This document shows positions 1 to 64,000 of a DNA stretch of 64,000 nucleotides, one piece after another. Location: the NCBI GenBank assembly GCA_030704615.1, contig CM060731.1, forward strand, positions 5,952,001 to 6,016,000, read 5' to 3'. The position numbers and the translations under genes were made by a program. The notes beneath the pieces were generated by a model. That model was not told the DNA's origin. It made no database searches and saw only the letters and a list, made by a program, of their open reading frames with translations. This DNA is from Takakia lepidozioides (Eukaryota; Plantae; Bryophyta). Numbering within the stretch: position 1 is the first letter of the stretch; every line of letters starts with the position of its first letter.

Positions 1-1490
1 GTGGGAGAGGTAAATTGGGTTAATCGTGTGTTTGCGTAGTGCCGAAATCGGGTGACCCCCATCCAAGGGGCAAGGAAACTTGCGACTTCTTTGGGAGTTC
101 ACGTGCTAGTGCGCACCTGGCGCGTGCGCGTACTATAACTGCGCTACCGAGGGGGTTGCCTTGTAGTGCGGGCTAACGCGGAAGCTACGTGCTTCCGTTC
201 ACGTACTATAATCGTGTAGCCTCGGGACGAAGTCGTAGTTCGGCTTCGGCGTGTTCTCGTACCTCAAGCCAGCATTCCAAGGCGGACCCAATTGTAGTGA
301 TTGGGGCGCACGGTTGGTTCAAGGTTATCTTCCTAGTCAAAGAGGGTTCGAGGTGAACCCTTGCTCAAGATAATGCCAAAAGCGGCATCATGAGCGGTCG
401 CAAGCAATGTTGTTGCAGTAAGGCGATTCGATCCTCGGGGAGGATCGTTCCTTGGCCTTGAAGTAGGCCAAGAAGAGTGCACTGGGAGGAGCTGGAGAGG
501 CTCCACCCTTGGCCGGGACTTGGAGGAAGTCGGCCGAACTAGCTAGTGGAGAGTAGAGTCAAGTGTGGGGTTTGGTTCTTTGCCATGGGACGCCATGGTG
601 CGGAAACAAACTCCTTGATGTGGGACGCCACAACTTGGATGTTCGTTTCTACAAAATGGACAAGTCGATGAGGACATCGACTCCCTGTTGGTAGGGGTGT
701 GTGTCGCGGCCCTTCGCCTTGAGGGCAGGGGGTCGGGACACATGAGGGGCTGCCCCTGTAGTGGGGGCATCGGCAGTGATAGGTATGGGGGGCTGAAGCA
801 CCCTTGAGTGCCCAAGGCACTCAAGGAGGCGGAGGCGCTCACTAGGTGGAGCCCCGCACACCGGGTTGCGGTGGGGGTGGCTCCACAAGGGGTGGTGGTA
901 GCTTAGCGGGACTTAGTGGGGGTGGCATAGGACTCACCATGGGGGCGGAGACCTCGTGGTGGGAGTCGTGGGGAGTCTTGGGACTCATCACGGTCCATAG
1001 GGGCCGTGATGAGTGGCCAAGACTCACCGCGACTCATCACCGGGAGTCGAGGGTTTTCGTGGTGGTTCGCCATAAAATGGCATGGCTGGTTATGAAACCC
1101 CCACGGACAGCTACAGAAGTATATATAGGGAGTAGTAACCCCGAGAACGGTGCAAGCCCGTTGGTGACCAAAAACTAGTGAGTAAGCGAACGAGCCGGAA
1201 AACGACCAAAGAGTGGGGAGCTGTTCCGGACTGCCATCTACCAAAGGGAATTCTCCTAGTCCCAAATAGGTGGAGGGTTTAGAGGGAAGCGAAGGGGGAC
1301 CGTTATGTCCCGGTGAGCAGCCGAAGCTCCAAGTTGGCCCGGGCGGCCAGGTTGGGAGTCAGGCGCGCGCATCAAAGCGAGTAACTATGACTTGAAGGGG
1401 AGCTTACCGAAGTGAGATGCGCGACACATTGGCCAGCAACGGCTACCCACACAGGCGATCGAAAATGACTGGGGCTAGAAGGGCTTGACA
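1..1490. mobile_element. Probable end of an LTR retroelement (terminates ...CTTGACA) inserted into Mutator-like copy 1
   Basis: GC-rich sequence with a TATA-like ATATATAGG at ~1121 ends in TGACA at 1486-1490. The palindrome-rich Mutator-like sequence starts right after. No partner end in the window. Confidence 0.3.
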
Positions 1491-1999
1491 GAGAAGGTGC
1501 CACGACATCACGGGAAGAAATTGTGCTAAAACCACCGCCGTCCTAAAACCACCGACCTTGGTATTTCGGCGCCAAAATTCCCAAGGGCAGTGTGCTAAAG
1601 TGGTGTTTTGAAGACATCCACCGGGGTATTTCGGTGTCGAAATTTCCTTTTGACGAAATACCCAAGTGGAATGTGCTGAAGTGCCTTGTGCTGAAGGCTT
1701 CCATCGTGATATTTTGGTGCAGTAATTCTTTCGTGGAATTTTATAAGGCCCATATTATGAAGGCGCACATTGGGCTATTTCGGCGCCGAAATTCCCAATA
1801 GGAATGTTAGAAACGGCAGGGTTTTCATGGCTTCAAGTTCGCGGTTCGCTGGTGTGCATAAATTACTTGTAGGGTTATTTACTTAAGTTTGAGTCTATTC
1901 TGCTTTTATTATTACATTGTGGTTAGCGAAAGAAATGTAGGGAATCGGACATGCAGTCTGAACACAATGATTTTTGAAATCGTTAATATTTTCATTAAG

Positions 2000-3924
2000 T
2001 GTTTCAGAACTGTACAACAAAAGGATCCAAATGAGACTTTGCCATGGTGAGGATCCGCGATCACTGTCCGATGCATCCCTAGCCTCATGCAAGGATGATT
2101 GCCTTCCACCTGCCTCCGAACCTGCACTGCCGCTACCGCTGGAAAAAAAGGCTTCTGGGGACTCTCGATAAACGATTTTCTGGCAAAGAATGGCCGATGC
2201 GATTCTGTCTCCTCCTCTGCAACAGGGTCCGATTCGGGCAAGTCTCCCAGCATTTCCTCGTCAGACGACTCTGCAAGGCTGAGTGTACGCACAAACACAG
2301 AATGAAGTACATTAGAGCATTCAAACAGGGAATCATCGGCAGGTTGCATGGTCCCTACAACCGAAACCAATACACTTACTATGGTGTAACTCACTCGAAG
2401 ACAAGCATTGGAGGAAGCGGCTTCGGGCGCCCCTGCATCGTACGAATTTCCTGGACTTCCTCCTCTTCCTCTTCCTCGTCCCCTTCCACGTCCTCTTCTG
2501 CGTTTTTGGGATCCTCAGTCGGAGGCAGACGCTGTAGGCCCGCCAAATTGAAATCGTACAAGGCCGTATCCCCCTCAAATGAGAACACAAATCGGTTGGA
2601 CATCCTTTCAGCCCACATACAGGCACCTGCGAATTCATACGACACAACCACAGCCAAAGTCAAGAATGACTCGCTTCCTCGCGCAAGCAAACATACACAA
2701 TCGGAAACGGTGTCAATTTCGGTGCCGCAATCACTTAACGCTCTAACCTGTATTTGCAGTGACGTCGAGGACCCTGCCTTCAACATCCGTACACGTTTCC
2801 ATGAGCGTCTGGATGAATGTAGGACTCCTGGTCCTGCCATACCTCCAAGGCTTGCCCGACAAATCACAAAGCATGTCCTTCTCTCCCACATGGTTGAACA
2901 GGACGTTATACTCCAGTGGAACTGTGGAATCAACAAGTCTGCCTGCTTGACGTAATTGGAATTTTGAATGTTCCTTCATGAAGCAGAATGCCTGAAAGAT
3001 AAGAGTCTGCAAAGAAGGAAATGAGAACGTGAGAGGTGGCCTACACGTACATGGGCAATTTTGGCGCAGAAATTGGCAGAGCAGAGGAGAACCGCAGCAT
3101 ACCTTCTGACCATCGTTGGAAAGACCTTGCGTGTTGATGCAAGTCTAGATCTTTTTCAGGATGGGTGCTGCACTTCTCCCCGTCCATACTTTGATATCAT
3201 TCTCAGTGACTTCTCCATCGACTGCTAGCACAACAACACAGCCGTCGTCGTCCAACATGTTGGCTGCGAACCCGAATGTGTGGCTCCAGTATCTTTCGTC
3301 GTACTTGTTCCACCAGGGTAGTGAGCCCAGCCCCAGTATCTCCTGCCCATCCGGGATATCCACAAGGATCATGTCGATGGAGGCTTTCACCGCCCTGCCC
3401 CTGACTGTGCTCTTTTTGCCGTGGCTCATCGCCACAAAATACTCCATCATCTTTGTGTAGCCAGGAGTGTCCTCCATATCATTGCCAGTGGCCTTCCTCT
3501 TCCCCTTCCCCTGGTGGGCCTCGATCGCCTTCCTCAATCTCGTTTTCTCCAGCCTTCTGGTTAGAGCAGTTAGGAAATTTTCATTAACACACTCCACAAT
3601 TGTGGGTGTTTTGAGGACTTCCCTGCCCGCAATGTGCACCACACGGTAGGGTCTTCCAGGTGCATCCTCGTATAGTGATCTCTTCGCAGCCGAACCCCCG
3701 GAGCGCTGGCCCTTGTGAATTTTCGGACGAGGTGTGGCCCCCTGGGTGTTATCCTGCTGGAAATCGTCGTTGGAATCCTCGTCATCTGGCTGATTATGTT
3801 GCTGCTTCTTCTTCTTAGGTGTGGGGGTCTTCGTCTCTTGCCCCTATTTGCGCGTTCTTTTCTTCCTGTCCTTGGGCTGCTCAGCTGCTTGCTTCTCCAT
3901 CTGCTCCTTCGCCAACGCTGTCAT
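2000..3924 (-). pseudogene. Spliced beta-class (N4C/N6A-type) DNA amino-methyltransferase-like gene, copy 1
   Basis: N-terminal motif IV-like DMILVDIPDG, then LLDDDGCVVV-type strand, then RTRSPTFIQTLMETCTDVEGRVLDVTANT|GACMWAERMSNRFVFSFEGD (motif X/I-like, SAM binding) joined across a GT-AG intron ~2628-2747. Acidic tail. In-frame stop near 3845. The 3' exon limit is approximate. Confidence 0.65.
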
Positions 3925-4551
3925 AGGCAGGGGATTTTCATGGCGGTTGGGTTTCATGATGTGCGGATATTTCATTCAATGCCGGCTGCTCCGGGAACAA
4001 CATCCGGTGAACGGAACGGTATTTCGGTGCCGCAATTCGGATAAAGCGTTTTGTACTGGTGGCTTGAACAGGCACGCGTCGTGTTCCAATCGACTTCATC
4101 CGTGCGAACGTGTCAGGGGTCGCAATCTCTTCATCACCTATACGGCAGAAAGTGGTGGACGGTGGCAACGCTTCGGGAGACGTGGCTGCTTACGCATCTG
4201 CTCGTGCACAGTGGTTGCATGTTCCACCGCTTCGCTCTCTCGCTCCTTGCCCTTCTGCAGTGACATTCTCTTGCGTTTCCTCTCCTTATGCAGCATAGTG
4301 ATAGCATAGAGTTTGTGGAAGGTCAGGCGACTCCGGCAAAGAGAAGGAGGACGCGGGATTTTGGGAAGCCGCCGACGACACGACTTAAGCTCCGTCTCAT
4401 GCAAGAAATGCAGACCTCGTTATCCGGAGACTGAGATCGCCCACCAGTGAGAGATTCGTGCTTCGCGGACGTGAAGCACTCCATACGCACTATTGCTTTT
4501 ACACCTTTTTTTTTTTGCGTGCAGTGTGTCATGTTTTCCTGTTTGTTTGAC

Positions 4552-7340
4552 ATGGGAGCTGGGGAGGGATTGCAGGGGGGCGAGGCAACACAGTCAACTT
4601 TGGATACTCTTGCCCGGGTGCTGCGCTCGCAAGGTGGAAGTGCATCAAGGCAGGCGACTCCTCATTTAATACCTCAGATATCTCCTCAGAAAAGCCCACC
4701 TAGAGTCCGGAAGCCGAGGAAGCAGAAGGAGCCCATGGCTTCGCCAGTAAAACCACTAGGGAGACTGGAAGCGGAGATATTGGGTTTGCAGGCAGTTTCA
4801 CAAAACACGGATGCGGTGGAGGCCGCTGGAGATGTCGGACTCGGATCTGCAAAAGGGCGGCCCATTGAGCTGACAGAAGCAGAGGACGACAACGTGGTGC
4901 GACTTGACAACGATCAGAACCTGCTGGAGCTTGCGGAGGAGCAAAACCTCCAGGACAGTAGACAGGCTGGTGAGAGGGGTGAGGGAAGTGAGAGAGGTGA
5001 TAGAAGTAAGAAATTGATGGCGGGTATGCTCATGAGCGCACGAGACATGAACATAGCAGCAAACAGGTTGCTGGCAGAGACTCATAGCAACATAGGCCGC
5101 GTTTTGGGCTCCATGGTGTATCCGGAGAACCTCAAAGTTCCTTTGTGTCGCATGGTTAGCCTTCCAGTTGTAAGGCAAGCACTGCCAGGGGACATCGATC
5201 GACTGAAGCACAACTTCAGAGAGGGGTACAGACGGGGGTCGGCAACATTCTACGTTTCCATTGAGAATGACCAGGGTGTCACAAGGGGCCCCACTGCAAG
5301 GGAGCTTCAGAATTGGAGTCCCCACTGGCACACTGTAAATGCCGAGTTTGAAGCCTCTCTGAAGACTAATCCCACATTCGTACACATGGAAGGGAAGATG
5401 TTCTTCGTTTGGGACGGGAACCACGGGATGCTTGCCTGGACAGAGTACATTGCTGAAATGCATCCGCAAGATATCAATTGGCATTACATGGTGGACTGCA
5501 TTGTCGTGAAGGTGGACATGAGGGACAGAGGACTGCTGAAGGTGCCATGGCGGATATAAATCTGTAAGTATACAACTACATCCTTGTGTACTGCCTATTG
5601 CGGCGCCAAAATAGACAATGTTCTTGACTGTCATGCACTCTATGAACTGGAAATTGGATTGCTGTGCCGAAATCTGGTTATTTTTGTATCATATTTTCAT
5701 GTTGTTCATTTTTTTTTCCCTCCATGGCAGGGTAACAGAGAGGGCCTTCGTGGAAACTCATCTGGCACATACGCTCTACAGAGTGCAAGAAGTGGGAACA
5801 GCACCGCTGATGGACTTCCAAAAATCCCTCGATCCCGAGCTGTACAGGAAGTCCCTTGCGAAAACGGATCGCACCTGGTACCGACCAACACTGGACGCCA
5901 TGGTGGAGATCCTCTATTCGGTGAGGTTCATCTCAAATTTCCCGATTTAATGCTATTTGTTGCAGGGATCAGTGGCCTGACTGTATCCGCTGGGTATGGG
6001 AATGCAGACGAACATCAGGGATGATTTGGCCTATGCCAAAAGGCAGTTCTTTGAGAATGATGCCCCCAACAAGGCGGACGCGTCGTAGAGAGTCACATTG
6101 TGCAGGCAGGGAGGCAATCACGGACCAAGTACAGGTCCAAACTTGTTAAGCAAGTTGCAATCATTGACCCTGGTCTTGGTGCCGAGTTCCTGGCGGAGAT
6201 AGGACTGCATTACTCCAGACCCATGAAACCGGAAATGTCCATGGAGAAACTTCATCACATCGCAGTGTCCTGTGTTGAGCCGGCGGAGAAGGTAAGCATG
6301 TGTTTGTTCTTGTTTTGTGTCTTCTCGCGATTCTCATGATGAAGTTCTTATGTCTGACCGATGTTAGGCCATGCAGACGAGGTGGCTGCGAATCTGGAAC
6401 GGCCATACAAACACGAAGCTGTTGTACCACTTTCCCATCAAGCCAAGAGACGACAAAATAAACGACTGGCTCAATGTGATGACTTGGTGGCATCAGGTAT
6501 AATTTCCTCCTCTTCTGTGTGTTGGACATCATCGCAATTTCAAATTCATGAATGTTTTGGAAACCTGCACTGCTGCAGGTACTGACCCACGCCCAGGAGC
6601 AATTGGATTGCAACACCACCACTTGCAAGTTACAGATCGACTAGACGAAGCTTGAGACAATGGAGAACTACGTGCAGTCATGGCGAGGGCGCTTCGCAAA
6701 CCTCTTTTTCAGAGAAATTGCAAAGGCAAGACGCAGCGTATACATCGAAGAGCAGTGAGGGTGTGCCACAAAGCGGCAAAGCGTGTCCTGTTCAGGTAAT
6801 CTGCTGCCAATGCGTCCCCCTATTTGCAGTTATGATGATTTAGCTAAGCAGCGGTGGGTATTGCGGCGCCAAAATATACCTCTGCAAGATGTGAGTGCTG
6901 GGTAATTGGGGCACGGTCCACTATGTATTTCGGTGCCAAAATACCTTGTGCATTGAGAACTTCCTCTTGCATGATGCATCAGTAAAATGATTTTTGTTGA
7001 ACTGCCTCGTGATTGCAGGTACATAAACTTTGCACTCATTCCGTCCGGAGCCATTCAAAGGGTTCCACCATTCTTCCTGGCGTGGAGGACACCTGGAGGT
7101 CGTGGTACGATGTACACAGAAGTAATGGCGAAGGAGTGGCATGCCGTGCATTTGGTAGACTGTCCCTGGTATGTGGATCTCCCAAGTGGGACCGTTGACC
7201 TCTCGGAGGTTAACTTGAAGAAGGAAGCGAATGCCAGGGCTATGAAGGCGCAATCGGATCCCCAACCAGAGGACGCGGAAAGACTGAAAGCAGAGGAGGC
7301 AGCCAAGCAGAAATCACTGAGAAAGTCAACAGTCAGGTCG
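4552..7340 (+). pseudogene. Multi-exon ParB/Sulfiredoxin-fold domain gene, copy 1
   Basis: VPLCRMVSLPVVR...FFVWDGNHGMLAW (DGNHR in copy 3). Several GT-AG introns. Exon-by-exon similarity to 34194-36680 (e.g. IIDPGLGAEFL vs IVDPGLGPEFL). Frameshifts and stops present. Confidence 0.7.
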
Positions 7341-7359
7341 GTACGTTTCATCAGCGCAC

Positions 7360-8620
7360 GGATGAATTTCGGCGCCGAAATTCATCCTATGCAAGTGCTT
7401 TCATACACAAACTTATGAATTTCGACGCCGCACTTCATCGTTTCCCCAGTCCTCATCCGTCATGAGCAGACCTGTCAGTCGGATATCGGAGCCGGAATTA
7501 ATTCCGGGACAGTGGAGACGGCTGCACTTGGGCACATTTCATCCATATTCGGCGCCGAAATTCATCCAGCGCGAAGACTAATCGGCACTATGCTACGCTT
7601 TGCCGCCATCATTGCCCCTCACGGTTGTTGTCCATGCCTGTTGGACTTGTCATGTCTGGACAGTTAACTATAATTTCGGGGCGGGAATTATACTTTATGT
7701 GCTCCGTGCGAAAAATGACCACAATGGATACTGTCAGTTTCAAATGAAAACAACGGCTAAAATGCAAGTAATTTTCCCCCAACATGAAAAAATATCCCCG
7801 TTCGTCATTGGATAACGGCCTTTGTAAGACATAAGGGTTGAATGTGCCGACTTCTCCATTTAATGCAGAAAATATTCGTTATCTTCGTCGGAATGGGTTA
7901 TTTCAAACGAATTTGGAACATCACATCATCCAGAAGCAAAAGAAGTAAGTGTCGGGTTCGGACGAATTTCAGCGCCGAAATTCATCCGTCGCATAGAAAT
8001 ATAATATTAGATTACCATTGTAGAAAAATTTTATATTTTATATTCGATAATAGAATTCATATATTCATTAAGAATATATTTTGGAGGGTAATATATTAGT
8101 AATATATATAAATTATAGCAATTATACTTTAGAATATATATTAGAAATATTTATGAATATAGGAAAATTTATAATAGAAATATTTTTATTATATATATAT
8201 ATATATGCAGTAGACCAGGGAATATCGCATTTAGATATAAGATGAAGATAATGCATTTAATGCCGATATTCATTTATATATTATGTCATTCGGATGTCGA
8301 CACCGAAATCTGGAACGTGGTGATCATGACTGTAATCACGAACACATTCATCCGTAATTCGGCGCCGAAATTTTATGTGCAGAAACAATTTCATGAAGAA
8401 CATGTTCATCCGAATTTCGGCACCGAAATCCATCCGTCGGGTGCTTGCTCAGTTTCATGAGATGAACAAATTACGATTTCTTTCGCCGGAATTCATCCCC
8501 TGGCTTCCAAATCTGTTACATTACAGAGATGTTCATCCAGATTTCGGTGCCGAAATTCATGAGAAGGCCTGATTTATTGTAGCCCAACTGGTGGTACATC
8601 ACAATTCAGGCACCAAATAT
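7360..8620. repeat. Dispersed array of the palindrome GAATTTCGGCGCCGAAATTC around an AT-rich core with (AT)n
   Basis: Perfect 28-bp palindrome GGATGAATTTCGGCGCCGAAATTCATCC at 7360-7387. Degenerate copies at ~7418, 7483, 7547, 7672, 7966, 8290, 8357, 8413, 8480, 8541, 8604. Confidence 0.9.
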
Positions 8621-8807
8621 CCGATGTGAACTTGTTGTGGTCATCCGTATTTGTAACGTACATTACACACCTTCATCCATACGTGCACTGATCACCCATC
8701 CTGTTGGATACAGAATCCTCTAGAAAATGATTGTGGTATTATGTAGGACAAACTTTTCTTATTGCAGGACTTCGCTGCGGAGCGTACCGAGAGGTACCAT
8801 CTTCAAC

Positions 8808-11800
8808 ATGGACTCCCGTGTTTGGGTAAACGTGTACTTCCATCCTAATTCTCTGAAAGCTAAAATACCCTGCGACCAAGGATTTACGATTGTCACTGAG
8901 CAGTACTTGTGTGTGAAGTTCGGGCTCCGCCCTGGAACTGTGTTTTTGGAAGAGGAGACGAAGGATGCTTATGGAAATTTTCTGGAAAGTGTCGTCATTC
9001 TGCATGCAGATTTCGGAAAGGGCAAAGAGTGGCGGCTCCCAGCTTCTGAAACCATCCAGTACAGTGCAATTGGTGAAATCGTGCCTAAAGAGTTCCCACG
9101 CTGGAACTTGGTTGATCCTCCTTCCACAAGAGGGTCTGGCGTGCAAGATGTGAAGTCTGCCATGAAGGATGTGGGCACCTCTTCACAAGCAGAGAAGCCC
9201 AAACATGTGAAAAGGGAAATCCAGGAAAACAGGGAAACAGTCGTCCACGACTTATCCAATGACGATGAAGACTGTATGGTCCTTCCATCGTATGTTTCGA
9301 AGTCGTCCGTCACTAGGAGTGTTCAGAAGTCGGCAAACAATGAGCACACACCCTCCGACTCAACTTCCGTCCGCTCAGTAATCGACATATTGCGGAGGAT
9401 GAAGACAACGGGTTCCCGCTCCAGTGACCTTCTTAGGCTTGATTACGACAAAATTCCAATCCATTCTGTGGAAACTTTGCCTGATGTTGTGGATGGGAAT
9501 GCTATCTACGAGTTCCCTCCAGTGCCGGTAGGCGCAGGCCCAGACGGCATGCTAGCAGGAATGAACAAGAAACATGACGGCCACCCTTGGTGTGTCACCA
9601 AAACTTCATCGTCCAACCTGGGTGATGGAGTTCGAGTGAGATATGTATTGTGTGCTGGGCATCTTAAATGTTTCTCGAGCACATGTTACCATTACATGAG
9701 CAAAGGCACCCGGAATGAGACTGACTGGATTGGCACTTCGTCGACCCCATTTTGGCCTCAAGGTAGAGTTCCTGCAGGGACGTTCAAGTGTGCCCATTGC
9801 AACGCAGCCCCTACGTGTATGGCAGTGTGCAACGCCAAGCAGTACTACGTCGGGACCGTCGGCCCAGCGTGCACCAGAGCATGCATTCACATCGGAAAGC
9901 ATGACCACCCCGTCGCCAGAGGCAATTACAGAGTCGCTTTTCAACAAGCCCACGATATTATCAAGGAGGAGGTGAGGTTCAGACCGGGAGCAAAACCAAG
10001 GCAGATACAGCTCGCATCCGCACATAGAATTGCAATTGACAGAATAATGTCGGAGGACGGAAGCACAAGAGAGAAGCTAGGCGAGGGGGACATGAAGGAG
10101 CTCTAGAAGCCGTCTCCCATGTGTGCAGCCCCAATGTCAGGAACCACATTGTCGGCTGCAAGAAACGAATCGGAAGAGGATCAGACATGCACTCCATCTT
10201 GGAAGTGAAGCGCACATGCGGCTACGACTTCATCCAGGGCAGCTTCTTTCCTGGTCAAGGCTCAGAGACGGACAGGTGCTTCATATTTAAGATGTCAACA
10301 TGCGGACCCGGGAGCGGTGTCGATTTGGTGAAGCGGATGACCAGTGGAGACCTCTCAAATTGCTGGGTCATGTTCGACCACATTAGACGAATTACCAAAC
10401 ACGATTGGGTGACAATGGGGGCATGTGTATACGACCCACATTGCAGAAAGTTGATGACCATTGCTATCTGCGAAATGAAAGGAGAAGACACAGATTCGGA
10501 GTTGCATATGTGGCGCGGAATTAATGAGCAAATGGCGAGAGCGAAGTTGCAACCTCCCGATTTTAGGGGCTTCATGGCTGACAATGCCCAGGCAAACTTG
10601 GCTGCAGTGACGAGGGTATATGGGGACGACCCAAAGACTCCAATGGAAGGTAAGGAGAGATCTTGCGGGTTCCACTTCATGCAGAGTTTGACGCAAAACA
10701 CGAAAAGGTTCGTGGCGTCACGCCACCGGCAGGATCATATCAGTATGTGCCTTGCGTGGAAAAATACGAATTCCATCGTCGAGGCGGAGACCGAGTTTGC
10801 AACCATACGCGCCTGGTGGGTGTCTTCAGGGGCAGTGGATGTGAAAGATCAGCCAGAACTGCAAACGTGGCTTGCGTGGTGGCACTATAGATTCCGCCAG
10901 TTTGGAGACTACATGAGACAGATAACACATTTTTGTACTTGACAATTGTTCTGTTTTGTGCTTGGACATTCTCCACAATGAGTGACATTTCTAATTTCCT
11001 TCAACAGGACATGAGCTTGGAGGATGACACGGATATGCCGACGACAAACATGGCCGAATCGGTGCACTCTTCCTGGAGTGCTTCCTCTGCAGCACATCTC
11101 GTTGACATGTTGACAGCACACAGAAGATATTGTGAGGGCCATCATGCAATAATCTGGTTACTACCAGTTTCTGGGAGGAAAGCAATGGGGTATCGGACCA
11201 GACAGGCAAGAGATGTTGATGAGGGCGGCGCATCGTTCGACCGATCCCAAAAAATGGACTCCTTCATTGCGGGAAACAATAAGGTCAACGCCGTTACACA
11301 GTTGGGGGAACTGCCTGGAGGGCAATGTCCGCAGCCGGGCGGTGAAGAGAAGAATTGAGGACATGCCCGGAGGCAACGGGGATTCATGGAGATCAGATAT
11401 GAACATCCGCACTCAACCTCAGGGCGCAACGATGTTATGCCCCACGCCTCCTCCCGGCAGCATCCATGGAATCGCTGCCAGACTCGGGACATCATGCCGA
11501 GGATGAGCATGCTGCTCCTACTATCGTTACCCAATACAACATTCCAATCGTGGAGCGAGATGTGTCGGCCTCGCAGTGGAGAATTGCATGGACTCGTCCA
11601 TCATTTCGTGGTAAATGTTGTGCTGTTCGTGTCGACACCAACCAAAGATGCAATGAGATGATTCGGAGGAGCCCGCAGGGCGGTGTGCCTGCCCTTGCTT
11701 CCCAGGGAGATTTGTGTGCGCAAAGTTTATGGAGGCCACACTGAATGAGTTTTGGTTTTGCAGGCACGACATCATGTCGTGTGTGTTCGGCAAGCCCAAG

Positions 11801-12397
11801 TATGGTGTACAAGGCATGCCTGAACCACCAGCAGTCTACTGGTACAGATCTTACCCTGGAGGAGGCAGACGCTCTAGGAAGTGCAGGGTTTTGACTGGTG
11901 GAGAGGACAGACGTTCCACAAAATCCAATTCCCAGTCGTCATCCTCCTCCCACGAGAAGCTCTTCACCCCGCATACCGGTGGTAACCCCGCAGCTTGGCC
12001 CACCCATCGGTGGGGGAAACTGAAAAGACGGCGGCCACCAACAAAGACTAACGACACCATGATGGCCAACGCTATTGCAATGCCCTGCATAGTGCAAGGT
12101 TGCAGGGATGTTCCTCACCCTGGGATGGGGCGCATATTTAAGTTGTCAACAACCGGGTCTGCTGTGCGCAATGTCATGTATGCAATCACGGTTTCTCAGT
12201 ACGCAGCCTGCAACTGTGAGGACTTCCTTGTTATGGAATCAAAGAATGCAACATACGTCCCCTGCAAACACCTTTATTACATTTTTCTGAAGCGCATGAG
12301 TTGCATATCTGTAGTGGACGTTTTCATCCATGCTCTAACACTGAGCTTCAACGAGCTGCACAAGGCCCTACGGCAGGATACAGGTCGGACTGCTTGA
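8808..12397 (+). pseudogene. Mutator-like DDE transposase with N-terminal GCM-like Zn domain and C-terminal SWIM finger, copy 1
   Basis: KHDGHPW...CAGHLKC...C...CAHC...C...CIHIGKHDHP (GCM-like); WVMFDH, GFMADN, CGFH, TTNMAESVH (D, D, CxxH, E of MULE); CNCEDF...PCKHLY (SWIM). Stop at 10104-10106, intron ~10920-11008, frameshifts. Confidence 0.8.
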
Positions 12398-13078
12398 TAT
12401 TCCACATTCGGGGAGGAGAAAGTGGCAATAATATTACATTCATCTTCTTGCACCCTATTTTTTTGTGAGGAATTATACACTTGGTGGTGCCGCACCGCCA
12501 TGGCTTCAGGTGCATTTCAGTGCCATAATACATGAGAATGTGATTTTTGGCCGTGAATGGCATGGGCATGTTTTTTTAATTTTGGTTATGTCTATTAATG
12601 GATCTGAGGAAAGCATACATTGTGTGGAGATACACGAGCATTGTGGCCTATTAGTGGCATTGTGGCATCAGCGCCGTTATTGGTCTGTATACTGCATAGT
12701 GCTTCTTTGTTACTGCTCTTCATTCATTTTGTGGTGATTTCGCAGCCCATCCTGGCGTTTTCGTCCACCTTTATGAGAAGACTCCAATTTGCTACCAATA
12801 CATTGTCAGTGTTCTGCAAATGTGATGCCTTTACAAGATTGCTAGTTCTGTGTCCCAGTGGGAAGGGTCCTACTGCACATTCCAGCATTTGCATACTGCA
12901 CCTTGTGCAAACAGCAATCCATACGACAAAGGACACGTCCCAACATACTGGCAGTGAATTGCAAAAAACCTTAACAAAAGATTATCCAAGCATGTATATT
13001 CCCCATATGGCACAGGGAAGCTACTTGATTTATGAATCAAAATGTATGTGCGATGAGTGTCGGCGAGTCAAAACATGT

Positions 13079-13648
13079 CTACTCTAGCATGCATGACCTA
13101 TGGTCCCTCGCCCAAGAAGAAGGAACTCGAACTGGCCTCTCAAGGACCTCCTGAGTGACCGGGTGCCGATATTTGAACAAAATGTCAGCGGTTTCTGTCG
13201 CCCGATTGAAACTAACGTGGATGTCGTGTTTATCGATAGCGCCCCCTTTGTAGAAGGACATTTTCACAGTGGGCCCTGTGTTCCCCTCCTCCTCATCCTC
13301 ATAACTGAAGAGAATGTCCCCACTTTCCGAGCCAGTCCGTCCACGCGTGAAGTTTTCACCTATGCACTCATCATACGTCCACTCGCAACAATTCCAGCGA
13401 TATAGCAACGCTGTGCGTGATCTGTTCGGCTCCCACTCAAGAGGAAAGTCCAGGTCCATGATGCGTAGGAACCACCTGCTCCCCAGCCGGGGTCCAGGAG
13501 AATCGTGCAATCTTGGAAGAAACTCCATTGCTCTCAGCTGGACAAGTCGAGGATCGTCCCTGTAAACATCTAGGAAGACAATGACGTCGTCTGCTTTCGG
13601 GACAATGACTCCCGTCTGGCGTCGATAGATGTGATTCGGGCACGACAT
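13079..13648 (-). CDS. Orphan ~190-aa accessory protein of the Mutator-like family
   Basis: Intact ORF. Clear homologue at 29300-29336+43126-43659 (shared EF/YLPxLHD, WxLRIxDLxFP, SRTA, CCxWxYxxCIG, GDILxSYEDE, YRHPVxxExxERPxxVPxSW). Confidence 0.75.
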   Translation of the reverse strand: MSCPNHIYRRQTGVIVPKADDVIVFLDVYRDDPRLVQLRAMEFLPRLHDSPGPRLGSRWFLRIMDLDFPLEWEPNRSRTALLYRWNCCEWTYDECIGENFTRGRTGSESGDILFSYEDEEEGNTGPTVKMSFYKGGAIDKHDIHVSFNRATETADILFKYRHPVTQEVLERPVRVPSSWARDHRSCMLE

Positions 13649-13884
13649 GGCCTCACGACACAGCAAGAACTCAGAGCAGGGAGGAGATGGGCACAACAAA
13701 GAAGAGTGAAGAGCAAAATGAGAGCGAGGCCGACGGAAGAGGGATATATCATTGCTGCACTGCCAATGTCGTATGCGGCAGAACTTCTATTTCCTCCGAC
13801 ATGTGTGCTTTTATTAGACAAATCCGCACCAGTTTCAAGAGAGTTTGCAAAACTCCCTCACCCTAAGGCGGGTATTTGCTCTCC

Positions 13885-14230
13885 AGAGCCCAATTTCGGC
13901 GCCGTTATTGGATGGACTGCAGAAGCTTCAGCCGAGAATTTTGTTTCCGGAGCCCAATTTCGGCGCCGTTATTGGTTGCACTCCCCAGCCTTCAGCCGGG
14001 TATTTGGTTTCCGGACCCCAATTTCGGCGCCGTTATCGGCTGCACTCTGGTGGCTTCAGCCGAGTATTTGGTTTCCGGGGCCCAATTTCGGCGTCGTTAT
14101 TGGCTGCACTCCGGAGGCTTCAGCCGGGTATTTGGTTGGCGAGCCCAATTTCGACACCGTTATTGGCTTCACTACCGAGCCTTCAGCTGGCTATTTCTTT
14201 TTACGGCGCCGTTATACCCAACCATCCTGC
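13885..14230. repeat. Subterminal tandem repeat, 64-bp unit x ~5, each with AATTTCGGCGCCG
   Basis: CCCAATTTCG recurs at 13889, 13953, 14017, 14081, 14144. Confidence 0.9.
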
Positions 14231-14973
14231 ACTTCTGCAACAGTACTATCCACGGTTATAGGTCGCCATTGCGTTTTCGGAGTCTGCAAACCCGGATCCT
14301 AATTCCGCTTGCGTCTCTTTCTCTGGGATAATTTCGGTGCCGTTATTGCCCAGAATTCAGTTTTTCTATGACCTGGCCTGGCGGTCCATGAGCTTGGGCT
14401 CCAAGTCATGAGCGGACACTGGTACTTATGAGCGGAGTGCTTCCAGCATGAGCGCGGAAATCTTCGAAAACCTTCTCTTCTTATACTACTTTCGATTATT
14501 TTATAGTTTTGGGCCCGAAAAAAATCTGCCGAAATTCGAAGTGTGTTACTTTGCGGCTCATGGGTGAGCCATGCCCGCTCATGAGCTCATGAGCTCATGG
14601 AATAGCAACCCCCCTACCAATAACCATAAACCCACACACCCAATTGCCACTTTTGGGCTCCCTACCTGCGAACACCCATCCCTAGTCATTGCCACCCATA
14701 AACTTAGCACATACCCCCCACAACACCTACTACTCTCACTAATCGTTGTCATCTCTCCAATCCCCTCAATATGCAATGACTATTTTAGAACCCAACCAGA
14801 CATACACATACGTTTGCTACTACAACAACTACATGAGCTACCCACACTACCTCACAGATACCTAGCACCCACACTACCTACACAATCTCCACGAAACCCT
14901 TGACCTACTACAAGCCAAGCCCGGAGTAGTTCACAAGATTCTTGGCGAACACCTAGCGCACCCAGCTGCTACC

Positions 14974-17367
14974 ATGCACAAGCTAGATACTCTCACCAAC
15001 AAATTCCCATTCATTTCCAAAAATATTCTCACTGCAACCCTCCACGCCAAGACAGGCATCCTTGAATATCAACCCCCTCCCATGATACTGCCACCAGTCA
15101 TCACACCTTGCTTGCCCATCCACACCAATGACCCACCTCCAACACCCCCTAGACCCAACAGTCCCCCACACGCCCCCTCCTCCCAGCAAGCGCACGCACT
15201 CAACATACTCACCTGGAATGTAGGGTCACTTGCTACCAGCATTCAAAGCCTTATCCATCTAACGAACTCTACACCTCCGCATATCATTCTATTACAAGAA
15301 ACTAAACTCAACACACACGGCCCTAACAGCTCCTACATCAACAATCTCCTTCCAGCCTACTATTTGATATATGGCAGTTCCTTCACAGCCGCACAATGCC
15401 TACTTAGACGCTCCGCGCCATATCATCCCACTCGGGGCGGAGTGGCTTTTGGTATCCTTCGCACACATCACTCCCCTAGCACCACGGTCAAAATACCTGT
15501 TGCTCTCTCCCTCCGATCACACCTTCAAATCATCAAACTACACCTCCCCGCTATCCCTCCCATTATCCTTATCCACTTGTACATGCCCTCACATGCCGAA
15601 GATCACCTGATCCCTGATATCCTACTCACCATCTCTAACACACTCACACAACCCTCCAACCAATCCCAGCACTACATCCTAGCAGACGATTTCAACAGGG
15701 ACATTGCCCTCATGGGCCCCACATACAATAATGTTCACAAACCTCCATCCCCCGTTGACCATGAATGGGCAAAATTCACTCACTCACACCACCTCTGTTA
15801 TATACCGGCCAATCACCATTACTCCAGACAAGGTGGACTTAACTACTCATCCCTCAGTCTTCTTGATGGTTTCTACTTCAAGACACAAAATGACATCCCC
15901 TCATACCTCAACAGTCATGTACACATTAATAGTTTATGCAACTCAGACCATTATCCCGTCTCAGTCACCATCCCAGCATCCATCATCCCTTTTCGACCTA
16001 TCCCACCTATACATTTCCCACCGCCGCAATCTAGAATCTTATCCCCACTTCCCCACAATAATATAATCGCCTTTCTAAAACACTTCCAGCCAACATCCTT
16101 ACACCTCATGCTAAGACTCTCCGGTGTACTCTCCGAAGCAAACCTTGCGCAGTCCCCTGACAAAGCATGGAACGACGCCAAGACCACACTCACAACTTCA
16201 ATGCAAGAAATGACCAAAAGTGTGATTGCCACCTGCTCTCCCCCCCCTGAAATCCCACAAACTGCACGCTCAAAACAAAATGGTGGCTACCTTACCCGTA
16301 CTCAAAAACGTATATGGACATCACATCTTAACACATACCACACGATCAGGCGTGCCCTCGCTATTATACCCACCACTACCCCCATTCACCAGGGGAACAA
16401 CTGGACATCGGATCCACGTATCACCTGCCTAAATACCTTAACAACGTGTCAAGCACTAATGCCACCACCTGCCAATCCCCAAGATACTCCAAAATGGACA
16501 TCTGCTCTCTCCAAAGTTGGCAGAGATGCCAAAAAAGCCGCTTACAATATTACCAAACAAAAAGTCGTCGACAATCACAAAAAATTCGTCTCCTCTTTTA
16601 ATCAACTGCTACGCGACCACCCCAAAAAAGCTCACAAAGCCATCTTTAACCCTGCCCTCAACCCACCCATTGACTGTCTCAAACACAGACACGGCCACTT
16701 GCTAACCAATCCAGCGGACATCAACCAAGAAATATGGTCACAAGCATCCTCAACATACACACCTGCATTTCCAAACTGCTTACATCCCCGTCTCCACTCT
16801 GCCAATTGCATGTGTAAAGCTAAACACTATCCGTGGCATGATATAGATGGCTTCTCGATTGGCAATAGAGGATCCGCCACGGATCGCATCATAGACCTAT
16901 TCACAATTGATCTTTACGAATCATGTCTAAAAAAACTATCGAAATCTAAAGCCCCAGGCCCCGATCTTATACCCAATGCTATACTTCAAGGATTAAACCC
17001 TCAACTTCACTACCTTCTTTTTAAATTCTTTCAACTCTGTTACAAACTAAAACAAATCCCACATTCCTGGAAACACAGCCGGACCATTCTACTCTTCAAA
17101 AAAGGCGATCCTACATATCTCAGTAATTACAGACCCATAGCACTGGCCAACACCATATACAAGCTATTCACAAGTACGCTCACCACAATGCTATCAAGAT
17201 ATGGCGAGCAACACCAAATACTCAGTGATCCCCAAGAAGGATTCCGAGCTACACGTAGTACAACACGACAAATACAATATGTTCTCTCCGCACTTGAAGA
17301 TGCTAAATTTACAAAGCAAGACATCTATCTTCTATATTCGATTTTAAAAATGCCTTCGGCTCCCTAG
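14974..17367 (+). pseudogene. LINE APE endonuclease and RT N-terminal part
   Basis: APE motifs plus KAPGPD, LLFKKGDP, NYRPIAL. Frameshift near 17340. Confidence 0.9.
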
Positions 17368-17390
17368 ACCATGCCAGATTACTTGCTATC

Positions 17391-18911
17391 ATGCTTGATC
17401 TTGGGTACCCCACCGATGCCGTCCAACTAATAGGAAACATCTACACAAACAACACTATTGAATACTTTGGCGCATACTATGGCTCCACCCCGCCTATCCC
17501 CATCCTTCGTGGAACTATCCAAGGTGACACCTTAAGCCCCTACCTATTCATTATCTTCCTAGAACCCCTACTTCGATGGCTAGCTCGAGGCAAGCTTGGC
17601 TATCACTACAAAACCTCCTCAAGTGACATCTCAGTTGCAGCATATGCAGACAACCTAGCCATCCTGGCACATAAACCACAACACCTCAACCGACAAGTTA
17701 ATAAACTACTCAGATTCAACCTATGGTCAGGCATGGAACTCAGCTTACACAAGTGCGCCATCACAGCCGCTACACATCATAGTCGGCTCACCAAAACTGC
17801 CATAGCCTCACATTGTAAACTCTATGTACACTACCAAAACACACCCTTCCCCTTCCTAGGACCAGACGAGCCATACACTTACTTAGGCATACAACTCGTT
17901 CCCTCCCTTACTTGGCATATCCAAAAAGAATCTACATCATCCAAACTCACTACCAAAAGTATTGCCCTGCTCAAATCCCCAATTGCCATTCGACCAAAAT
18001 TATCAATTATTCAATCAGTATTACAAACACAAATTCAATACTCGTTCCACGCCGCACCCTTCTCCTTATCAGACATCAAAAAACTTGATAAGAGTATTAT
18101 CCAGCTAACAAAACGTGTATGTGGTCTACCAACTAGCACCCCCAATGCCCTCACACAACTACCTACGGACCACTACGGCATTGGTTCGAGCCCATTAATC
18201 ATCTCATATGCTCGCACATTAGGCACCCAATTAAAAGAAGCACTCAACGATCCTGGGCGTCTAGGTATCATTTATCAGGGACTTCTCAAATACCTTGCAT
18301 CTAAATACAATGGCTTATACTCATTATCATCCATGCACCCACAAGCCTGCCTACACTCCCCCACTGCACGCACACTACTCATCCTGCGCCAAATGAAAAT
18401 TAGCATACAAACTGATCTGCCTGACTATCCTAACACCTCGTCACCCTTAGAACGCGCATGGCTTACAAGCCCTTCTCTACCACAATTTGACATTTCTTAT
18501 CCCAAACAAAAGATCCCCATCCTCACATATTTCAAAGAACAACACATCACCACCCTCACCCAACTTACTACCGCCACTAGCCATAGACTTTTAAAACCTA
18601 GCGAATTCACTCTTAAATTCTCCCGAGCCACCACCAAAACCAATCGCTACCTACATCATCTTCGTACCCTCTTCTGCCATCCCTCGATCGCCTGCACTCT
18701 ACAATGTTACCTCCCATGCCTCTACTACCCACATACGGCTCAAGACCTGCTCCCCCAGTACCGTTCTACCCCTACTACCTCCATCTACCAAACACTCAAA
18801 ACGACATATGCCACCAATACCCAAACAGACATAGAATCTGATTTTCCCTCTCAAGTAACTAACACACAACACACTGAACTTGCATACGCCATCCAATCCC
18901 TCACCTACTAG
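17391..18911 (+). pseudogene. LINE RT C-terminal part (YADD mutated to YADN)
   Basis: RGTIQGDTLSPYLF, AAYADNL, YTYLGI. Confidence 0.9.
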
Positions 18912-21878
18912 GCAAGGATCCCAGACCCCCCTAACCACCGCACCATCCCCCCCATCCTCACCACAATACGACGACAATAACAATGCTTACATCAATTAAG
19001 CTATACTAGGAGTTAAAACCCAAACGTCCATTGATGCCTTTGGAGCCACCTACATTGATACATACCATCACTGTCAATGGGCTGGGTACTCTTCCGCAGA
19101 CAACACATGGCAGATAGAAGACGACCTCTTCGGCCTACATGACGATTGTGACCCCGAACACAATCTTGCCCTCCTCACCACCTTCCATAAACAAACCAAC
19201 ACCAACTATCTAACACACATGCACCAACAACACACCACTCCCGCCCAACCTACAGATAACAGATATATACACCAACCACTCTATGCCCCCAACGTGCACA
19301 TCTGCATAACTGAATGTAATCCTGACAAAGATGTCAAGCATGATCGACCTCTAATCCACATGGCCCCCCGCCTTTCCAACATTTACGCTCAACATGGCCG
19401 CTTCATTGGCCTCATCCCCAATACAAGACTAACGTGGCTATGGGAAAAATACTCTACTACTACCTCATCCCTACAATCGCTACAAACCCTGAAACAAGAC
19501 TTTGCTACCGAATTATATTGGCTGGTTGATCGCTACCTCAAAGACACTCCCCCCAAGAAACCGCGGTCCCTTACTAAATTGGAAACAACATGTGCGCACC
19601 ATACTATACCCCAAGATATTCTCTCCTTACTTATCAATTCATTCCAGCTTACTCACTCATATTACTCCAACCCTGACATGCCCCTACTCTAGCCCGCATG
19701 CCCTATGGCATTGCCCACATTCTCTAGCCCGCACCACAGAGACTGTATCTTTGGAGCCACTGGTACTACCACTCAGCACACCTGGGAAGGTCGGGGCCTT
19801 GCCCACCCTCCACCTGGTTCTCCTTCCACGAAGTCTTCAATGGGAAAAACTTGTGCGCACACTCCTCTCCTACTGCATCCACAATCCTCATCCTCACACA
19901 ACAAAACACTCCTAATATCTCTCACACCTCTTCTACAACTCCCAGAAGGGGTCAATCTACTCGCCACAATTGACCCAAACCAGCTTAAGTATATTCATAC
20001 CCCTCCTTTTCCCAAATATCTCAAACGGAAGGAACCCACCCTAACCCTGATTCTACACATCCAAAACCCTCGGCATACAGCCATACCGCCATCTTTCTTT
20101 TCTCAGCTCGAACAATGCTCACCATCACTCATAAAATAAAGGCCACCATCCATTATCCAACCATCCTCTCCCACACCATACACCCACCACATTGTCCCGG
20201 ATCAAAACCAATAAAGCTTGGAACATTGCGACACCACGCCCTTCCCAGGTCGTGCCAACAACACCTCTACCCCCAATCCCTGCAATATATCACCAAAACA
20301 CTATCCCCAAATACCCACTGGCCAATTCACATTACACTGACGGATCCCTCACCAAACCCAACGCGGGATATGGAATCTATCACGCCGGCACCAGTCAAGG
20401 CGTTGCCCTCAGGCTCCCTGGCCCTGCCACCATCCTCCGGGCTGAACTCATGGCCATTCATGACGCCCTCTCTCTACTTGATACCCCCCCACACACTACA
20501 TCTTCACTGACAGCCTTACCTCACTATTCCTCATTCGCAACCACATCTCCCACCCCTTTGCCCATCATCATCACCCCGACTGCAACCTCATTGCCGCTAT
20601 TGTCCAGAGGGCCATCTCCCTAGGCCACCCAGTCCATATACTCAAAGTCCGTTCGCATACTGGCATCCATGGTAATGAAGAAGCAAACCTACTCGCCCAA
20701 CTCGGCGCCTCCCAACCCATAGTTGAACCCTCGAACGACCCTATTCACATTGCCCACACCCATCCCTTCTGGTTCATACACCCCGTTCCGGACCCCCCTG
20801 CACCCAGACCAATCCGAAACCTCCTGACCACTCTGACCAGAGAAGCAAATAAACAAGCGGCAGCCTCCATCGGCCATACCAAAGTACACATCCAAAAATG
20901 GACTCAATCCAATGTACTGCACCATAAACTCTCCAATCATTTCTGGCTAACCAAAGCCACCACCGACGCACAAATCAGACAAACACTCAAATTCTGATAT
21001 GCCCAATACATGGGCCATTAGCGCAAACACATCTTCTGGCCACATCTGTTCCCATCCCCATACTGCCCGTTATGTGCAACCACCCACCAAGCTCGTGACA
21101 TTTGGCCACATCTCCTCAGCCAATGTACACACCCAGTTATACATGGCTTGCATATCACGCGTCATAACCAAGCAGTCTGGCACCTCCACAAGCTCTTTGT
21201 AAAACGTTCTGAAACTCGTTGGTTCTCGCTCATGAATGCAGGCACCTACCAGGGACGGCCACCCGACCACACAGTACCACCATGGCTACTACCATGCATA
21301 TGTACCCGATCACCATGATCATGCCCCGCTCGACTTTGCCCGGACATACTCCTCGTCAATACTTTACCCCCCACCTCACCATCCCCACAACTCACCATCC
21401 ATTTCATTGAATTCACATTTTGCCATGATCGTTATCCAAACGATTCAATCTTAGAAAAACGTCAAAAATATGCCCCGCTTATCCTTGCACTCCGAAGGCG
21501 TGGCTGGAAAACCGGCCCGTTAACTGTCATCACAGCCGCCACTTGAGGTGACATTCATAACGCCAGTATCACGGACATACACGACAACTTCCAAATTCCC
21601 ATTCTTCCCATCCACAAATGTTTCAAAGAAATCCATCTCACGGCACTCCGTTCACTCACAGCTATTATCACCAACAAACGCCAACTGGAATCCGACACTT
21701 CAAACACACCTTAGGCCCCCCAGGATACCCGTGGGTACCCAGGGGTACCCTCGCCCCCTCTATTCTTAGCGGTCACCTGGTGTCCCCCTAGACACTTTTT
21801 TGTTATAGGGCCCACCCCCAAAAGGGGGCAATAGCCGCAAGGCGAAGTGGCTCTTACTTACGCCGGCCTCGGCCGGAG

Positions 21879-21917
<39 letters not shown>

Positions 21918-22086
21918 GCTTGCTGGGTTTTGGTGTTGCCATGGCTAATTTCCATGGGCATTGCCTCATTGGTCTGTGGTTGGTTTCCTCATTCTGGCTT
22001 GTGATTCTCCCCTTCTCTCTGCACTGGGAATCAGCCGTCGAGTTGATGAGTCCTCCCTGCTGTTGTACTCCTGTCCTGCTGTTGTC

Positions 22087-24291
22087 TCACTCCCTTCTTC
22101 CTCTTGTATATACCCGTTGCATAATCCCCAACGTCGCTTGCTCTTCGGGCGTTAGGTGTACAATATGTCGAATCATTTGGAGTAACAAGGGAGTCGTCAT
22201 AGTAACAGTTGCTTCCTTCTTCTTCTTTGTCAACCGGGTCAGTTCTTGGGTTAACTTCTTCAATAAGAAGCATGCCCAATTCACGATTTGCCCATTGAGG
22301 CAAATCAACACTTGATCGATTAGCTCCTTGGTACAGTAGCTGTGGTTTTGCCTGAGGCAAAGCAACGTGCTAAGTACCGGGGCTATCTTCCTAAAGCCGG
22401 GGCTTTTGCTATGGCTGCATGTGTAGCCCTGATCTGCTTGGTTGAGATTCTCAAACAAATCTGCAAGTACAAACCTTGGAGGTTTGCCGCTGTGCGCTGG
22501 TACATCCAGACTGGGAAGGTGAAACACTTCCGCCAAGTACTTCTCCGTCAGCAGGATGTGTGTGTCATGGACATTTGTGCTCCGAGTGTTGGTGTTATAA
22601 TTCTCCAAGAACTCCCTGCACAGCTCGTCGTGTTTCAGGTTCCAGTCCAGCGTGGTGATGAAATATCGCAGGCCAAGACTGTCCAACGTCTCCTGTGTCT
22701 CTCTGTCCTGCTCAATCTTCCGCAACGCCGGGCTGATTTTGAAATTCACTTGCACATAAGAACTTGGTGCCTTCCGCTTGGTGCCTGCCATTTCTTTTAG
22801 TCTTGCGGTTGCTGTAAGGAATTGGAGCACCAATTCCTGTATCACAAGGAGTATGAAGCACACTGGAAGTTGTGTATACAACAATTTCCAGTTTGCGGAA
22901 GAGAAGGTGAGGAGTTCGCTTATGGGTTTAAGTAGGGGTTCTCCTCTAACTTCTCTCGAGGTTGTCGTGGAGGTAATTTTGTCCTGCTGGTTGTCTGAGT
23001 TTAAAGCGTAGTTAGCTTTAATTGCTGGGCCCAGGCTCACCAAGAAGCATTTAGCTTCTGGTAACGTTTTTGAGAAAACTTCATCCTTTTTGTGTCTGAT
23101 TTTCCTCCGTTGGTTTTTTCTTCGTGATTGGTTTTGGATTAAACTGATGGTCGTTGATGATTGTCCAGTTTTGGTCAGTTTCTGTTCATCCCTCTGGAAT
23201 GTGTTCATCCACTTTGGTACGTGGTCTATCTTTAAATGGGCGGCTTGGGTGCAGTACTTGCAGCTTGGTTTAATGGTTTTGCCTTTATCATCCGCCGTCT
23301 TTTGGCAATCCGTTGGATTGCGCCGTCGTTCTGCCTCCGTGTTATGATCGAAGGGTAGTGGTGTATGATTACCACGGTCGGTGGGGTGATCTGGAGCGTA
23401 CAACTCGGAGTTTAACACAAGCAGTGACTCGTTGGCCATTTCGTATTCGTTCACGGTTCTATAAGGCATCTGTGTTGGCCATGGTTCACCATACGGTATA
23501 CGGGGCGGTAATGTTGTCCTCCAGATGAATGGTGATCTAGCTGTCGTGGTGCCCTGAATTCGTGTTGCCACCTGTCTTAGTACATGCTGATTCACCGTGT
23601 CGTTATGAATGTAGTATGCACTAGTAGTTTCACGCTCCTCATCTTCAGTTTGATCTTCCTCGTTGGCGTATAAGTCATGTATAAGAGCTTTGTCATGTAT
23701 TCCTTGGTAGCCCTTTAACTTGTTAATATTAATTCGTCCCATGAATTCTTGTTCCAAGGTCTGCAAATCAACAGGTCCATTGTCATGTACCTTTTTGATT
23801 TGAAATGGTCCCATCCATGGCATTTTCAATTTTCCGCCCAGCTTGATCTTCTTGATTTTTGGTAACCACAAAACAATGTCCCCGTCTTGGAAAGATTTCT
23901 CTTTTCCTTCGGATATTCTTTTCCTTCGTTGTTCCTGAATCCATGCCATGTTATCTGCGGCATCTGTTCGAACTTCTTCCAAATGGAATAACTCATATTC
24001 CCTGACTCGTAAGGATTCTTCTAAACCCCATCGTTCATGAGTTCCGGTTCGTAGTGTGGGTATCATACATTCAATGGGTAATAGTGCCTCTGCTCCATAC
24101 ACTAGTTGAAATGGTGTATGCTTCGTGGTCACCTTGTATGATGTCCTAAATGCCCATAGTGATGTGTTCAATTTGGTGTCCCAATCTGTACGATTGGCAT
24201 TTACTATCTTGGTTAAGATAGTGCATAATATTTTGTTGGTAGATTCGGTCTGACCGTTTCCTTGAGGATAGTAAGCAGTACTCTTGTGATG
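22087..24291 (-). CDS. Host Gypsy integrase C-terminus in frame with a 3' accessory domain
   Basis: STAYYPQGNGQTE, TPFQLVYG, WMGPF; then MAGTKRK...LGLRYF...CREFLENY...LAEVFHLP, resembling accessory ORFs of plant non-chromovirus Gypsy elements. Confidence 0.75.
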   Translation of the reverse strand, partial: HHKSTAYYPQGNGQTESTNKILCTILTKIVNANRTDWDTKLNTSLWAFRTSYKVTTKHTPFQLVYGAEALLPIECMIPTLRTGTHERWGLEESLRVREYELFHLEEVRTDAADNMAWIQEQRRKRISEGKEKSFQDGDIVLWLPKIKKIKLGGKLKMPWMGPFQIKKVHDNGPVDLQTLEQEFMGRININKLKGYQGIHDKALIHDLYANEEDQTEDEERETTSAYYIHNDTVNQHVLRQVATRIQGTTTARSPFIWRTTLPPRIPYGEPWPTQMPYRTVNEYEMANESLLVLNSELYAPDHPTDRGNHTPLPFDHNTEAERRRNPTDCQKTADDKGKTIKPSCKYCTQAAHLKIDHVPKWMNTFQRDEQKLTKTGQSSTTISLIQNQSRRKNQRRKIRHKKDEVFSKTLPEAKCFLVSLGPAIKANYALNSDNQQDKITSTTTSREVRGEPLLKPISELLTFSSANWKLLYTQLPVCFILLVIQELVLQFLTATARLKEMAGTKRKAPSSYVQVNFKISPALRKIEQDRETQETLDSLGLRYFITTLDWNLKHDELCREFLENYNTNTRSTNVHDTHILLTEKYLAEVFHLPSLDVPAHSGKPPRFVLADLFENLNQADQGYTCSHSKSPGFRKIAPVLSTLLCLRQNHSYCTKELIDQVLICLNGQIVNWACFLLKKLTQELTRLTKKKKEATVTMTTPLLLQMIRHIVHLTPEEQATLGIMQRVYTRGRRE

Positions 24292-24721
24292 GGGGGCTGC
24301 TATTTCATGAGCGGCACGAGCATGAGCGGACCATTGTGTGTCCACGGAAATAGGGTTAGGAGGCACGGAAATAGGGTCATGTGAAGTTGGAATGTGGCAC
24401 CAGTGGACTCGTCATAGCAATGAAATGCAACATTTTATTGCAAATTTTGTGGCAAGCCACATCTATACAAGTGTGTCCTAACTGTCATAGCCGGAATGGG
24501 CACTACTCTCTTACACCCTCCAAGGAACTTGCCCCACCTTCCTCCTCATCCCCCTCATCCCCCCATCCTCCGAGCTCTGTGATGCATCAGTTCCACTATG
24601 CCTCTCAAAAATTCCGTCCTCTCCTTGGGGGACTGTCCACCTCACCTCCTGGGAATCTTCTGCCTCTTCTCCCCCACTTTCCTCAGCAGAATCCAAGACA
24701 AATCTACGAGCCTGACGGGCT

Positions 24722-26852
24722 CTAATAGCTGCTGCCTTCTCCCTCATCTTCATTTTCTTGAGGCTTGCCTCGTCTAAAATCTGCTGTATACGACTAGGTT
24801 CAGAAGACCTCCTAATGGACACCGAAGCAAGCCGGGCAACATAAGTAGGAAGGATGTAGTCCCTTTCTGGACTCGACTTAAAATCCCCCCTGGCAAAAAA
24901 AGGCATGTTCCTCCTGCCCATGAACTGCGGTGTAGACGTCCCTCCTGCAGTAATTGGCATCTTGCAGTAAGAACAAATGCACTTTAAGAATGTCAATACC
25001 AGTAGAGCCAAAAGGGTCTTTCAATGAAATAAGAGAGCAAAGGGAGGTGCCTCACAAAATCAAGAGGCAACTTACAATGCGACCACTCACTCATAAACCG
25101 GGGGCTCATTGGCCTCAATCCCAACTTGTACCTCCCCCACCTCCTTCTCGAATTCTTCCTCATCCTCCGAGGATGCCTCTTCCTCTTTCGGCAGACGTAC
25201 AGCCACTGCAAGTTCAGAGTTGTGGAGGGCAGTATCTGGCTCGAAGGCGAAGACATGCCTGTCGGACAATGTCCCTGTCCACATTGAAGCACCTGAGGGA
25301 CAAAGCGGGTGGTTAGTAGCATGCGGCATGCAATTGCAATCGGGCCAAGGGACAAAATGTGCACGTGAAGGCTTACATGTGCCGCATGTGAGGTCAAGAA
25401 TCCGCCCTTGGACATCCAAGCACGTCTCCATCAGGGTTTGGATGAAAGCAGGGCTCCGGGTCCGGCTGTACCGCCACGGTTTGCCTGTCTTTGTGTCCTT
25501 CGGCATACTGGATTGGGGCACATAGTTGTAGAGGACATCGTAGGTAAATGGGTCCACAGCGGCATCAACAAGACGACCGTCATTGCGGAATTTGAACGTA
25601 GACCCTCTCTTCACAAAACAATATGCCTCAAACACCAATGTCTGCACATCCAACAAAAGAGGGATCCACTCCAGGGTCTAGTTTAGATACACCACAATAT
25701 GAAGTGAATGCAATAGATTGATAACTTACACTCTAGCCCTCTGTTTGCAACCCCTGCGAATTGATGCAGAACCATTTTTTCAGGAGGACTGGGGTGACAC
25801 TTTTTGGTGTCTACCTTGCCACAACATTCTCTGTGGTCTTCCCTCTTGTGGCAAGGACCACCATACATCCACCGTCATCCAGGAGCATCCCCGCCAGCCC
25901 AAACCCGGCTCTCCAGTAGTCCTCCGTAAACCTGTTCCAGGTTGGCACACCATCCAGGCCCTCCAGTAGCTCCCCATCTGGAATATTGAGGAGAATCATA
26001 TCGCAGACTCTCTCCACCTCGACCCCCCCCCCCCCGAGTGCTCTTGCAATCCGTGCTCACAGCCGTGAAGAATTCCATCATGGCTTCCAAACCAGGGGTG
26101 TCTTTAGGCTCTGTAGCAGCAGCCCTCTTCTTGGCTTTCCCCTTCAGCTCGACTTGCTGTGTGCCACCTTCTTCACCCTGGCAGCCAGAGCGTCAAGAAA
26201 GCTCTCATTGACGCATTGGATGATAGTTGGGGATTCTAGCTTTGGCCTTTGCGGAAACGTCACCGCCGAATACCATCGTGTAGGCTCGCCCTCAAATGCC
26301 AACTTCTTGGCAGAGCCAGTCCCAGTCTGAACTGACTTGGGAACCCGGACGACCGGTGACTTGGTAGCAGCAGCAGCAGTCGCAGGACCTTGCACAAAGT
26401 CGTCGTTGGAGTCACTCCTTGGGGCCCCTCCTGCGCCTCCTCTGGTGCCCCGGTGGTTTTCTATTTTTTGGGGGTTACTTTACTCCCCTGTTTCCGTGTC
26501 CTTTTCATTTGTCCTTTATTCTTCTCATTCAATTTCTCCTGAATACCTGCCTGAGCAAGCTCTGCCGCTTTCCTGGACTTGGCAAGCGCTTTCGCCTCCT
26601 TTGGACCCAGCGGAGGCAGCGGAGCCCGGTTTTGTCAGGCCTCCGCATCCAGCTTCAATTGGAACTCGGATGAGTCGAGCGAGCCGGGCGGAAGGTCCAC
26701 ATACCAAGGGCAGTCGCGCAAATGCTCCAGATGCCACTCCTTCATGATAACGTCAGTGTACATGGAGTTAGCTCCAGGGTTCCTCCATGCGAGGAAGAAT
26801 GGCGGCTGGAAGGACAGATGACCTTTCTCCAACAGGGAGAACTTACAATACC
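24722..26852 (-). pseudogene. Beta-class amino-methyltransferase-like gene copy 2, preceded by the last exon of the ParB-like gene
   Basis: PPFFLAWRNPG...CPWYVDLP (homologous to 7019-7336), then SPTIIQCVNESFL, DMILLNIPDG, MLLDDGGCMVV, RTRSPAFIQTLMETCLDVQGRILDLTCGT, RHVFAFEPD. Stops and frameshifts. Confidence 0.65.
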
Positions 26853-27939
26853 TGCATTCAAAAAACACAAACAGAATCACATCCATTTTTCCAGTACAGG
26901 GTCCGAAAATGGCTAAGTCCCAGAACTGACCGGGCCCGGAACTGGAAAAATGGCGCCGAATTTCCAGACTGTGCCAGCCACCCCCGGGGCTTAGCCATCC
27001 GCCCCATGGCCGGAAACAAGAAATTCGGCGCCATTTTTCTAGGGGCTTCACAACTAATTTTCATGCGCCACATAAGGCAACTTACATCCTGGAAATGTAG
27101 GGACTACAATGGCCACGGATCTAAGAAAGGCAATGCGTATGTACCTGTACAGAAGGCGCGTTGCCGCTTTGTCGCCGTTCGGCTGGTCGACATTGCCGCA
27201 TTGCCGCCCGTAGTACAAAGGCTTCAATTTGCAACGCGGTCTGGATGTGGGGTTTCTCTCAAGAGAGCCACGCCCTTCTCCACGCGGCATAAGTCCGAGT
27301 AAAAGAAAAAATCTCCCGCAGAATGCATGCGTACATGCCTCGAATGGAACTTCATCCACCCGTCACATCAGGTGTCGAAGGCGTATCCGGGAAGCAAGCG
27401 CGGTATCCATGTGGAACGTCCGGTTCAAAACAGACGGCAGAGGACATTTAATGCGCAACTGCGCCCTTAAATGTAGGTATGGAAGTCGCCCACAGGCGCC
27501 ACCTGGCCCACCCTCCCCCCGAGACTTCATCAACAGCCCGCTGGATGGAAAAAAACTGCGCCGAATTTCCATTCAGCGGATGAAGTGGGACACACCGTGG
27601 CCCTCCCTCCGCCCGAGACGTTCTCATCCAGAAGCAGCTGGATGGAAAACCGGCGCCGAATTTCCATCTGGCAAGTAAACCGGAGCGTTGCAGGATGGAA
27701 AACCGGCGCCAAATTTCCATCTTGCAAGTAAACCGGAGCGCTGTAGGATGGAAAACGGCGCCGAATTTCCATCCTGCAAGTAAGTCGGTCCACCTCATGG
27801 ATGGAAATCCGGCACCAAATTTGTCTCTACCGGACGACATTGGTGGGCATAACGTGCCAAAAAGTGGACCGCAGGCGAAAAACTCTAAGTTGAGTGACTG
27901 ATTAGACAAAAAAACGCGAGGGTCGATACGGGCGTCTAT

Positions 27940-29065
27940 TGATGGATATTCGGCGCCGTTTTTCCATCCTGCAGATGATCTCTTTCGGCCACTCCCCCTG
28001 AGATTTCTCCATCCGTGTGGCCTTGGATAGAAATACGGCGCCGTTTTTCCATCCGAGGGATGTTCTCTGTCGTCTAGATGTCGGCCTCTCCCCCCGAGAC
28101 GACTTCATCCGACAGGCCTCGTCTAGAAATTCGGCGCCGTTTTTCCATCCGGGGGATGTTCTCTGTCGGCCAAGTGTCGGCCTCTCCCCCCGAGACGACT
28201 TCATCCGACGGGCCTCGTATGGAAATTCGGCGCCATTTTTCCATCCGTGGGATGTTCTCTGTCGGCTAGGTGTCGGCCTCTCCCCCCGAGACAACTTCAT
28301 CCGAACGGCCTCGGATGGAAATTCGGCGCCGTTTTTCCATCCGAGGGATGTTCTTTGTCGGCCAGGTGTCGGCCTCTCTCCCTGAGACGACTTCATCCGA
28401 CGGGCCTCGTATGGAAATTCGGCGCCGTTTTTCCATCCGAGGGATGTTCTTTGTCGGCCAGGTGTCGGCTTCTCCCCCTGAGATGACTTCATCGGACGGG
28501 CCTCGTATGGAAATTCGGCACCGTTTAGCCATCCGGGGGATATTCTCTGTAGGCCAGGTGTCGGCCTCTCCCCCCGAGACAACTTCATCCGAATGGCCTC
28601 ATTGGAGATTCGGCGCCGTTTTTCCATCCGAGGGATGTTCTCTGTCGGCCAGGTGTCGGCCTCTCCCCTCGAGACGACTTCATCCGACGGGCCTCGAATG
28701 GAAATTCGGCGCCGTTGTTCCATCCGGGGGATATTCTCTGTCGGCCAGGTGTCCGCCTCTCCCCCCGAGACGACTTCATCCGAACGGCCTCGGATGGAAA
28801 TTCGGCGCCGTTTTTCCATCCGATGGATATTCTCTGTCGGCCAGGTGTTCTCTGTCGGCCAGGTGTCGGCCTCTCCCCCCGAGACAACTTCATCCGAACG
28901 GCCTCGGATGGAAATTTGGCGGCGTTTTTCCATCCGAGGGATGTTCTCTGTCGACCAGGTGTCGGCCTCTCCCCCCGAGACGACTTCATCCGACGGGCCT
29001 CATATGGAAATTCGGCGTCATTTTTCCATCCGTGGGATGTTCTCTATCGGCCAGGTGTCGTCACC
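27940..29065. repeat. 96-bp tandem repeat x ~11-12, each with the near-palindrome GGATGGAAATTCGGCGCCGTTTTTCCATCC
   Basis: TCGGCGCC core at 28131, 28227, 28323, 28419, 28515, 28610, 28706, 28802, 28916, 29012. Confidence 0.95.
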
Positions 29066-30172
29066 CTCCGATTTGACGCCATGTCGAATTAAATTCTGCC
29101 CCTCATTCCTAGGTACGGCTATATTAAATGTTGCTCTTTTTCTTTGCCACTTGCCCGACCTTCGCTCGTGACCCACGCGTTTCAAACCGAGACGACAACA
29201 ACACTTGCTCGCTCCGAGCTCCTCTCACTTCAGCTTCCCTACACTCCCCCTTCCCTGCGCACCCTCTCTGCTTCCTGGTAGCCCTTTCAATAGTCGGCGA
29301 TGGCGTGCCGGGATCCCATCAACTACCCAAACAAGCTGTCGTGCGCATACATATCGCTACACAACTACATCGATGTCCAAACTACACCACACATATATGG
29401 ACAATAAAGTAGTCTGCCACAATGATAAGAGAACTAAAATCACACTGTTGACAAAAGAACATGAAATACAACACCATCACTCGTTAAACTAACACTCAGA
29501 TTCTAAGCAGTGAAGGAGCTCGGTCGTGCAGGCTCAACTCGAGAGAGATGAGCCGCACGACTGACGAGCTCGTTAAGATAAGATGGTTCAGGTGTCAAGC
29601 TAAACTTGACACCTGACTTAACACTTGAACTAAATCCAAGTGTTAAATACAAATAACTAGCTTTATTCTAATTAGTTTCACACTGTGTTTATTTAACTTG
29701 ACAGCTGTCGTGCGCATACGTATCGCTACACAACTACATCGCTGTCCAAACTACACCACACATATATGGACAATAAAGTAGTCTGCCACAATCGTCCCCC
29801 TAGCTGGTGGATAGGTCCCTCTAACTCCAGATAGCTACAAGATGTAATAGTCACAGCCGTACTAAGTCCTCTATCACTGGACGACAAAATATCCTCACAA
29901 AGTGTGCGCCATAAAGGCTGCCACGAGAAGACTTCCTCCCTCCTCAAATAACAATGAGAGTTATGATCATCTTCAAAAGATGATTGTAGTGCATAGCGAC
30001 AGCAAGACATGTAGACTTCGAACGGTGCAATGACAAATGTGCACTACCTAAAAGTTGTCACTCAGACCTCACTCCGTATAGTTGGAGGCCATATCATTGC
30101 ACAGCCGACGAATTGATGTGAATTACACATTTCAAATCATGGTCATCCACATACCACATTACATAGTTCATG

Positions 30173-33100
30173 CTACCCATGTGTTGTATCCTGCTGCAAA
30201 AGAGTATCGAACTCGTTGAAACTCATAGTGGCCTGGTGAATGAAGTTGTCACGTTTGGGATCGCAAACCATCCTCCTCAAAAATATGAAATACAAATGTT
30301 TGCAGGGTATGAATTTACCTCTCTTGCCCAAACTGATTGATAGCATATTCACAAAATCAGGACATGTGCAATTGGGGAAATTGGAAACCGTGATGTCGTA
30401 GGTCCTGTCATGAACAGCAGATGTGGAAGTGATGATTGTGAATACCTGACCATATCCTGGATCGTGTACTTCCGTGGTGCTTCCGACACGAGCTTGGAGC
30501 ATTCTTGCGGACTCCACTTTGCCAAAGTGTTCAGCGGTTGGAGGGAAACGCCGAACGAGCTTTCCATCTCGTTTGGTTGGCCACAAGTTAGGATTTGCCG
30601 GGGGGACCCGGGAGGACGCAGAAGTAGTAGCACATGCATGGAGTTGGGGTTGTCTCGCAAGGGAAAAACCTGCCTCCTCCAGCATTTCAATCTCCTGAAA
30701 GCTGAGATGTGTTCCCACCTTCACGGGCCAAACGGTTGGAGGAGATGGCTTCATCACTACGGAAGGACGCACAGTTCCATGCACACATCTGGCACAATCA
30801 TCTGCGCAGAACCAGAACTTGTGGTTCTTGGCTTCTGGTTGACCGTATGGACGCATCAAGCCCGTGAAAGTCGGAGTAGGAGTTCGGGCACCACCTCTGG
30901 ATATAGATGAAGTGCACTTCTCGAAATTAGTTGCCCTGATCGCTGTACATTTCACACGAGACCCGACACTTGTGCGTTCTATGTGCCAAACGTGGTCGGG
31001 GCATGCGGACTCAAGCACATCAAGGGGGTTGTTTCTCTCCTGCACCATTTCAGTGGCACGGTTTGATGCTGGAGCTTGCCGTCGTGTTGGAGGTTCCTCC
31101 ACAATGGAGGTTCCGGACATGGAGCTGTCATGCAGGGGAACACGAGGCTTCGAGAAGTTATCACGGTCTGCCCTGTGGGAATCTGAATCCAAACCAGGTG
31201 GAGTGTTCAATTTCCTCTTACAGGAGCCGAATCTCTCCTCCCCTTCAAGATGTGGAACTCTAGAAACAAGTGGCGTTCCCTGGGCATACATGCTCACCGC
31301 CCGTGCTATCTTGATTGGATCCCCAGATCTGTTTGCAGCACGCAACATCAACTCCCATTTGTCCGGACCCTTGCCGCCAACCCCACCTCGTAAGAAATCA
31401 CGGTATCGGGTTTGTTGTTGCAAGGCACGTATCAAATCATCTGTTGTTGCCACATACAAATCCCGACCTCGTTTCCCAGACTGCTGCAACCATGCATTGT
31501 GCACAGTTTTTGCCAAATTGCAAGATGGCATGTCCGCCATTTCCTCAATGGACATGTTCTGCAAAGAGGATAACCACACTTCAGAATAGTGCACAGGAAA
31601 CAACATAAAGAAAGCAATGAGTCAAAAATATGGAAAGCAAATGTATGAATAAAGCATGAAATAGAAGCCTCGTACCATTGTCATGGCTGCTCCCCACTGT
31701 CTATACCGGAAGTGCCAAAACGCCAGCCAATCTTCCAATGCTCACATACTCTCAAGTGATGCAGCTCCAGAAGAGAACCACCAGGCACGAATTGTCTGGA
31801 ACAAAGTGTCCGCCTCCTTCATTGTTCTAGCATCATTGTACTCTTTGCACAATTTACGGTGTTGAGTCTGCATCTCTGGTTTGATGTCCGACTTTGTATG
31901 TTTTTCCAGAGATTGTGTCCAATGGAATAGACATGTACGCTCTCTTCCTGGCATAGGCTGAAAAGAAAAACTTTGATGGCACCTTGACCTGGGAATACAT
32001 TGTCCTGGATGTAATCGTACTTGCTCACTCGTTTCAATTCCAAAATATTGTCTATGTAGCCTTTGATCCAAGAGCCCATTCTCAATGCATTGATCTGATG
32101 CCGAATGTTAGGTGAATTTAAAGTGGAGAAATGATCCATGACCAGGTCCAATGCTGCACCGTCAAGTTTAGTCCCCACAGAATCTCCTTCACTCAAAATA
32201 TGGCTTTCCAAGAAGGACTTGCTTGCGCCAAGAGCAATTGCAGATGTTGTTGCGGATGGGTTTCTCCCGAACTCCTGTTTGATCAACCTCGATACTGTCT
32301 CAACACTCTCCCTGTAATCCCCCTTCGAGACAGGATGGTTATGGAATCCAAAATGCACACAAGCTCTTGTCATTGTATTCAAACGGTGGACAACATAGTA
32401 CATTCTTGCTCCGCAGAGCGCCAAGCAGGATGGCACAAGTTTGCAGAATTTGCAAACGAAAGTGTTTGCCGGTGGAGGGGCAGTCCCAGGCTGAAATGGA
32501 TTTTCCGCCAGACCCTCCCATTCGCTTTGATTATGAACCCCAGACTGAAGAAAGTGTCTGCAATTCAAATTATCACACCTAAGGTGTCCATTGCAAACTG
32601 TCCTCCTGAAAACAAGCTTGTCATCATTCTGAATATTGGATGTTTTTGTTCTGCACCACGGGTGCCCGTCGTGTTTCTTGTCCATTCCATGCATCATGAT
32701 TGTTACACCTCCAACTCGCGGAGGAGGAGGCAGCTCGAATAGGATATCGCCATCAAAAGTCTCCGGCAAGAACTTCACAGGCACCTGCTTCAAAGATTCC
32801 CAATCAATTCCCCGCAACTCACTTTTGAATCCAGCCATTCCTCCCATCGCCCGCAATTTTGGAATGACACTACAAATCTCTTCTTCATCAGCTTCTGCAA
32901 CCACAGTAGGAAGGACTGGTTTTGGAATTTCACTTATGTCATCATCGGAAGAATCCGAAAGCTCAACGATTGGAGTGGAGGAAGTCTGTTCTTTTTTCAC
33001 CACCACCTCCCTCTTGTCTTCAACGACCGAAGCAGCACTCCCGGGCGTCACATATGACCCAAGGGACTTTCGCCGAGGCTCTCCAAGTACTCTGTATCGA

Positions 33101-33339
33101 CCAGGACGCACTCTCCACTGACTGATATGAGCCGTCTCATCACGGTTTTGGAAAGAATATTTCACCAACTTCCCTTTCAGATCGTAAACCTCTTTCTCCA
33201 AAAAGATGGACCCATTCTGCAGCTGAAAACGGGTAGCCAAGACATGTTCCAGAACAATTGCAAATCCATTGTCAAGGACTTCCTGGGAGAACGGCACTGG
33301 TTTGTCGTCTGAGAAGAACTCCGCTTCAGAGGAAGCCAT
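30173..33339 (-). pseudogene. GCM-DDE-SWIM Mutator-like transposase, copy 3 (central DDE part deleted)
   Basis: KKHDGHPW, CNGHLRC, CKFC, CVHFGFHNHP; ERTCLFHW; CNLAKTVHNAW; CTCPDF...PCKHLY. The segment with the first two catalytic Asp is missing near 31960. Confidence 0.8.
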
Positions 33340-34193
33340 CTTCCTTCCTCGAGTATGTTTGTACCTTGCTATCGCAGATCTAGTGTAAATCGGTTTACTG
33401 CTGTCTCCAGAACACAGTTGAAGAATGAGCAGAGAATATGGCGGAGGAAGCTCAGATAACGACTGTGCATATTCTGTTATTCATTCCAGATATGCAGCCG
33501 TCCATTTTAATTACTTTTCTTGTGGGCCCAGTGGTCAGAGTATCCCTAGGGGCAGTGTCGGCAACTGTTAAACCGTTAATCAGAACCTCATCAATAAACC
33601 CAATAACAAAGCCGACTTCCTGGAAGCATGCCACAGGATCTGAGAATGGGATTGCAAATTAAGTAAATGTATCTATATACTACTACCAATGATCATGCGC
33701 ACTTGGAAAGTTCCAAATGTGAAACGAATGTGGGGTTTGGCTAACAAGGATGACCGTGTATGATATTCCAAAATTTGTCATCAAACTCTCGTTCATTTAT
33801 ATTTATTTGTTTAAGACTGCGCATCAATTTCTGGGATTCGCTGTTCTTTTTAAATATTGAACCCGTTATAATAAAGAACACGCCGTTTTTTTTGGGCGGC
33901 ACACGTCAGACATCCATAACTGAATACGAACAGTTGTACACCAATTGCTGGCATGTGCACTAATAAGGAAACGACTATGTGTAACGGTCACGCGGGAGGG
34001 AATTCGATGCTTCTAGAGACACGCAAGAACGCAGGCAATCCCGCAAGGAATCGGGAGTCACTGCGTTTTTCTACTTTTCGCGCTTAGAGGGAGAGTGGTA
34101 GTCAAGCTGGAGAGGGTTCCTTCTAGAATACGAAAGAGAAGAAAGTCTCTTTATTTTACTTCACTTAGAGAGAGACGCAGAGCAAGAGAGAAA

Positions 34194-36680
34194 ATGACGA
34201 GGCGTCGTTTGTTGGAGAACACAGGGCCAGGCAGCAGGTGAACGCGGAGACTGATTCACAAGAGCAGACGGAGACTGAGGCAGCGGCTGCGACACAGTCG
34301 GCGATAAGAGTGCGCCAGCCTGTGGAGGCAGAGATGATTCGCAGGGACACTGAAGAAGGTGGAAGCACACGGAACGCCGAACCTGGAGAAGGTCAAGAAA
34401 CCCTTGCGCAGACAGAAACTCCAGCAGATGTGAGAGGGAAGAGGAAAGCTGCAGAAGGGGATCAAATTTCAAAACCTAAGAAGGTGCCAGTAAGTTTTAT
34501 CATATAGTCTGTCTGATTGCCTTTCAAGGAGTCCTTCATCTTCCATTCTTTAGCAGGAACTACTGAATCGCGAGCGTCGTTAACGCCATTCGATTCTCCT
34601 CATGAGATTTATGTACCTATGTGTTTGAAGAGAGAGTCTGCACTTACTATTCTCCCTAAACTACACTGAATGTCGTTGCCGCCAATAAGTTGCACATGTA
34701 TGTCATTACACAACACCGATCCGGCAGGTCGTTATGTTTTGTGATTGTCGTTAACGCCGTTCGCTATCGCTCTCGCTTTTGTTTTGAATACGGTAGTCTC
34801 GGCTTTGCATGTGTAGATTGTGCTGAATTCTTTCACACCATTCATGGTGAGTTTCCTTGATACAGAGTGATGGTCGTTACCGCCATTCACTATTTGCAAA
34901 TCACTCAGTCAGAACTGAATGGCATCGTGCAGAAAACTGTGAGGTCGAAGCCTACAGGATCAGAGGGGAAAGGATCTGGAGATGGGGACGAGTCCGCAAA
35001 AAAGCTCAGAGAATACAGATGAAGCAGATGAATCCGAAGTGCACTACCTTGACAAGGTGAAAGAACTCATGTCATTCCAGAAGGTAAACTCTCAGGAGGT
35101 TATAAGGGACATGCTCGTATCTGGAGGGCGTCTGGACATACCTCTGTGCCGGATGATATCAATGCCTGTTGTGCGTCCACCTCTTTCCCATGACATAACA
35201 AAATTGGAGAGTGATTTTGTGCATGGATATAGACTTGGTGCACAAGTTTTTATGTGTCACTGACGGATATAAATGGGAAAAGCACATTAGTGTCTCCAGA
35301 GATCAGTGATAACTGGGATGAGTGCTGGAAAGATGCCAATGAGGAGTTCGAGCTGGGCCTCATGATGGGAAAGAACACCCAGCAATTCTGCAACCACATG
35401 TTCTACGTCTGGGACGGCAACCACCGATTGCTGGCATGGATGGGATACATTCAGAAACACCATTCGAAAGACAAAGACAAGCATGTTGTTGTGGAGGCAA
35501 TGGTTTTGGATCCAGGAAACGACATCGCTAGGCTTCTTACAGCTATGCACGACGTGAACAAGTAAGTCATCCAGGAGATTTCATTCCCTCTGTAGTGTCT
35601 TGTTAATCCTCAAAAAACAGTGTTAAGGAATGCAATGTTTCCAATGTTTTGCAGATCGACAGAGAAATCGCATGTGACAACAAGCTTGGTTCACACACTA
35701 TTCCGAATTCAGAGGATTGGTCTGATGAAGCTGGATGATTTTCGGACAGTACTACCACCCAATATCATCAAGAAGTGCGAAACAAGAAGAGCTGCAGGCA
35801 CTTGGTATTCTTTGACACGAGAGGCATTTCTGGAGTACATGTATGCGGTAAGCCCGAGTCTGTAATCTGTTTACTTTTTGAATACATGTTTGTAGTCCCT
35901 TCGGAGCTAATCACTACTTGAATGAATGCAGCAAGAACTGGCAGAGGCGGCTGAGAAGGGGAAATCCGAATATTACCGCACTACACCAGAAGAACTAAGG
36001 ACATCAAAGGGTGTGGAAGCTGCAATAAAGAAGGAGTTTGAAATGCGAAGAACCAAATTGATGTCAGCCTTCGGAAAGCAGCTTAGAATAGTAGATCCTG
36101 GACTTGGTCCTGAGTTCCTTCAGCAGATCAAAACACACTATGACAAGCATGTGCATCCGGAGATGCAGCAGGAGAAATTGCACCGGCTGGCCATATCGAT
36201 GGTCGACCCACAAACAAAAATAAGGTGGCTGGAGATATGGAACTCAGATCAAACAGTAAAGGACTTGAATCAGTTCCCAAAGAGCACCATACAGCCTGAC
36301 ACAAAGGTGGAAGGAATCAGTGATTTGGTCTTTGATAACTGGCTCCACAAGGCTACATTTTGGAGTCAGGTGTGTATTCGAACATGTTGTTTCTTCTCTT
36401 CAAGTATGTGATGTGTATCTTTTTGCAATTCTGACAAATATACTATTTGCAGCTCGAAAAGCGCGCCGTCATTGTGCTGGATCAGACTTTGAAGGACCTG
36501 AACATTGCGATTGTTTCCCCTCCCCAAATGTCATTGGAGGCATACATAAGGAAGTGGAGAGGTCTCACGTGGAGATACTGTTTTTTCCGGGAGTTCTCCA
36601 AAGATGGTAAAATTTTACGGTCCAACGACTTTGACAGTCAGGTTGGAGGAGAGTGGGCCATGATGCGAGTTGTGTACAGG
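34194..36680 (+). pseudogene. Multi-exon ParB/Srx-fold gene, copy 3, truncated by the LTR insertion at 36965
   Basis: IPLCRMISMPVVR, FYVWDGNHRLLAW, LLTAMHDVN, IVDPGLGPEFL. Intron positions match copy 1. Frameshift ~35250. Confidence 0.75.
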
Positions 36681-36964
36681 TGCAATGTCATACTTGAAAC
36701 TCTACTGTTTTTTTGGGAAAAAATGTGGCTTCATATGGATTGCAATCTTAGATCCAGATTGAATGTCGTTGACGACATTCACTTCTTTGTCTAAGTCATT
36801 CTTAAGCGAGTATATGAATTCACCTGGTTAGGATCTAAGGATGCAATTATATTGTCCCTGATTAGAATTGATAATGTCCTTGAATGGCGTTGACGACATT
36901 CACATACGGAGTTGTTGAGAGGTCCTCAGAGTTATTTAAATTTTTGTAATGTCCATAGAGGTTA

Positions 36965-37585
36965 TGTCGCGCGGCTTTTACTCACCCATCCCTTCGCTAT
37001 CCGAGGCGGAAACTCCAAGATAGAAGAGTTGGAAATCTCTAAGTACTCAGCCCGCGCAGAACAATCAGTCATGACCTACAGCTAGTGTATCATGGGGGTG
37101 TTTCCTATTTGTTTCCTTTTCCGCATTCATCTTAGCTACCTTACCATTGATAATTAAGTATCAGTTTGCTTCATCAATTTATCGGTTTCCTTAACTCCTC
37201 CATTCAATCCACAGCTTCACTCAGATCTCTCTACACAGTGTGATTGTATCGTATAAGTATCAGATTATGATTTATCAGGTATCAGGCCGAAGCCATTGTG
37301 TCTCTATTCTCCTCTACAATATCCCTACAGCTTTGCATATAACAAGCATCTACTAATCCTCTTTCCTCCTTCATCGTGCTCACCGACTTCCGCTCCCCCT
37401 GACTCCGAATAATAATAATAATCATCATCCCCTTCATCATTCCCCGTTCTTCCCTTTATCCTCCTATCCGCGGTTCTAACCGTTTCCCTCTCTAACCGTC
37501 GTATGTGAATTAACATGTTCCCTTCACAGGTGTTGTTCCCCACAGTCGTTCCCTGTCCTACTCTTCGTTCCCTATTATCGTGACA
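36965..37585. mobile_element. LTR-like segment (TGTC...GACA)
   Basis: Inverted TGTC/GACA termini and abrupt interruption of the ParB-gene intron. No TSD found. Confidence 0.4.
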
Positions 37586-37599
37586 GCTGTGTCAAGCGG

Positions 37600-37890
37600 T
37601 GACTGGCTGTGTTTGGCTGTGTCGGGCTGTGACTGGCTGTGTGGCTGTGCCGGGCTGTGACTGGCTGTGTGGGCTGTGTGGGCTGTGACGACTGTGACGG
37701 GCTGTGTGGGGCTGTGTGGGCTGTGACGACTGTGACGGCTGTGTGGGCTGTGTGTGACGACTGTGACGGGCTGTGTTGGCTGTGTCGGCTGTGTCGGCTG
37801 TGTGGGCTGTGACGACTGTGACGGGCTGTGTTGGGTGTGTGGGCTGTGACGGCTGTGTGGGCTGTGACTGCTGTGTCGGCTGTGTGGGCT
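37600..37890. repeat. Degenerate (GGCTGT/GACTGT)n simple repeat
   Basis: Visible low-complexity array. Confidence 0.9.
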
Positions 37891-38413
37891 ATGTAACCCC
37901 CCTCTACAGTGCGCTGCTGTCACCCCTAAGGTTCCTGTTTGTCTCAGTCTGTGCAAAAATTAAGGGTACCCTACAGATCCCGTATAAGTGTCTAAGTCCC
38001 CTACCGTCCTCTAACATTTACCCCTTCCTCCCTCAAAAAGCCGTGTCCTCACGGTTTACTGTTTCTGAGTAGCAACCCTTTGTGAGTGAGCACCCTTGTT
38101 GACGTTGGAGTTTCGTGGCGGGCTGTGTGTACGAGCCCGAGGTCTGTCTCTGGTGATGGAGATGGTTGATCACTACCTGGATAAGTGAGGCCTTCTGGAG
38201 GCTGATATCGAGGTAATCTATCCGGCATAGGAGATCCCCTTTGTTTCTTCTCTTCCATCTGAATTGCATAGTCTTCTCCCATGTCAAAAGAATTTGTGAA
38301 GAAACAGTTGTATCAGAATCCTCATCGCCTCTCAGGTGTTTTAATTTTCGAACTTTTTGTGGGAATCATCTGGGGCATACAATGCTGTCCTACCATGTCT
38401 GGAAGTTTGCATT

Positions 38414-40826
38414 TTACAACCTGGTGTAACCGTTGAACAGCAAAATTTGGTGTAGACACTGAGCTCCTTGTCTGTCAGATGATGTGGGGGGGTACCAATT
38501 ATGGTGTGCAGCGTGCAAGTATTTCCATGCGATATGTCCCTTATAGAAAATGTCATCAAGTCCGAATTTCTGTGTTGACAAATTGTTGCAGGCTGCTTGA
38601 AACCATGAACGAATTTGAGAATCCTTCTGTATCATAACTTTTGGGTCATATAGGTACATATGAGGTGGGCATCGAAGGTAATACCCAATGATCTCCACTG
38701 GAGTAACTTGAAAGCGTGCTTGCATCTTTTGTTGCTCTATGTGGTAACGTATCAGAAAACAAGCAGCGTAGTATAGCCCGCACCCCATGACAATACTTGC
38801 TATTTCCTTGGTCTTGGTATATATAAATGAGTCCATGTACAACCTGGAAAGCAACCAATTCCCTCAACATGGTACCTACTCGTGCCAGTATTGTGCAAAG
38901 TGATGATCTTCAATATGTCGATTGTTTGGAAGAACTTTAGTCCTGGTTGCCACTGGCAGCCAAATACGCAATGATTTGGTAGTAAGTGGCGAATGACTGC
39001 GGAGGACTAAATTCTTTCCAAGCCAAAATCAAATGATGGGAATTTTGGTTGAAGGGCATAATCATAGCCCTACTGTACTCCATGGCAAGCTGGAGTTTTA
39101 GGTGGGTTATTAAAAGATGCATTGACCCATACATCCGGTCTACTGGTACACTGACCTGTTTGGTGGTGGTGGTAATGGTTCCTGTACCATTGGCATCTCC
39201 TGCACCTCCTGTGAAGACTGAAAAGCCAGAGTTCTGGCTTGCAAATAAGAAGCCATTAGCTGTTCCTGAGGGATATAGACTCTTTGGTCGATGTTTGAAG
39301 TGAGGTCTTCCACTTGAGTCTGGAGTCCGTCTACATCCTCTTGTAACTCTGCTATCCTACTATAGACATTGTCTATAGTAGTTGTGGCAATGTTCTGCAC
39401 CTGCAGTCTAAGCTCATTCATCTCGCTTTGGGTGAGCTTCCGTGGGGCTTTGCCTTCTACTGGGCCTTGTGCTAACCAGACCTGCATAAGGCTGTTATCC
39501 ACCAAGCTGCTTGTGGTTCCCCTGAGAGTTTGCTCCTCTCTTAGCTTATACAATTCCAACTGCTGTTGTAAAGCCTTCATGCGCTTCGCCTGTGGCTCAA
39601 ACCAATTGCGCATAGGCAGCAAGTAGATTATTGGCTTCTTTCGAAGCCTTGTTACTGACCGCGATTTCATTTCTATTGGCCACGATGGTTTGTTGCAACT
39701 CCACGATGTATTTCTCATTCTCAGCTTCCATCTGCCTGTATTGCTTGAGAGTATCTTCATTGCGACAGATTGTATTCTTCATATCGACAATGAGCTTCAT
39801 GTGCTCCACATTCTCTTCTTCTGCCTTCGTACATTTTTCCGCTTGACTGTTTATTTCTTTTGTTGATTGGTCAAGCATAGTTGTAAATGTAGCGCATTGT
39901 ATCGCCATCCTGTTATGCACTGTCTGCAACTCCGTATGTAGTGCATTCAGTTTTGCAACTTGCTTTCATGCTGCACCTGCATTTGGTATAGCTGTTGCTT
40001 ATGTGCTTCGTGCAACTGGTCTTGCGCGAGGCCTGCCTCAATCAATTGTTGCTTGGCCAATTGCAAAGCCATTTCTGTATTGGCCAAGTCCTGCTTCATC
40101 TTGAGAGTGACCTCTTCATCGACCTTGTTTGCACACTCAGTGGCAAGTCGAGCCTCAAACTCCTTCCTGAGTTCTTCTTTCAAGGCTGTCAATTGGGTAA
40201 TTGGAACATGGGTTTTGACATAAGTCCCCAACAAATTAAGTGTCTGCCTATGGAACTCATCAGCATTGCCTGTTGAGGGTCATCCTGGTGAGGTTGCTGC
40301 TGTTCCTCCTGATCTTCAACAGTATGATGTCTCACGAACCATTCAGACCATTGTCCCACCGGATTTTCTTCCTGAACTACTTCATTTATGACCGGTGCTA
40401 CAGTGTCATGGCCTTCCGCCTGTGGTACCTCCGACACAGGTGTGTGCATTATATGTACCTCAGGATTTCTCTTGGGCAACTGTTGCACCTCTGGGATTTC
40501 TTGTCTGCTTGACCAGACCAGAATATTCATAGAGAAGGTCCCCTTTCTCTATTTCTGCCACTATCTGTTCTGTAGTTGGAAATCTCCCTTCACTTTCCAA
40601 ATCAATTATTTCGGGTTGAGCTGCATGAATAACTTGTGACCTTGTGACAAATCGTTTCAATGGCTGTGGGTTGTGATGCAGAAGTAAACTTCTTCCTCCC
40701 TCTCTGAAGGTCCTGCTTCCAGTAATAACATTTCTTTTGTGCTGCTGTGCCCCTTCCTGGTCAATGAGCTTGGGAACATTATCATGCGGAATCCGTGAAG
40801 CCAGTGGATCCGTCACTACAGTCTTT
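38414..40826 (-). pseudogene. Fragmented coiled-coil ORF, probably a retroelement accessory gene
   Basis: Consecutive minus-strand ORF pieces rich in E/Q/K/L heptads followed by an aromatic-rich domain. No recognised family. Confidence 0.4.
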
Positions 40827-41326
40827 NNNNNNNNNNNNNNNNNNNNNNNNNNNNNNNNNNNNNNNNNNNNNNNNNNNNNNNNNNNNNNNNNNNNNNNNNN
40901 NNNNNNNNNNNNNNNNNNNNNNNNNNNNNNNNNNNNNNNNNNNNNNNNNNNNNNNNNNNNNNNNNNNNNNNNNNNNNNNNNNNNNNNNNNNNNNNNNNNN
41001 NNNNNNNNNNNNNNNNNNNNNNNNNNNNNNNNNNNNNNNNNNNNNNNNNNNNNNNNNNNNNNNNNNNNNNNNNNNNNNNNNNNNNNNNNNNNNNNNNNNN
41101 NNNNNNNNNNNNNNNNNNNNNNNNNNNNNNNNNNNNNNNNNNNNNNNNNNNNNNNNNNNNNNNNNNNNNNNNNNNNNNNNNNNNNNNNNNNNNNNNNNNN
41201 NNNNNNNNNNNNNNNNNNNNNNNNNNNNNNNNNNNNNNNNNNNNNNNNNNNNNNNNNNNNNNNNNNNNNNNNNNNNNNNNNNNNNNNNNNNNNNNNNNNN
41301 NNNNNNNNNNNNNNNNNNNNNNNNNN
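40827..41326. other. Assembly gap (500 N)
   Basis: Run of N. Confidence 1.
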
Positions 41327-43799
41327 CAATGTTAAGGCATGTAAAACCGCGGAATACTCTATACAGGCCAGTATGCGACGTCCTTTTGCAGTGGTATACT
41401 GGATTTCCCGTTGCACGGTCACTTATTTCCATGAGCGGATCTATAAAACCATGAGCGGACTTGTTACTGACGACATATCTTCGCCGCATTACATGATCTG
41501 GAACGTCCAAAAACGGCAAGGTCAAATAAAAAACTATTATTTTAATACTTGTTTAATCTGCCGCATTTCCAAATTTGGAGGAGTCCGCTCATGAAATCCG
41601 CGTATCTTAGACTTCGGCTCACCGCTCATGCGGCTCATGCGGCTCATGGCTCATGGCTCATGGTTTCTGCTCATGAAATAGTAAACCTCCTTACACGCTC
41701 AAGCTGCGTCCCTGGAGTTCTCACATGGCACTGTCTCAACTCAGCAACGCATGTATGAACATGGTAGAGAGAAATATAAGCCAGAACACACAGCTCCATG
41801 CCATGTGGCCCCCCGTCTGCTCAACTGGTCGAATATGGCTCATCACGGCACTACTACAGACCGACATCTTTGCCCCACTCACGGATCATGCATTTGCTTG
41901 ACGTTCCCCAGCTCGAGGCTTTGCACAAATCACCCACTGTTTGTAGGCACGCCAACGCTGAAGAAGCTTCCATTTGGACTCTACCAAGGCCATACTGCTT
42001 GTCGAAGTTGCCTTATGTAGTAGCTGATTGTCTGCAAAACACAGGATGTCCACAAGTGCGCCAACGGCATCACACTCTCCGAGTGTATGTCAAGCTAACT
42101 ACAAGTCTGATCACGGGCCTGTCCCCCAAGCGTCACGCCCTGATGCTTTCCTCTCTGCACGGTACTTTATTATTGTGCAAATGCTCGAACTGCTCAGCAT
42201 TTTTAACACGGTTCCAGCCTCCGAGCTACCTCTCGCCGTTCTCCAGCTCTCAGCTTACTTATATGTGCAATTTGGACGCTGTTCCCAGCCATGCCCGCCC
42301 TATGCTTCGCAAGCAGTTATTAGAGAAAGACTTCACACGGTTTTCGCTGCAGCCCCCCCTCTCTTCTCATAATGGGGACTGCCTTCAGCATGTGTACTCC
42401 ACGATCACTATGCTCCACAATCCACCTCGAGGTCCAAAGCCTCGGGCAAAACAAAACAAGTCATACCCAAGAAAAGAAGTTTACTGTCAACAACTACGAA
42501 CTGATTTGTATGCACAACTGCAGCTCCTTCTTTGTATATACAGAGCCTACGAGGCTGCCCAAGCCTCCATCTCGCCTCTTATTTGGCATCATGTGTGCCT
42601 CCCGTGCACAACATCGTACCGGACTACAAACGAAACGAGCAACAATGACTTCTATCAAAACCACTCATTACGAGTTGTGCTTTCCCTACTTCAAATATCA
42701 TCGACATAGTGCTAACATAAAAGAAATCTATCTAGCTTAGCACTACCAAAACTAGACAGGTCACCTCTCTCGAGTGATAAGAGAACTAAAATCACAACGT
42801 TGAGACAAGAACATGAAATACAACACCATCACTCGTTAAACTAAGAGTCGAGCCAGGGGCACCCCAAGCTATGGGGACTCCACCCCACAACATCATATTC
42901 TCCCTTCATAAGCACACTCCGATTCTAAGCAGTGAAGGAGCTCGGTTGTGCAGGCTCAACTCGAGAGAGATGAGCCGCACGACTGACACTCTCCTGAAGA
43001 TAAGATGGTTCAGGTGTCAAGCTAAACTTGACACCTGACTTAACACTTGAACTAAATCCAAGTGTTAAATACAAATAACTAGCTTTATTCTAGTTAGTTT
43101 CACACTGTGTTTATTTAACTTGACAAAACATCTCACCCCATGGGACTTCTCGCCCAAGTCAGGGGATATTTTCATATACCTGCAGGATTGGATAGACCAC
43201 TCTCAGCAAAGGAGGGTGCACCTGTCCGCTCTTGAGTACCTTCCTGGTCTCCATGATCAGCCTCGCCGGGACGGGCCTGCGCGGCTTTGGTGCCTGCGAA
43301 TCGTTGATCTGCAGTTTCCGCCAACATGGAACATCCCCAAAAGCCGCACGGCCTTCCTACATCATTGGAGGTGTTGCCAGTGGGCCTACGAGGATTGCAT
43401 CGGGTGTACGTACATGCCAGAGAGGATTCCATCGCAAACAGTGTATGGGGACATTCTCATAAGCTACGAGGATGAGTCTTATGGACATAGAGTCTCCACA
43501 GCAAAGATCTCGATTTACGATGGTGCATATATCGGAGGAGATGACACCGTTGTCCACTACACCAAAGGTGAACGGGCTACATCCATTGTCTTCACCTACC
43601 GACACCCTGTCAGTCATGAACTTGTTGAGAGGCCAATTGAGGTTCCAGCTTCTTGGTGAGAACAATGCAACACGGGAGCAAATTTCCAAACGGAGCATGG
43701 ATTGCATGCATACTTTTGGCTTCCCTTGGTTTGTGAGGGCATGCATACTTGTCACAGTTCATTATTAATAAAAATGTCTCCTTTGAACCAAAGTTCCAC

Positions 43800-44245
43800 T
43801 TTTTGTGCAATGTTGCATTTTGTTGAATGTTGACTTTTGGCAGCGAGGGTCTTGCACTCAATTTTGCAATCAGACCCACTGGAATGCCGTAGAAGAGATT
43901 TTCAAGGATCTGAATCTTAGTCCACTAGCCATGGCCCTGCTAGATAAATCTGGCTTAGAAGCTGAAGTTTCCAAAGCCATGTCTATTGCCAGGAAATTGT
44001 CTGAAGAAAATGACGGTAGGCAGAAAACTTCCCTGAACCTGTTTCCAGTCTGTGACATGGGTGAGGCCATCATGGATGACCTCAAGGGTCTACCCACCCA
44101 AAGCACTAGACTGAAATTCAAACTCAGGGCGGGTAGCCTGCCTTTGAACAACAAACAGTCGCAGAGAGGAAAGGGGGATTGTAAGTGCCCGTTGTGTGGG
44201 CAACCTGAAGACAATATTCACTTATGGGGAAGGTGCTTGCACGCT
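43800..44245 (+). mobile_element. Non-LTR retroelement 3' fragment fused to transposase copy 2
   Basis: TRLKFKLRAGSLPL...CPLCGQPEDNIHLWGRC is the C-terminal CCHC region typical of LINE ORF2. Confidence 0.6.
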
Positions 44246-44299
44246 CGCCCCCCCACGCTTCTTGTCAGACGCCACAATTATTGGTTTGTGCAGCGCATC

Positions 44300-46360
44300 T
44301 GCACTGGTCATACACCTTCTGACTGCATACCGTTGGCAGTTATTGCGCAAAGGCCAGGGGGCGCATTCCTGGACTACAACAAGTTTGCAATTAAATCCGT
44401 TACATGCCTTCCCGCAGACGTCGACGGTAATATCTTCTTTGAGTTCCCTCCTCAAACGGACTATTCGAGGGCGTCCGGAATGTTGATAGATATGGATAGG
44501 AAATATGACGGTCATCCTTGGTGCGTCACCAAAACCACCAGCATGAAGATGCTCAATGGTGTGCGGGTGCGCTACGTTGTTTGTGCGGGCGCGTTGCGGT
44601 GTTTCTCCCCAACTTGCTTCCACTTTAAATCCAGAGGTCACAGGAACAAGACGGATTGGACAGACACAGCTCATCAACCATTTCGAGCTCAGGAGAAGGT
44701 TCCAAACTCCACATTTAAGTGTGCACATTGCAAAGAACAACCACATTGCATGTCTGTTTATAATGCCAAGCAGTTCTATGTGTTGCACTGTTTCCCTGAC
44801 CTCACACGAGCTTGCATACACGTTGGTTTCCATTGTCACAAATTGGCGAGGGGTAACTCGCGGGAGGCTGCCCACGAGGCAGAGCAGCTCGTTCAGGAGG
44901 AGGTTAAGTTGAGACCTGGTGCCAAACCCAAACAGATACAGCTGCAGGTCGCCCATAAGATGACATTGGCCAAAATTATGTCGGAAGACGGCTCCGACAG
45001 AGTTCCTCTCGATGAGAAGGAAATGGAGGCATTGCTGGAGTCAGTGTTCCACGTCTGTTCACCGAATGTCCGAAACCACATTGTCTCCTGCAAACAGAGA
45101 ATTGGGCGTGGCTCGGATATGCACTTCATTCTGGAGGTGAAGCGACGATGTGGATATGACTACATTCATGGAAGTAGATTTCTAGGAAAGGGACTGAGGC
45201 AGATCGCTGTTTCGTATTCAAAATATCAACGTGTGGGCCTGGCAGCGGCGTCGAACTGGTCCACCGGATGACGAGTGAGGACTTGTCAAACAGTTGGGTC
45301 ATGTTCGACCATATCAAGCGAATTACAAATCACCAGTGGGTGACAATGGGTGCACATGTCTACGACACCCACTGGAGGATGCTAATGACAATTGTTATTT
45401 ATGAGATGAAATGAGAGGACACACAATCGGAGATGCTTCTTTGGCAGGGAATAAACGAACAGATGGCCAGGGAAGGATCTCCCCCCTTCCGTGGTTTCAT
45501 GGCGGACAACGCACAAGCAAATTGGGCTGCCATCCGAAGGGTGTACGGGGAAGACCCCAATGTTCCGATGAAAAGCAAGGAGAGATCTTGTGGGTTCCAT
45601 TTTCTGCAGAGCTTGTCGTAGTACACAACCAGGCTCGTGGCGCCAGATTTCAGAGAGAAGCACCGTTCCATGTGTCTTGCGTGGAAGCGTGCTCCCACCT
45701 TGGATGATGCAGAGACACAGTTTGCATGTATACAGGCTTGGTGAAATCAGACGAGGGAGCAATGGTCAGTTGGCTAGCATGGTGGCATTATCGTTTCCTC
45801 CAGTTCGGCGACTATATGCGGGAGGTGAGTTGGACGAATTTGGGTCCCGTTGAATATTATGCTAGCTACTCATTATTTGTAATTTGCTTGTAACCTGAAC
45901 ATGTGCATGTGCAGGAAATGTGTCTCGACTCCGACACCGACATGCCGACAACAAACATGGCCGAATCAGTACATTCTTCCTGGCGTGCCTCCTCTACGGC
46001 GCATCTGGTGGACATCCTCACTGCCACAACGGAGGACATTGTGAGGTCAATTATGCAGCAATGCAGGTACAACGAGTTCTTGAAAGGGAAACATTGGGGC
46101 TTGGGGTCGGACAGGCAGGAAATGCTGATGCGGACTGCCTCCAGATCGAAGAATCCTCGCAAGTGGGCGGCAGCCTTGCGAGAGGGCCTTCGGGACACGC
46201 CATTGCTTCGAAGTGGCCAACACTTGGAAAGAGATGGTCACACCCGTCCGGTGAGACGAAGACTTGACGAGGCATTTGACGGAGAAGAGGATTCATGGCG
46301 AACTGACAAGAATATTCGCACGCTCCCTCGTGGTCCCGTGATGTTGCCCGAGGAGGTCTC
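44300..46360 (+). pseudogene. GCM-DDE Mutator-like transposase, copy 2 (5' and 3' truncated)
   Basis: RKYDGHPW, CAGALRC, WVMFDH, GFMADN, SCGFH, TTNMAESVH. Close to copy 1. Frameshift and stops; SWIM missing. Confidence 0.85.
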
Positions 46361-46875
46361 GTCGAGCACCGCAAGTCCGATGTCTGAAAAAATGGCGCCG
46401 AATCTCCAGTTACATGGCCCAAGGACTGCCCAACATCTGTGCAATCCCCAGCACCATGTACCGAAATTCGGCGCCACATTTCCAAATTTTGGGCTTACAC
46501 ACTTGCCATGTTGGGACCTATAGCTGCAAAATTCGGCACCATTTTTCGCCGGAGACACCTATTACCGCGAAATACGTTGCAGATTTCTCCGGTTGTGGAA
46601 CCTATTACCGCGAAATTCGGCGCCATTTTTGCAGATGTCGCTCGGAATCCGCATGAGCGGAAGATGAAATATCATGAGCACAGCTCTCAAAACTACAATT
46701 TTTCCTTCAAACAATGAATATTATATTGGTTTTTTTTTGTTTTTTTTCCTGACACATTCCATTAAAAATAATGTTTTTAATGTTTTTTATTTCCAAATTT
46801 TGTACTTCTGCTCATGAAAACCGATTGTCTTGCTACTCCGCTCATGCCGCTCATGCTCATGAAATAGCTAACCTC

Positions 46876-49126
46876 TTGTGATGTACAATCATGAACTCCT
46901 CCGTCAAGCATTTTATGGCATCATTTATGAAATGTGATCCCTGATCACTGACGAATTCCTGTGGGCAACCAAATCGTGTGATGATGTTTTCATATAAGAA
47001 TTTGGCTGTTGATCTGGCAGTGTTGTCTCTTAGTGCCTTGGCATCTACCCATTTGGTAGTGTAGTCAGTGGTTGTGAGGATGTATTGGTTTTGTGTCTAC
47101 CTTGCTGGACGTTTAATGGGTCCCACGAAGTCTAGCCCCCAGCGCTGAAATGGTTCTGTTGGTAGTATTGGGTGCAGAGTCCCCTTCCCTGTTCGTTCTA
47201 CTGGTCCCATCCTCTGGCAGACATCACACTGTTAACAGTGTTCATAGGTATCTCCAAATACAGTAGCCCACCAGTAGCCTGCTAGTAATATTTTCTTTGC
47301 TGTCAGGTCCGAACTGAAGTGTCCTCCTACAATTCCTTCGTGTAGTTCTTGCATTACTGTTTTGGCTTGGTCTTTGTTTACACATCTTCTCATTATGGAG
47401 TCAATTCCTCTTTTGTACAGAATCCCTTTGATTAATGTGTATGGCTTGCTTTTCATTGAAAGCTTCATCCTGTCATCTTTGGTGTAATCTTCAGGAAATT
47501 TCCCTGTGCTCAGATAGTATTTGATTGGCCATTGCCAATCATCTTGATCTTAATCCTGAATATCTTCTGATTCTTCTTTGGTGACTGTATAAGCTCCAAT
47601 ACTGATATTGGCCAATTCTTGATTGTTTGTTTCTTTGTTTTCCTTGTCATCTTCTTCTTTTGGATCTGGCTCTTCTTCAATAATAAGTCCTTCATCAAGA
47701 GGTTCATCTTCATCGGATGAATCCTCTTCATCCGTGTCGTCCATGAGTTTGAGAGCATCTGGAAGGTCATAGTCTCCTTGAAACATTCCCAGAGCATTTA
47801 TAGGATCTGTCTCTTCATCTGGTGCTTCTGGTTGAACAGCAAATAGAAATGCATCGGGAAGTTGATCCTCTACCCCCGTGGCTGGTTCTCCTGTAGTAAT
47901 CCTTGACAGATGATCTGCTGTAACATGTAATCTCCCTGGTTTATAAACAAATTCAAAGTCATACTCATGAAGAAGTAATAACCATCGAGCATCCCTGCCA
48001 CTAGCTAGTGGTCGATTTGCTAAATGAACTAGAGCCTGATGATCCACAATAAACTTAAATCGATTGCCAAGTAAATAATGCCGAAATTTTTGAACATCAT
48101 AAATCATTGCCAATGCTTCCCTTTCTGTGGTGCTATAATTCTTTTCGGCTGCTGTCAGTAACCTTCTTGCATAATAGATTGGTGAATCTATTGTGCCTGT
48201 CACATTCTGAGCTAGAACCGCTCCCAAAGCAATGCCTGATGCATCACTGTGTACATGAAATGGTAAATCCCATCTTGGATTTATCAGAATTGGCGTTGCT
48301 ATGAGTGCTCTTTTTAGTGAATCACATGATTCCTGGCAAGCTGGAGACCATCTGTATTCGGCATCTTGCTTCAGTAGTCTATAGACCGGTGCCGCTCTGT
48401 GAGCATATTTGTCCATGTACCTTCTGTAATAGCTCGTTTGTCCCAGAAATCTCTTGAGTTTCTTGGGATTTTCTGGTGGTGGTATTTTCTGGATAACCTC
48501 CACTTTCTTTGGATCTACCAGAATTCCCTGTTGGCACACAATATGTCCCAATAATAATCCTGAATTCACACAGAATGTACATTTTTCCGGGTTGAGACTT
48601 ATTCCATTGTTTCTGCAGGCTTGTAGGCAAAGTTTTAACTGTGCCAAATGTTTGGATTTCTATCCGAAGACACTGAAATCATCCAAAAATACCTGCATAA
48701 AATCATTGAGATAGTTCTTGAATACTTTAGATACTGCTCGTTGAAATGTGGCTGGTGCATTACAAAGTCCAAATGGCATGACTTTGTAAGCATATGCTCC
48801 CCGTTCAGTGATGAATGTGGTCTTTTCTCGGTCTTTTTCTGCCATCTGTACCTGGTTGTACCCACTAAACCCATCCATGAATGAATACATCTCATGTCCA
48901 GCCACTGTGTCCAACACTATTTCAGTGAAAGGTAGTGGAAAAGGGTCTTTCTTGGTTCCTGCGTTTAACTTGCGATAGTCCACACACACTCGTAGTTTTC
49001 CATCTTTCTTGGGTACTATCACAATGGGTGATAACCATTGTGGTGTCTCTACTGGGTATATGAATCCTGCATCCAGTAACTTCTTGATTTCTTCCCAAAC
49101 TTTAGCTGCGTAGTTGGGGTTCATTC
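46876..49126 (-). pseudogene. Host Gypsy RT-RNase H-integrase N-terminus
   Basis: RVCVDYRKLN, MPFGLCNAP, FLDD, HSDAS, YSTTEREAL, HEGIVGGH, WGLDFVGP. Frameshifts. Confidence 0.9.
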
Positions 49127-49481
49127 TGTCAAGTTAAATAAGCACAGTGTGAAAACAGCTAGAATAAAACTAGTTATTTGTATTTAACACTTGGATTTAG
49201 GTCAAGTGTTAAATCAGGTGTCAAGTTTAGTTTTGACACCTGGTCTGTCTTATCTTCACGAGAGCGGCAGTCGCGCAGCTCATCTCTCTCGAGTTGAGCC
49301 TGCGCGACCGAGCTCCTGCATTCTTCAGATCTGAGTGTATGATGGGAGTGTAGGTTGTTGTGGGGTGGAGTCCCCATAGCTTGGGGTGCCCCTGGCTCGA
49401 CTATTATCTTAAAGAGTGATCTTGAGGGATTGCATATTTCTTGTGTTGAGAGTGCGTGTCCTTTTTCAAGTTTGTTTATCA
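49127..49481 (+). repeat. Terminal repeat A1 (355 bp)
   Basis: Appears identical to 60660-61014. Confidence 0.95.
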
Positions 49482-49497
49482 CTCGAGAGAGATGAGC
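49481..49497 (+). promoter_or_regulatory. Putative self-priming primer-binding site
   Basis: ACTCGAGAGAGATGAGC is the exact reverse complement of 49278-49294. No TGG-starting tRNA PBS present. Confidence 0.7.
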
Positions 49498-51706
49498 CTA
49501 TCTAGTTTTCTAGTGCTAAGCTAGATACAATGTTCTTTTAACACTATTATAATATATGACTTGGGGCAGGAGCCCATCTAGTCCTGCTGTTGCCATGGGT
49601 TTGCGCTTGTTGTTTACACATGGGCGTTAGTGGTGATCAGGGTGTAGTCATCCCTGTTTGTGGTGGCGGGTGCGCGCAGGGGGCCTTGGCGACTCTGCTG
49701 CCTGAGCGCTGGGGCAGGCTGAGCACCCAGTAGGCCAGTCGTGCCCAACTTGTGTGGTCATCTGTGTTGCAGCTCAAGAAGGGCCATTGGCTGGTAGCCC
49801 ATTTTGGCTTGCAAGCATATTGCTGGATTCACCGTGCTCTGTAGAGACTCGCTGCCAGCGTACAGGGAAAGGTAGTGGAGGAGGCAGGTAGGTCGTGGGC
49901 CTTCTCCACTTTGTCCTGAATGGGAATCGCCAAGGCTATCTCCATAACGAAGGCGCGGTTGTCTGTTAAGAGCGCAATGCCATCAGTCGCAGGGTGGAGG
50001 AGCTCGATTTTGAGAAGTCCAGACCATAGTTTGCTACCGTGCTTAGTAAAGGCAGTGATCGGTGAACTGGAGGTGTCTATGTGTTGTGAGGGGCCTGGCG
50101 TAGCATACTTTTGGGATCAGAGTGGGAGCTGCCGGCATCACTGTTGAGCGCACTCGGTGCTCGTTTGATACCTGGGTTGTTAGCCAAGAGCACCAGGTGG
50201 CGTAGGCGTTGCAGAGCGGAGGATAATCTGGTGGTCTGACGGGTTGGTTGTCACAGGAGTTTGTGTTGCTGGAGCGCCTGGGGCATGTGTGTCATTGATC
50301 GTTGGCAGATTCTGCGCAGAGCGAGTTTGGTAGGCGCGCTCCGTTGCAAAGAACTGTTCGTCAGAGAGATGCATGTCTCTGATCTCGGCGTACCATCTGT
50401 GTAGCCTTCCATTGCCACTTCGTTGGTTGAGTGTTGCTTTCTAGTGGAATGGGGTTTTGTGGCTCGAGATGGCTGGAGTGCAGAAGGCATGAGGGCAGTT
50501 GGACACCTGCCGCGCACTGTTGAAGAGGAGCTCGTGGTGGCAGCGCTTACAGGCCACCTTGATGTGGGGCATTGCAACTTCCTGCCAGGCAGTACACGGG
50601 TAATGCAGCTGAACTCCACATTGAGCCAGCACAACGAGCTGCTGCACTTACGCCAGCCCCTTTGCAGCAGCAAGCCTCCAGGCAATCTATTACTGGTCAT
50701 CTCTCTTCACCCGATTCGTTGGAGGGTAGTCTAATGTCAGGCAGCTGTGAGAAAGGCCAAGCAAGAGTTGTCCAGGGAAGGATAGACAAGGTCACCAGAT
50801 CTTAGGCCATTTGCTGGAAGGGAAGGGCGCTTTCTGACAGTGTCAACCTCCCAGGCTGGCGATCCTCAGGTTTTGGAGGATTGAACCTCAAGGTTGTGTT
50901 TGTTGCAGAGAGTATGAGAGTGGGAGACTGTGGACTCACCAGGTGACACTTGGTGTATGAGTGGGATATGAGCTGAAGGGGCCCAGCTCACTACACGACC
51001 TGCTTGGTCTATGTTTACAATTCAGGACTTGAGGGCAGCCTGTGCCAACTCCATGGAAAGGCTTACACAATCAGTGATAGCAGATCTGTTGTTGTCACCT
51101 TGAAAAATCAGCACGCATGAAGGGCTGAAAGCGTTCTTGATCAAGCTAGTCAGTTCTGGTGCTTTCCGGGGTTGCATTGTAAGTGCTCTTGCTTTTGTTG
51201 GGAATATTGGTGCAAAGGATTAAGGCTCGGCATAGCTACGGATCTCGACTGGAGGAGAGCAGGTCACTGGTAACCAAGAGCTGTGGGGGGTGCATTTGTA
51301 AACACAACTGAAATCCTAGAAATTACAGGGCACGTGGCTAGGGAACCTAGGATGCCATATAGAACTTAGGGAACCGGGAACCAGTTACCAGACATTTTGG
51401 GTGTAACTTTAAATTGTTAAACTTTAAAACTTTAAAAAAAAAAAAAAACCCTTTTTAATCTAATTTGAATGATTTGGAGCCAAATTCATCATATCTTTGT
51501 CAAATGGACTCTGGTTGACCCAGTTTTTGGGGGGATAGCTGCAGAAAGGGGAAATCTACCTATCTAAACCTGGTTTCTGCTTTGGGGACTCTGCTAAAAA
51601 TCTATGGAATTTTTAGAGTGTGAGAGTGCCATGAAGGATCCACAATCCTGTCTCTAGAACCTGTGCTGGTCTATATGAGAGACAAATTGGTGGATGTACT
51701 CCATGC

Positions 51707-52456
51707 ATGGCTGGGGGAAATGAGGACGTAATTGAAGGGCAGGTCTCTTCTCTTAGTCTGTGCACACAAGGGGACACGATTTATGTTTCCCAAGGAACTC
51801 AGACTGATTTGAGTGGAGAACAGTTGGACGAGTTGATTGCATACTGGGAGTCAGGCATTAGCAGTAGACAACAGACTACTGTAGTTGGCATTGAGGGCCT
51901 CAATATCGCCTTGGACAGTCAGAACTCTGTTGGAGCCAGCAGTTCTGCAGCTGTAGGTGAAATACCAAAGTGGGTGAAAGCTAGGCTTGGAACACAGCCA
52001 AAGACAGCCCCGGGGACCAAGGTGTTCAGCCACAGGGCCGTGGTGTATTGGAGCAGAGGAGCAGGAGCTGCACAAGTTTGTGCAATTAGACAGTGTTGCA
52101 GTCGGACACGCTCTGCACAAGGCAACCATGAGCGGGGGTTCATTAGCGAGGACAAGTTTGTTCTGTTTGAAGGCGATGCAGTCATTCGCAATGAAGATAC
52201 CCGCAATCGTCTCAAAGCTTTCGAGTTGAGAGACTATCAGACCCTACCTTTGTTTTCTTTAGTGTTCAGTGAGCGGGAGATAGCAGAGTGTTGCTTTGTC
52301 TCTACCTGGCAGAAAGAGGAGGAGGGTTGGTTAGAGCGAGCTACTGTAGCTTGGGACAAGGTTAGTGGCAGGTTTCTGGACATAGATATACCTCCTACAC
52401 CTTACCATCAAGCAGAGCGAGGCACTTTGAGAGAAGTCTGGAAGTTGATAGCATAG
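51707..52456 (+). CDS. Unknown 249-aa ORF upstream of gag
   Basis: ATG-initiated uninterrupted ORF with globular-looking composition. No recognised motif. Confidence 0.45.
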   Translation: MAGGNEDVIEGQVSSLSLCTQGDTIYVSQGTQTDLSGEQLDELIAYWESGISSRQQTTVVGIEGLNIALDSQNSVGASSSAAVGEIPKWVKARLGTQPKTAPGTKVFSHRAVVYWSRGAGAAQVCAIRQCCSRTRSAQGNHERGFISEDKFVLFEGDAVIRNEDTRNRLKAFELRDYQTLPLFSLVFSEREIAECCFVSTWQKEEEGWLERATVAWDKVSGRFLDIDIPPTPYHQAERGTLREVWKLIA

Positions 52457-52968
52457 ATCAGGATTAGATCTTGCTTGGGCGGGCTTCTATTCTTCCCCTC
52501 CATCTCTGTACTATTTTCATTACCTTGTACTTGTAGTTGCCAAAGCCTCTCTTGGTGGAGGCCAGTCAGTCCGGGGTTTTGGGCTGGGATATTCTGCAGG
52601 ATCAGCATTGCAGCTGGATTTTGGTGTGGGGGTGTTGATGTTTTGATTTCTTGTGTTTGGATCCCCCCCAACACCTGCATGCTTGACTGTGCGCCATGTT
52701 GGTTTTGTGTGGGCGCTTGCTTTCATAGGGATTAGGCCGGATTTGATCACCGGTCAATCCTAGAGTATGCTGTCGGTGGTGAGGCTGGAGTGATGACCAG
52801 CAAGACCACCAGTGTTTCTTCTATGGTGAGGCTGGGTTGATGACCAGCCAACCATAGGAGTTCTTGCGGTGGATGCAGGTGCAGGTGCCCTGAGCCACTG
52901 GGATATGACCCTTAGACTGCAACAGGTGCCCACCCGTGTCACTATTAGATTAGTACTAGAGCCGTATA

Positions 52969-55900
52969 GTGTCACTGGAGGAGGTGCACATTGTGAGTGT
53001 CATTACGGAGTTACCCAAGGGTTTTGAGGGGAGTACGGCTACAGGCAGTAACAGTGAGAGTGGGTTCACAAGACGAGGTATTCGGTTCAGACCACCTTCA
53101 CCGCCACCCTCAATTACTGTAGAGTCAGACACAGGCTCGGAGGCTTCATCAACAGGTGTGCACTTTCATTCGCCATTGTTGTGGGACGACATGGAGGAGA
53201 TGTATGGAGCTACCAAGGGGCCTCGTAGGTACTCTGGAGCTGTGGGCACAATCGAGTTGGATGACTTTATCCAGGAGTTCGACAGCTGGTGTGATTTGCA
53301 GCAGATGCGCAATCCACATCTATTCACCCCATTCATGGCGTGGAAGGGACTGTTCCAGCATTTGGAAGGCCCGCCTATGGACGATTACCACGAGTTCAGG
53401 CGAGGACATGAAGCAGAGATTGAGGAGTGGAGGATGTATTGGTCACCTGACTACATCTCCATTACTCGAGGCATGACGCGACCAGTAGCTGCATCAGTAC
53501 CAATAGCTCCCACTGCCAGCACTAGTAGTGGAGCAGGTAGTGCTGGTACTTCTGCAGGTGGTACCAGTTCAGAAGGTGCTACTACTCCTCCTGCCACAGC
53601 TACAACACATGTGCCTAGATTCAACCCGGTGGTGGAGTTCTTCCAGGAGTTGCGGAGGAACTACCAAGGTGTACGGACAGAGAAGCTGCGAAGTTTGCAA
53701 GACTTCCAGCGCAAACCCAGTGAGAGCCTGCGAGAGGCGTACACTCGTATGAGGCGCTTGATAAGTGTGACCCAAGGGGTTACTGAAGCTCAGGCAATCC
53801 AGTTTTGGTATGGAATTCTGGACAAGGAGCTCAAGAGAAGGGTGCGAGATGCAACCCTGTTACAAGCAGCCCAACCCACATTAGCAGATGTGTTTCTGCT
53901 GGCTGAGCGGATTGAGCTCAACATGGTGGAGGAACGAGTTGTTACAATTGGATTTGGCAAGGACATGCCTGTACGGGGCACAGCTGTCAGCCCACAAGCA
54001 CAAGGGACTGCCCAACAGCGTGGTCAGGGGGGCAAGGTTGCCCAGCCCAAGTTCCATGGAGCTTACAGGGGGCCTCAGGTGCAAAGGCCCGTGGCATCTT
54101 TTGCAGGCCAACAGCAACCAGGGGTGATATGTTGGACATGTGGAGGACCCCATGTCAAGAGAGATTGCCCAGAGAGTGGCAGAAGGCCGGCACAAGCACA
54201 GCCTGCACAGTTGCAGTGTGGGCATTGTGGCAAATATGGGCATGGAGATGCCCAGTGTTATGACTTACATCCTGAGTTGCGCCCAGGCCAGTTCCAAGGG
54301 AACAATGGTGGCCGGGGGCGAGGTGGACCAGCCCAGAGAGGACGAGGTGGTCGGGCACGAGGTGCAGGCCAAGGGCAAGCTCAACATGGCCAAGGACGCG
54401 GAGGTCAGGGCGTTGATCAAGGCATGGCCAACCGGCTTCAGCAGCTAGAGCAGAGGCTCGCTGCCATGGCTATAGCTCAGGCGGTACCGGCTCCCAGGCG
54501 GGATGGTCCACCTCCTGCTCCTGAGGGAGGAGATATGGGAGGCATGGGATTTATGTGCGGAGCAGCACTACCACTAGAGCAGGTGGAGTCTGCTGCAGCC
54601 GTGACTCGAGGAGCAGCACGAGTTCCTGAGCCACGAGGTGCAGAGGTGGAATTGGATCCACAGCGTGGGGAGGCAAGCCGTCAGGCAAGGCTTCCTCAGT
54701 CATTCACATTGGCGGAGACTGTGTCGACGCCATCCATGGCACCTAGTTCTCGCCCGACTGTTACCGAGGCGGAGGTTACTATGCCATTGGGGAGAGCTAC
54801 ACGTGCAGCATTGACTCCTGCTGCCAAGGCTAGTGCGGCCGGTGTGTTGTTGGGGGCAGCCACCTCTGTGTGTCAAGCCCCATTGTTCTCGGCAACCATG
54901 ATTGCGACGCCGGGAGTGAGACCAGCTGCAGTGTTCAGACTAGCAGCAACACTCTGCGAGAGTGGAGAGGTCACTTCATCTTCTGCGGAGTTAGTGGAAG
55001 GTGTAGTGGCAGAAAGATCCTCGGATTTGAGGGTCAAGACTGCCACGGCAGCGCCCTGGCAAGCGGCAGCTGCCAGATTGACGGAGCTGCCAGCTAGGCC
55101 AGCCTTTGAGCGCGCCACGGTGACACCTGGAGTTGTCTTGTTAGACAACCAGGGAGGCATTTTCACTTTGAGTGGACCGACAGGCAAGAAGTACCGGCCA
55201 CTGCGGGTCTTGTTGGACTCAGGAGCTCAGCCACTGATGTTGGGCAGAGCTGCTATTGCAGGTTTGGGCCTCATGGAGGCGGATATGGAGCCTTGTCCTT
55301 TCCAGATACAGACATCTCTGGGAGGATCAGAGCAGGCTCGGGGCATGACACGGCATCAGTTGGCTATTAGACTGCAGCCGGATCATCCTGTAGATGGCTC
55401 AGTGATGCGAGCCAAGGCCATTGTGACAGACGCGGTCTCTTACGATGTCCTCGTTGGTGGGGCAGTGTTATACCCCATGGGCTTCACCCTGGATTTCTGG
55501 GAGGAGTCAGCATCCTACAGGCCTGGATGGCAGTCAGGGGATGGTCGCCGTGCACAGCTCCCTGTGACATTCATTGGGGGTATTGCAGCTGCCCAGCGGG
55601 GCCAGATGCCAACACTAGCCGCCTTCACAGCTGCCGTTAGTTGGCCTGGAGAGTTGCTGGAAGGCAATGTCCATGCAGAGGATGTGCCACCTCTAGCAGA
55701 GCAGGATGACATGCATGGTACGGCGGAGTTGCCTGCCATGGTTGCTCACACCCCGTTGTGGGGTACGAGCAAAGATTTGCAGCAAGCTGCTGATGGACGG
55801 GTGCAACAAGCTTGGGAAGAAGCTTTTGTACCGTCAGGAGAGGAGGAGAGTTCGGTGATTGCACCAGGGCCACCTCAGTTGTCGCCATTGGACACCACAC

Positions 55901-56900
55901 CTCTTGTATGGCAGCGGCCGGATGAAGGCATTTGCCTTCTGGACTTGTTTGGCGGGATCAGCACCGGATTGGCTGCTGTGCTACAGGCAGGTGTGCGGGT
56001 AAGGCGTTACCTGTATGTGGAGAGGGATGAGACTGCACGACGCGTCTCACTGCGCCATGTGGCTCAGTTGGTACAGCAGTACCCTGACTTGTTGCCTGTG
56101 TCTTCAGTTCGTGGATACCAACAAGCCTTACCAGCAGACATTTCCTTGTTGGGGGCGCAAGATTTGGAGCAGGTTGGCTCTATTGATCTGATAGTGGCAG
56201 GTTGGCCCTGCCAAGGGCATTCATCAGCCGGGCATGGCAATGGATTACGAGACTCGAGGACGGGTCTGTTTTGGGAGATGGTGCGGATTTTGCGCTGCTT
56301 GCAGCTTCATCAAGCTGTATCTCCAGCATACATCTTGGAGAATGTACCACTGATGGATGATTCTCGGGCCAGGGTGATGGCCAGTGTGCATCAAGTCCGG
56401 TCGTGGCTTGGGTCAGCAGTGTTGCTGGATGCAGCTGCAGTGGGGTCACGGGCTCATCGTCCACGACTATGGTGGACTAACTTGATGCCACCCGCACTGC
56501 TCAAGCGTGCATTTGATGGGGTGCAGCGGCCAGCACACCTCACCGTGGATGGCATTTTGGACACAGGAAGGCAGTCTCAACGTGTGAGACACGATGACCG
56601 TTCGCCTTTGGCAGTGGTCAACAGGGTGGGTCAACCACGAGTAGCATTACCTACACTGCTCAGCTTCCCAGGATCCCATGCTTTTCGGGATGGTGGACCT
56701 GGCCTCCTGTGGGATGCTCAGTTGCAGCAGTTAGTGGAAGCCTAATGCCGATGAGCGAGAGCGGGCTATGGGGTTTTCCACTGGGACCACGGCGGTGCCT
56801 TCTCTTTCTGAGGCATCACGTCGTCAAGTGTTGGGGCAAGCAATGGATCTCAATTGCTTGACCTGGATTGTCAGCTTGGCTATGGCTGAGCAACGTAGAG
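52969..56900 (+). CDS. Gag (two CCHC knuckles) - aspartic protease - C5 cytosine DNA methyltransferase (DNMT3-like); frameshift at ~56740
   Basis: CWTCGGPHVKRDC, CGHCGKYGHGDAQC; LLDSGA; LLDLFGGISTG (I), YVERD (II), GWPCQG (IV), LENV (VI), AHRPRLWWTN (VIII), ERERAMGF...RRQVLGQAM (IX/X, shifted frame). Confidence 0.92.
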
Positions 56901-57337
56901 TGCGGAGTGCACTTCCCTTGACGGTCTCTCTGCCTACCGAGACGGTACAGGCAGCGAGTGGGGGCGAGCCGGTGAGGACCACGAGGTGTAGACATCCATG
57001 GCACATGTGGGAGGTGCTCGAGGTTCAGAGGGAGTTGGCAGCGAAGGCAGCTGTGATGGATGAGGTTGGGGATTCTTCTCGGGATGAGGAGGTTCTCAAT
57101 GATGAGATGATGGGGCAGGATGAGGCCTTGTCATTGACTGAGCAGGAAGGGGGTACTGCTCAAGAGGTTGCAGCATAGCAACCACGGGACGGGTCCTCTA
57201 CCTCTAAGCCCACTGGACTTAAGGTTGCAGTTACGGAGGACAATTGGGAGCCTGGCATTGGACCCATTGTCACCGGAGGAGAGAGACGACGTATACGGCG
57301 GTTCCTGAGGGCTTACAGGAATTGCTTTGCCTTCAGT

Positions 57338-60313
57338 TTGAAGGACTTGGGAGCACTGAAGGGTCAAGAGATCCGTATTGAGTTGGCCACTGATACGCCA
57401 ATCTTTCGGAGACCCTATAGATACAGTGACATAGAGAGGTCTTTGATTCAGATGAGGACTCAAGATCTCTGGGAGGCAGGTTTGGTGGAGCTCTCTGGTG
57501 GAGAGTATGCTTCAGCCACAGTGATGCCAGCTAAGAAGGATGTCTATGGCAATTGGACGGAGAGACGTATGTGCGGTGATTACCGGCCTGTAAATCGTCA
57601 GACCAAGTCCGATAGGTATGCCATGCCAACACCAGAGGAGATCTTTGATGCCATTGGGCATTCCAAGGTCTTTAGCACGTTGGATTTACGATCCGGATAT
57701 CACCAGTTGCCGATCAAGGAGGCGGATAAGCAAAAGACGGCATTCTGGGGGATCAATGAGCACGGGAAGGATTGCCTATACCAGTGGCGGTTCTTACCAT
57801 TTGGGCTTAAAAACGCTCCCGCTGAGTTTCAAAGAGTCATGGACAGGATTCTAGCAGGGGTGGAGTTTGCTCGGTGCTACATAGATGACATCATCATCTT
57901 TAGTGCTACGGTGGAGGAGCATGAGAGACACCTTCAGGGGGTATTTGAGCGCTTGAGGACGCACGGATTGAAGTTACACCCGGGCAAGTGCAAGTTTTTC
58001 CACAACCAGATTGAGTATCTGGGTCACATGATATATCCTGGAGGATTGGGGGTACAGCAAACTAAGGTAGAGTCCATTGCACAGGTTCCACGCCCCACGG
58101 ATGTGAGCCGAGTTCGAGCTTTCATGGGGTTAGCAAACTATTACAGACGGTTTGTTAAGGGATTTAGTGCCATTGCAAAGGCTCTAACCAAGCTGACCAA
58201 GGTGGACCAGGAGTGGCAGTGGGAAGATGAGCAAGAACAAGCTTTTCAAGAGCTCAAGGCGAGGTTGACCTCGGCGCCCATCTTGAGACGACCTATCAGG
58301 GGGCGTCCTTTTCAGCTGCATACAGATTGGAGCATGCTGGGGCTTGGAGCGGTGCTCACACAGGTGGATGATGAGGGAAGAGAGTTCGTAGTGGCTTATG
58401 CTAGCCGCTCGAACAATGCTGCAGAGTCTAAGTATAGCTCATATGAGGGAGAATGCTTAGCTGCAGTGTGGGCCGTGGCACACTTCAGGTGCTATTTATA
58501 CGGCAATCTCTTCACCCTTGTCACGGATCACCAACCACTCAAGTGGTTGATGGAGTCAGACAAGCTTACGGGGAAGCTTGCACGGTGGGCACTCATCCTT
58601 CAAGAGTATGACTTTCAGGTGGTGCATCGACCGGGTTTGGTCAATCGAAATGCAGATGGGTTGAGTCGCAATCCATGCACGAGCCAGCAGGATGACACTG
58701 GAGCTCGGTGGCATGGTGAGACGGACGAGGAGATGGTGCCCGGATGGCATGCATCTGCATTTCTGTGTATCTTGGCAGCGGAAGGCCAGGTTGGACCTAC
58801 AACAGGGATGACTGCAGATCAAGTGTCTGAGGACCCTGAGGCCAGCAATGAGCAGGGTGGCGCCAAAGATATACATGAGGATTCAGTTGTGTTGGACTAC
58901 CTCCGCAGTGGAGACACGGCAGCCACTGTGACTGCCAAGGAGAGGGATCGGATCCTACAACGAGCCAAGAGGTTCAGGTGGGAGGGGACACACCTACTCC
59001 GAGTGTGGGAGGATGGTCGAGTGAGGATTGTGCCTCACCCAACACAGCGGGCACGGTTAGTGCGGCATGCCCACGAGGAGTTGGGGCATTTTGGGGTGCG
59101 ACGCACCCATAGCCTACTGCAGGGGCAGTATTGGTGGCGTGGTATGCACACAGAGGTGCAACAATTTGTGGCTAGGTGCATGGTGTGTGACAGGGTGCGT
59201 GCTTCATTCAACGCCCCTACTCCACAATTGCACCCTCTTCCGATCATGGGATTGGGCTACAGGTGGAGTCTTGACTTCGCAGGGCCGTTGCCACTGACCA
59301 TGCGCCACAACAAGTATGTGTTGGTGATGGTGGAGCACTTCTCCAAGTGGATTGAATTGGTTCCATTGCCTGATAAGGCTAGTGAGGGAGCTGCGTATGC
59401 ATTCTTGGATTGTGTGCTTAGCCGATTCGGTGCTCCAGCTGAGGTACTCACGGACCAAGGGAGAGAGTTCTTGGGGGAGTTTCAGGCTTTGTGTGACAAG
59501 GCCTTGATAGACCACCGCACCACTTCTCGGGATCATCCTGAGGCCGATGGCTTGGCAGAGAGAGTTGTTCAGACAGTAAAGAGGGGTTTGCGCAAGTATG
59601 GCTTGCAGAAGGGACACCTAGGAGATTGGGACCTTCAGTTACCCTGGCTAGCCATGGGCTACAGGTTCAGCAAGCAAGCATCACTTGCCTCCTTCTCACC
59701 ATACTTTCTTCTCTTTGGCCGAGAGCCGGATTTGCCTACATCCATTCGCAGAGAAGCTGCTACAGTTCTTAACCTTGACGATCCGGACGTGTGGGCACGT
59801 GCATGTGAGCAGCGTGCAGAGTTGTTCAAGAGAGTCATGCCCATGGCTTTCGAGAACCTTGCCATTGCACAACACCGTGATATGTTGAGGTATGCTACCA
59901 TACGTGGTGGGGGCTATCGTCCTGGGGTTCGGAGATTCAACCCTGGTGACTATGTCTATCTGCAGCAGACTGCTCCTACGACCCTGGATGTGACTGCAGG
60001 ACGTGTTATTTTGAGGGTTCGAGAGGTCTTGCCCTCAGGCGTCTTGGTCTTGGAGGGTCGGGATGGCATAACTTGGAAGGACCATGTGCGTAATTGTGCG
60101 CCATGTCACCTTCCGAATGTCGATGGCAGGATTGACCCAAACCTGGCAGTGGTATCTGCAGGTTTGAGGTGCATGTTGTGTGGGTCTGCTAAAGGGGCAG
60201 CCACCATGCTGGTATGTGATCGGTGCTCTAGAGGTTGGCATATGGGATGCTTGACTCCACCTCTTGAGATGGTTCCGGATGGGGATTGGTTATGTCCACA
60301 TTGCATTGGATAG
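57338..60313 (+). CDS. RT - RNase H - integrase - PHD finger
   Basis: LPFGLKNAP, YIDD; HTDWS, SSYEGE; HEELGH..CMVC, SLDF, TDQG, GLAER; C4HC3 CMLC...CDRC...H..C...WLCPHC. Confidence 0.95.
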   Translation: MKDLGALKGQEIRIELATDTPIFRRPYRYSDIERSLIQMRTQDLWEAGLVELSGGEYASATVMPAKKDVYGNWTERRMCGDYRPVNRQTKSDRYAMPTPEEIFDAIGHSKVFSTLDLRSGYHQLPIKEADKQKTAFWGINEHGKDCLYQWRFLPFGLKNAPAEFQRVMDRILAGVEFARCYIDDIIIFSATVEEHERHLQGVFERLRTHGLKLHPGKCKFFHNQIEYLGHMIYPGGLGVQQTKVESIAQVPRPTDVSRVRAFMGLANYYRRFVKGFSAIAKALTKLTKVDQEWQWEDEQEQAFQELKARLTSAPILRRPIRGRPFQLHTDWSMLGLGAVLTQVDDEGREFVVAYASRSNNAAESKYSSYEGECLAAVWAVAHFRCYLYGNLFTLVTDHQPLKWLMESDKLTGKLARWALILQEYDFQVVHRPGLVNRNADGLSRNPCTSQQDDTGARWHGETDEEMVPGWHASAFLCILAAEGQVGPTTGMTADQVSEDPEASNEQGGAKDIHEDSVVLDYLRSGDTAATVTAKERDRILQRAKRFRWEGTHLLRVWEDGRVRIVPHPTQRARLVRHAHEELGHFGVRRTHSLLQGQYWWRGMHTEVQQFVARCMVCDRVRASFNAPTPQLHPLPIMGLGYRWSLDFAGPLPLTMRHNKYVLVMVEHFSKWIELVPLPDKASEGAAYAFLDCVLSRFGAPAEVLTDQGREFLGEFQALCDKALIDHRTTSRDHPEADGLAERVVQTVKRGLRKYGLQKGHLGDWDLQLPWLAMGYRFSKQASLASFSPYFLLFGREPDLPTSIRREAATVLNLDDPDVWARACEQRAELFKRVMPMAFENLAIAQHRDMLRYATIRGGGYRPGVRRFNPGDYVYLQQTAPTTLDVTAGRVILRVREVLPSGVLVLEGRDGITWKDHVRNCAPCHLPNVDGRIDPNLAVVSAGLRCMLCGSAKGAATMLVCDRCSRGWHMGCLTPPLEMVPDGDWLCPHCIG

Positions 60314-60560
60314 TGGGAGTGGATACAACCATGGAGGCTAACAAGAAACGCAAGGCCCAGCTACTAGGAGACCTTGAACACACGAGATCTTGGCTCAAGT
60401 TCATAGATTGCAAGACGGCGACTAACGATGGGGCTACTCTTGTACCCGGCCTCTTGGTTGATAGAGTTTGAGCACGATAAAGACAGTGATAGAGGACTTA
60501 GTACGGCTGTGGCTATTACATCTTGTAGCTATCTGGAGGTAGAGGGACCTATCCACCAGC

Positions 60561-60572
60561 TAGGGGGGCGAT
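60561..60572 (+). promoter_or_regulatory. Polypurine tract
   Basis: AGGGGGG immediately before B1 (TGTG...). Conserved at 29796-29802 on the minus strand. Confidence 0.7.
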
Positions 60573-61100
60573 TGTGCTAGACTACTTTATTGTGCATATA
60601 TGTGTGGTGTGGTCTGGACAGCGATGTAGTTGTGTAGCGATATGTATGCGCACGACAGCTGTCAAGTTAAATAAGCACAGTGTGAAAACAGCTAGAATAA
60701 AACTAGTTATTTGTATTTAACACTTGGATTTAGGTCAAGTGTTAAATCAGGTGTCAAGTTTAGTTTTGACACCTGGTCTGTCTTATCTTCACGAGAGCGG
60801 CAGTCGCGCAGCTCATCTCTCTCGAGTTGAGCCTGCGCGACCGAGCTCCTGCATTCTTCAGATCTGAGTGTATGATGGGAGTGTAGGTTGTTGTGGGGTG
60901 GAGTCCCCATAGCTTGGGGTGCCCCTGGCTCGACTATTATCTTAAAGAGTGATCTTGAGGGATTGCATATTTCTTGTGTTGAGAGTGCGTGTCCTTTTTC
61001 AAGTTTGTTTATCATTGTGCTAGACTACTTTATTGTGCATATATGTGTGGTGTGGTCTGGACAGCGATGTAGTTGTGTAGCGATATGTATGCGCACGACA
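60573..61100 (+). repeat. 3' terminal block B1(85)-GC-A2(355)-T-B2(85)
   Basis: B1 60573-60657 = B2 61016-61100; A2 60660-61014 = A1. Confidence 0.95.
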
Positions 61101-62879
61101 ATTCTGTAATGGTTCTGACGAATTGGTTTTGTGTCAACTTCCAATTCAATTCGGTGTTGACAGATATTAGAAGGTATACCCTTCAAATCTTTGTAGTTCC
61201 AGGCAAATACATCCTTGTATTCAGTGAATAATGCAGTAGTTTCTTGTAGAAATGTTTCTTCAAGACCTGCACTTACTCGTATTATTTGTGGTTCTTCCAC
61301 TGTTCCCAGATTCACTTGAATCAATTGTGTTTCTTCCGTTACTATCCATCCTGCAATTTCTTGTCCGATGGTTGCAATTGTGGCAGGTACTTCACTGATT
61401 TGAATGTCTTCTTCCCTTTCTTGATAGAAACGGGTAGGGTGTTGAGGTGTGTCCATCGCTTCTTCCTCTGAATCTTCCGTTCTCGAAGTATTGTTCTCCT
61501 TGAGTGTTCACCATGTGACATCCTACTGTTGTGGTATGCTTGACCACCAGTTGCTCAATAGGTTCCAATTGTGGATGTGCTGCGTATACTGTGGTTTCTT
61601 CTTCATCCGACAGTCCACTGGACCAATCATACTCTTTCACTATGCAAGGTCGTTTCTCTCGTGGAATAGTACCTCGTTGCTTGGTAGTGATGGTGACTTG
61701 TTCTGCTCCCTTTTCGATTGTGAGAGTCTGACTTCCCCAATCGTGGTGTGATTGGGCTTGTGTTAACCATGGTCGGCCAAGTAGTAGCGAATATCCTTCT
61801 GCCACATCCTCCATTCTGAGAATGGTTACTGATACTTCGTATAGCAGTCTTGCTACTTCCATTGCAAGTCGTCTGATAATCCCCAATGGCTGCACTTTTC
61901 GTTGATCAGCCATTCGTACTGTGAATGGAGCGGGTTCCATGTGCCCCAATCCTAGTGACTTCTTCATCTTTTCTGTCATGACATTCACTCCGGATCCTCC
62001 ATCGATGAGTACATCCGTTACCATCGTCCGTCTAATACGTACTTGTATTACGGGTATTGCTAGCTTCCTGATCAGAGTCTTCATTCTCTCCAGGTAGTCG
62101 ACTACCAATTCTTTCTTTTTCTGTCTCAGGTTCTGTAATCCTGTGAAGATTTCAGACGCGGATTTGTTGGATCTATATCTTTCTTGAAACGCAGCTCTCA
62201 TATCCGCCCAATTCGCAAAGTGATTGGCTGGGAAGGTTGCCAACCATTCAATGCCTTTCCGGGCCATTGAACAAAGAAATAGTCGGATCTGCTCTTGGTC
62301 TGTTGCTTCATTGTAAATGGTGCACATGTTTTCAAAAAGATTAAGATGGATATCTGGATCAAATTTCCCATCATATAAAGGAAATGGTGGTCTGGTTTTG
62401 CTTGCTGCTAAAGCCATCGGTGCAGCTGGTGCTGCTGGTGCAACTAGTTGCCCAAACTGGGATGGTCCCGCTGCTGCTGGCTGGAGTGGTGTTGGTGTTT
62501 GTCTTCCAAACAGTGATTCAAAGCTAGGAGGTCCTTGTCCCAATGATAATCGTTTTCCAGCTGTCCCTACTAAGCTTAATGAATCTTTAAAAGCTTTGAG
62601 TGCAGTTCTAGTTATCTTTTCTGGAGAAGTGCTTTCACTTCTTTCACCTTCTTCACTCAGAATGTTCTCAAATCTTTCTTCCAATATTTCAGCAAAACCT
62701 CGATTTGGACTTGTTACTGTAGAAGGTCCTTCAGATCTTTCTTGTGGTAACCATTCATCAAGTACATTACTGGCAACTTCTTCTGGTGTAGTGTTCCCAC
62801 TTCCCACCAATCCGATTTCCTGATCTTCTGGTTTATCACTGTCAATTTGTCTTGATGTCTCACCTTGAATAATATTCAA
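61101..62879 (-). pseudogene. Host Gypsy gag-protease and pre-RT region
   Basis: YDGKFDPDIHL...W..MRAAF..RY, LRQ...E.V.DY (gag); LIDGGSGVN, LLGRPWL (protease); YKDVFAW, HRIEL. Confidence 0.9.
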
Positions 62880-63446
62880 ATTCTGTAATTATGGGAACTT
62901 TTCTCTTAACCGAGCCTCCCTTTCTGCAACATATTTCTCTATTCGTTCAGCTCTGTCTTGTTTAGTTTTTTCTTTAATTTCCTCATTCATTCCCACATCA
63001 TATGTAGAATTCCTTTTCGGCACCCTTTAAACAGTCTTGGTATGTCAGTAAAGAAAATTTATAGTGGTCTCTACCCTTTCTTCAAGATTTATCCCATCTT
63101 GCAAGAATCTGTATTACGACTTAATTTTCTTTTTTACTGATTGATCACCAAACTTTTTAATGAGCACAATAATACCATCTGTCTTTTCCAGTGTATCTGA
63201 CTTGCAATAAGTCTTTGGGTATCCAGTACTCCACCTCTTATATGATCATGTGACAATATTCATAATTTGAACATCCTTCTCTGAAAATATAACTAGTGTA
63301 GCAAACTTTTCTGATTGGGATTAGAGTAATCAATAAAGCTAGACGAGACAACCACTCTTCACTTTTGGAGCATGTTGGGGCTTGGAGCGGTGCTCACACA
63401 GGTGGATGATGAGGGCTTTGGAGCACCTACATTCCCAAGGTGCTCG

Positions 63447-64000
63447 TGTAATACTGATCACTCCTGTTTTTTATTTTACTGAATAAAAAACACCCATAAT
63501 GTATATCTTCAAGCTCAAAGTTCCACATATCTACAGTTTTGGTATCCTACAAAAGGAATAACACATTAGGGAAAAACAAAGTCACAATAACCAACACCAT
63601 ACAAATACCAAACAATAATTGAACGATTCAATATAATGAGGCAAACAACGGGTTTCGGTAGTGAAATAAATCAAGGTATCGGGTTTCGCCAACGAAATGA
63701 CGGATTTTACCAACGAAGTTTCTAGGTATCACTGTGTAGGTCATTATCCAATGGTTTCGTGGGCGAAACAAAATGTGTTGTGTTTGGTTTTGCATATAAG
63801 AGACGGCGTGAGATTGTTTTATTTCGCTAATGAATTGTTATGTGCTTATTGCGGTATGTCGGTACCCATGCTTTTGTGGGCGAAACAGAATGAAATAATT
63901 CTAGTTTCGCGTATTACTGATTGAACGTCAAATGCACTTGACAAAATACACAACTATTAAGCAACGAAAATCCTTGATGGAGACGACACCTACCGAATAT
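63447..64000 (-). repeat. Possible 5' LTR of the host Gypsy
   Basis: TGTAATA start upstream of gag and a composition change. The partner LTR is not in the window. Confidence 0.3.

Follow-up and report, generated by a model that had tools for sequence, protein, structure and literature searches.

Subfamily-specific palindromes as candidate docking sites of a ParB-like protein encoded by Mutator-like transposons of a moss

Algal transposons that carry ParB-like accessory genes with inverted repeats close by have been described before. In Ectocarpus, the element Sola1-1_Ec32 has its transposase on one strand and, on the other, a gene for a 1104-aa protein that combines a ParB-like with an N4/N6 methyltransferase part and is proposed to bind the very element that encodes it and to modify it (PMC12477816); the main text of that paper has 0 occurrences of 'palindrom'. 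In Bostrychia, tandem inverted-repeat arrays beside the ParB-domain gene PAG3 of Plavaka elements are proposed binding sites, with Mutator homologues described from Chondrus (bioRxiv 10.1101/2025.02.11.637652). In Arabidopsis, the VANDAL accessory protein VANC targets short motifs that are specific to each family and lie within non-coding tandem repeats; it removes silent marks, and its binding has been shown experimentally (PMC10398659). ParB and Noc, for their part, read different palindromes (parS and NBS, respectively) through few residues (PMC7383237), and ParB-HTH fusions are described from chlorophytes and chytrids (PMC4738411). Finally, DUF3723 (PF12520) is a conserved cargo of the fungal Starship elements, which move by a tyrosine recombinase (PMC9156397). 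For land plants, we found no description of such ParB-methyltransferase transposon sites in the literature searched, which left out most subscription papers, and the accessible part of a preprint on 4mC in Marchantia has 0 occurrences of ParB (10.1101/2021.02.12.428880).

The locus analysed here lies in Takakia lepidozioides, in a window (the whole stretch of 64,000 nucleotides examined) that holds four copies of a Mutator-like element, and we focus on copy 3. Like Sola1-1_Ec32, this is a DNA transposon family with a ParB and methyltransferase gene opposite the transposase and of similar length (about 1100–1240 aa in the Riccia relatives), but there the transposase is of the Sola-1 type and the host a brown alga, whereas here it is Mutator-like and in plants, a comparison made by description (PMC12477816). 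As for PAG3, a ParB-like accessory gene with adjoining inverted-repeat arrays is also found here; in Plavaka PAG3/PAG2, however, the fusion partner of ParB is a 2OG oxygenase, while a separate gene encodes the N6 methylase together with a SET domain, and that description, as far as it is accessible, names neither a motif sequence nor a fixed spacing nor clade-specific arms (bioRxiv 10.1101/2025.02.11.637652). With VANDAL/VANC the family shares, again by description, non-coding motifs that differ between families, but the motif here is a long palindrome, the folds are those of ParB and a methyltransferase, and the docking role is a predicted one (PMC10398659). The ParB N-terminal fold, a GxxRxxA-type motif and palindromes in which few base changes set specificity recall ParB-parS, Noc-NBS and KorB, with the difference that parS and NBS have 16 bp and no loose 4-bp centre, whereas the palindromes here have 20–22 bp (PMC7383237).

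Copy 3 belongs to a subfamily with many copies and is itself broken. Its Mutator-like transposase gene (30173–33480, reverse strand) lacks 349 nt at 31958 that are present in one sibling contig, and is divergent from the ParB-like gene on the forward strand. The latter begins with a predicted exon 1 (34194–34489) that encodes a low-complexity N-terminus and has a frameshift near 34228, followed by the exon with the ParB/Noc-fold domain (34909–35561), which carries the motif GNHRLLAW and frameshifts near 34998 and 35246; the sibling contigs have none of these frameshifts. Three more predicted exons (35656–36679, at about 35656–35848, 35933–36369 and 36454–36679) encode a helical middle region, the first being a candidate DNA-binding part. 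Beyond the donor at 36680, the next expected exon is lost to a different, unrelated high-copy repeat (36964–37136, no strand assigned), which truncates the gene from about 36964 on, where a depth jump and loose ends are seen, and no methyltransferase part was seen in copy 3. Past this insertion and a gap of 500 N, a forward-strand terminal block with GCTCATG repeats (41330–41682) may be the right end of copy 3.

Six palindromic sites, each of 20 nt and without strand, lie in this gene, exactly at the starts given by the initial annotation. Four are found between exon 1 and the ParB-fold exon: site 1 (34572–34591, GAGCGTCG-TTAA-CGCCATTC), in the first predicted intron; site 2 (34668–34687, GAATGTCG-TTGC-CGCCAATA); site 3 (34743–34762, GATTGTCG-TTAA-CGCCGTTC); and site 4 (34869–34888, GATGGTCG-TTAC-CGCCATTC). 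Site 5 (36761–36780, GAATGTCG-TTGA-CGACATTC) and site 6 (36882–36901, GAATGGCG-TTGA-CGACATTC) lie 3' of the donor at 36680. Site 5 has counterparts in the matching intron of copy 1 (at 6925) and in one related locus (L059), with one site just past the equivalent exon, and just 5' of site 6 the stretch 36793–36880 is skipped in one sibling contig. All six thus fall within the ParB-like gene, with 0 in the transposase gene and 0 in the spacer between the two (33480–34194). Their placement in introns, as first proposed, agrees with GT/AG ends, with stops in all three frames across 34491–34908 and with homologous exon ends in relatives, but the introns are predicted ones, and no clean splice joints appeared in two read runs presumed to be RNA. 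A mini-exon around site 1 was considered and is ruled against by an in-frame stop in the required phase.

A chance origin of the six sites is excluded. When up to 3 mismatches are allowed, the pattern GAATKTCG-N4-CGAMATTC matches the 64-kb window 20 times against 0.63 expected in shuffles; copy 1 accounts for 13 of these matches and copy 3 for 6, and 1 is a stray. In leave-one-out trials with symmetric profiles, each held-out site ranked first window-wide (6/6, scores 22.6–32.9), and the top non-training hits of the copy-3 profile were copy-1 sites (7364, 8412, 7417 and 7964). As a consensus for copy 3, however, this pattern, which stems from the initial annotation, fits exactly at one site and with one mismatch at another, while the remaining four have three mismatches each, and tGAATGKCG-TTRM-CGMCATTCa describes the sites better. 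Nor are the arms those of copy 1, as had been proposed: position 5 of the half-site is T in 27/28 cases in copy 1 and G in 12/12 in copy 3 (Fisher p 2e-9), with no difference between the two at C7 and G8. The absence of GGCGCC from copy 3 was confirmed (0 in 29900–37100, against 12, 15 and 4 in three other element regions). In their 30-nt flanks the six sites show no relationship to one another (mean identity 0.30, best pair 0.43), so that the sites are not pieces of one longer repeat. In viral contigs the copy-3 pattern is found in about 121 stretches, close to a rough chance estimate, and the 80 of these that were listed hold one site each.

Sibling copies of the subfamily keep the sites. 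We compared the region 34480–34930 in four read runs from three samples, one of which may be the source of the window; for copy 3, sibling contigs span all 30 bins in two runs. Twenty-one variant places were listed in the region, of which 3 differ in nearly all other copies and 18 segregate. None is listed within site 1, and one of the three near-fixed differences affects the final base of site 2: all compared siblings have the palindromic C there. None of the 18 segregating variants falls within the motif, which makes up 80 of the 451 bases (p 0.02–0.03, for four of the six sites and variants above a 2% share, with neighbouring variants linked). Loose ends of other copies of the subfamily carry extra sites with GTAC and GTGC centres, and the TTRM centre is therefore not fixed in the subfamily.

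The other copies in the window carry palindromes of their own. In copy 1, sites of the type GAATTTCG-GYGC-CGAAATTC (1560–8559, no strand) surround a ParB-like gene (4327–7340, forward) and methyltransferase exons (3999–2083, reverse), and a 64-bp tandem array near its right end (13872–14187, no strand) holds a CG-GCGC-CG site in every unit. In copy 2 (24500–29060, reverse), the last exon of the ParB gene continues into methyltransferase exons, and 19 sites of the form GGAAAAACG-GCGC-CGAATTTCC lie mostly in 53- and 96-bp arrays. Copy 4 (44369–46875, forward) consists of a partial transposase, three or four decayed sites (46388–46632) and a terminal block. Altogether the window has four similar terminal blocks with GCTCATG, the one at 41330–41682 and others ending at 14610, 24293 (reverse) and 46875, and this repeated word at the element ends is distinct from the palindromes. 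Long terminal inverted repeats were absent from the 17 long related loci searched, and with 0 complete elements in the window the 9–11-bp target duplication typical of Mutator elements is unreadable there.

A scan of metagenome assemblies confirmed 127 relatives, the best 80 of which gave 54 non-redundant groups (308 kb). In these 80 of 127 loci, the copy-3 profile had 7 matches (6 of them in a single locus, L003) against 1.0 in shuffled sequence, and the copy-1 profile 3 against 1.8; because the window's own profiles matched so little, we rejected arms conserved across the family. A de novo search for repeated near-palindromes in the related loci instead returned new words in the same CG-N4-CG frame. 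Counting CG-Nn-CG palindromes over the 54 loci, with at least 5/6 arm bases paired and n from 0 to 10, we found 34 sites with n = 4, in 15/54 loci, against 0.4 expected, whereas the ten other spacers gave 0–5 sites each. Families of at least three sites, with CG decay allowed, were found in 19/54 loci against 0.3 in resampled sequence; since the finder is seeded on CG/TG/CA-N4 cores, the conservation of the core in these families is partly built in, and the de novo search and the CG-Nn-CG count are the less biased tests of the frame. The remaining 35/54 loci, many of them short and mostly coding, had no family of at least three sites, and neither had five loci of 7–14 kb among them (L016, L030, L034, L037 and L041).

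One locus near the shuffle level (L047) was dropped from the analyses of position and pairing. In the 18 loci that remain, 0/128 sites fall inside coding matches, against 28.6 expected, and in 16/18 no site is more than 2.8 kb away from the ParB exon, the exceptions being L062 and one site of L067. In L062 about 9 kb separate the array from the ParB exon, and the array may be another element's. The CG-N4-CG frame is common to array units that are unrelated in sequence and period, and the architecture recurs in independent loci at 40–50% protein identity. The ParB-like gene is divergent from the transposase in copy 3, and in 6 of the 11 loci with at least 5 kb upstream a divergent transposase lies upstream of it; in the others the transposase is on the same strand (1) or none was seen (4). 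No protein relatives were found in viral contigs or prokaryotic genomes with one short peptide pattern.

Half-sites sort by clade on a ParB tree of 54 rows, with the types GAGGCCTCG, ACCCTCTCG, CAACTTTCG, CTTCTCTCG, CTACTTTCG, GAGGTGCCG, GTATTGGCG and CCATATGCG; further types are those of copy 1 (GAATTTCG) and copy 3 (GAATGKCG), whose tree positions are ambiguous. One locus (L038) has a single site with the copy-3 centre TTGA and different arms. As a rule for the family, the initial reading of conserved half-sites around a different centre does not hold: it is the CG-N4-CG frame that is conserved, while the arms are clade-specific and the centre is loose. The suggestion that the cis element co-evolves with its binding protein is a tentative one. 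The arms do follow the ParB tree (Mantel rho 0.39 between arm and protein distance, 20 rows), but shared descent alone would give such tracking, and the loose centre follows the tree likewise (rho 0.45).

The ParB-like main exon of copy 3 has 757 relatives at E ≤0.001 among representatives at 50% identity, and the predicted structure of the best-scoring one (P0004) has a pLDDT of 87.7. The top Foldseek rows for this model were Noc, PadC, ParB, KorB and sulfiredoxin (Srx), with E-values of 6e-3 to 1.5e-2 and none <0.001, and in a comparison with the structures 7ng0, 7ol9 and 8qa8 the model matched KorB with Z 7.9 and rmsd 2.5 over 90 aligned residues. By these moderate model scores, a ParB N-terminal fold is present in the protein family. 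GxxRxxA is the nucleotide-binding motif of ParB/Srx, and GNHRLxA fits it: G, N, H and A are each at least 90% conserved in 36 rows, and in a set of 11 rows G, N and H are invariant and R, L and A at least 90% conserved. Pfam ParB families did not match these proteins. Their helices follow the ParB fold in a conserved pattern; structure searches aligned well only the N-terminal fold, and for the middle region they returned no clear fold match and detected no helix-turn-helix. By eye, the exon after the ParB fold shows a helix-helix-basic-loop pattern that is HTH-like and clade-variable. A ParA ATPase was absent from the matches of the 18 element ORFs scanned.

ParB and methyltransferase parts are joined in one protein in two relatives (P0062 and P0104), in Riccia proteins and in copy 2; 37 relatives come from Riccia sorocarpa, and the longest of these set the length range given above. 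The methyltransferase-like part matched PF01555 in 4/16 relatives scanned, at best with E 1.1e-5 and 25.9 bits, below the cut-off of 26.7, and its matches include DpnA (E 0.008), CcrM (0.06) and a rotifer N4CMT (1.4). In the window as in the relatives, motif IV precedes motif I. The canonical catalytic motif of N4/N6 methyltransferases is (D/N/S)PP(Y/F); in both the window and the relatives it reads D-x-P-[D/T/S/F/I]-G rather than DPPY, so that methyltransferase activity is putative. The transposase shows D, D, CxxH and E followed by a SWIM finger (MFDH, MADS/N, CxxH and CNLAETVH in relatives), with the SWIM match at E 0.0074, below the cut-off. A DDE triad with CxxH and a C-terminal SWIM finger is the Mutator/MULE transposase pattern, and VANDALs, too, are Mutator-like. 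No Pfam MULE or GCM profile matched the window ORFs or any of 8/8 relatives, and the transposase had no sequence match in the PDB. The GCM label given to it by the initial annotation fits only by eye.

The palindromes are very probably protein-binding sites. That they form a functional cis element, as first suggested, is supported by their retention among siblings, by their unrelated flanks, which speak against an unrelated nested repeat as their source, and by the recurrence of the same architecture in independent loci. Two-fold symmetry, a fixed spacing, a loose centre and half-sites that vary independently together point to a protein dimer acting on double-stranded DNA. An extremely improbable alternative is that the sites are RNA hairpins in the pre-mRNA, acting as splicing or processing signals. 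Their 4-nt loop geometry would suit this, site 5 folds at -11.3 kcal/mol, and pairing over 171 sites slightly exceeds that of shuffled halves (1166 vs 1152, P 0.016; P 0.10 when G-U pairs are included), the seeds having been chosen for symmetry; yet copy 3 has no excess of pairing (40 vs 40.5), site 2 shows no fold (0.0), and copy 2 and one related locus (L009) hold two different half-sites in every copy. It is also improbable that the sites are neutral leftovers from old tandem arrays or from a small nested repeat and that slippage and conversion have spread them. Many sites of the relatives do lie in 51–140-bp tandem units, which could amplify free of selection, and descent would explain how arms track the tree, but the unrelated flanks in copy 3, the retention of CG-N4-CG by array units that share neither sequence nor period, and the avoidance of the sites by segregating variants all argue against it.

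As to the protein that binds, the difference in arms between subfamilies of a single genome argues for one encoded by the element. A host DNA-binding protein that drives transcription of the element is highly improbable: the sites cluster near the 5' end of the gene and in introns, where enhancers lie, but a conserved host factor would fix the arms, which instead vary by clade, with two types in this one window. Among the element's own products, we consider the 20–22-bp palindromes to be probably subfamily-specific docking sites of the ParB-fold/methyltransferase-fold protein, judging by sequence and predicted folds. The transposase, which might bind them through its N-terminal zinc-binding domain for synapsis or for self-activation of the AtMu1 type, is a rather unlikely candidate. 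It is kept in consideration because sites of copies 1 and 4 lie subterminally, about 250–750 bp from a terminal block, as would suit a transposase and against the docking reading, and because the AtMu1 transposase binds motifs of its own family and activates that family (bioRxiv 10.64898/2026.08.24.746577); the transposase and ParB genes, moreover, travel together, divergently in the six of eleven loci noted above. On the other side, 6/6 sites of copy 3 are inside the ParB-like gene, and in three related loci (L032, L036 and L040) the sites lie 0.5–1.5 kb upstream of the ParB exon and at least 2.6 kb from the nearest transposase match, with five more sites downstream of that exon in L036. AtMu1 peaks, furthermore, are described at terminal repeats (bioRxiv 10.64898/2026.08.24.746577), whereas the ends here carry GCTCATG instead. 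We favour the ParB-methyltransferase because of the position of the sites, the reading of palindromes by the ParB family (PMC7383237) and the separate word at the ends.

If the ParB-methyltransferase is the binder, a dimer of it would recognise both arms with the helical region that follows the ParB fold. The protein might then load at the palindrome and spread as the ParB, Noc and KorB clamps do, carrying its methyltransferase fold across its own element, where it would write 4mC/6mA or, should the altered catalytic motif be dead, shield CGs, and in this way its own subfamily alone would escape host silencing. The loading, sliding and marking steps are modelled on bacterial ParB and on the fusion of the domains. 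Self-marking or anti-silencing as the outcome is a tentative proposal, one we hold possible rather than probable, and autorepression of the protein's own gene is the main alternative outcome. Bolder, and doubtful at present, is the idea that Mutator-like transposons of land plants run a bacterial-style centromere code. In such a code, the 22-bp sites of a subfamily would be where its own ParB clamp loads before sliding along the element, and at the fixed CG pair the clamp would either leave a private 4mC/6mA mark or keep 5mC out; DUF3723 may be the same device.

For the algal ParB-methyltransferase genes, proposed to bind and mark their own element, the accessible descriptions leave the target sequence unnamed. 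For about ten clades, the present loci pair exactly defined candidate sites with the clade's own protein, which makes binding, cross-specificity, nucleotide dependence and the modified base directly testable. If the docking reading is true, it would add, beside VANDAL/VANC, a further route to sequence-specific self-protection of transposons, one assembled from bacterial components, and seed-free plants might owe some non-canonical DNA methylation to it; if the centromere-code idea also holds, the subfamilies would represent naturally diversified, orthogonal clamp-site pairs with an attached DNA writer, in plant chromatin. The link to DUF3723, likewise a mobile-element accessory protein of unknown function (PMC9156397), is a lead from embedding similarity. 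Pfam scans of the proteins did not return PF12520, and DUF3723 was the top language-model look-alike both of the domain and of the domain with the middle region, with scores of 0.95–0.96.

In three related loci from metagenome assemblies (L036:9118-12440, L042:260-1187, L058:2940-3347), decay of the palindromic sites is mostly CG to TG/CA, a pattern suggesting that the CGs carried 5mC in silent copies. Three further loci (L011:591, L020:716, L025:468) hold, in single copy, a second CG-N4-CG palindrome, CAGGTTGCG-CAAT-CGCAACCCC, alongside the main GAGGCCTCG sites of their clade.

In copy 1, the genes run in the order methyltransferase (-), ParB (+) and transposase (+), an arrangement that an inversion of the ParB segment within the usual layout would give; palindromic sites lie close to both putative breakpoints, at 4019-4038 and 7364-8558. 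Alternatively, the order could reflect two fused remnants.

When the ParB-like domain was queried through P0178 and P0004, its language-model look-alikes were fungal DUF3723 proteins and one cnidarian cluster, the DUF3723 resemblance being recorded for entries P0141 and P0004. Fungal DUF3723 proteins are described as conserved cargo of Starship elements, of unknown function (PMC9156397); DUF3723 may be an accessory protein with a ParB fold. A possible third accessory gene is represented by two related ORFs near copy 1 (13082-13786, -) and copy 4 (43069-43656, +) that are 44% identical across 170 aa (E 1e-48); the former had no match in Pfam or among PDB sequences, nor was it found among the related metagenome loci.

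Four terminal blocks of GCTCATG repeats (14540-14610, 24293-24330, 41587-41682, 46810-46875), all finishing in a common word containing AATAG, are candidate transposase-bound ends. Four related repeats of 83-100% identity (29334-29879, 42718-43128, 49124-49540, 60484-61100) look like retrotransposon long terminal repeats, and two regions with long ORFs and strong strand skew (14866-21000, 52960-60313), labelled by eye, look like LINE-type retroelements. One of the four LTR-like repeats adjoins the left side of copy 3.

Follow-up and report, generated by a model that had tools for sequence, protein, structure and literature searches.

The question raised by this locus is how a Gypsy retrotransposon with a DDE integrase comes to be inserted by ends that lie within its repeats. 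In the window, by which is meant the whole stretch of 64,000 nucleotides of Takakia lepidozioides DNA that was analysed, the element spans 49127-61100 and has the order A-PBS-internal-PPT-B-gc-A-t-B, PPT being the polypurine tract. The integrated ends fall inside the unit that PPT and PBS define, and are not whole LTRs. It functions like other Gypsy elements until integration and is a variant of that type; the observed layout and ends are confirmed as real.

Layout and integrated ends

The features that define the element are the following:

49123..49126, + strand: left TSD, ATTC; host frame restored on excision
49127..49481, + strand: A1, left terminal repeat; starts TGTC (right palindrome arm) and ends TATCA
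49278..49294, + strand: 17-nt exact complement of the PBS, inside A1
49481..49497, + strand: putative PBS of the self-priming type
60562..60571, + strand: polypurine tract, in the same position in relatives
60573..60657, + strand: B2, repeat of 85 nt that follows the PPT and T60572 and ends GACA
60654..60663, no strand: palindrome GACAGCTGTC, GACA-GC-TGTC, conserved in relatives
60660..61014, + strand: A2, identical to A1
61010..61019, + strand: A|B join, TATCA-T-TGTG
61016..61100, + strand: B3, right terminal repeat, identical to B2 and ending GACA
61101..61104, + strand: right TSD, ATTC

All coordinates were rechecked, and those of the layout as first proposed were verified, with both repeat pairs 100% identical (A1 49127-49481 with A2 60660-61014, and B2 60573-60657 with B3 61016-61100). 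The central GC of the palindrome (60658-60659) is missing from both integrated ends, and the 10-mer occurs twice in the window, once in each element copy. The stretch at 49278-49294 is likely the self-primer and the 5' end of the RNA, and the sequence at 61010-61019 would represent the join of two cDNA ends.

The insertion splits an unrelated element, and a second copy with the same ends lies elsewhere in the window:

47550..62888, - strand: unrelated host Ty3/Gypsy element, split by the insertion
61392-62888, - strand: host element gag
47550-49133, - strand: host element RT/RNase H
29337..43125, - strand: second copy, ends alike
43125-42775, - strand: second copy A1
29790-29706, - strand: second copy B2
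29700-29709, no strand: second copy palindrome
29703-29423, - strand: second copy A2, with a 70-nt deletion
29421-29337, - strand: second copy B3

With the element and a single TSD removed, the pol frame of the host Gypsy stays open across 289 codons with 0 stops, and the other two frames contain 13 and 15 stops. The second copy has the same layout as the first, but is a weaker witness, since its TSD is imperfect (GTTT/GCTT), it contains a 500-N gap (40827-41326), and tblastn with the proteins of the first copy matched nothing in its interior, pol included; it is likely non-autonomous. No empty-site homologue for its flanks was found within the window.

Coding content

Four open frames of the first copy are relevant here:

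51635..52456, + strand: 273-codon open frame, no family assigned
52960..56745, + strand: Gag, aspartic protease and Dnmt3-like C5 cytosine methyltransferase, with weak Pfam matches for Gag and protease
56735..57178, + strand: 147-codon frame between the two long frames
57179..60313, + strand: reverse transcriptase, RNase H, DDE integrase and PHD finger

The pol order PR-RT-RH-IN with a Ty3-like RT (Ty3 Gag-Pol is the best solved relative of the RT frame, E 1e-94), and the combination of a DDE integrase bearing an HHCC zinc finger with TG...CA ends and a short TSD, are those of Ty3/Gypsy elements. The integrase triad is intact at D699, D759 and E794 of the frame, with 34 residues separating the second D from E, and the protein is 47-49% identical to Haematococcus proteins. 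The methyltransferase, for which DNMT3A chains are the closest solved relatives (E 1e-8), is matched by a Dnmt3-like domain in 31 of 82 loci; the 273-codon frame has no tblastn match among the same number. The reading frame at 52960-56745 is broken at its end, and the 147-codon frame that follows, which has no informative Pfam match, is by its position likely the remainder of the methyltransferase. The element's profile search gave no chromodomain match, and there are no tRNA genes in the 64-kb window. In agreement with the preliminary description, which could see no tyrosine recombinase, no family of this enzyme was matched at E 0.1 in 28 scanned frames (3 long and 25 shorter, of 62 element frames of at least 70 codons).

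Recurrence of the palindrome ends

In sequencing run X2, among the matches listed, 39 contigs depart from the element after 60657 and 10 after 60658 into flanks that are mutually unlike (agreement 0.36 and 0.43, respectively), so that 49 contigs exit at the palindrome, as do 33, again among the matches listed, in run X4 from the same sample; these counts cover right ends at the palindrome only.

The relatives are 80 metagenome loci, among them three related families with integrases 51-81% identical; viral contigs yielded 2 weak loci, which were uninformative. Their 3' ends read B-gc-A-B in 18 loci (12 distinct by flank) and PPT-B-flank, the A-internal-B class, in 20 (18 distinct), so that B alone is commoner than B-A-B among distinct ends, 18 vs 12; a conventional 3' end, with a whole B-gc-A and then flank, occurs 0 times among the classified relatives of the 80 loci. 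Left out of this count are L030, L032 and L077 (A shortened or contig ends), L042, L043 and L045 (truncated B), L055 (deleted internally), L072 (contig ends), and 34 loci whose downstream DNA was too short or that matched none of the three family probes; L048 is counted as B-only, though an inverted A piece follows. On the left, TGTC comes first, without a B ahead of it, in both copies of the window and at all 8 distinct intact ends from relatives. TSDs in the seven relatives with both ends are exact and 4 bp long in four, carry one mismatch in two and are absent from one. Ends at TGTC/GACA, for which the preliminary description proposed a test, are upheld as the family rule.

CA-GC-TG is conserved while the sequences of A and B diverge, and PBS complementarity of 12-17 nt, in different sequences, is present in L006, L010, L014 and L076. 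Among 17 other loci, seven have a PPT and then the palindrome, with no terminal B found within their contigs, two are ambiguous and eight are without; L019 has 73% integrase identity and 1571 nt downstream, yet no PPT-palindrome. This result weighs against the reading given below. The layout is not chance, since the three families, found in the DNA of other organisms, have this CA-GC-TG junction and these ends as well; it is clade-wide.

The same data bear on whether recombination of nested copies or misassembly could have produced the layout. The second window copy, with its N gap and imperfect TSD, would allow this, and metagenome contigs can collapse repeats, but the same ends are found in the 49 contigs of one run (among the matches listed) and in three families of relatives, at 30 distinct loci, exact TSDs in four of seven relatives, and the layout in two published algal elements. 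This explanation, which we consider extremely improbable, is refuted unless long reads contradict the assemblies.

Renewal of the terminal B and the A|B joins

The two B repeats of a copy resemble one another more than they resemble those of other copies, with B2-B3 distances within vs between copies of 0.012 vs 0.071 in the window, 0.077 vs 0.091 in family F1 and 0.080 vs 0.122 in family F3. No alignment column splits all B2 from all B3, and private alleles common to both B of one copy number 5, 8 and 30. This homogenisation indicates that B3 is re-made from a B2 template every cycle.

The A|B joins differ in the ways expected of end-joining. All five F3 joins are mutually different, with extra bases resembling PBS/PPT remnants, lost bases, and in one case an A reduced to about 78 nt, and at the join of L001 about 22 nt of A are gone while 3 nt of PPT remain. 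Joins are precise in four of five F1 copies and in both window copies, one G-to-A change being allowed, which would suit joining by an enzyme no less than repair by the host. At most joins the A of CA coincides with the last PPT A. The join had earlier been taken for ligated cDNA ends, and it does behave as though made anew in each cycle, given the variable joins and homogenised B. A non-templated base was considered for the G-to-A difference that four F1 copies show at B3's first base, but this idea was set aside, as the site has a CAG context and the change may be methylation decay.

Replication of the PAT/Ngaro kind would have the RNA span the whole unit including A2-t-B3, so that the join would be inherited, with a tyrosine recombinase either encoded or borrowed. 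A-internal-B-A-B is indeed the layout of tyrosine-recombinase elements (PMC5890265, Fig. 1e legend), but B3 tracks B2 in each copy, joins differ among copies, the ends are TG...CA with 4-bp TSDs, the DDE triad is intact and no recombinase matched in the 28 frames. This route is already disfavoured, and we consider it very improbable.

A proposed route of integration

The best reading, which we hold to be rather probable, is that an end-joined intermediate is cut by the DDE integrase at the palindrome before the PBS. The whole route is read from integrated copies, from which we infer the circle itself. The RNA would start at about 49278 in A1, stop inside A2 and prime itself at the PBS, and ordinary LTR reverse transcription would yield B-gc-A-internal-B-gc-A, the A end of which would be joined to the B start to give a closed or nicked 2-LTR circle. 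Integrase would then nick each strand of the palindrome preceding the PBS after its CA, leaving two CA-3'OH ends with 5'-GC overhangs, and insertion with a 4-bp stagger would produce A-internal-B-gc-A-B. The same cut on a one-repeat circle would give an A-internal-B copy, unable to complete reverse transcription again. A-internal-B copies are no proof of a one-repeat circle, as half-sites from both palindromes of linear cDNA, or B2-B3 recombination, can also produce them. The very short B of some Chlamydomonas families (6-8 nt) could hardly act as an integrase end of its own before being joined.

A plain 2-LTR circle, as the preliminary description proposed, is incomplete. Its palindrome ends hold, but the mirror product A-B-A-internal-B, predicted to be about as frequent as A-internal-B-A-B, was found in none of the 5 B-only copies whose left end is visible (P about 0.0007 under a symmetric circle cut at either palindrome), and the A-internal-B class, which it had not foreseen, is the commoner. 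With the mirror product missing, a symmetric circle is insufficient. Only the pre-PBS palindrome would be used, and one guess at the reason is that integrase might stay with plus-strand strong-stop DNA, which would supply that palindrome's top strand in either kind of circle.

The missing mirror layout would also follow if reverse transcriptase made the terminal B, the plus strand jumping at the A end to the other cDNA end and recopying B, because a one-strand jump is asymmetric by nature. Such a jump would use 1-nt homology, the shared A, and integrase would trim a linear or nicked molecule at its outer palindromes with no covalent circle. The coincidence of the A of CA with the last PPT A at most joins, and the precision of joins in the window and in four of five F1 copies, are consistent with it. 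The large deletions and PPT/PBS-like remnants in L001, L065, L076, L079 and L080 instead resemble ragged-end repair, though a jump from ragged ends could yield these as well. We think this account unlikely.

Another possibility is a cut by integrase at the left palindrome of a linear cDNA, with both half-sites held and the long piece inserted together with a loose B, the host then mending the chromosome by joining A to B. Layout, 4-bp TSD, homogeneous B repeats and varied joins would come out alike, and the position of the left palindrome, 85-177 nt from the DNA end, could explain its choice. It would, however, entail a chromosome break at every insertion, and the 6-8 nt B of Chlamydomonas is too short for a free integrase-bound end, which in intasomes needs about 16-20 bp. 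We find this a shade harder to credit, and likewise unlikely.

For the end-joined intermediate opened at the palindrome, a broader proposition seems to us evenly balanced between true and false: that in a clade reaching from chlorophyte algae to bryophytes, and including most C. reinhardtii Gypsy families, one of them now transposing in laboratory strains, circles are the obligatory integration substrate, with half-sites pre-joined in a templated CA-GC-TG, so that both 2-LTR (live) and 1-LTR (dead) circles would be opened and accurate cDNA ends would be unneeded.

Known systems and significance

The preliminary description knew of no account of such an element, and here it must be corrected, since the layout appears in the legend to Fig. 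4c of PMC5890265 and an 8-bp LTR asymmetry in a legend of PMC9940879. The former legend gives KnitGypsy-Dnmt3 of Klebsormidium nitens (de Mendoza et al. 2018) DIRS-type repeats with typical Gypsy domains. Like the Takakia element it is a Gypsy element with a Dnmt3-like methyltransferase in its polyprotein and, by description only, a DIRS-like repeat arrangement; the parts of PMC5890265 covered here contain no palindrome, target duplication, A-internal-B class or mechanism, and in its main text 'target site' and 'PHD' have 0 occurrences. According to its legend, Gypsy-7a_cRei (Craig et al. 2023, PMC9940879) has a left LTR without the last 8 bp of the right LTR, and the same paper records it as active in laboratory strains, with 86 new insertions in CC-4532. 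In the accompanying library, CA-GC|TG stands at the LTR in 15 of 22 C. reinhardtii Gypsy internal entries (by eye, among the entries listed), and PPT-B-CA-GC adjoins an LTR with TG at its start and B at its end. These families, PHD-bearing like the Takakia element, differ from it in the length of B (6-48 nt, 6-8 in several, vs 85) and in that several entries seem tRNA-primed, vs its putative self-priming; in the parts of PMC9940879 concerned they are catalogued as ordinary LTR/internal pairs, without mechanism.

The A-internal-B-A-B split direct repeats of the tyrosine-recombinase retrotransposons PAT, Ngaro and TOC1 are found in the Takakia element, which differs from them in its DDE integrase, 4-bp TSDs, PBS and PPT, with no recombinase found. 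IS3/IS911-type DDE transposases open a circle at abutted ends, with loss of a short spacer. The DDE enzyme and the lost spacer at abutted ends are points of likeness, but those are DNA transposons, whose transposase builds the junction out of the donor site, with no templating by RT.

Among retroviruses, foamy-virus integrase cleaves the palindromic circle junction after CA on both strands (PMC1180852), and HIV-1 2-LTR circles, when accumulated, can be cut and integrated (PMC4372172). As these sources describe it, junction cleavage leaves 2-nt 5' overhangs like those of 3' processing, and the same is proposed here; there, however, the palindrome is the join itself, the product a normal provirus and the route a back-up, whereas the palindrome of the Takakia element is a templated part of the repeat, set apart from a join that may be ragged, and a permuted product results. 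The chromoviruses Tf1, sushi and Tcn1, as treated in PMC6317226, have a PBS complementary to their own repeat and no tRNA primer, a feature that the Takakia element may share, but have ordinary LTR ends; the Takakia element ends in a PHD finger, with no chromodomain found. The literature searched contained no proposal of Gypsy integration via an internal palindrome, though REM1 (Perez-Alegre 2005), Craig's 2021 thesis and Repbase may describe the ends.

LTR finders mis-delimit such elements, so that ends, TSDs and ages come out wrong, and A-internal-B copies, being without a terminal repeat, are missed altogether. LTR circles are usually regarded as dead ends, and retroviral circle-junction cleavage as a back-up. 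A lineage that inserts normally through an internal palindrome, if this is true, would make the question of circles as precursors directly testable in Chlamydomonas, where one such element is already active, and an integrase that opens a defined palindrome of 6-10 bp in closed DNA would, if it does so, be an interesting DNA-insertion enzyme.

Layout and ends of the element

The Gypsy element at 49127-61100 is built from two repeat blocks, A and B, in the order A-internal-PPT-B-gc-A-t-B.

Repeats of the element in the window (A1 and A2, and likewise B2 and B3, are 100% identical)
49127-49481, A1
60573-60657, B2
60654-60663, palindrome GACAGCTGTC, holding the GC that separates B2 from A2
60660-61014, A2
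61016-61100, B3

A single T lies between A2 and B3, ATTC stands on both flanks, and the pol frame of the Gypsy element serving as host is open for 289 codons once the insert and one ATTC are removed, so that the element ends are fixed independently. The A/B layout, the coordinates and the ATTC duplication of the preliminary description are thus borne out. Further right ends come from contigs of runs X2 and X4; together with X1, these runs represent one sample, which may be the source of the window. Among the matches listed, 39 contigs of X2 depart after 60657 and 10 after 60658, with mutually unlike flanks (agreement 0.36 and 0.43, respectively), a split close to expectation if the flank begins with G by chance and the GC is not kept. 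Eleven X2 contigs pass from an A-type end into B and 33 X4 contigs depart at 60657, again among the matches listed, and diverged subfamilies in X4 have junctions connecting A ends with the start of B.

Coding content and priming

Two long frames encode, in order, Gag, an aspartic protease (a weak match), a C5 methyltransferase for which DNMT3A is nearest among solved structures, RT, RNase H, integrase and a PHD finger. The integrase carries HHCC and D699-D759-E794, and the frame is broken near 56745 and near 57178. The integrase has named relatives in Riccia, Marchantia and Haematococcus, and the window itself likely derives from a bryophyte. No recognised coding content was found in the ~2.1 kb between the PBS and the first long frame (49498-51634), and the 273-codon frame ahead of gag (51635-52456, +) matched no Pfam family and, by tblastn, none of 82 related loci. 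Besides the Klebsormidium element published in 2018, a Dnmt3-like domain occurs in 31 of the 82 loci and is widespread in the clade.

All 17 nt of the PBS (49481-49497) are complementary to 49278-49294. Complementarity of 12-17 nt, with different sequences, is kept in four of the 12 left repeats of relatives tested, and further left repeats have shorter or decayed matches. Self-priming is therefore likely, judged from an exact PBS complement within A and from complementarity maintained in relatives despite changed sequence.

Ends and layouts among relatives

Three family probes were used on 80 metagenome loci, and 46 have a 3' end that matches one of them; loci with shared flanks were merged and eight, truncated or cut by the contig, were excluded. 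The distinct 3' ends read PPT-B-gc-A-B-flank in 12 cases and PPT-B-flank in 18, and a whole B-gc-A followed by flank was found in none, in agreement with the earlier expectation that ends throughout the family lie at the palindrome. All eight distinct intact left ends begin TGTC with no B upstream. Among seven relatives with both ends, the 4-bp duplication is exact in L014, L016, L024 and L078, has one mismatch in L010 and L076, and is lacking in L074; the layout is A-internal-B-A-B in L014 and L076 and A-internal-B in L010, L016, L024, L074 and L078. The permuted-end layout is real and clade-wide, and it is scarcely credible that it is an artefact.

CA-GC-TG is retained in relatives while A and B differ in both length (85-177 nt for B) and sequence; C-to-T changes have eroded it in old copies, and B does not always begin with TG behind the PPT. 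In 17 further loci the palindrome stands 52-185 nt after the PPT in seven (one with both arms changed, GGCA-GC-TGCC), is ambiguous in two and was not seen in eight; no terminal B was found in the seven palindrome-bearing loci within their contigs. Five close relatives with 72-75% integrase identity (L013, L015, L019, L020, L023) have different sequence after the PHD region and no PPT-B-palindrome in the 159-1571 nt available. In L048 (1629-1929) the end of B runs into part of A in inverted orientation, and in L055 (3321-3602) partial A and B are fused directly to the PHD region; such structures may stem from autointegration, a deletion or the insertion of one copy into another.

Origin of the permuted ends

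In all three sets, the two B repeats within a copy differ less than B repeats taken from separate insertions, no alignment column tells B2 apart from B3, and private alleles common to the B2 and B3 of a copy number 5, 8 and 30. Both window copies and four of five copies of family F1 have a precise A|B join, and in family F3 it differs in all five copies. In locus L001 about 22 nt of A are lost and 3 nt of PPT are kept at the join; this remnant can derive only from the left end of the cDNA. We infer that the join links both cDNA ends and is re-made, not inherited.

The preliminary description proposed that the cDNA circularises and that integrase opens an internal palindrome of the 2-LTR circle. 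Opening a two-repeat circle there would yield A-internal-B-A-B, and a one-repeat circle would yield A-internal-B; the latter can also arise when two half-sites are used on linear cDNA, or by recombination between B repeats. Foamy-virus (PMC1180852) and HIV (PMC4372172) integrases are reported to cut palindromic circle junctions after CA, and a Drosophila element is described as having mainly one-repeat circles among its circular products (bioRxiv 2022.09.25.509424). A closed 2-LTR circle would carry two identical palindromes, and their equal use predicts A-B-A-internal-B for some 12 of the 18 ends that have B alone. That mirror layout was found in none of five B-only copies with a visible left end (P 0.0007 under equal use), and in 10 of 10 copies, window included, the A adjoining the PBS forms the left end. 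The proposal therefore needs an added asymmetry. The layout probably stems from a cDNA intermediate that is joined end to end, opened at the palindrome preceding the PBS and then inserted. Two rivals persist, both unlikely: a jump of RT that appends B to a linear molecule and, slightly less probable, formation of the A|B join by host repair after insertion. A recombinase route is very improbable; as anticipated, no tyrosine recombinase family was matched in 28 of the 62 element frames of at least 70 codons, including all of at least 130.

Published record

The preliminary description knew of no earlier account, but the layout is mentioned in passing in two legends; the mechanism was not found in print. 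The Fig. 4c legend of PMC5890265 describes KnitGypsy-Dnmt3 as built like a DIRS element in its repeats and with the domains of Gypsy, and according to a legend of PMC9940879 the left LTR of the active Gypsy-7a_cRei is without the final 8 bp present in the right one. Among Chlamydomonas reinhardtii families, a left LTR without B is stated for 7a only, and the preprint of the latter paper holds nothing further on this asymmetry. The C. reinhardtii entries in the repeat library of that paper were inspected by eye, and their ends were assigned according to the order in the file. CA-GC|TG stands where the internal entry meets the LTR in 15 of 22 cases (2a, 2b, 3, 5a in reverse, 6, 7a-c, 8a-b, 9a-b, 10a-b and 11), with B of ~6-48 nt, and the other seven end in plain PPT. 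A search outside the REM1 paper, Craig's thesis and the Repbase reports found no published proposal of Gypsy integration through an internal palindrome.

The second copy and other features in the window

Further features in the window
14866-18911, +, non-LTR element with endonuclease and RT in two frames
27889-29153, array whose ~96-nt units contain a palindromic core, adjoining the right end of the second copy
29337-43125, -, second copy
30173-31621 and 31819-33480, frames of 482 and 553 codons in the second copy, with no Pfam family
37638-37889, 9-nt tandem array in the second copy

The second copy has the same ends as the first, an imperfect target duplication and an N gap. Its 13.8-kb interior gave no match to the proteins of the first copy, and the two have in common only the repeats and ~90 nt before the PPT; it probably represents either a non-autonomous partner or two elements linked over the gap. 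Motifs related to the ~96-nt array occur at 1562-8572, and an isolated 51-nt fragment at 63365-63415 is a 98% match to the RNase H region of the element (58327-58377).
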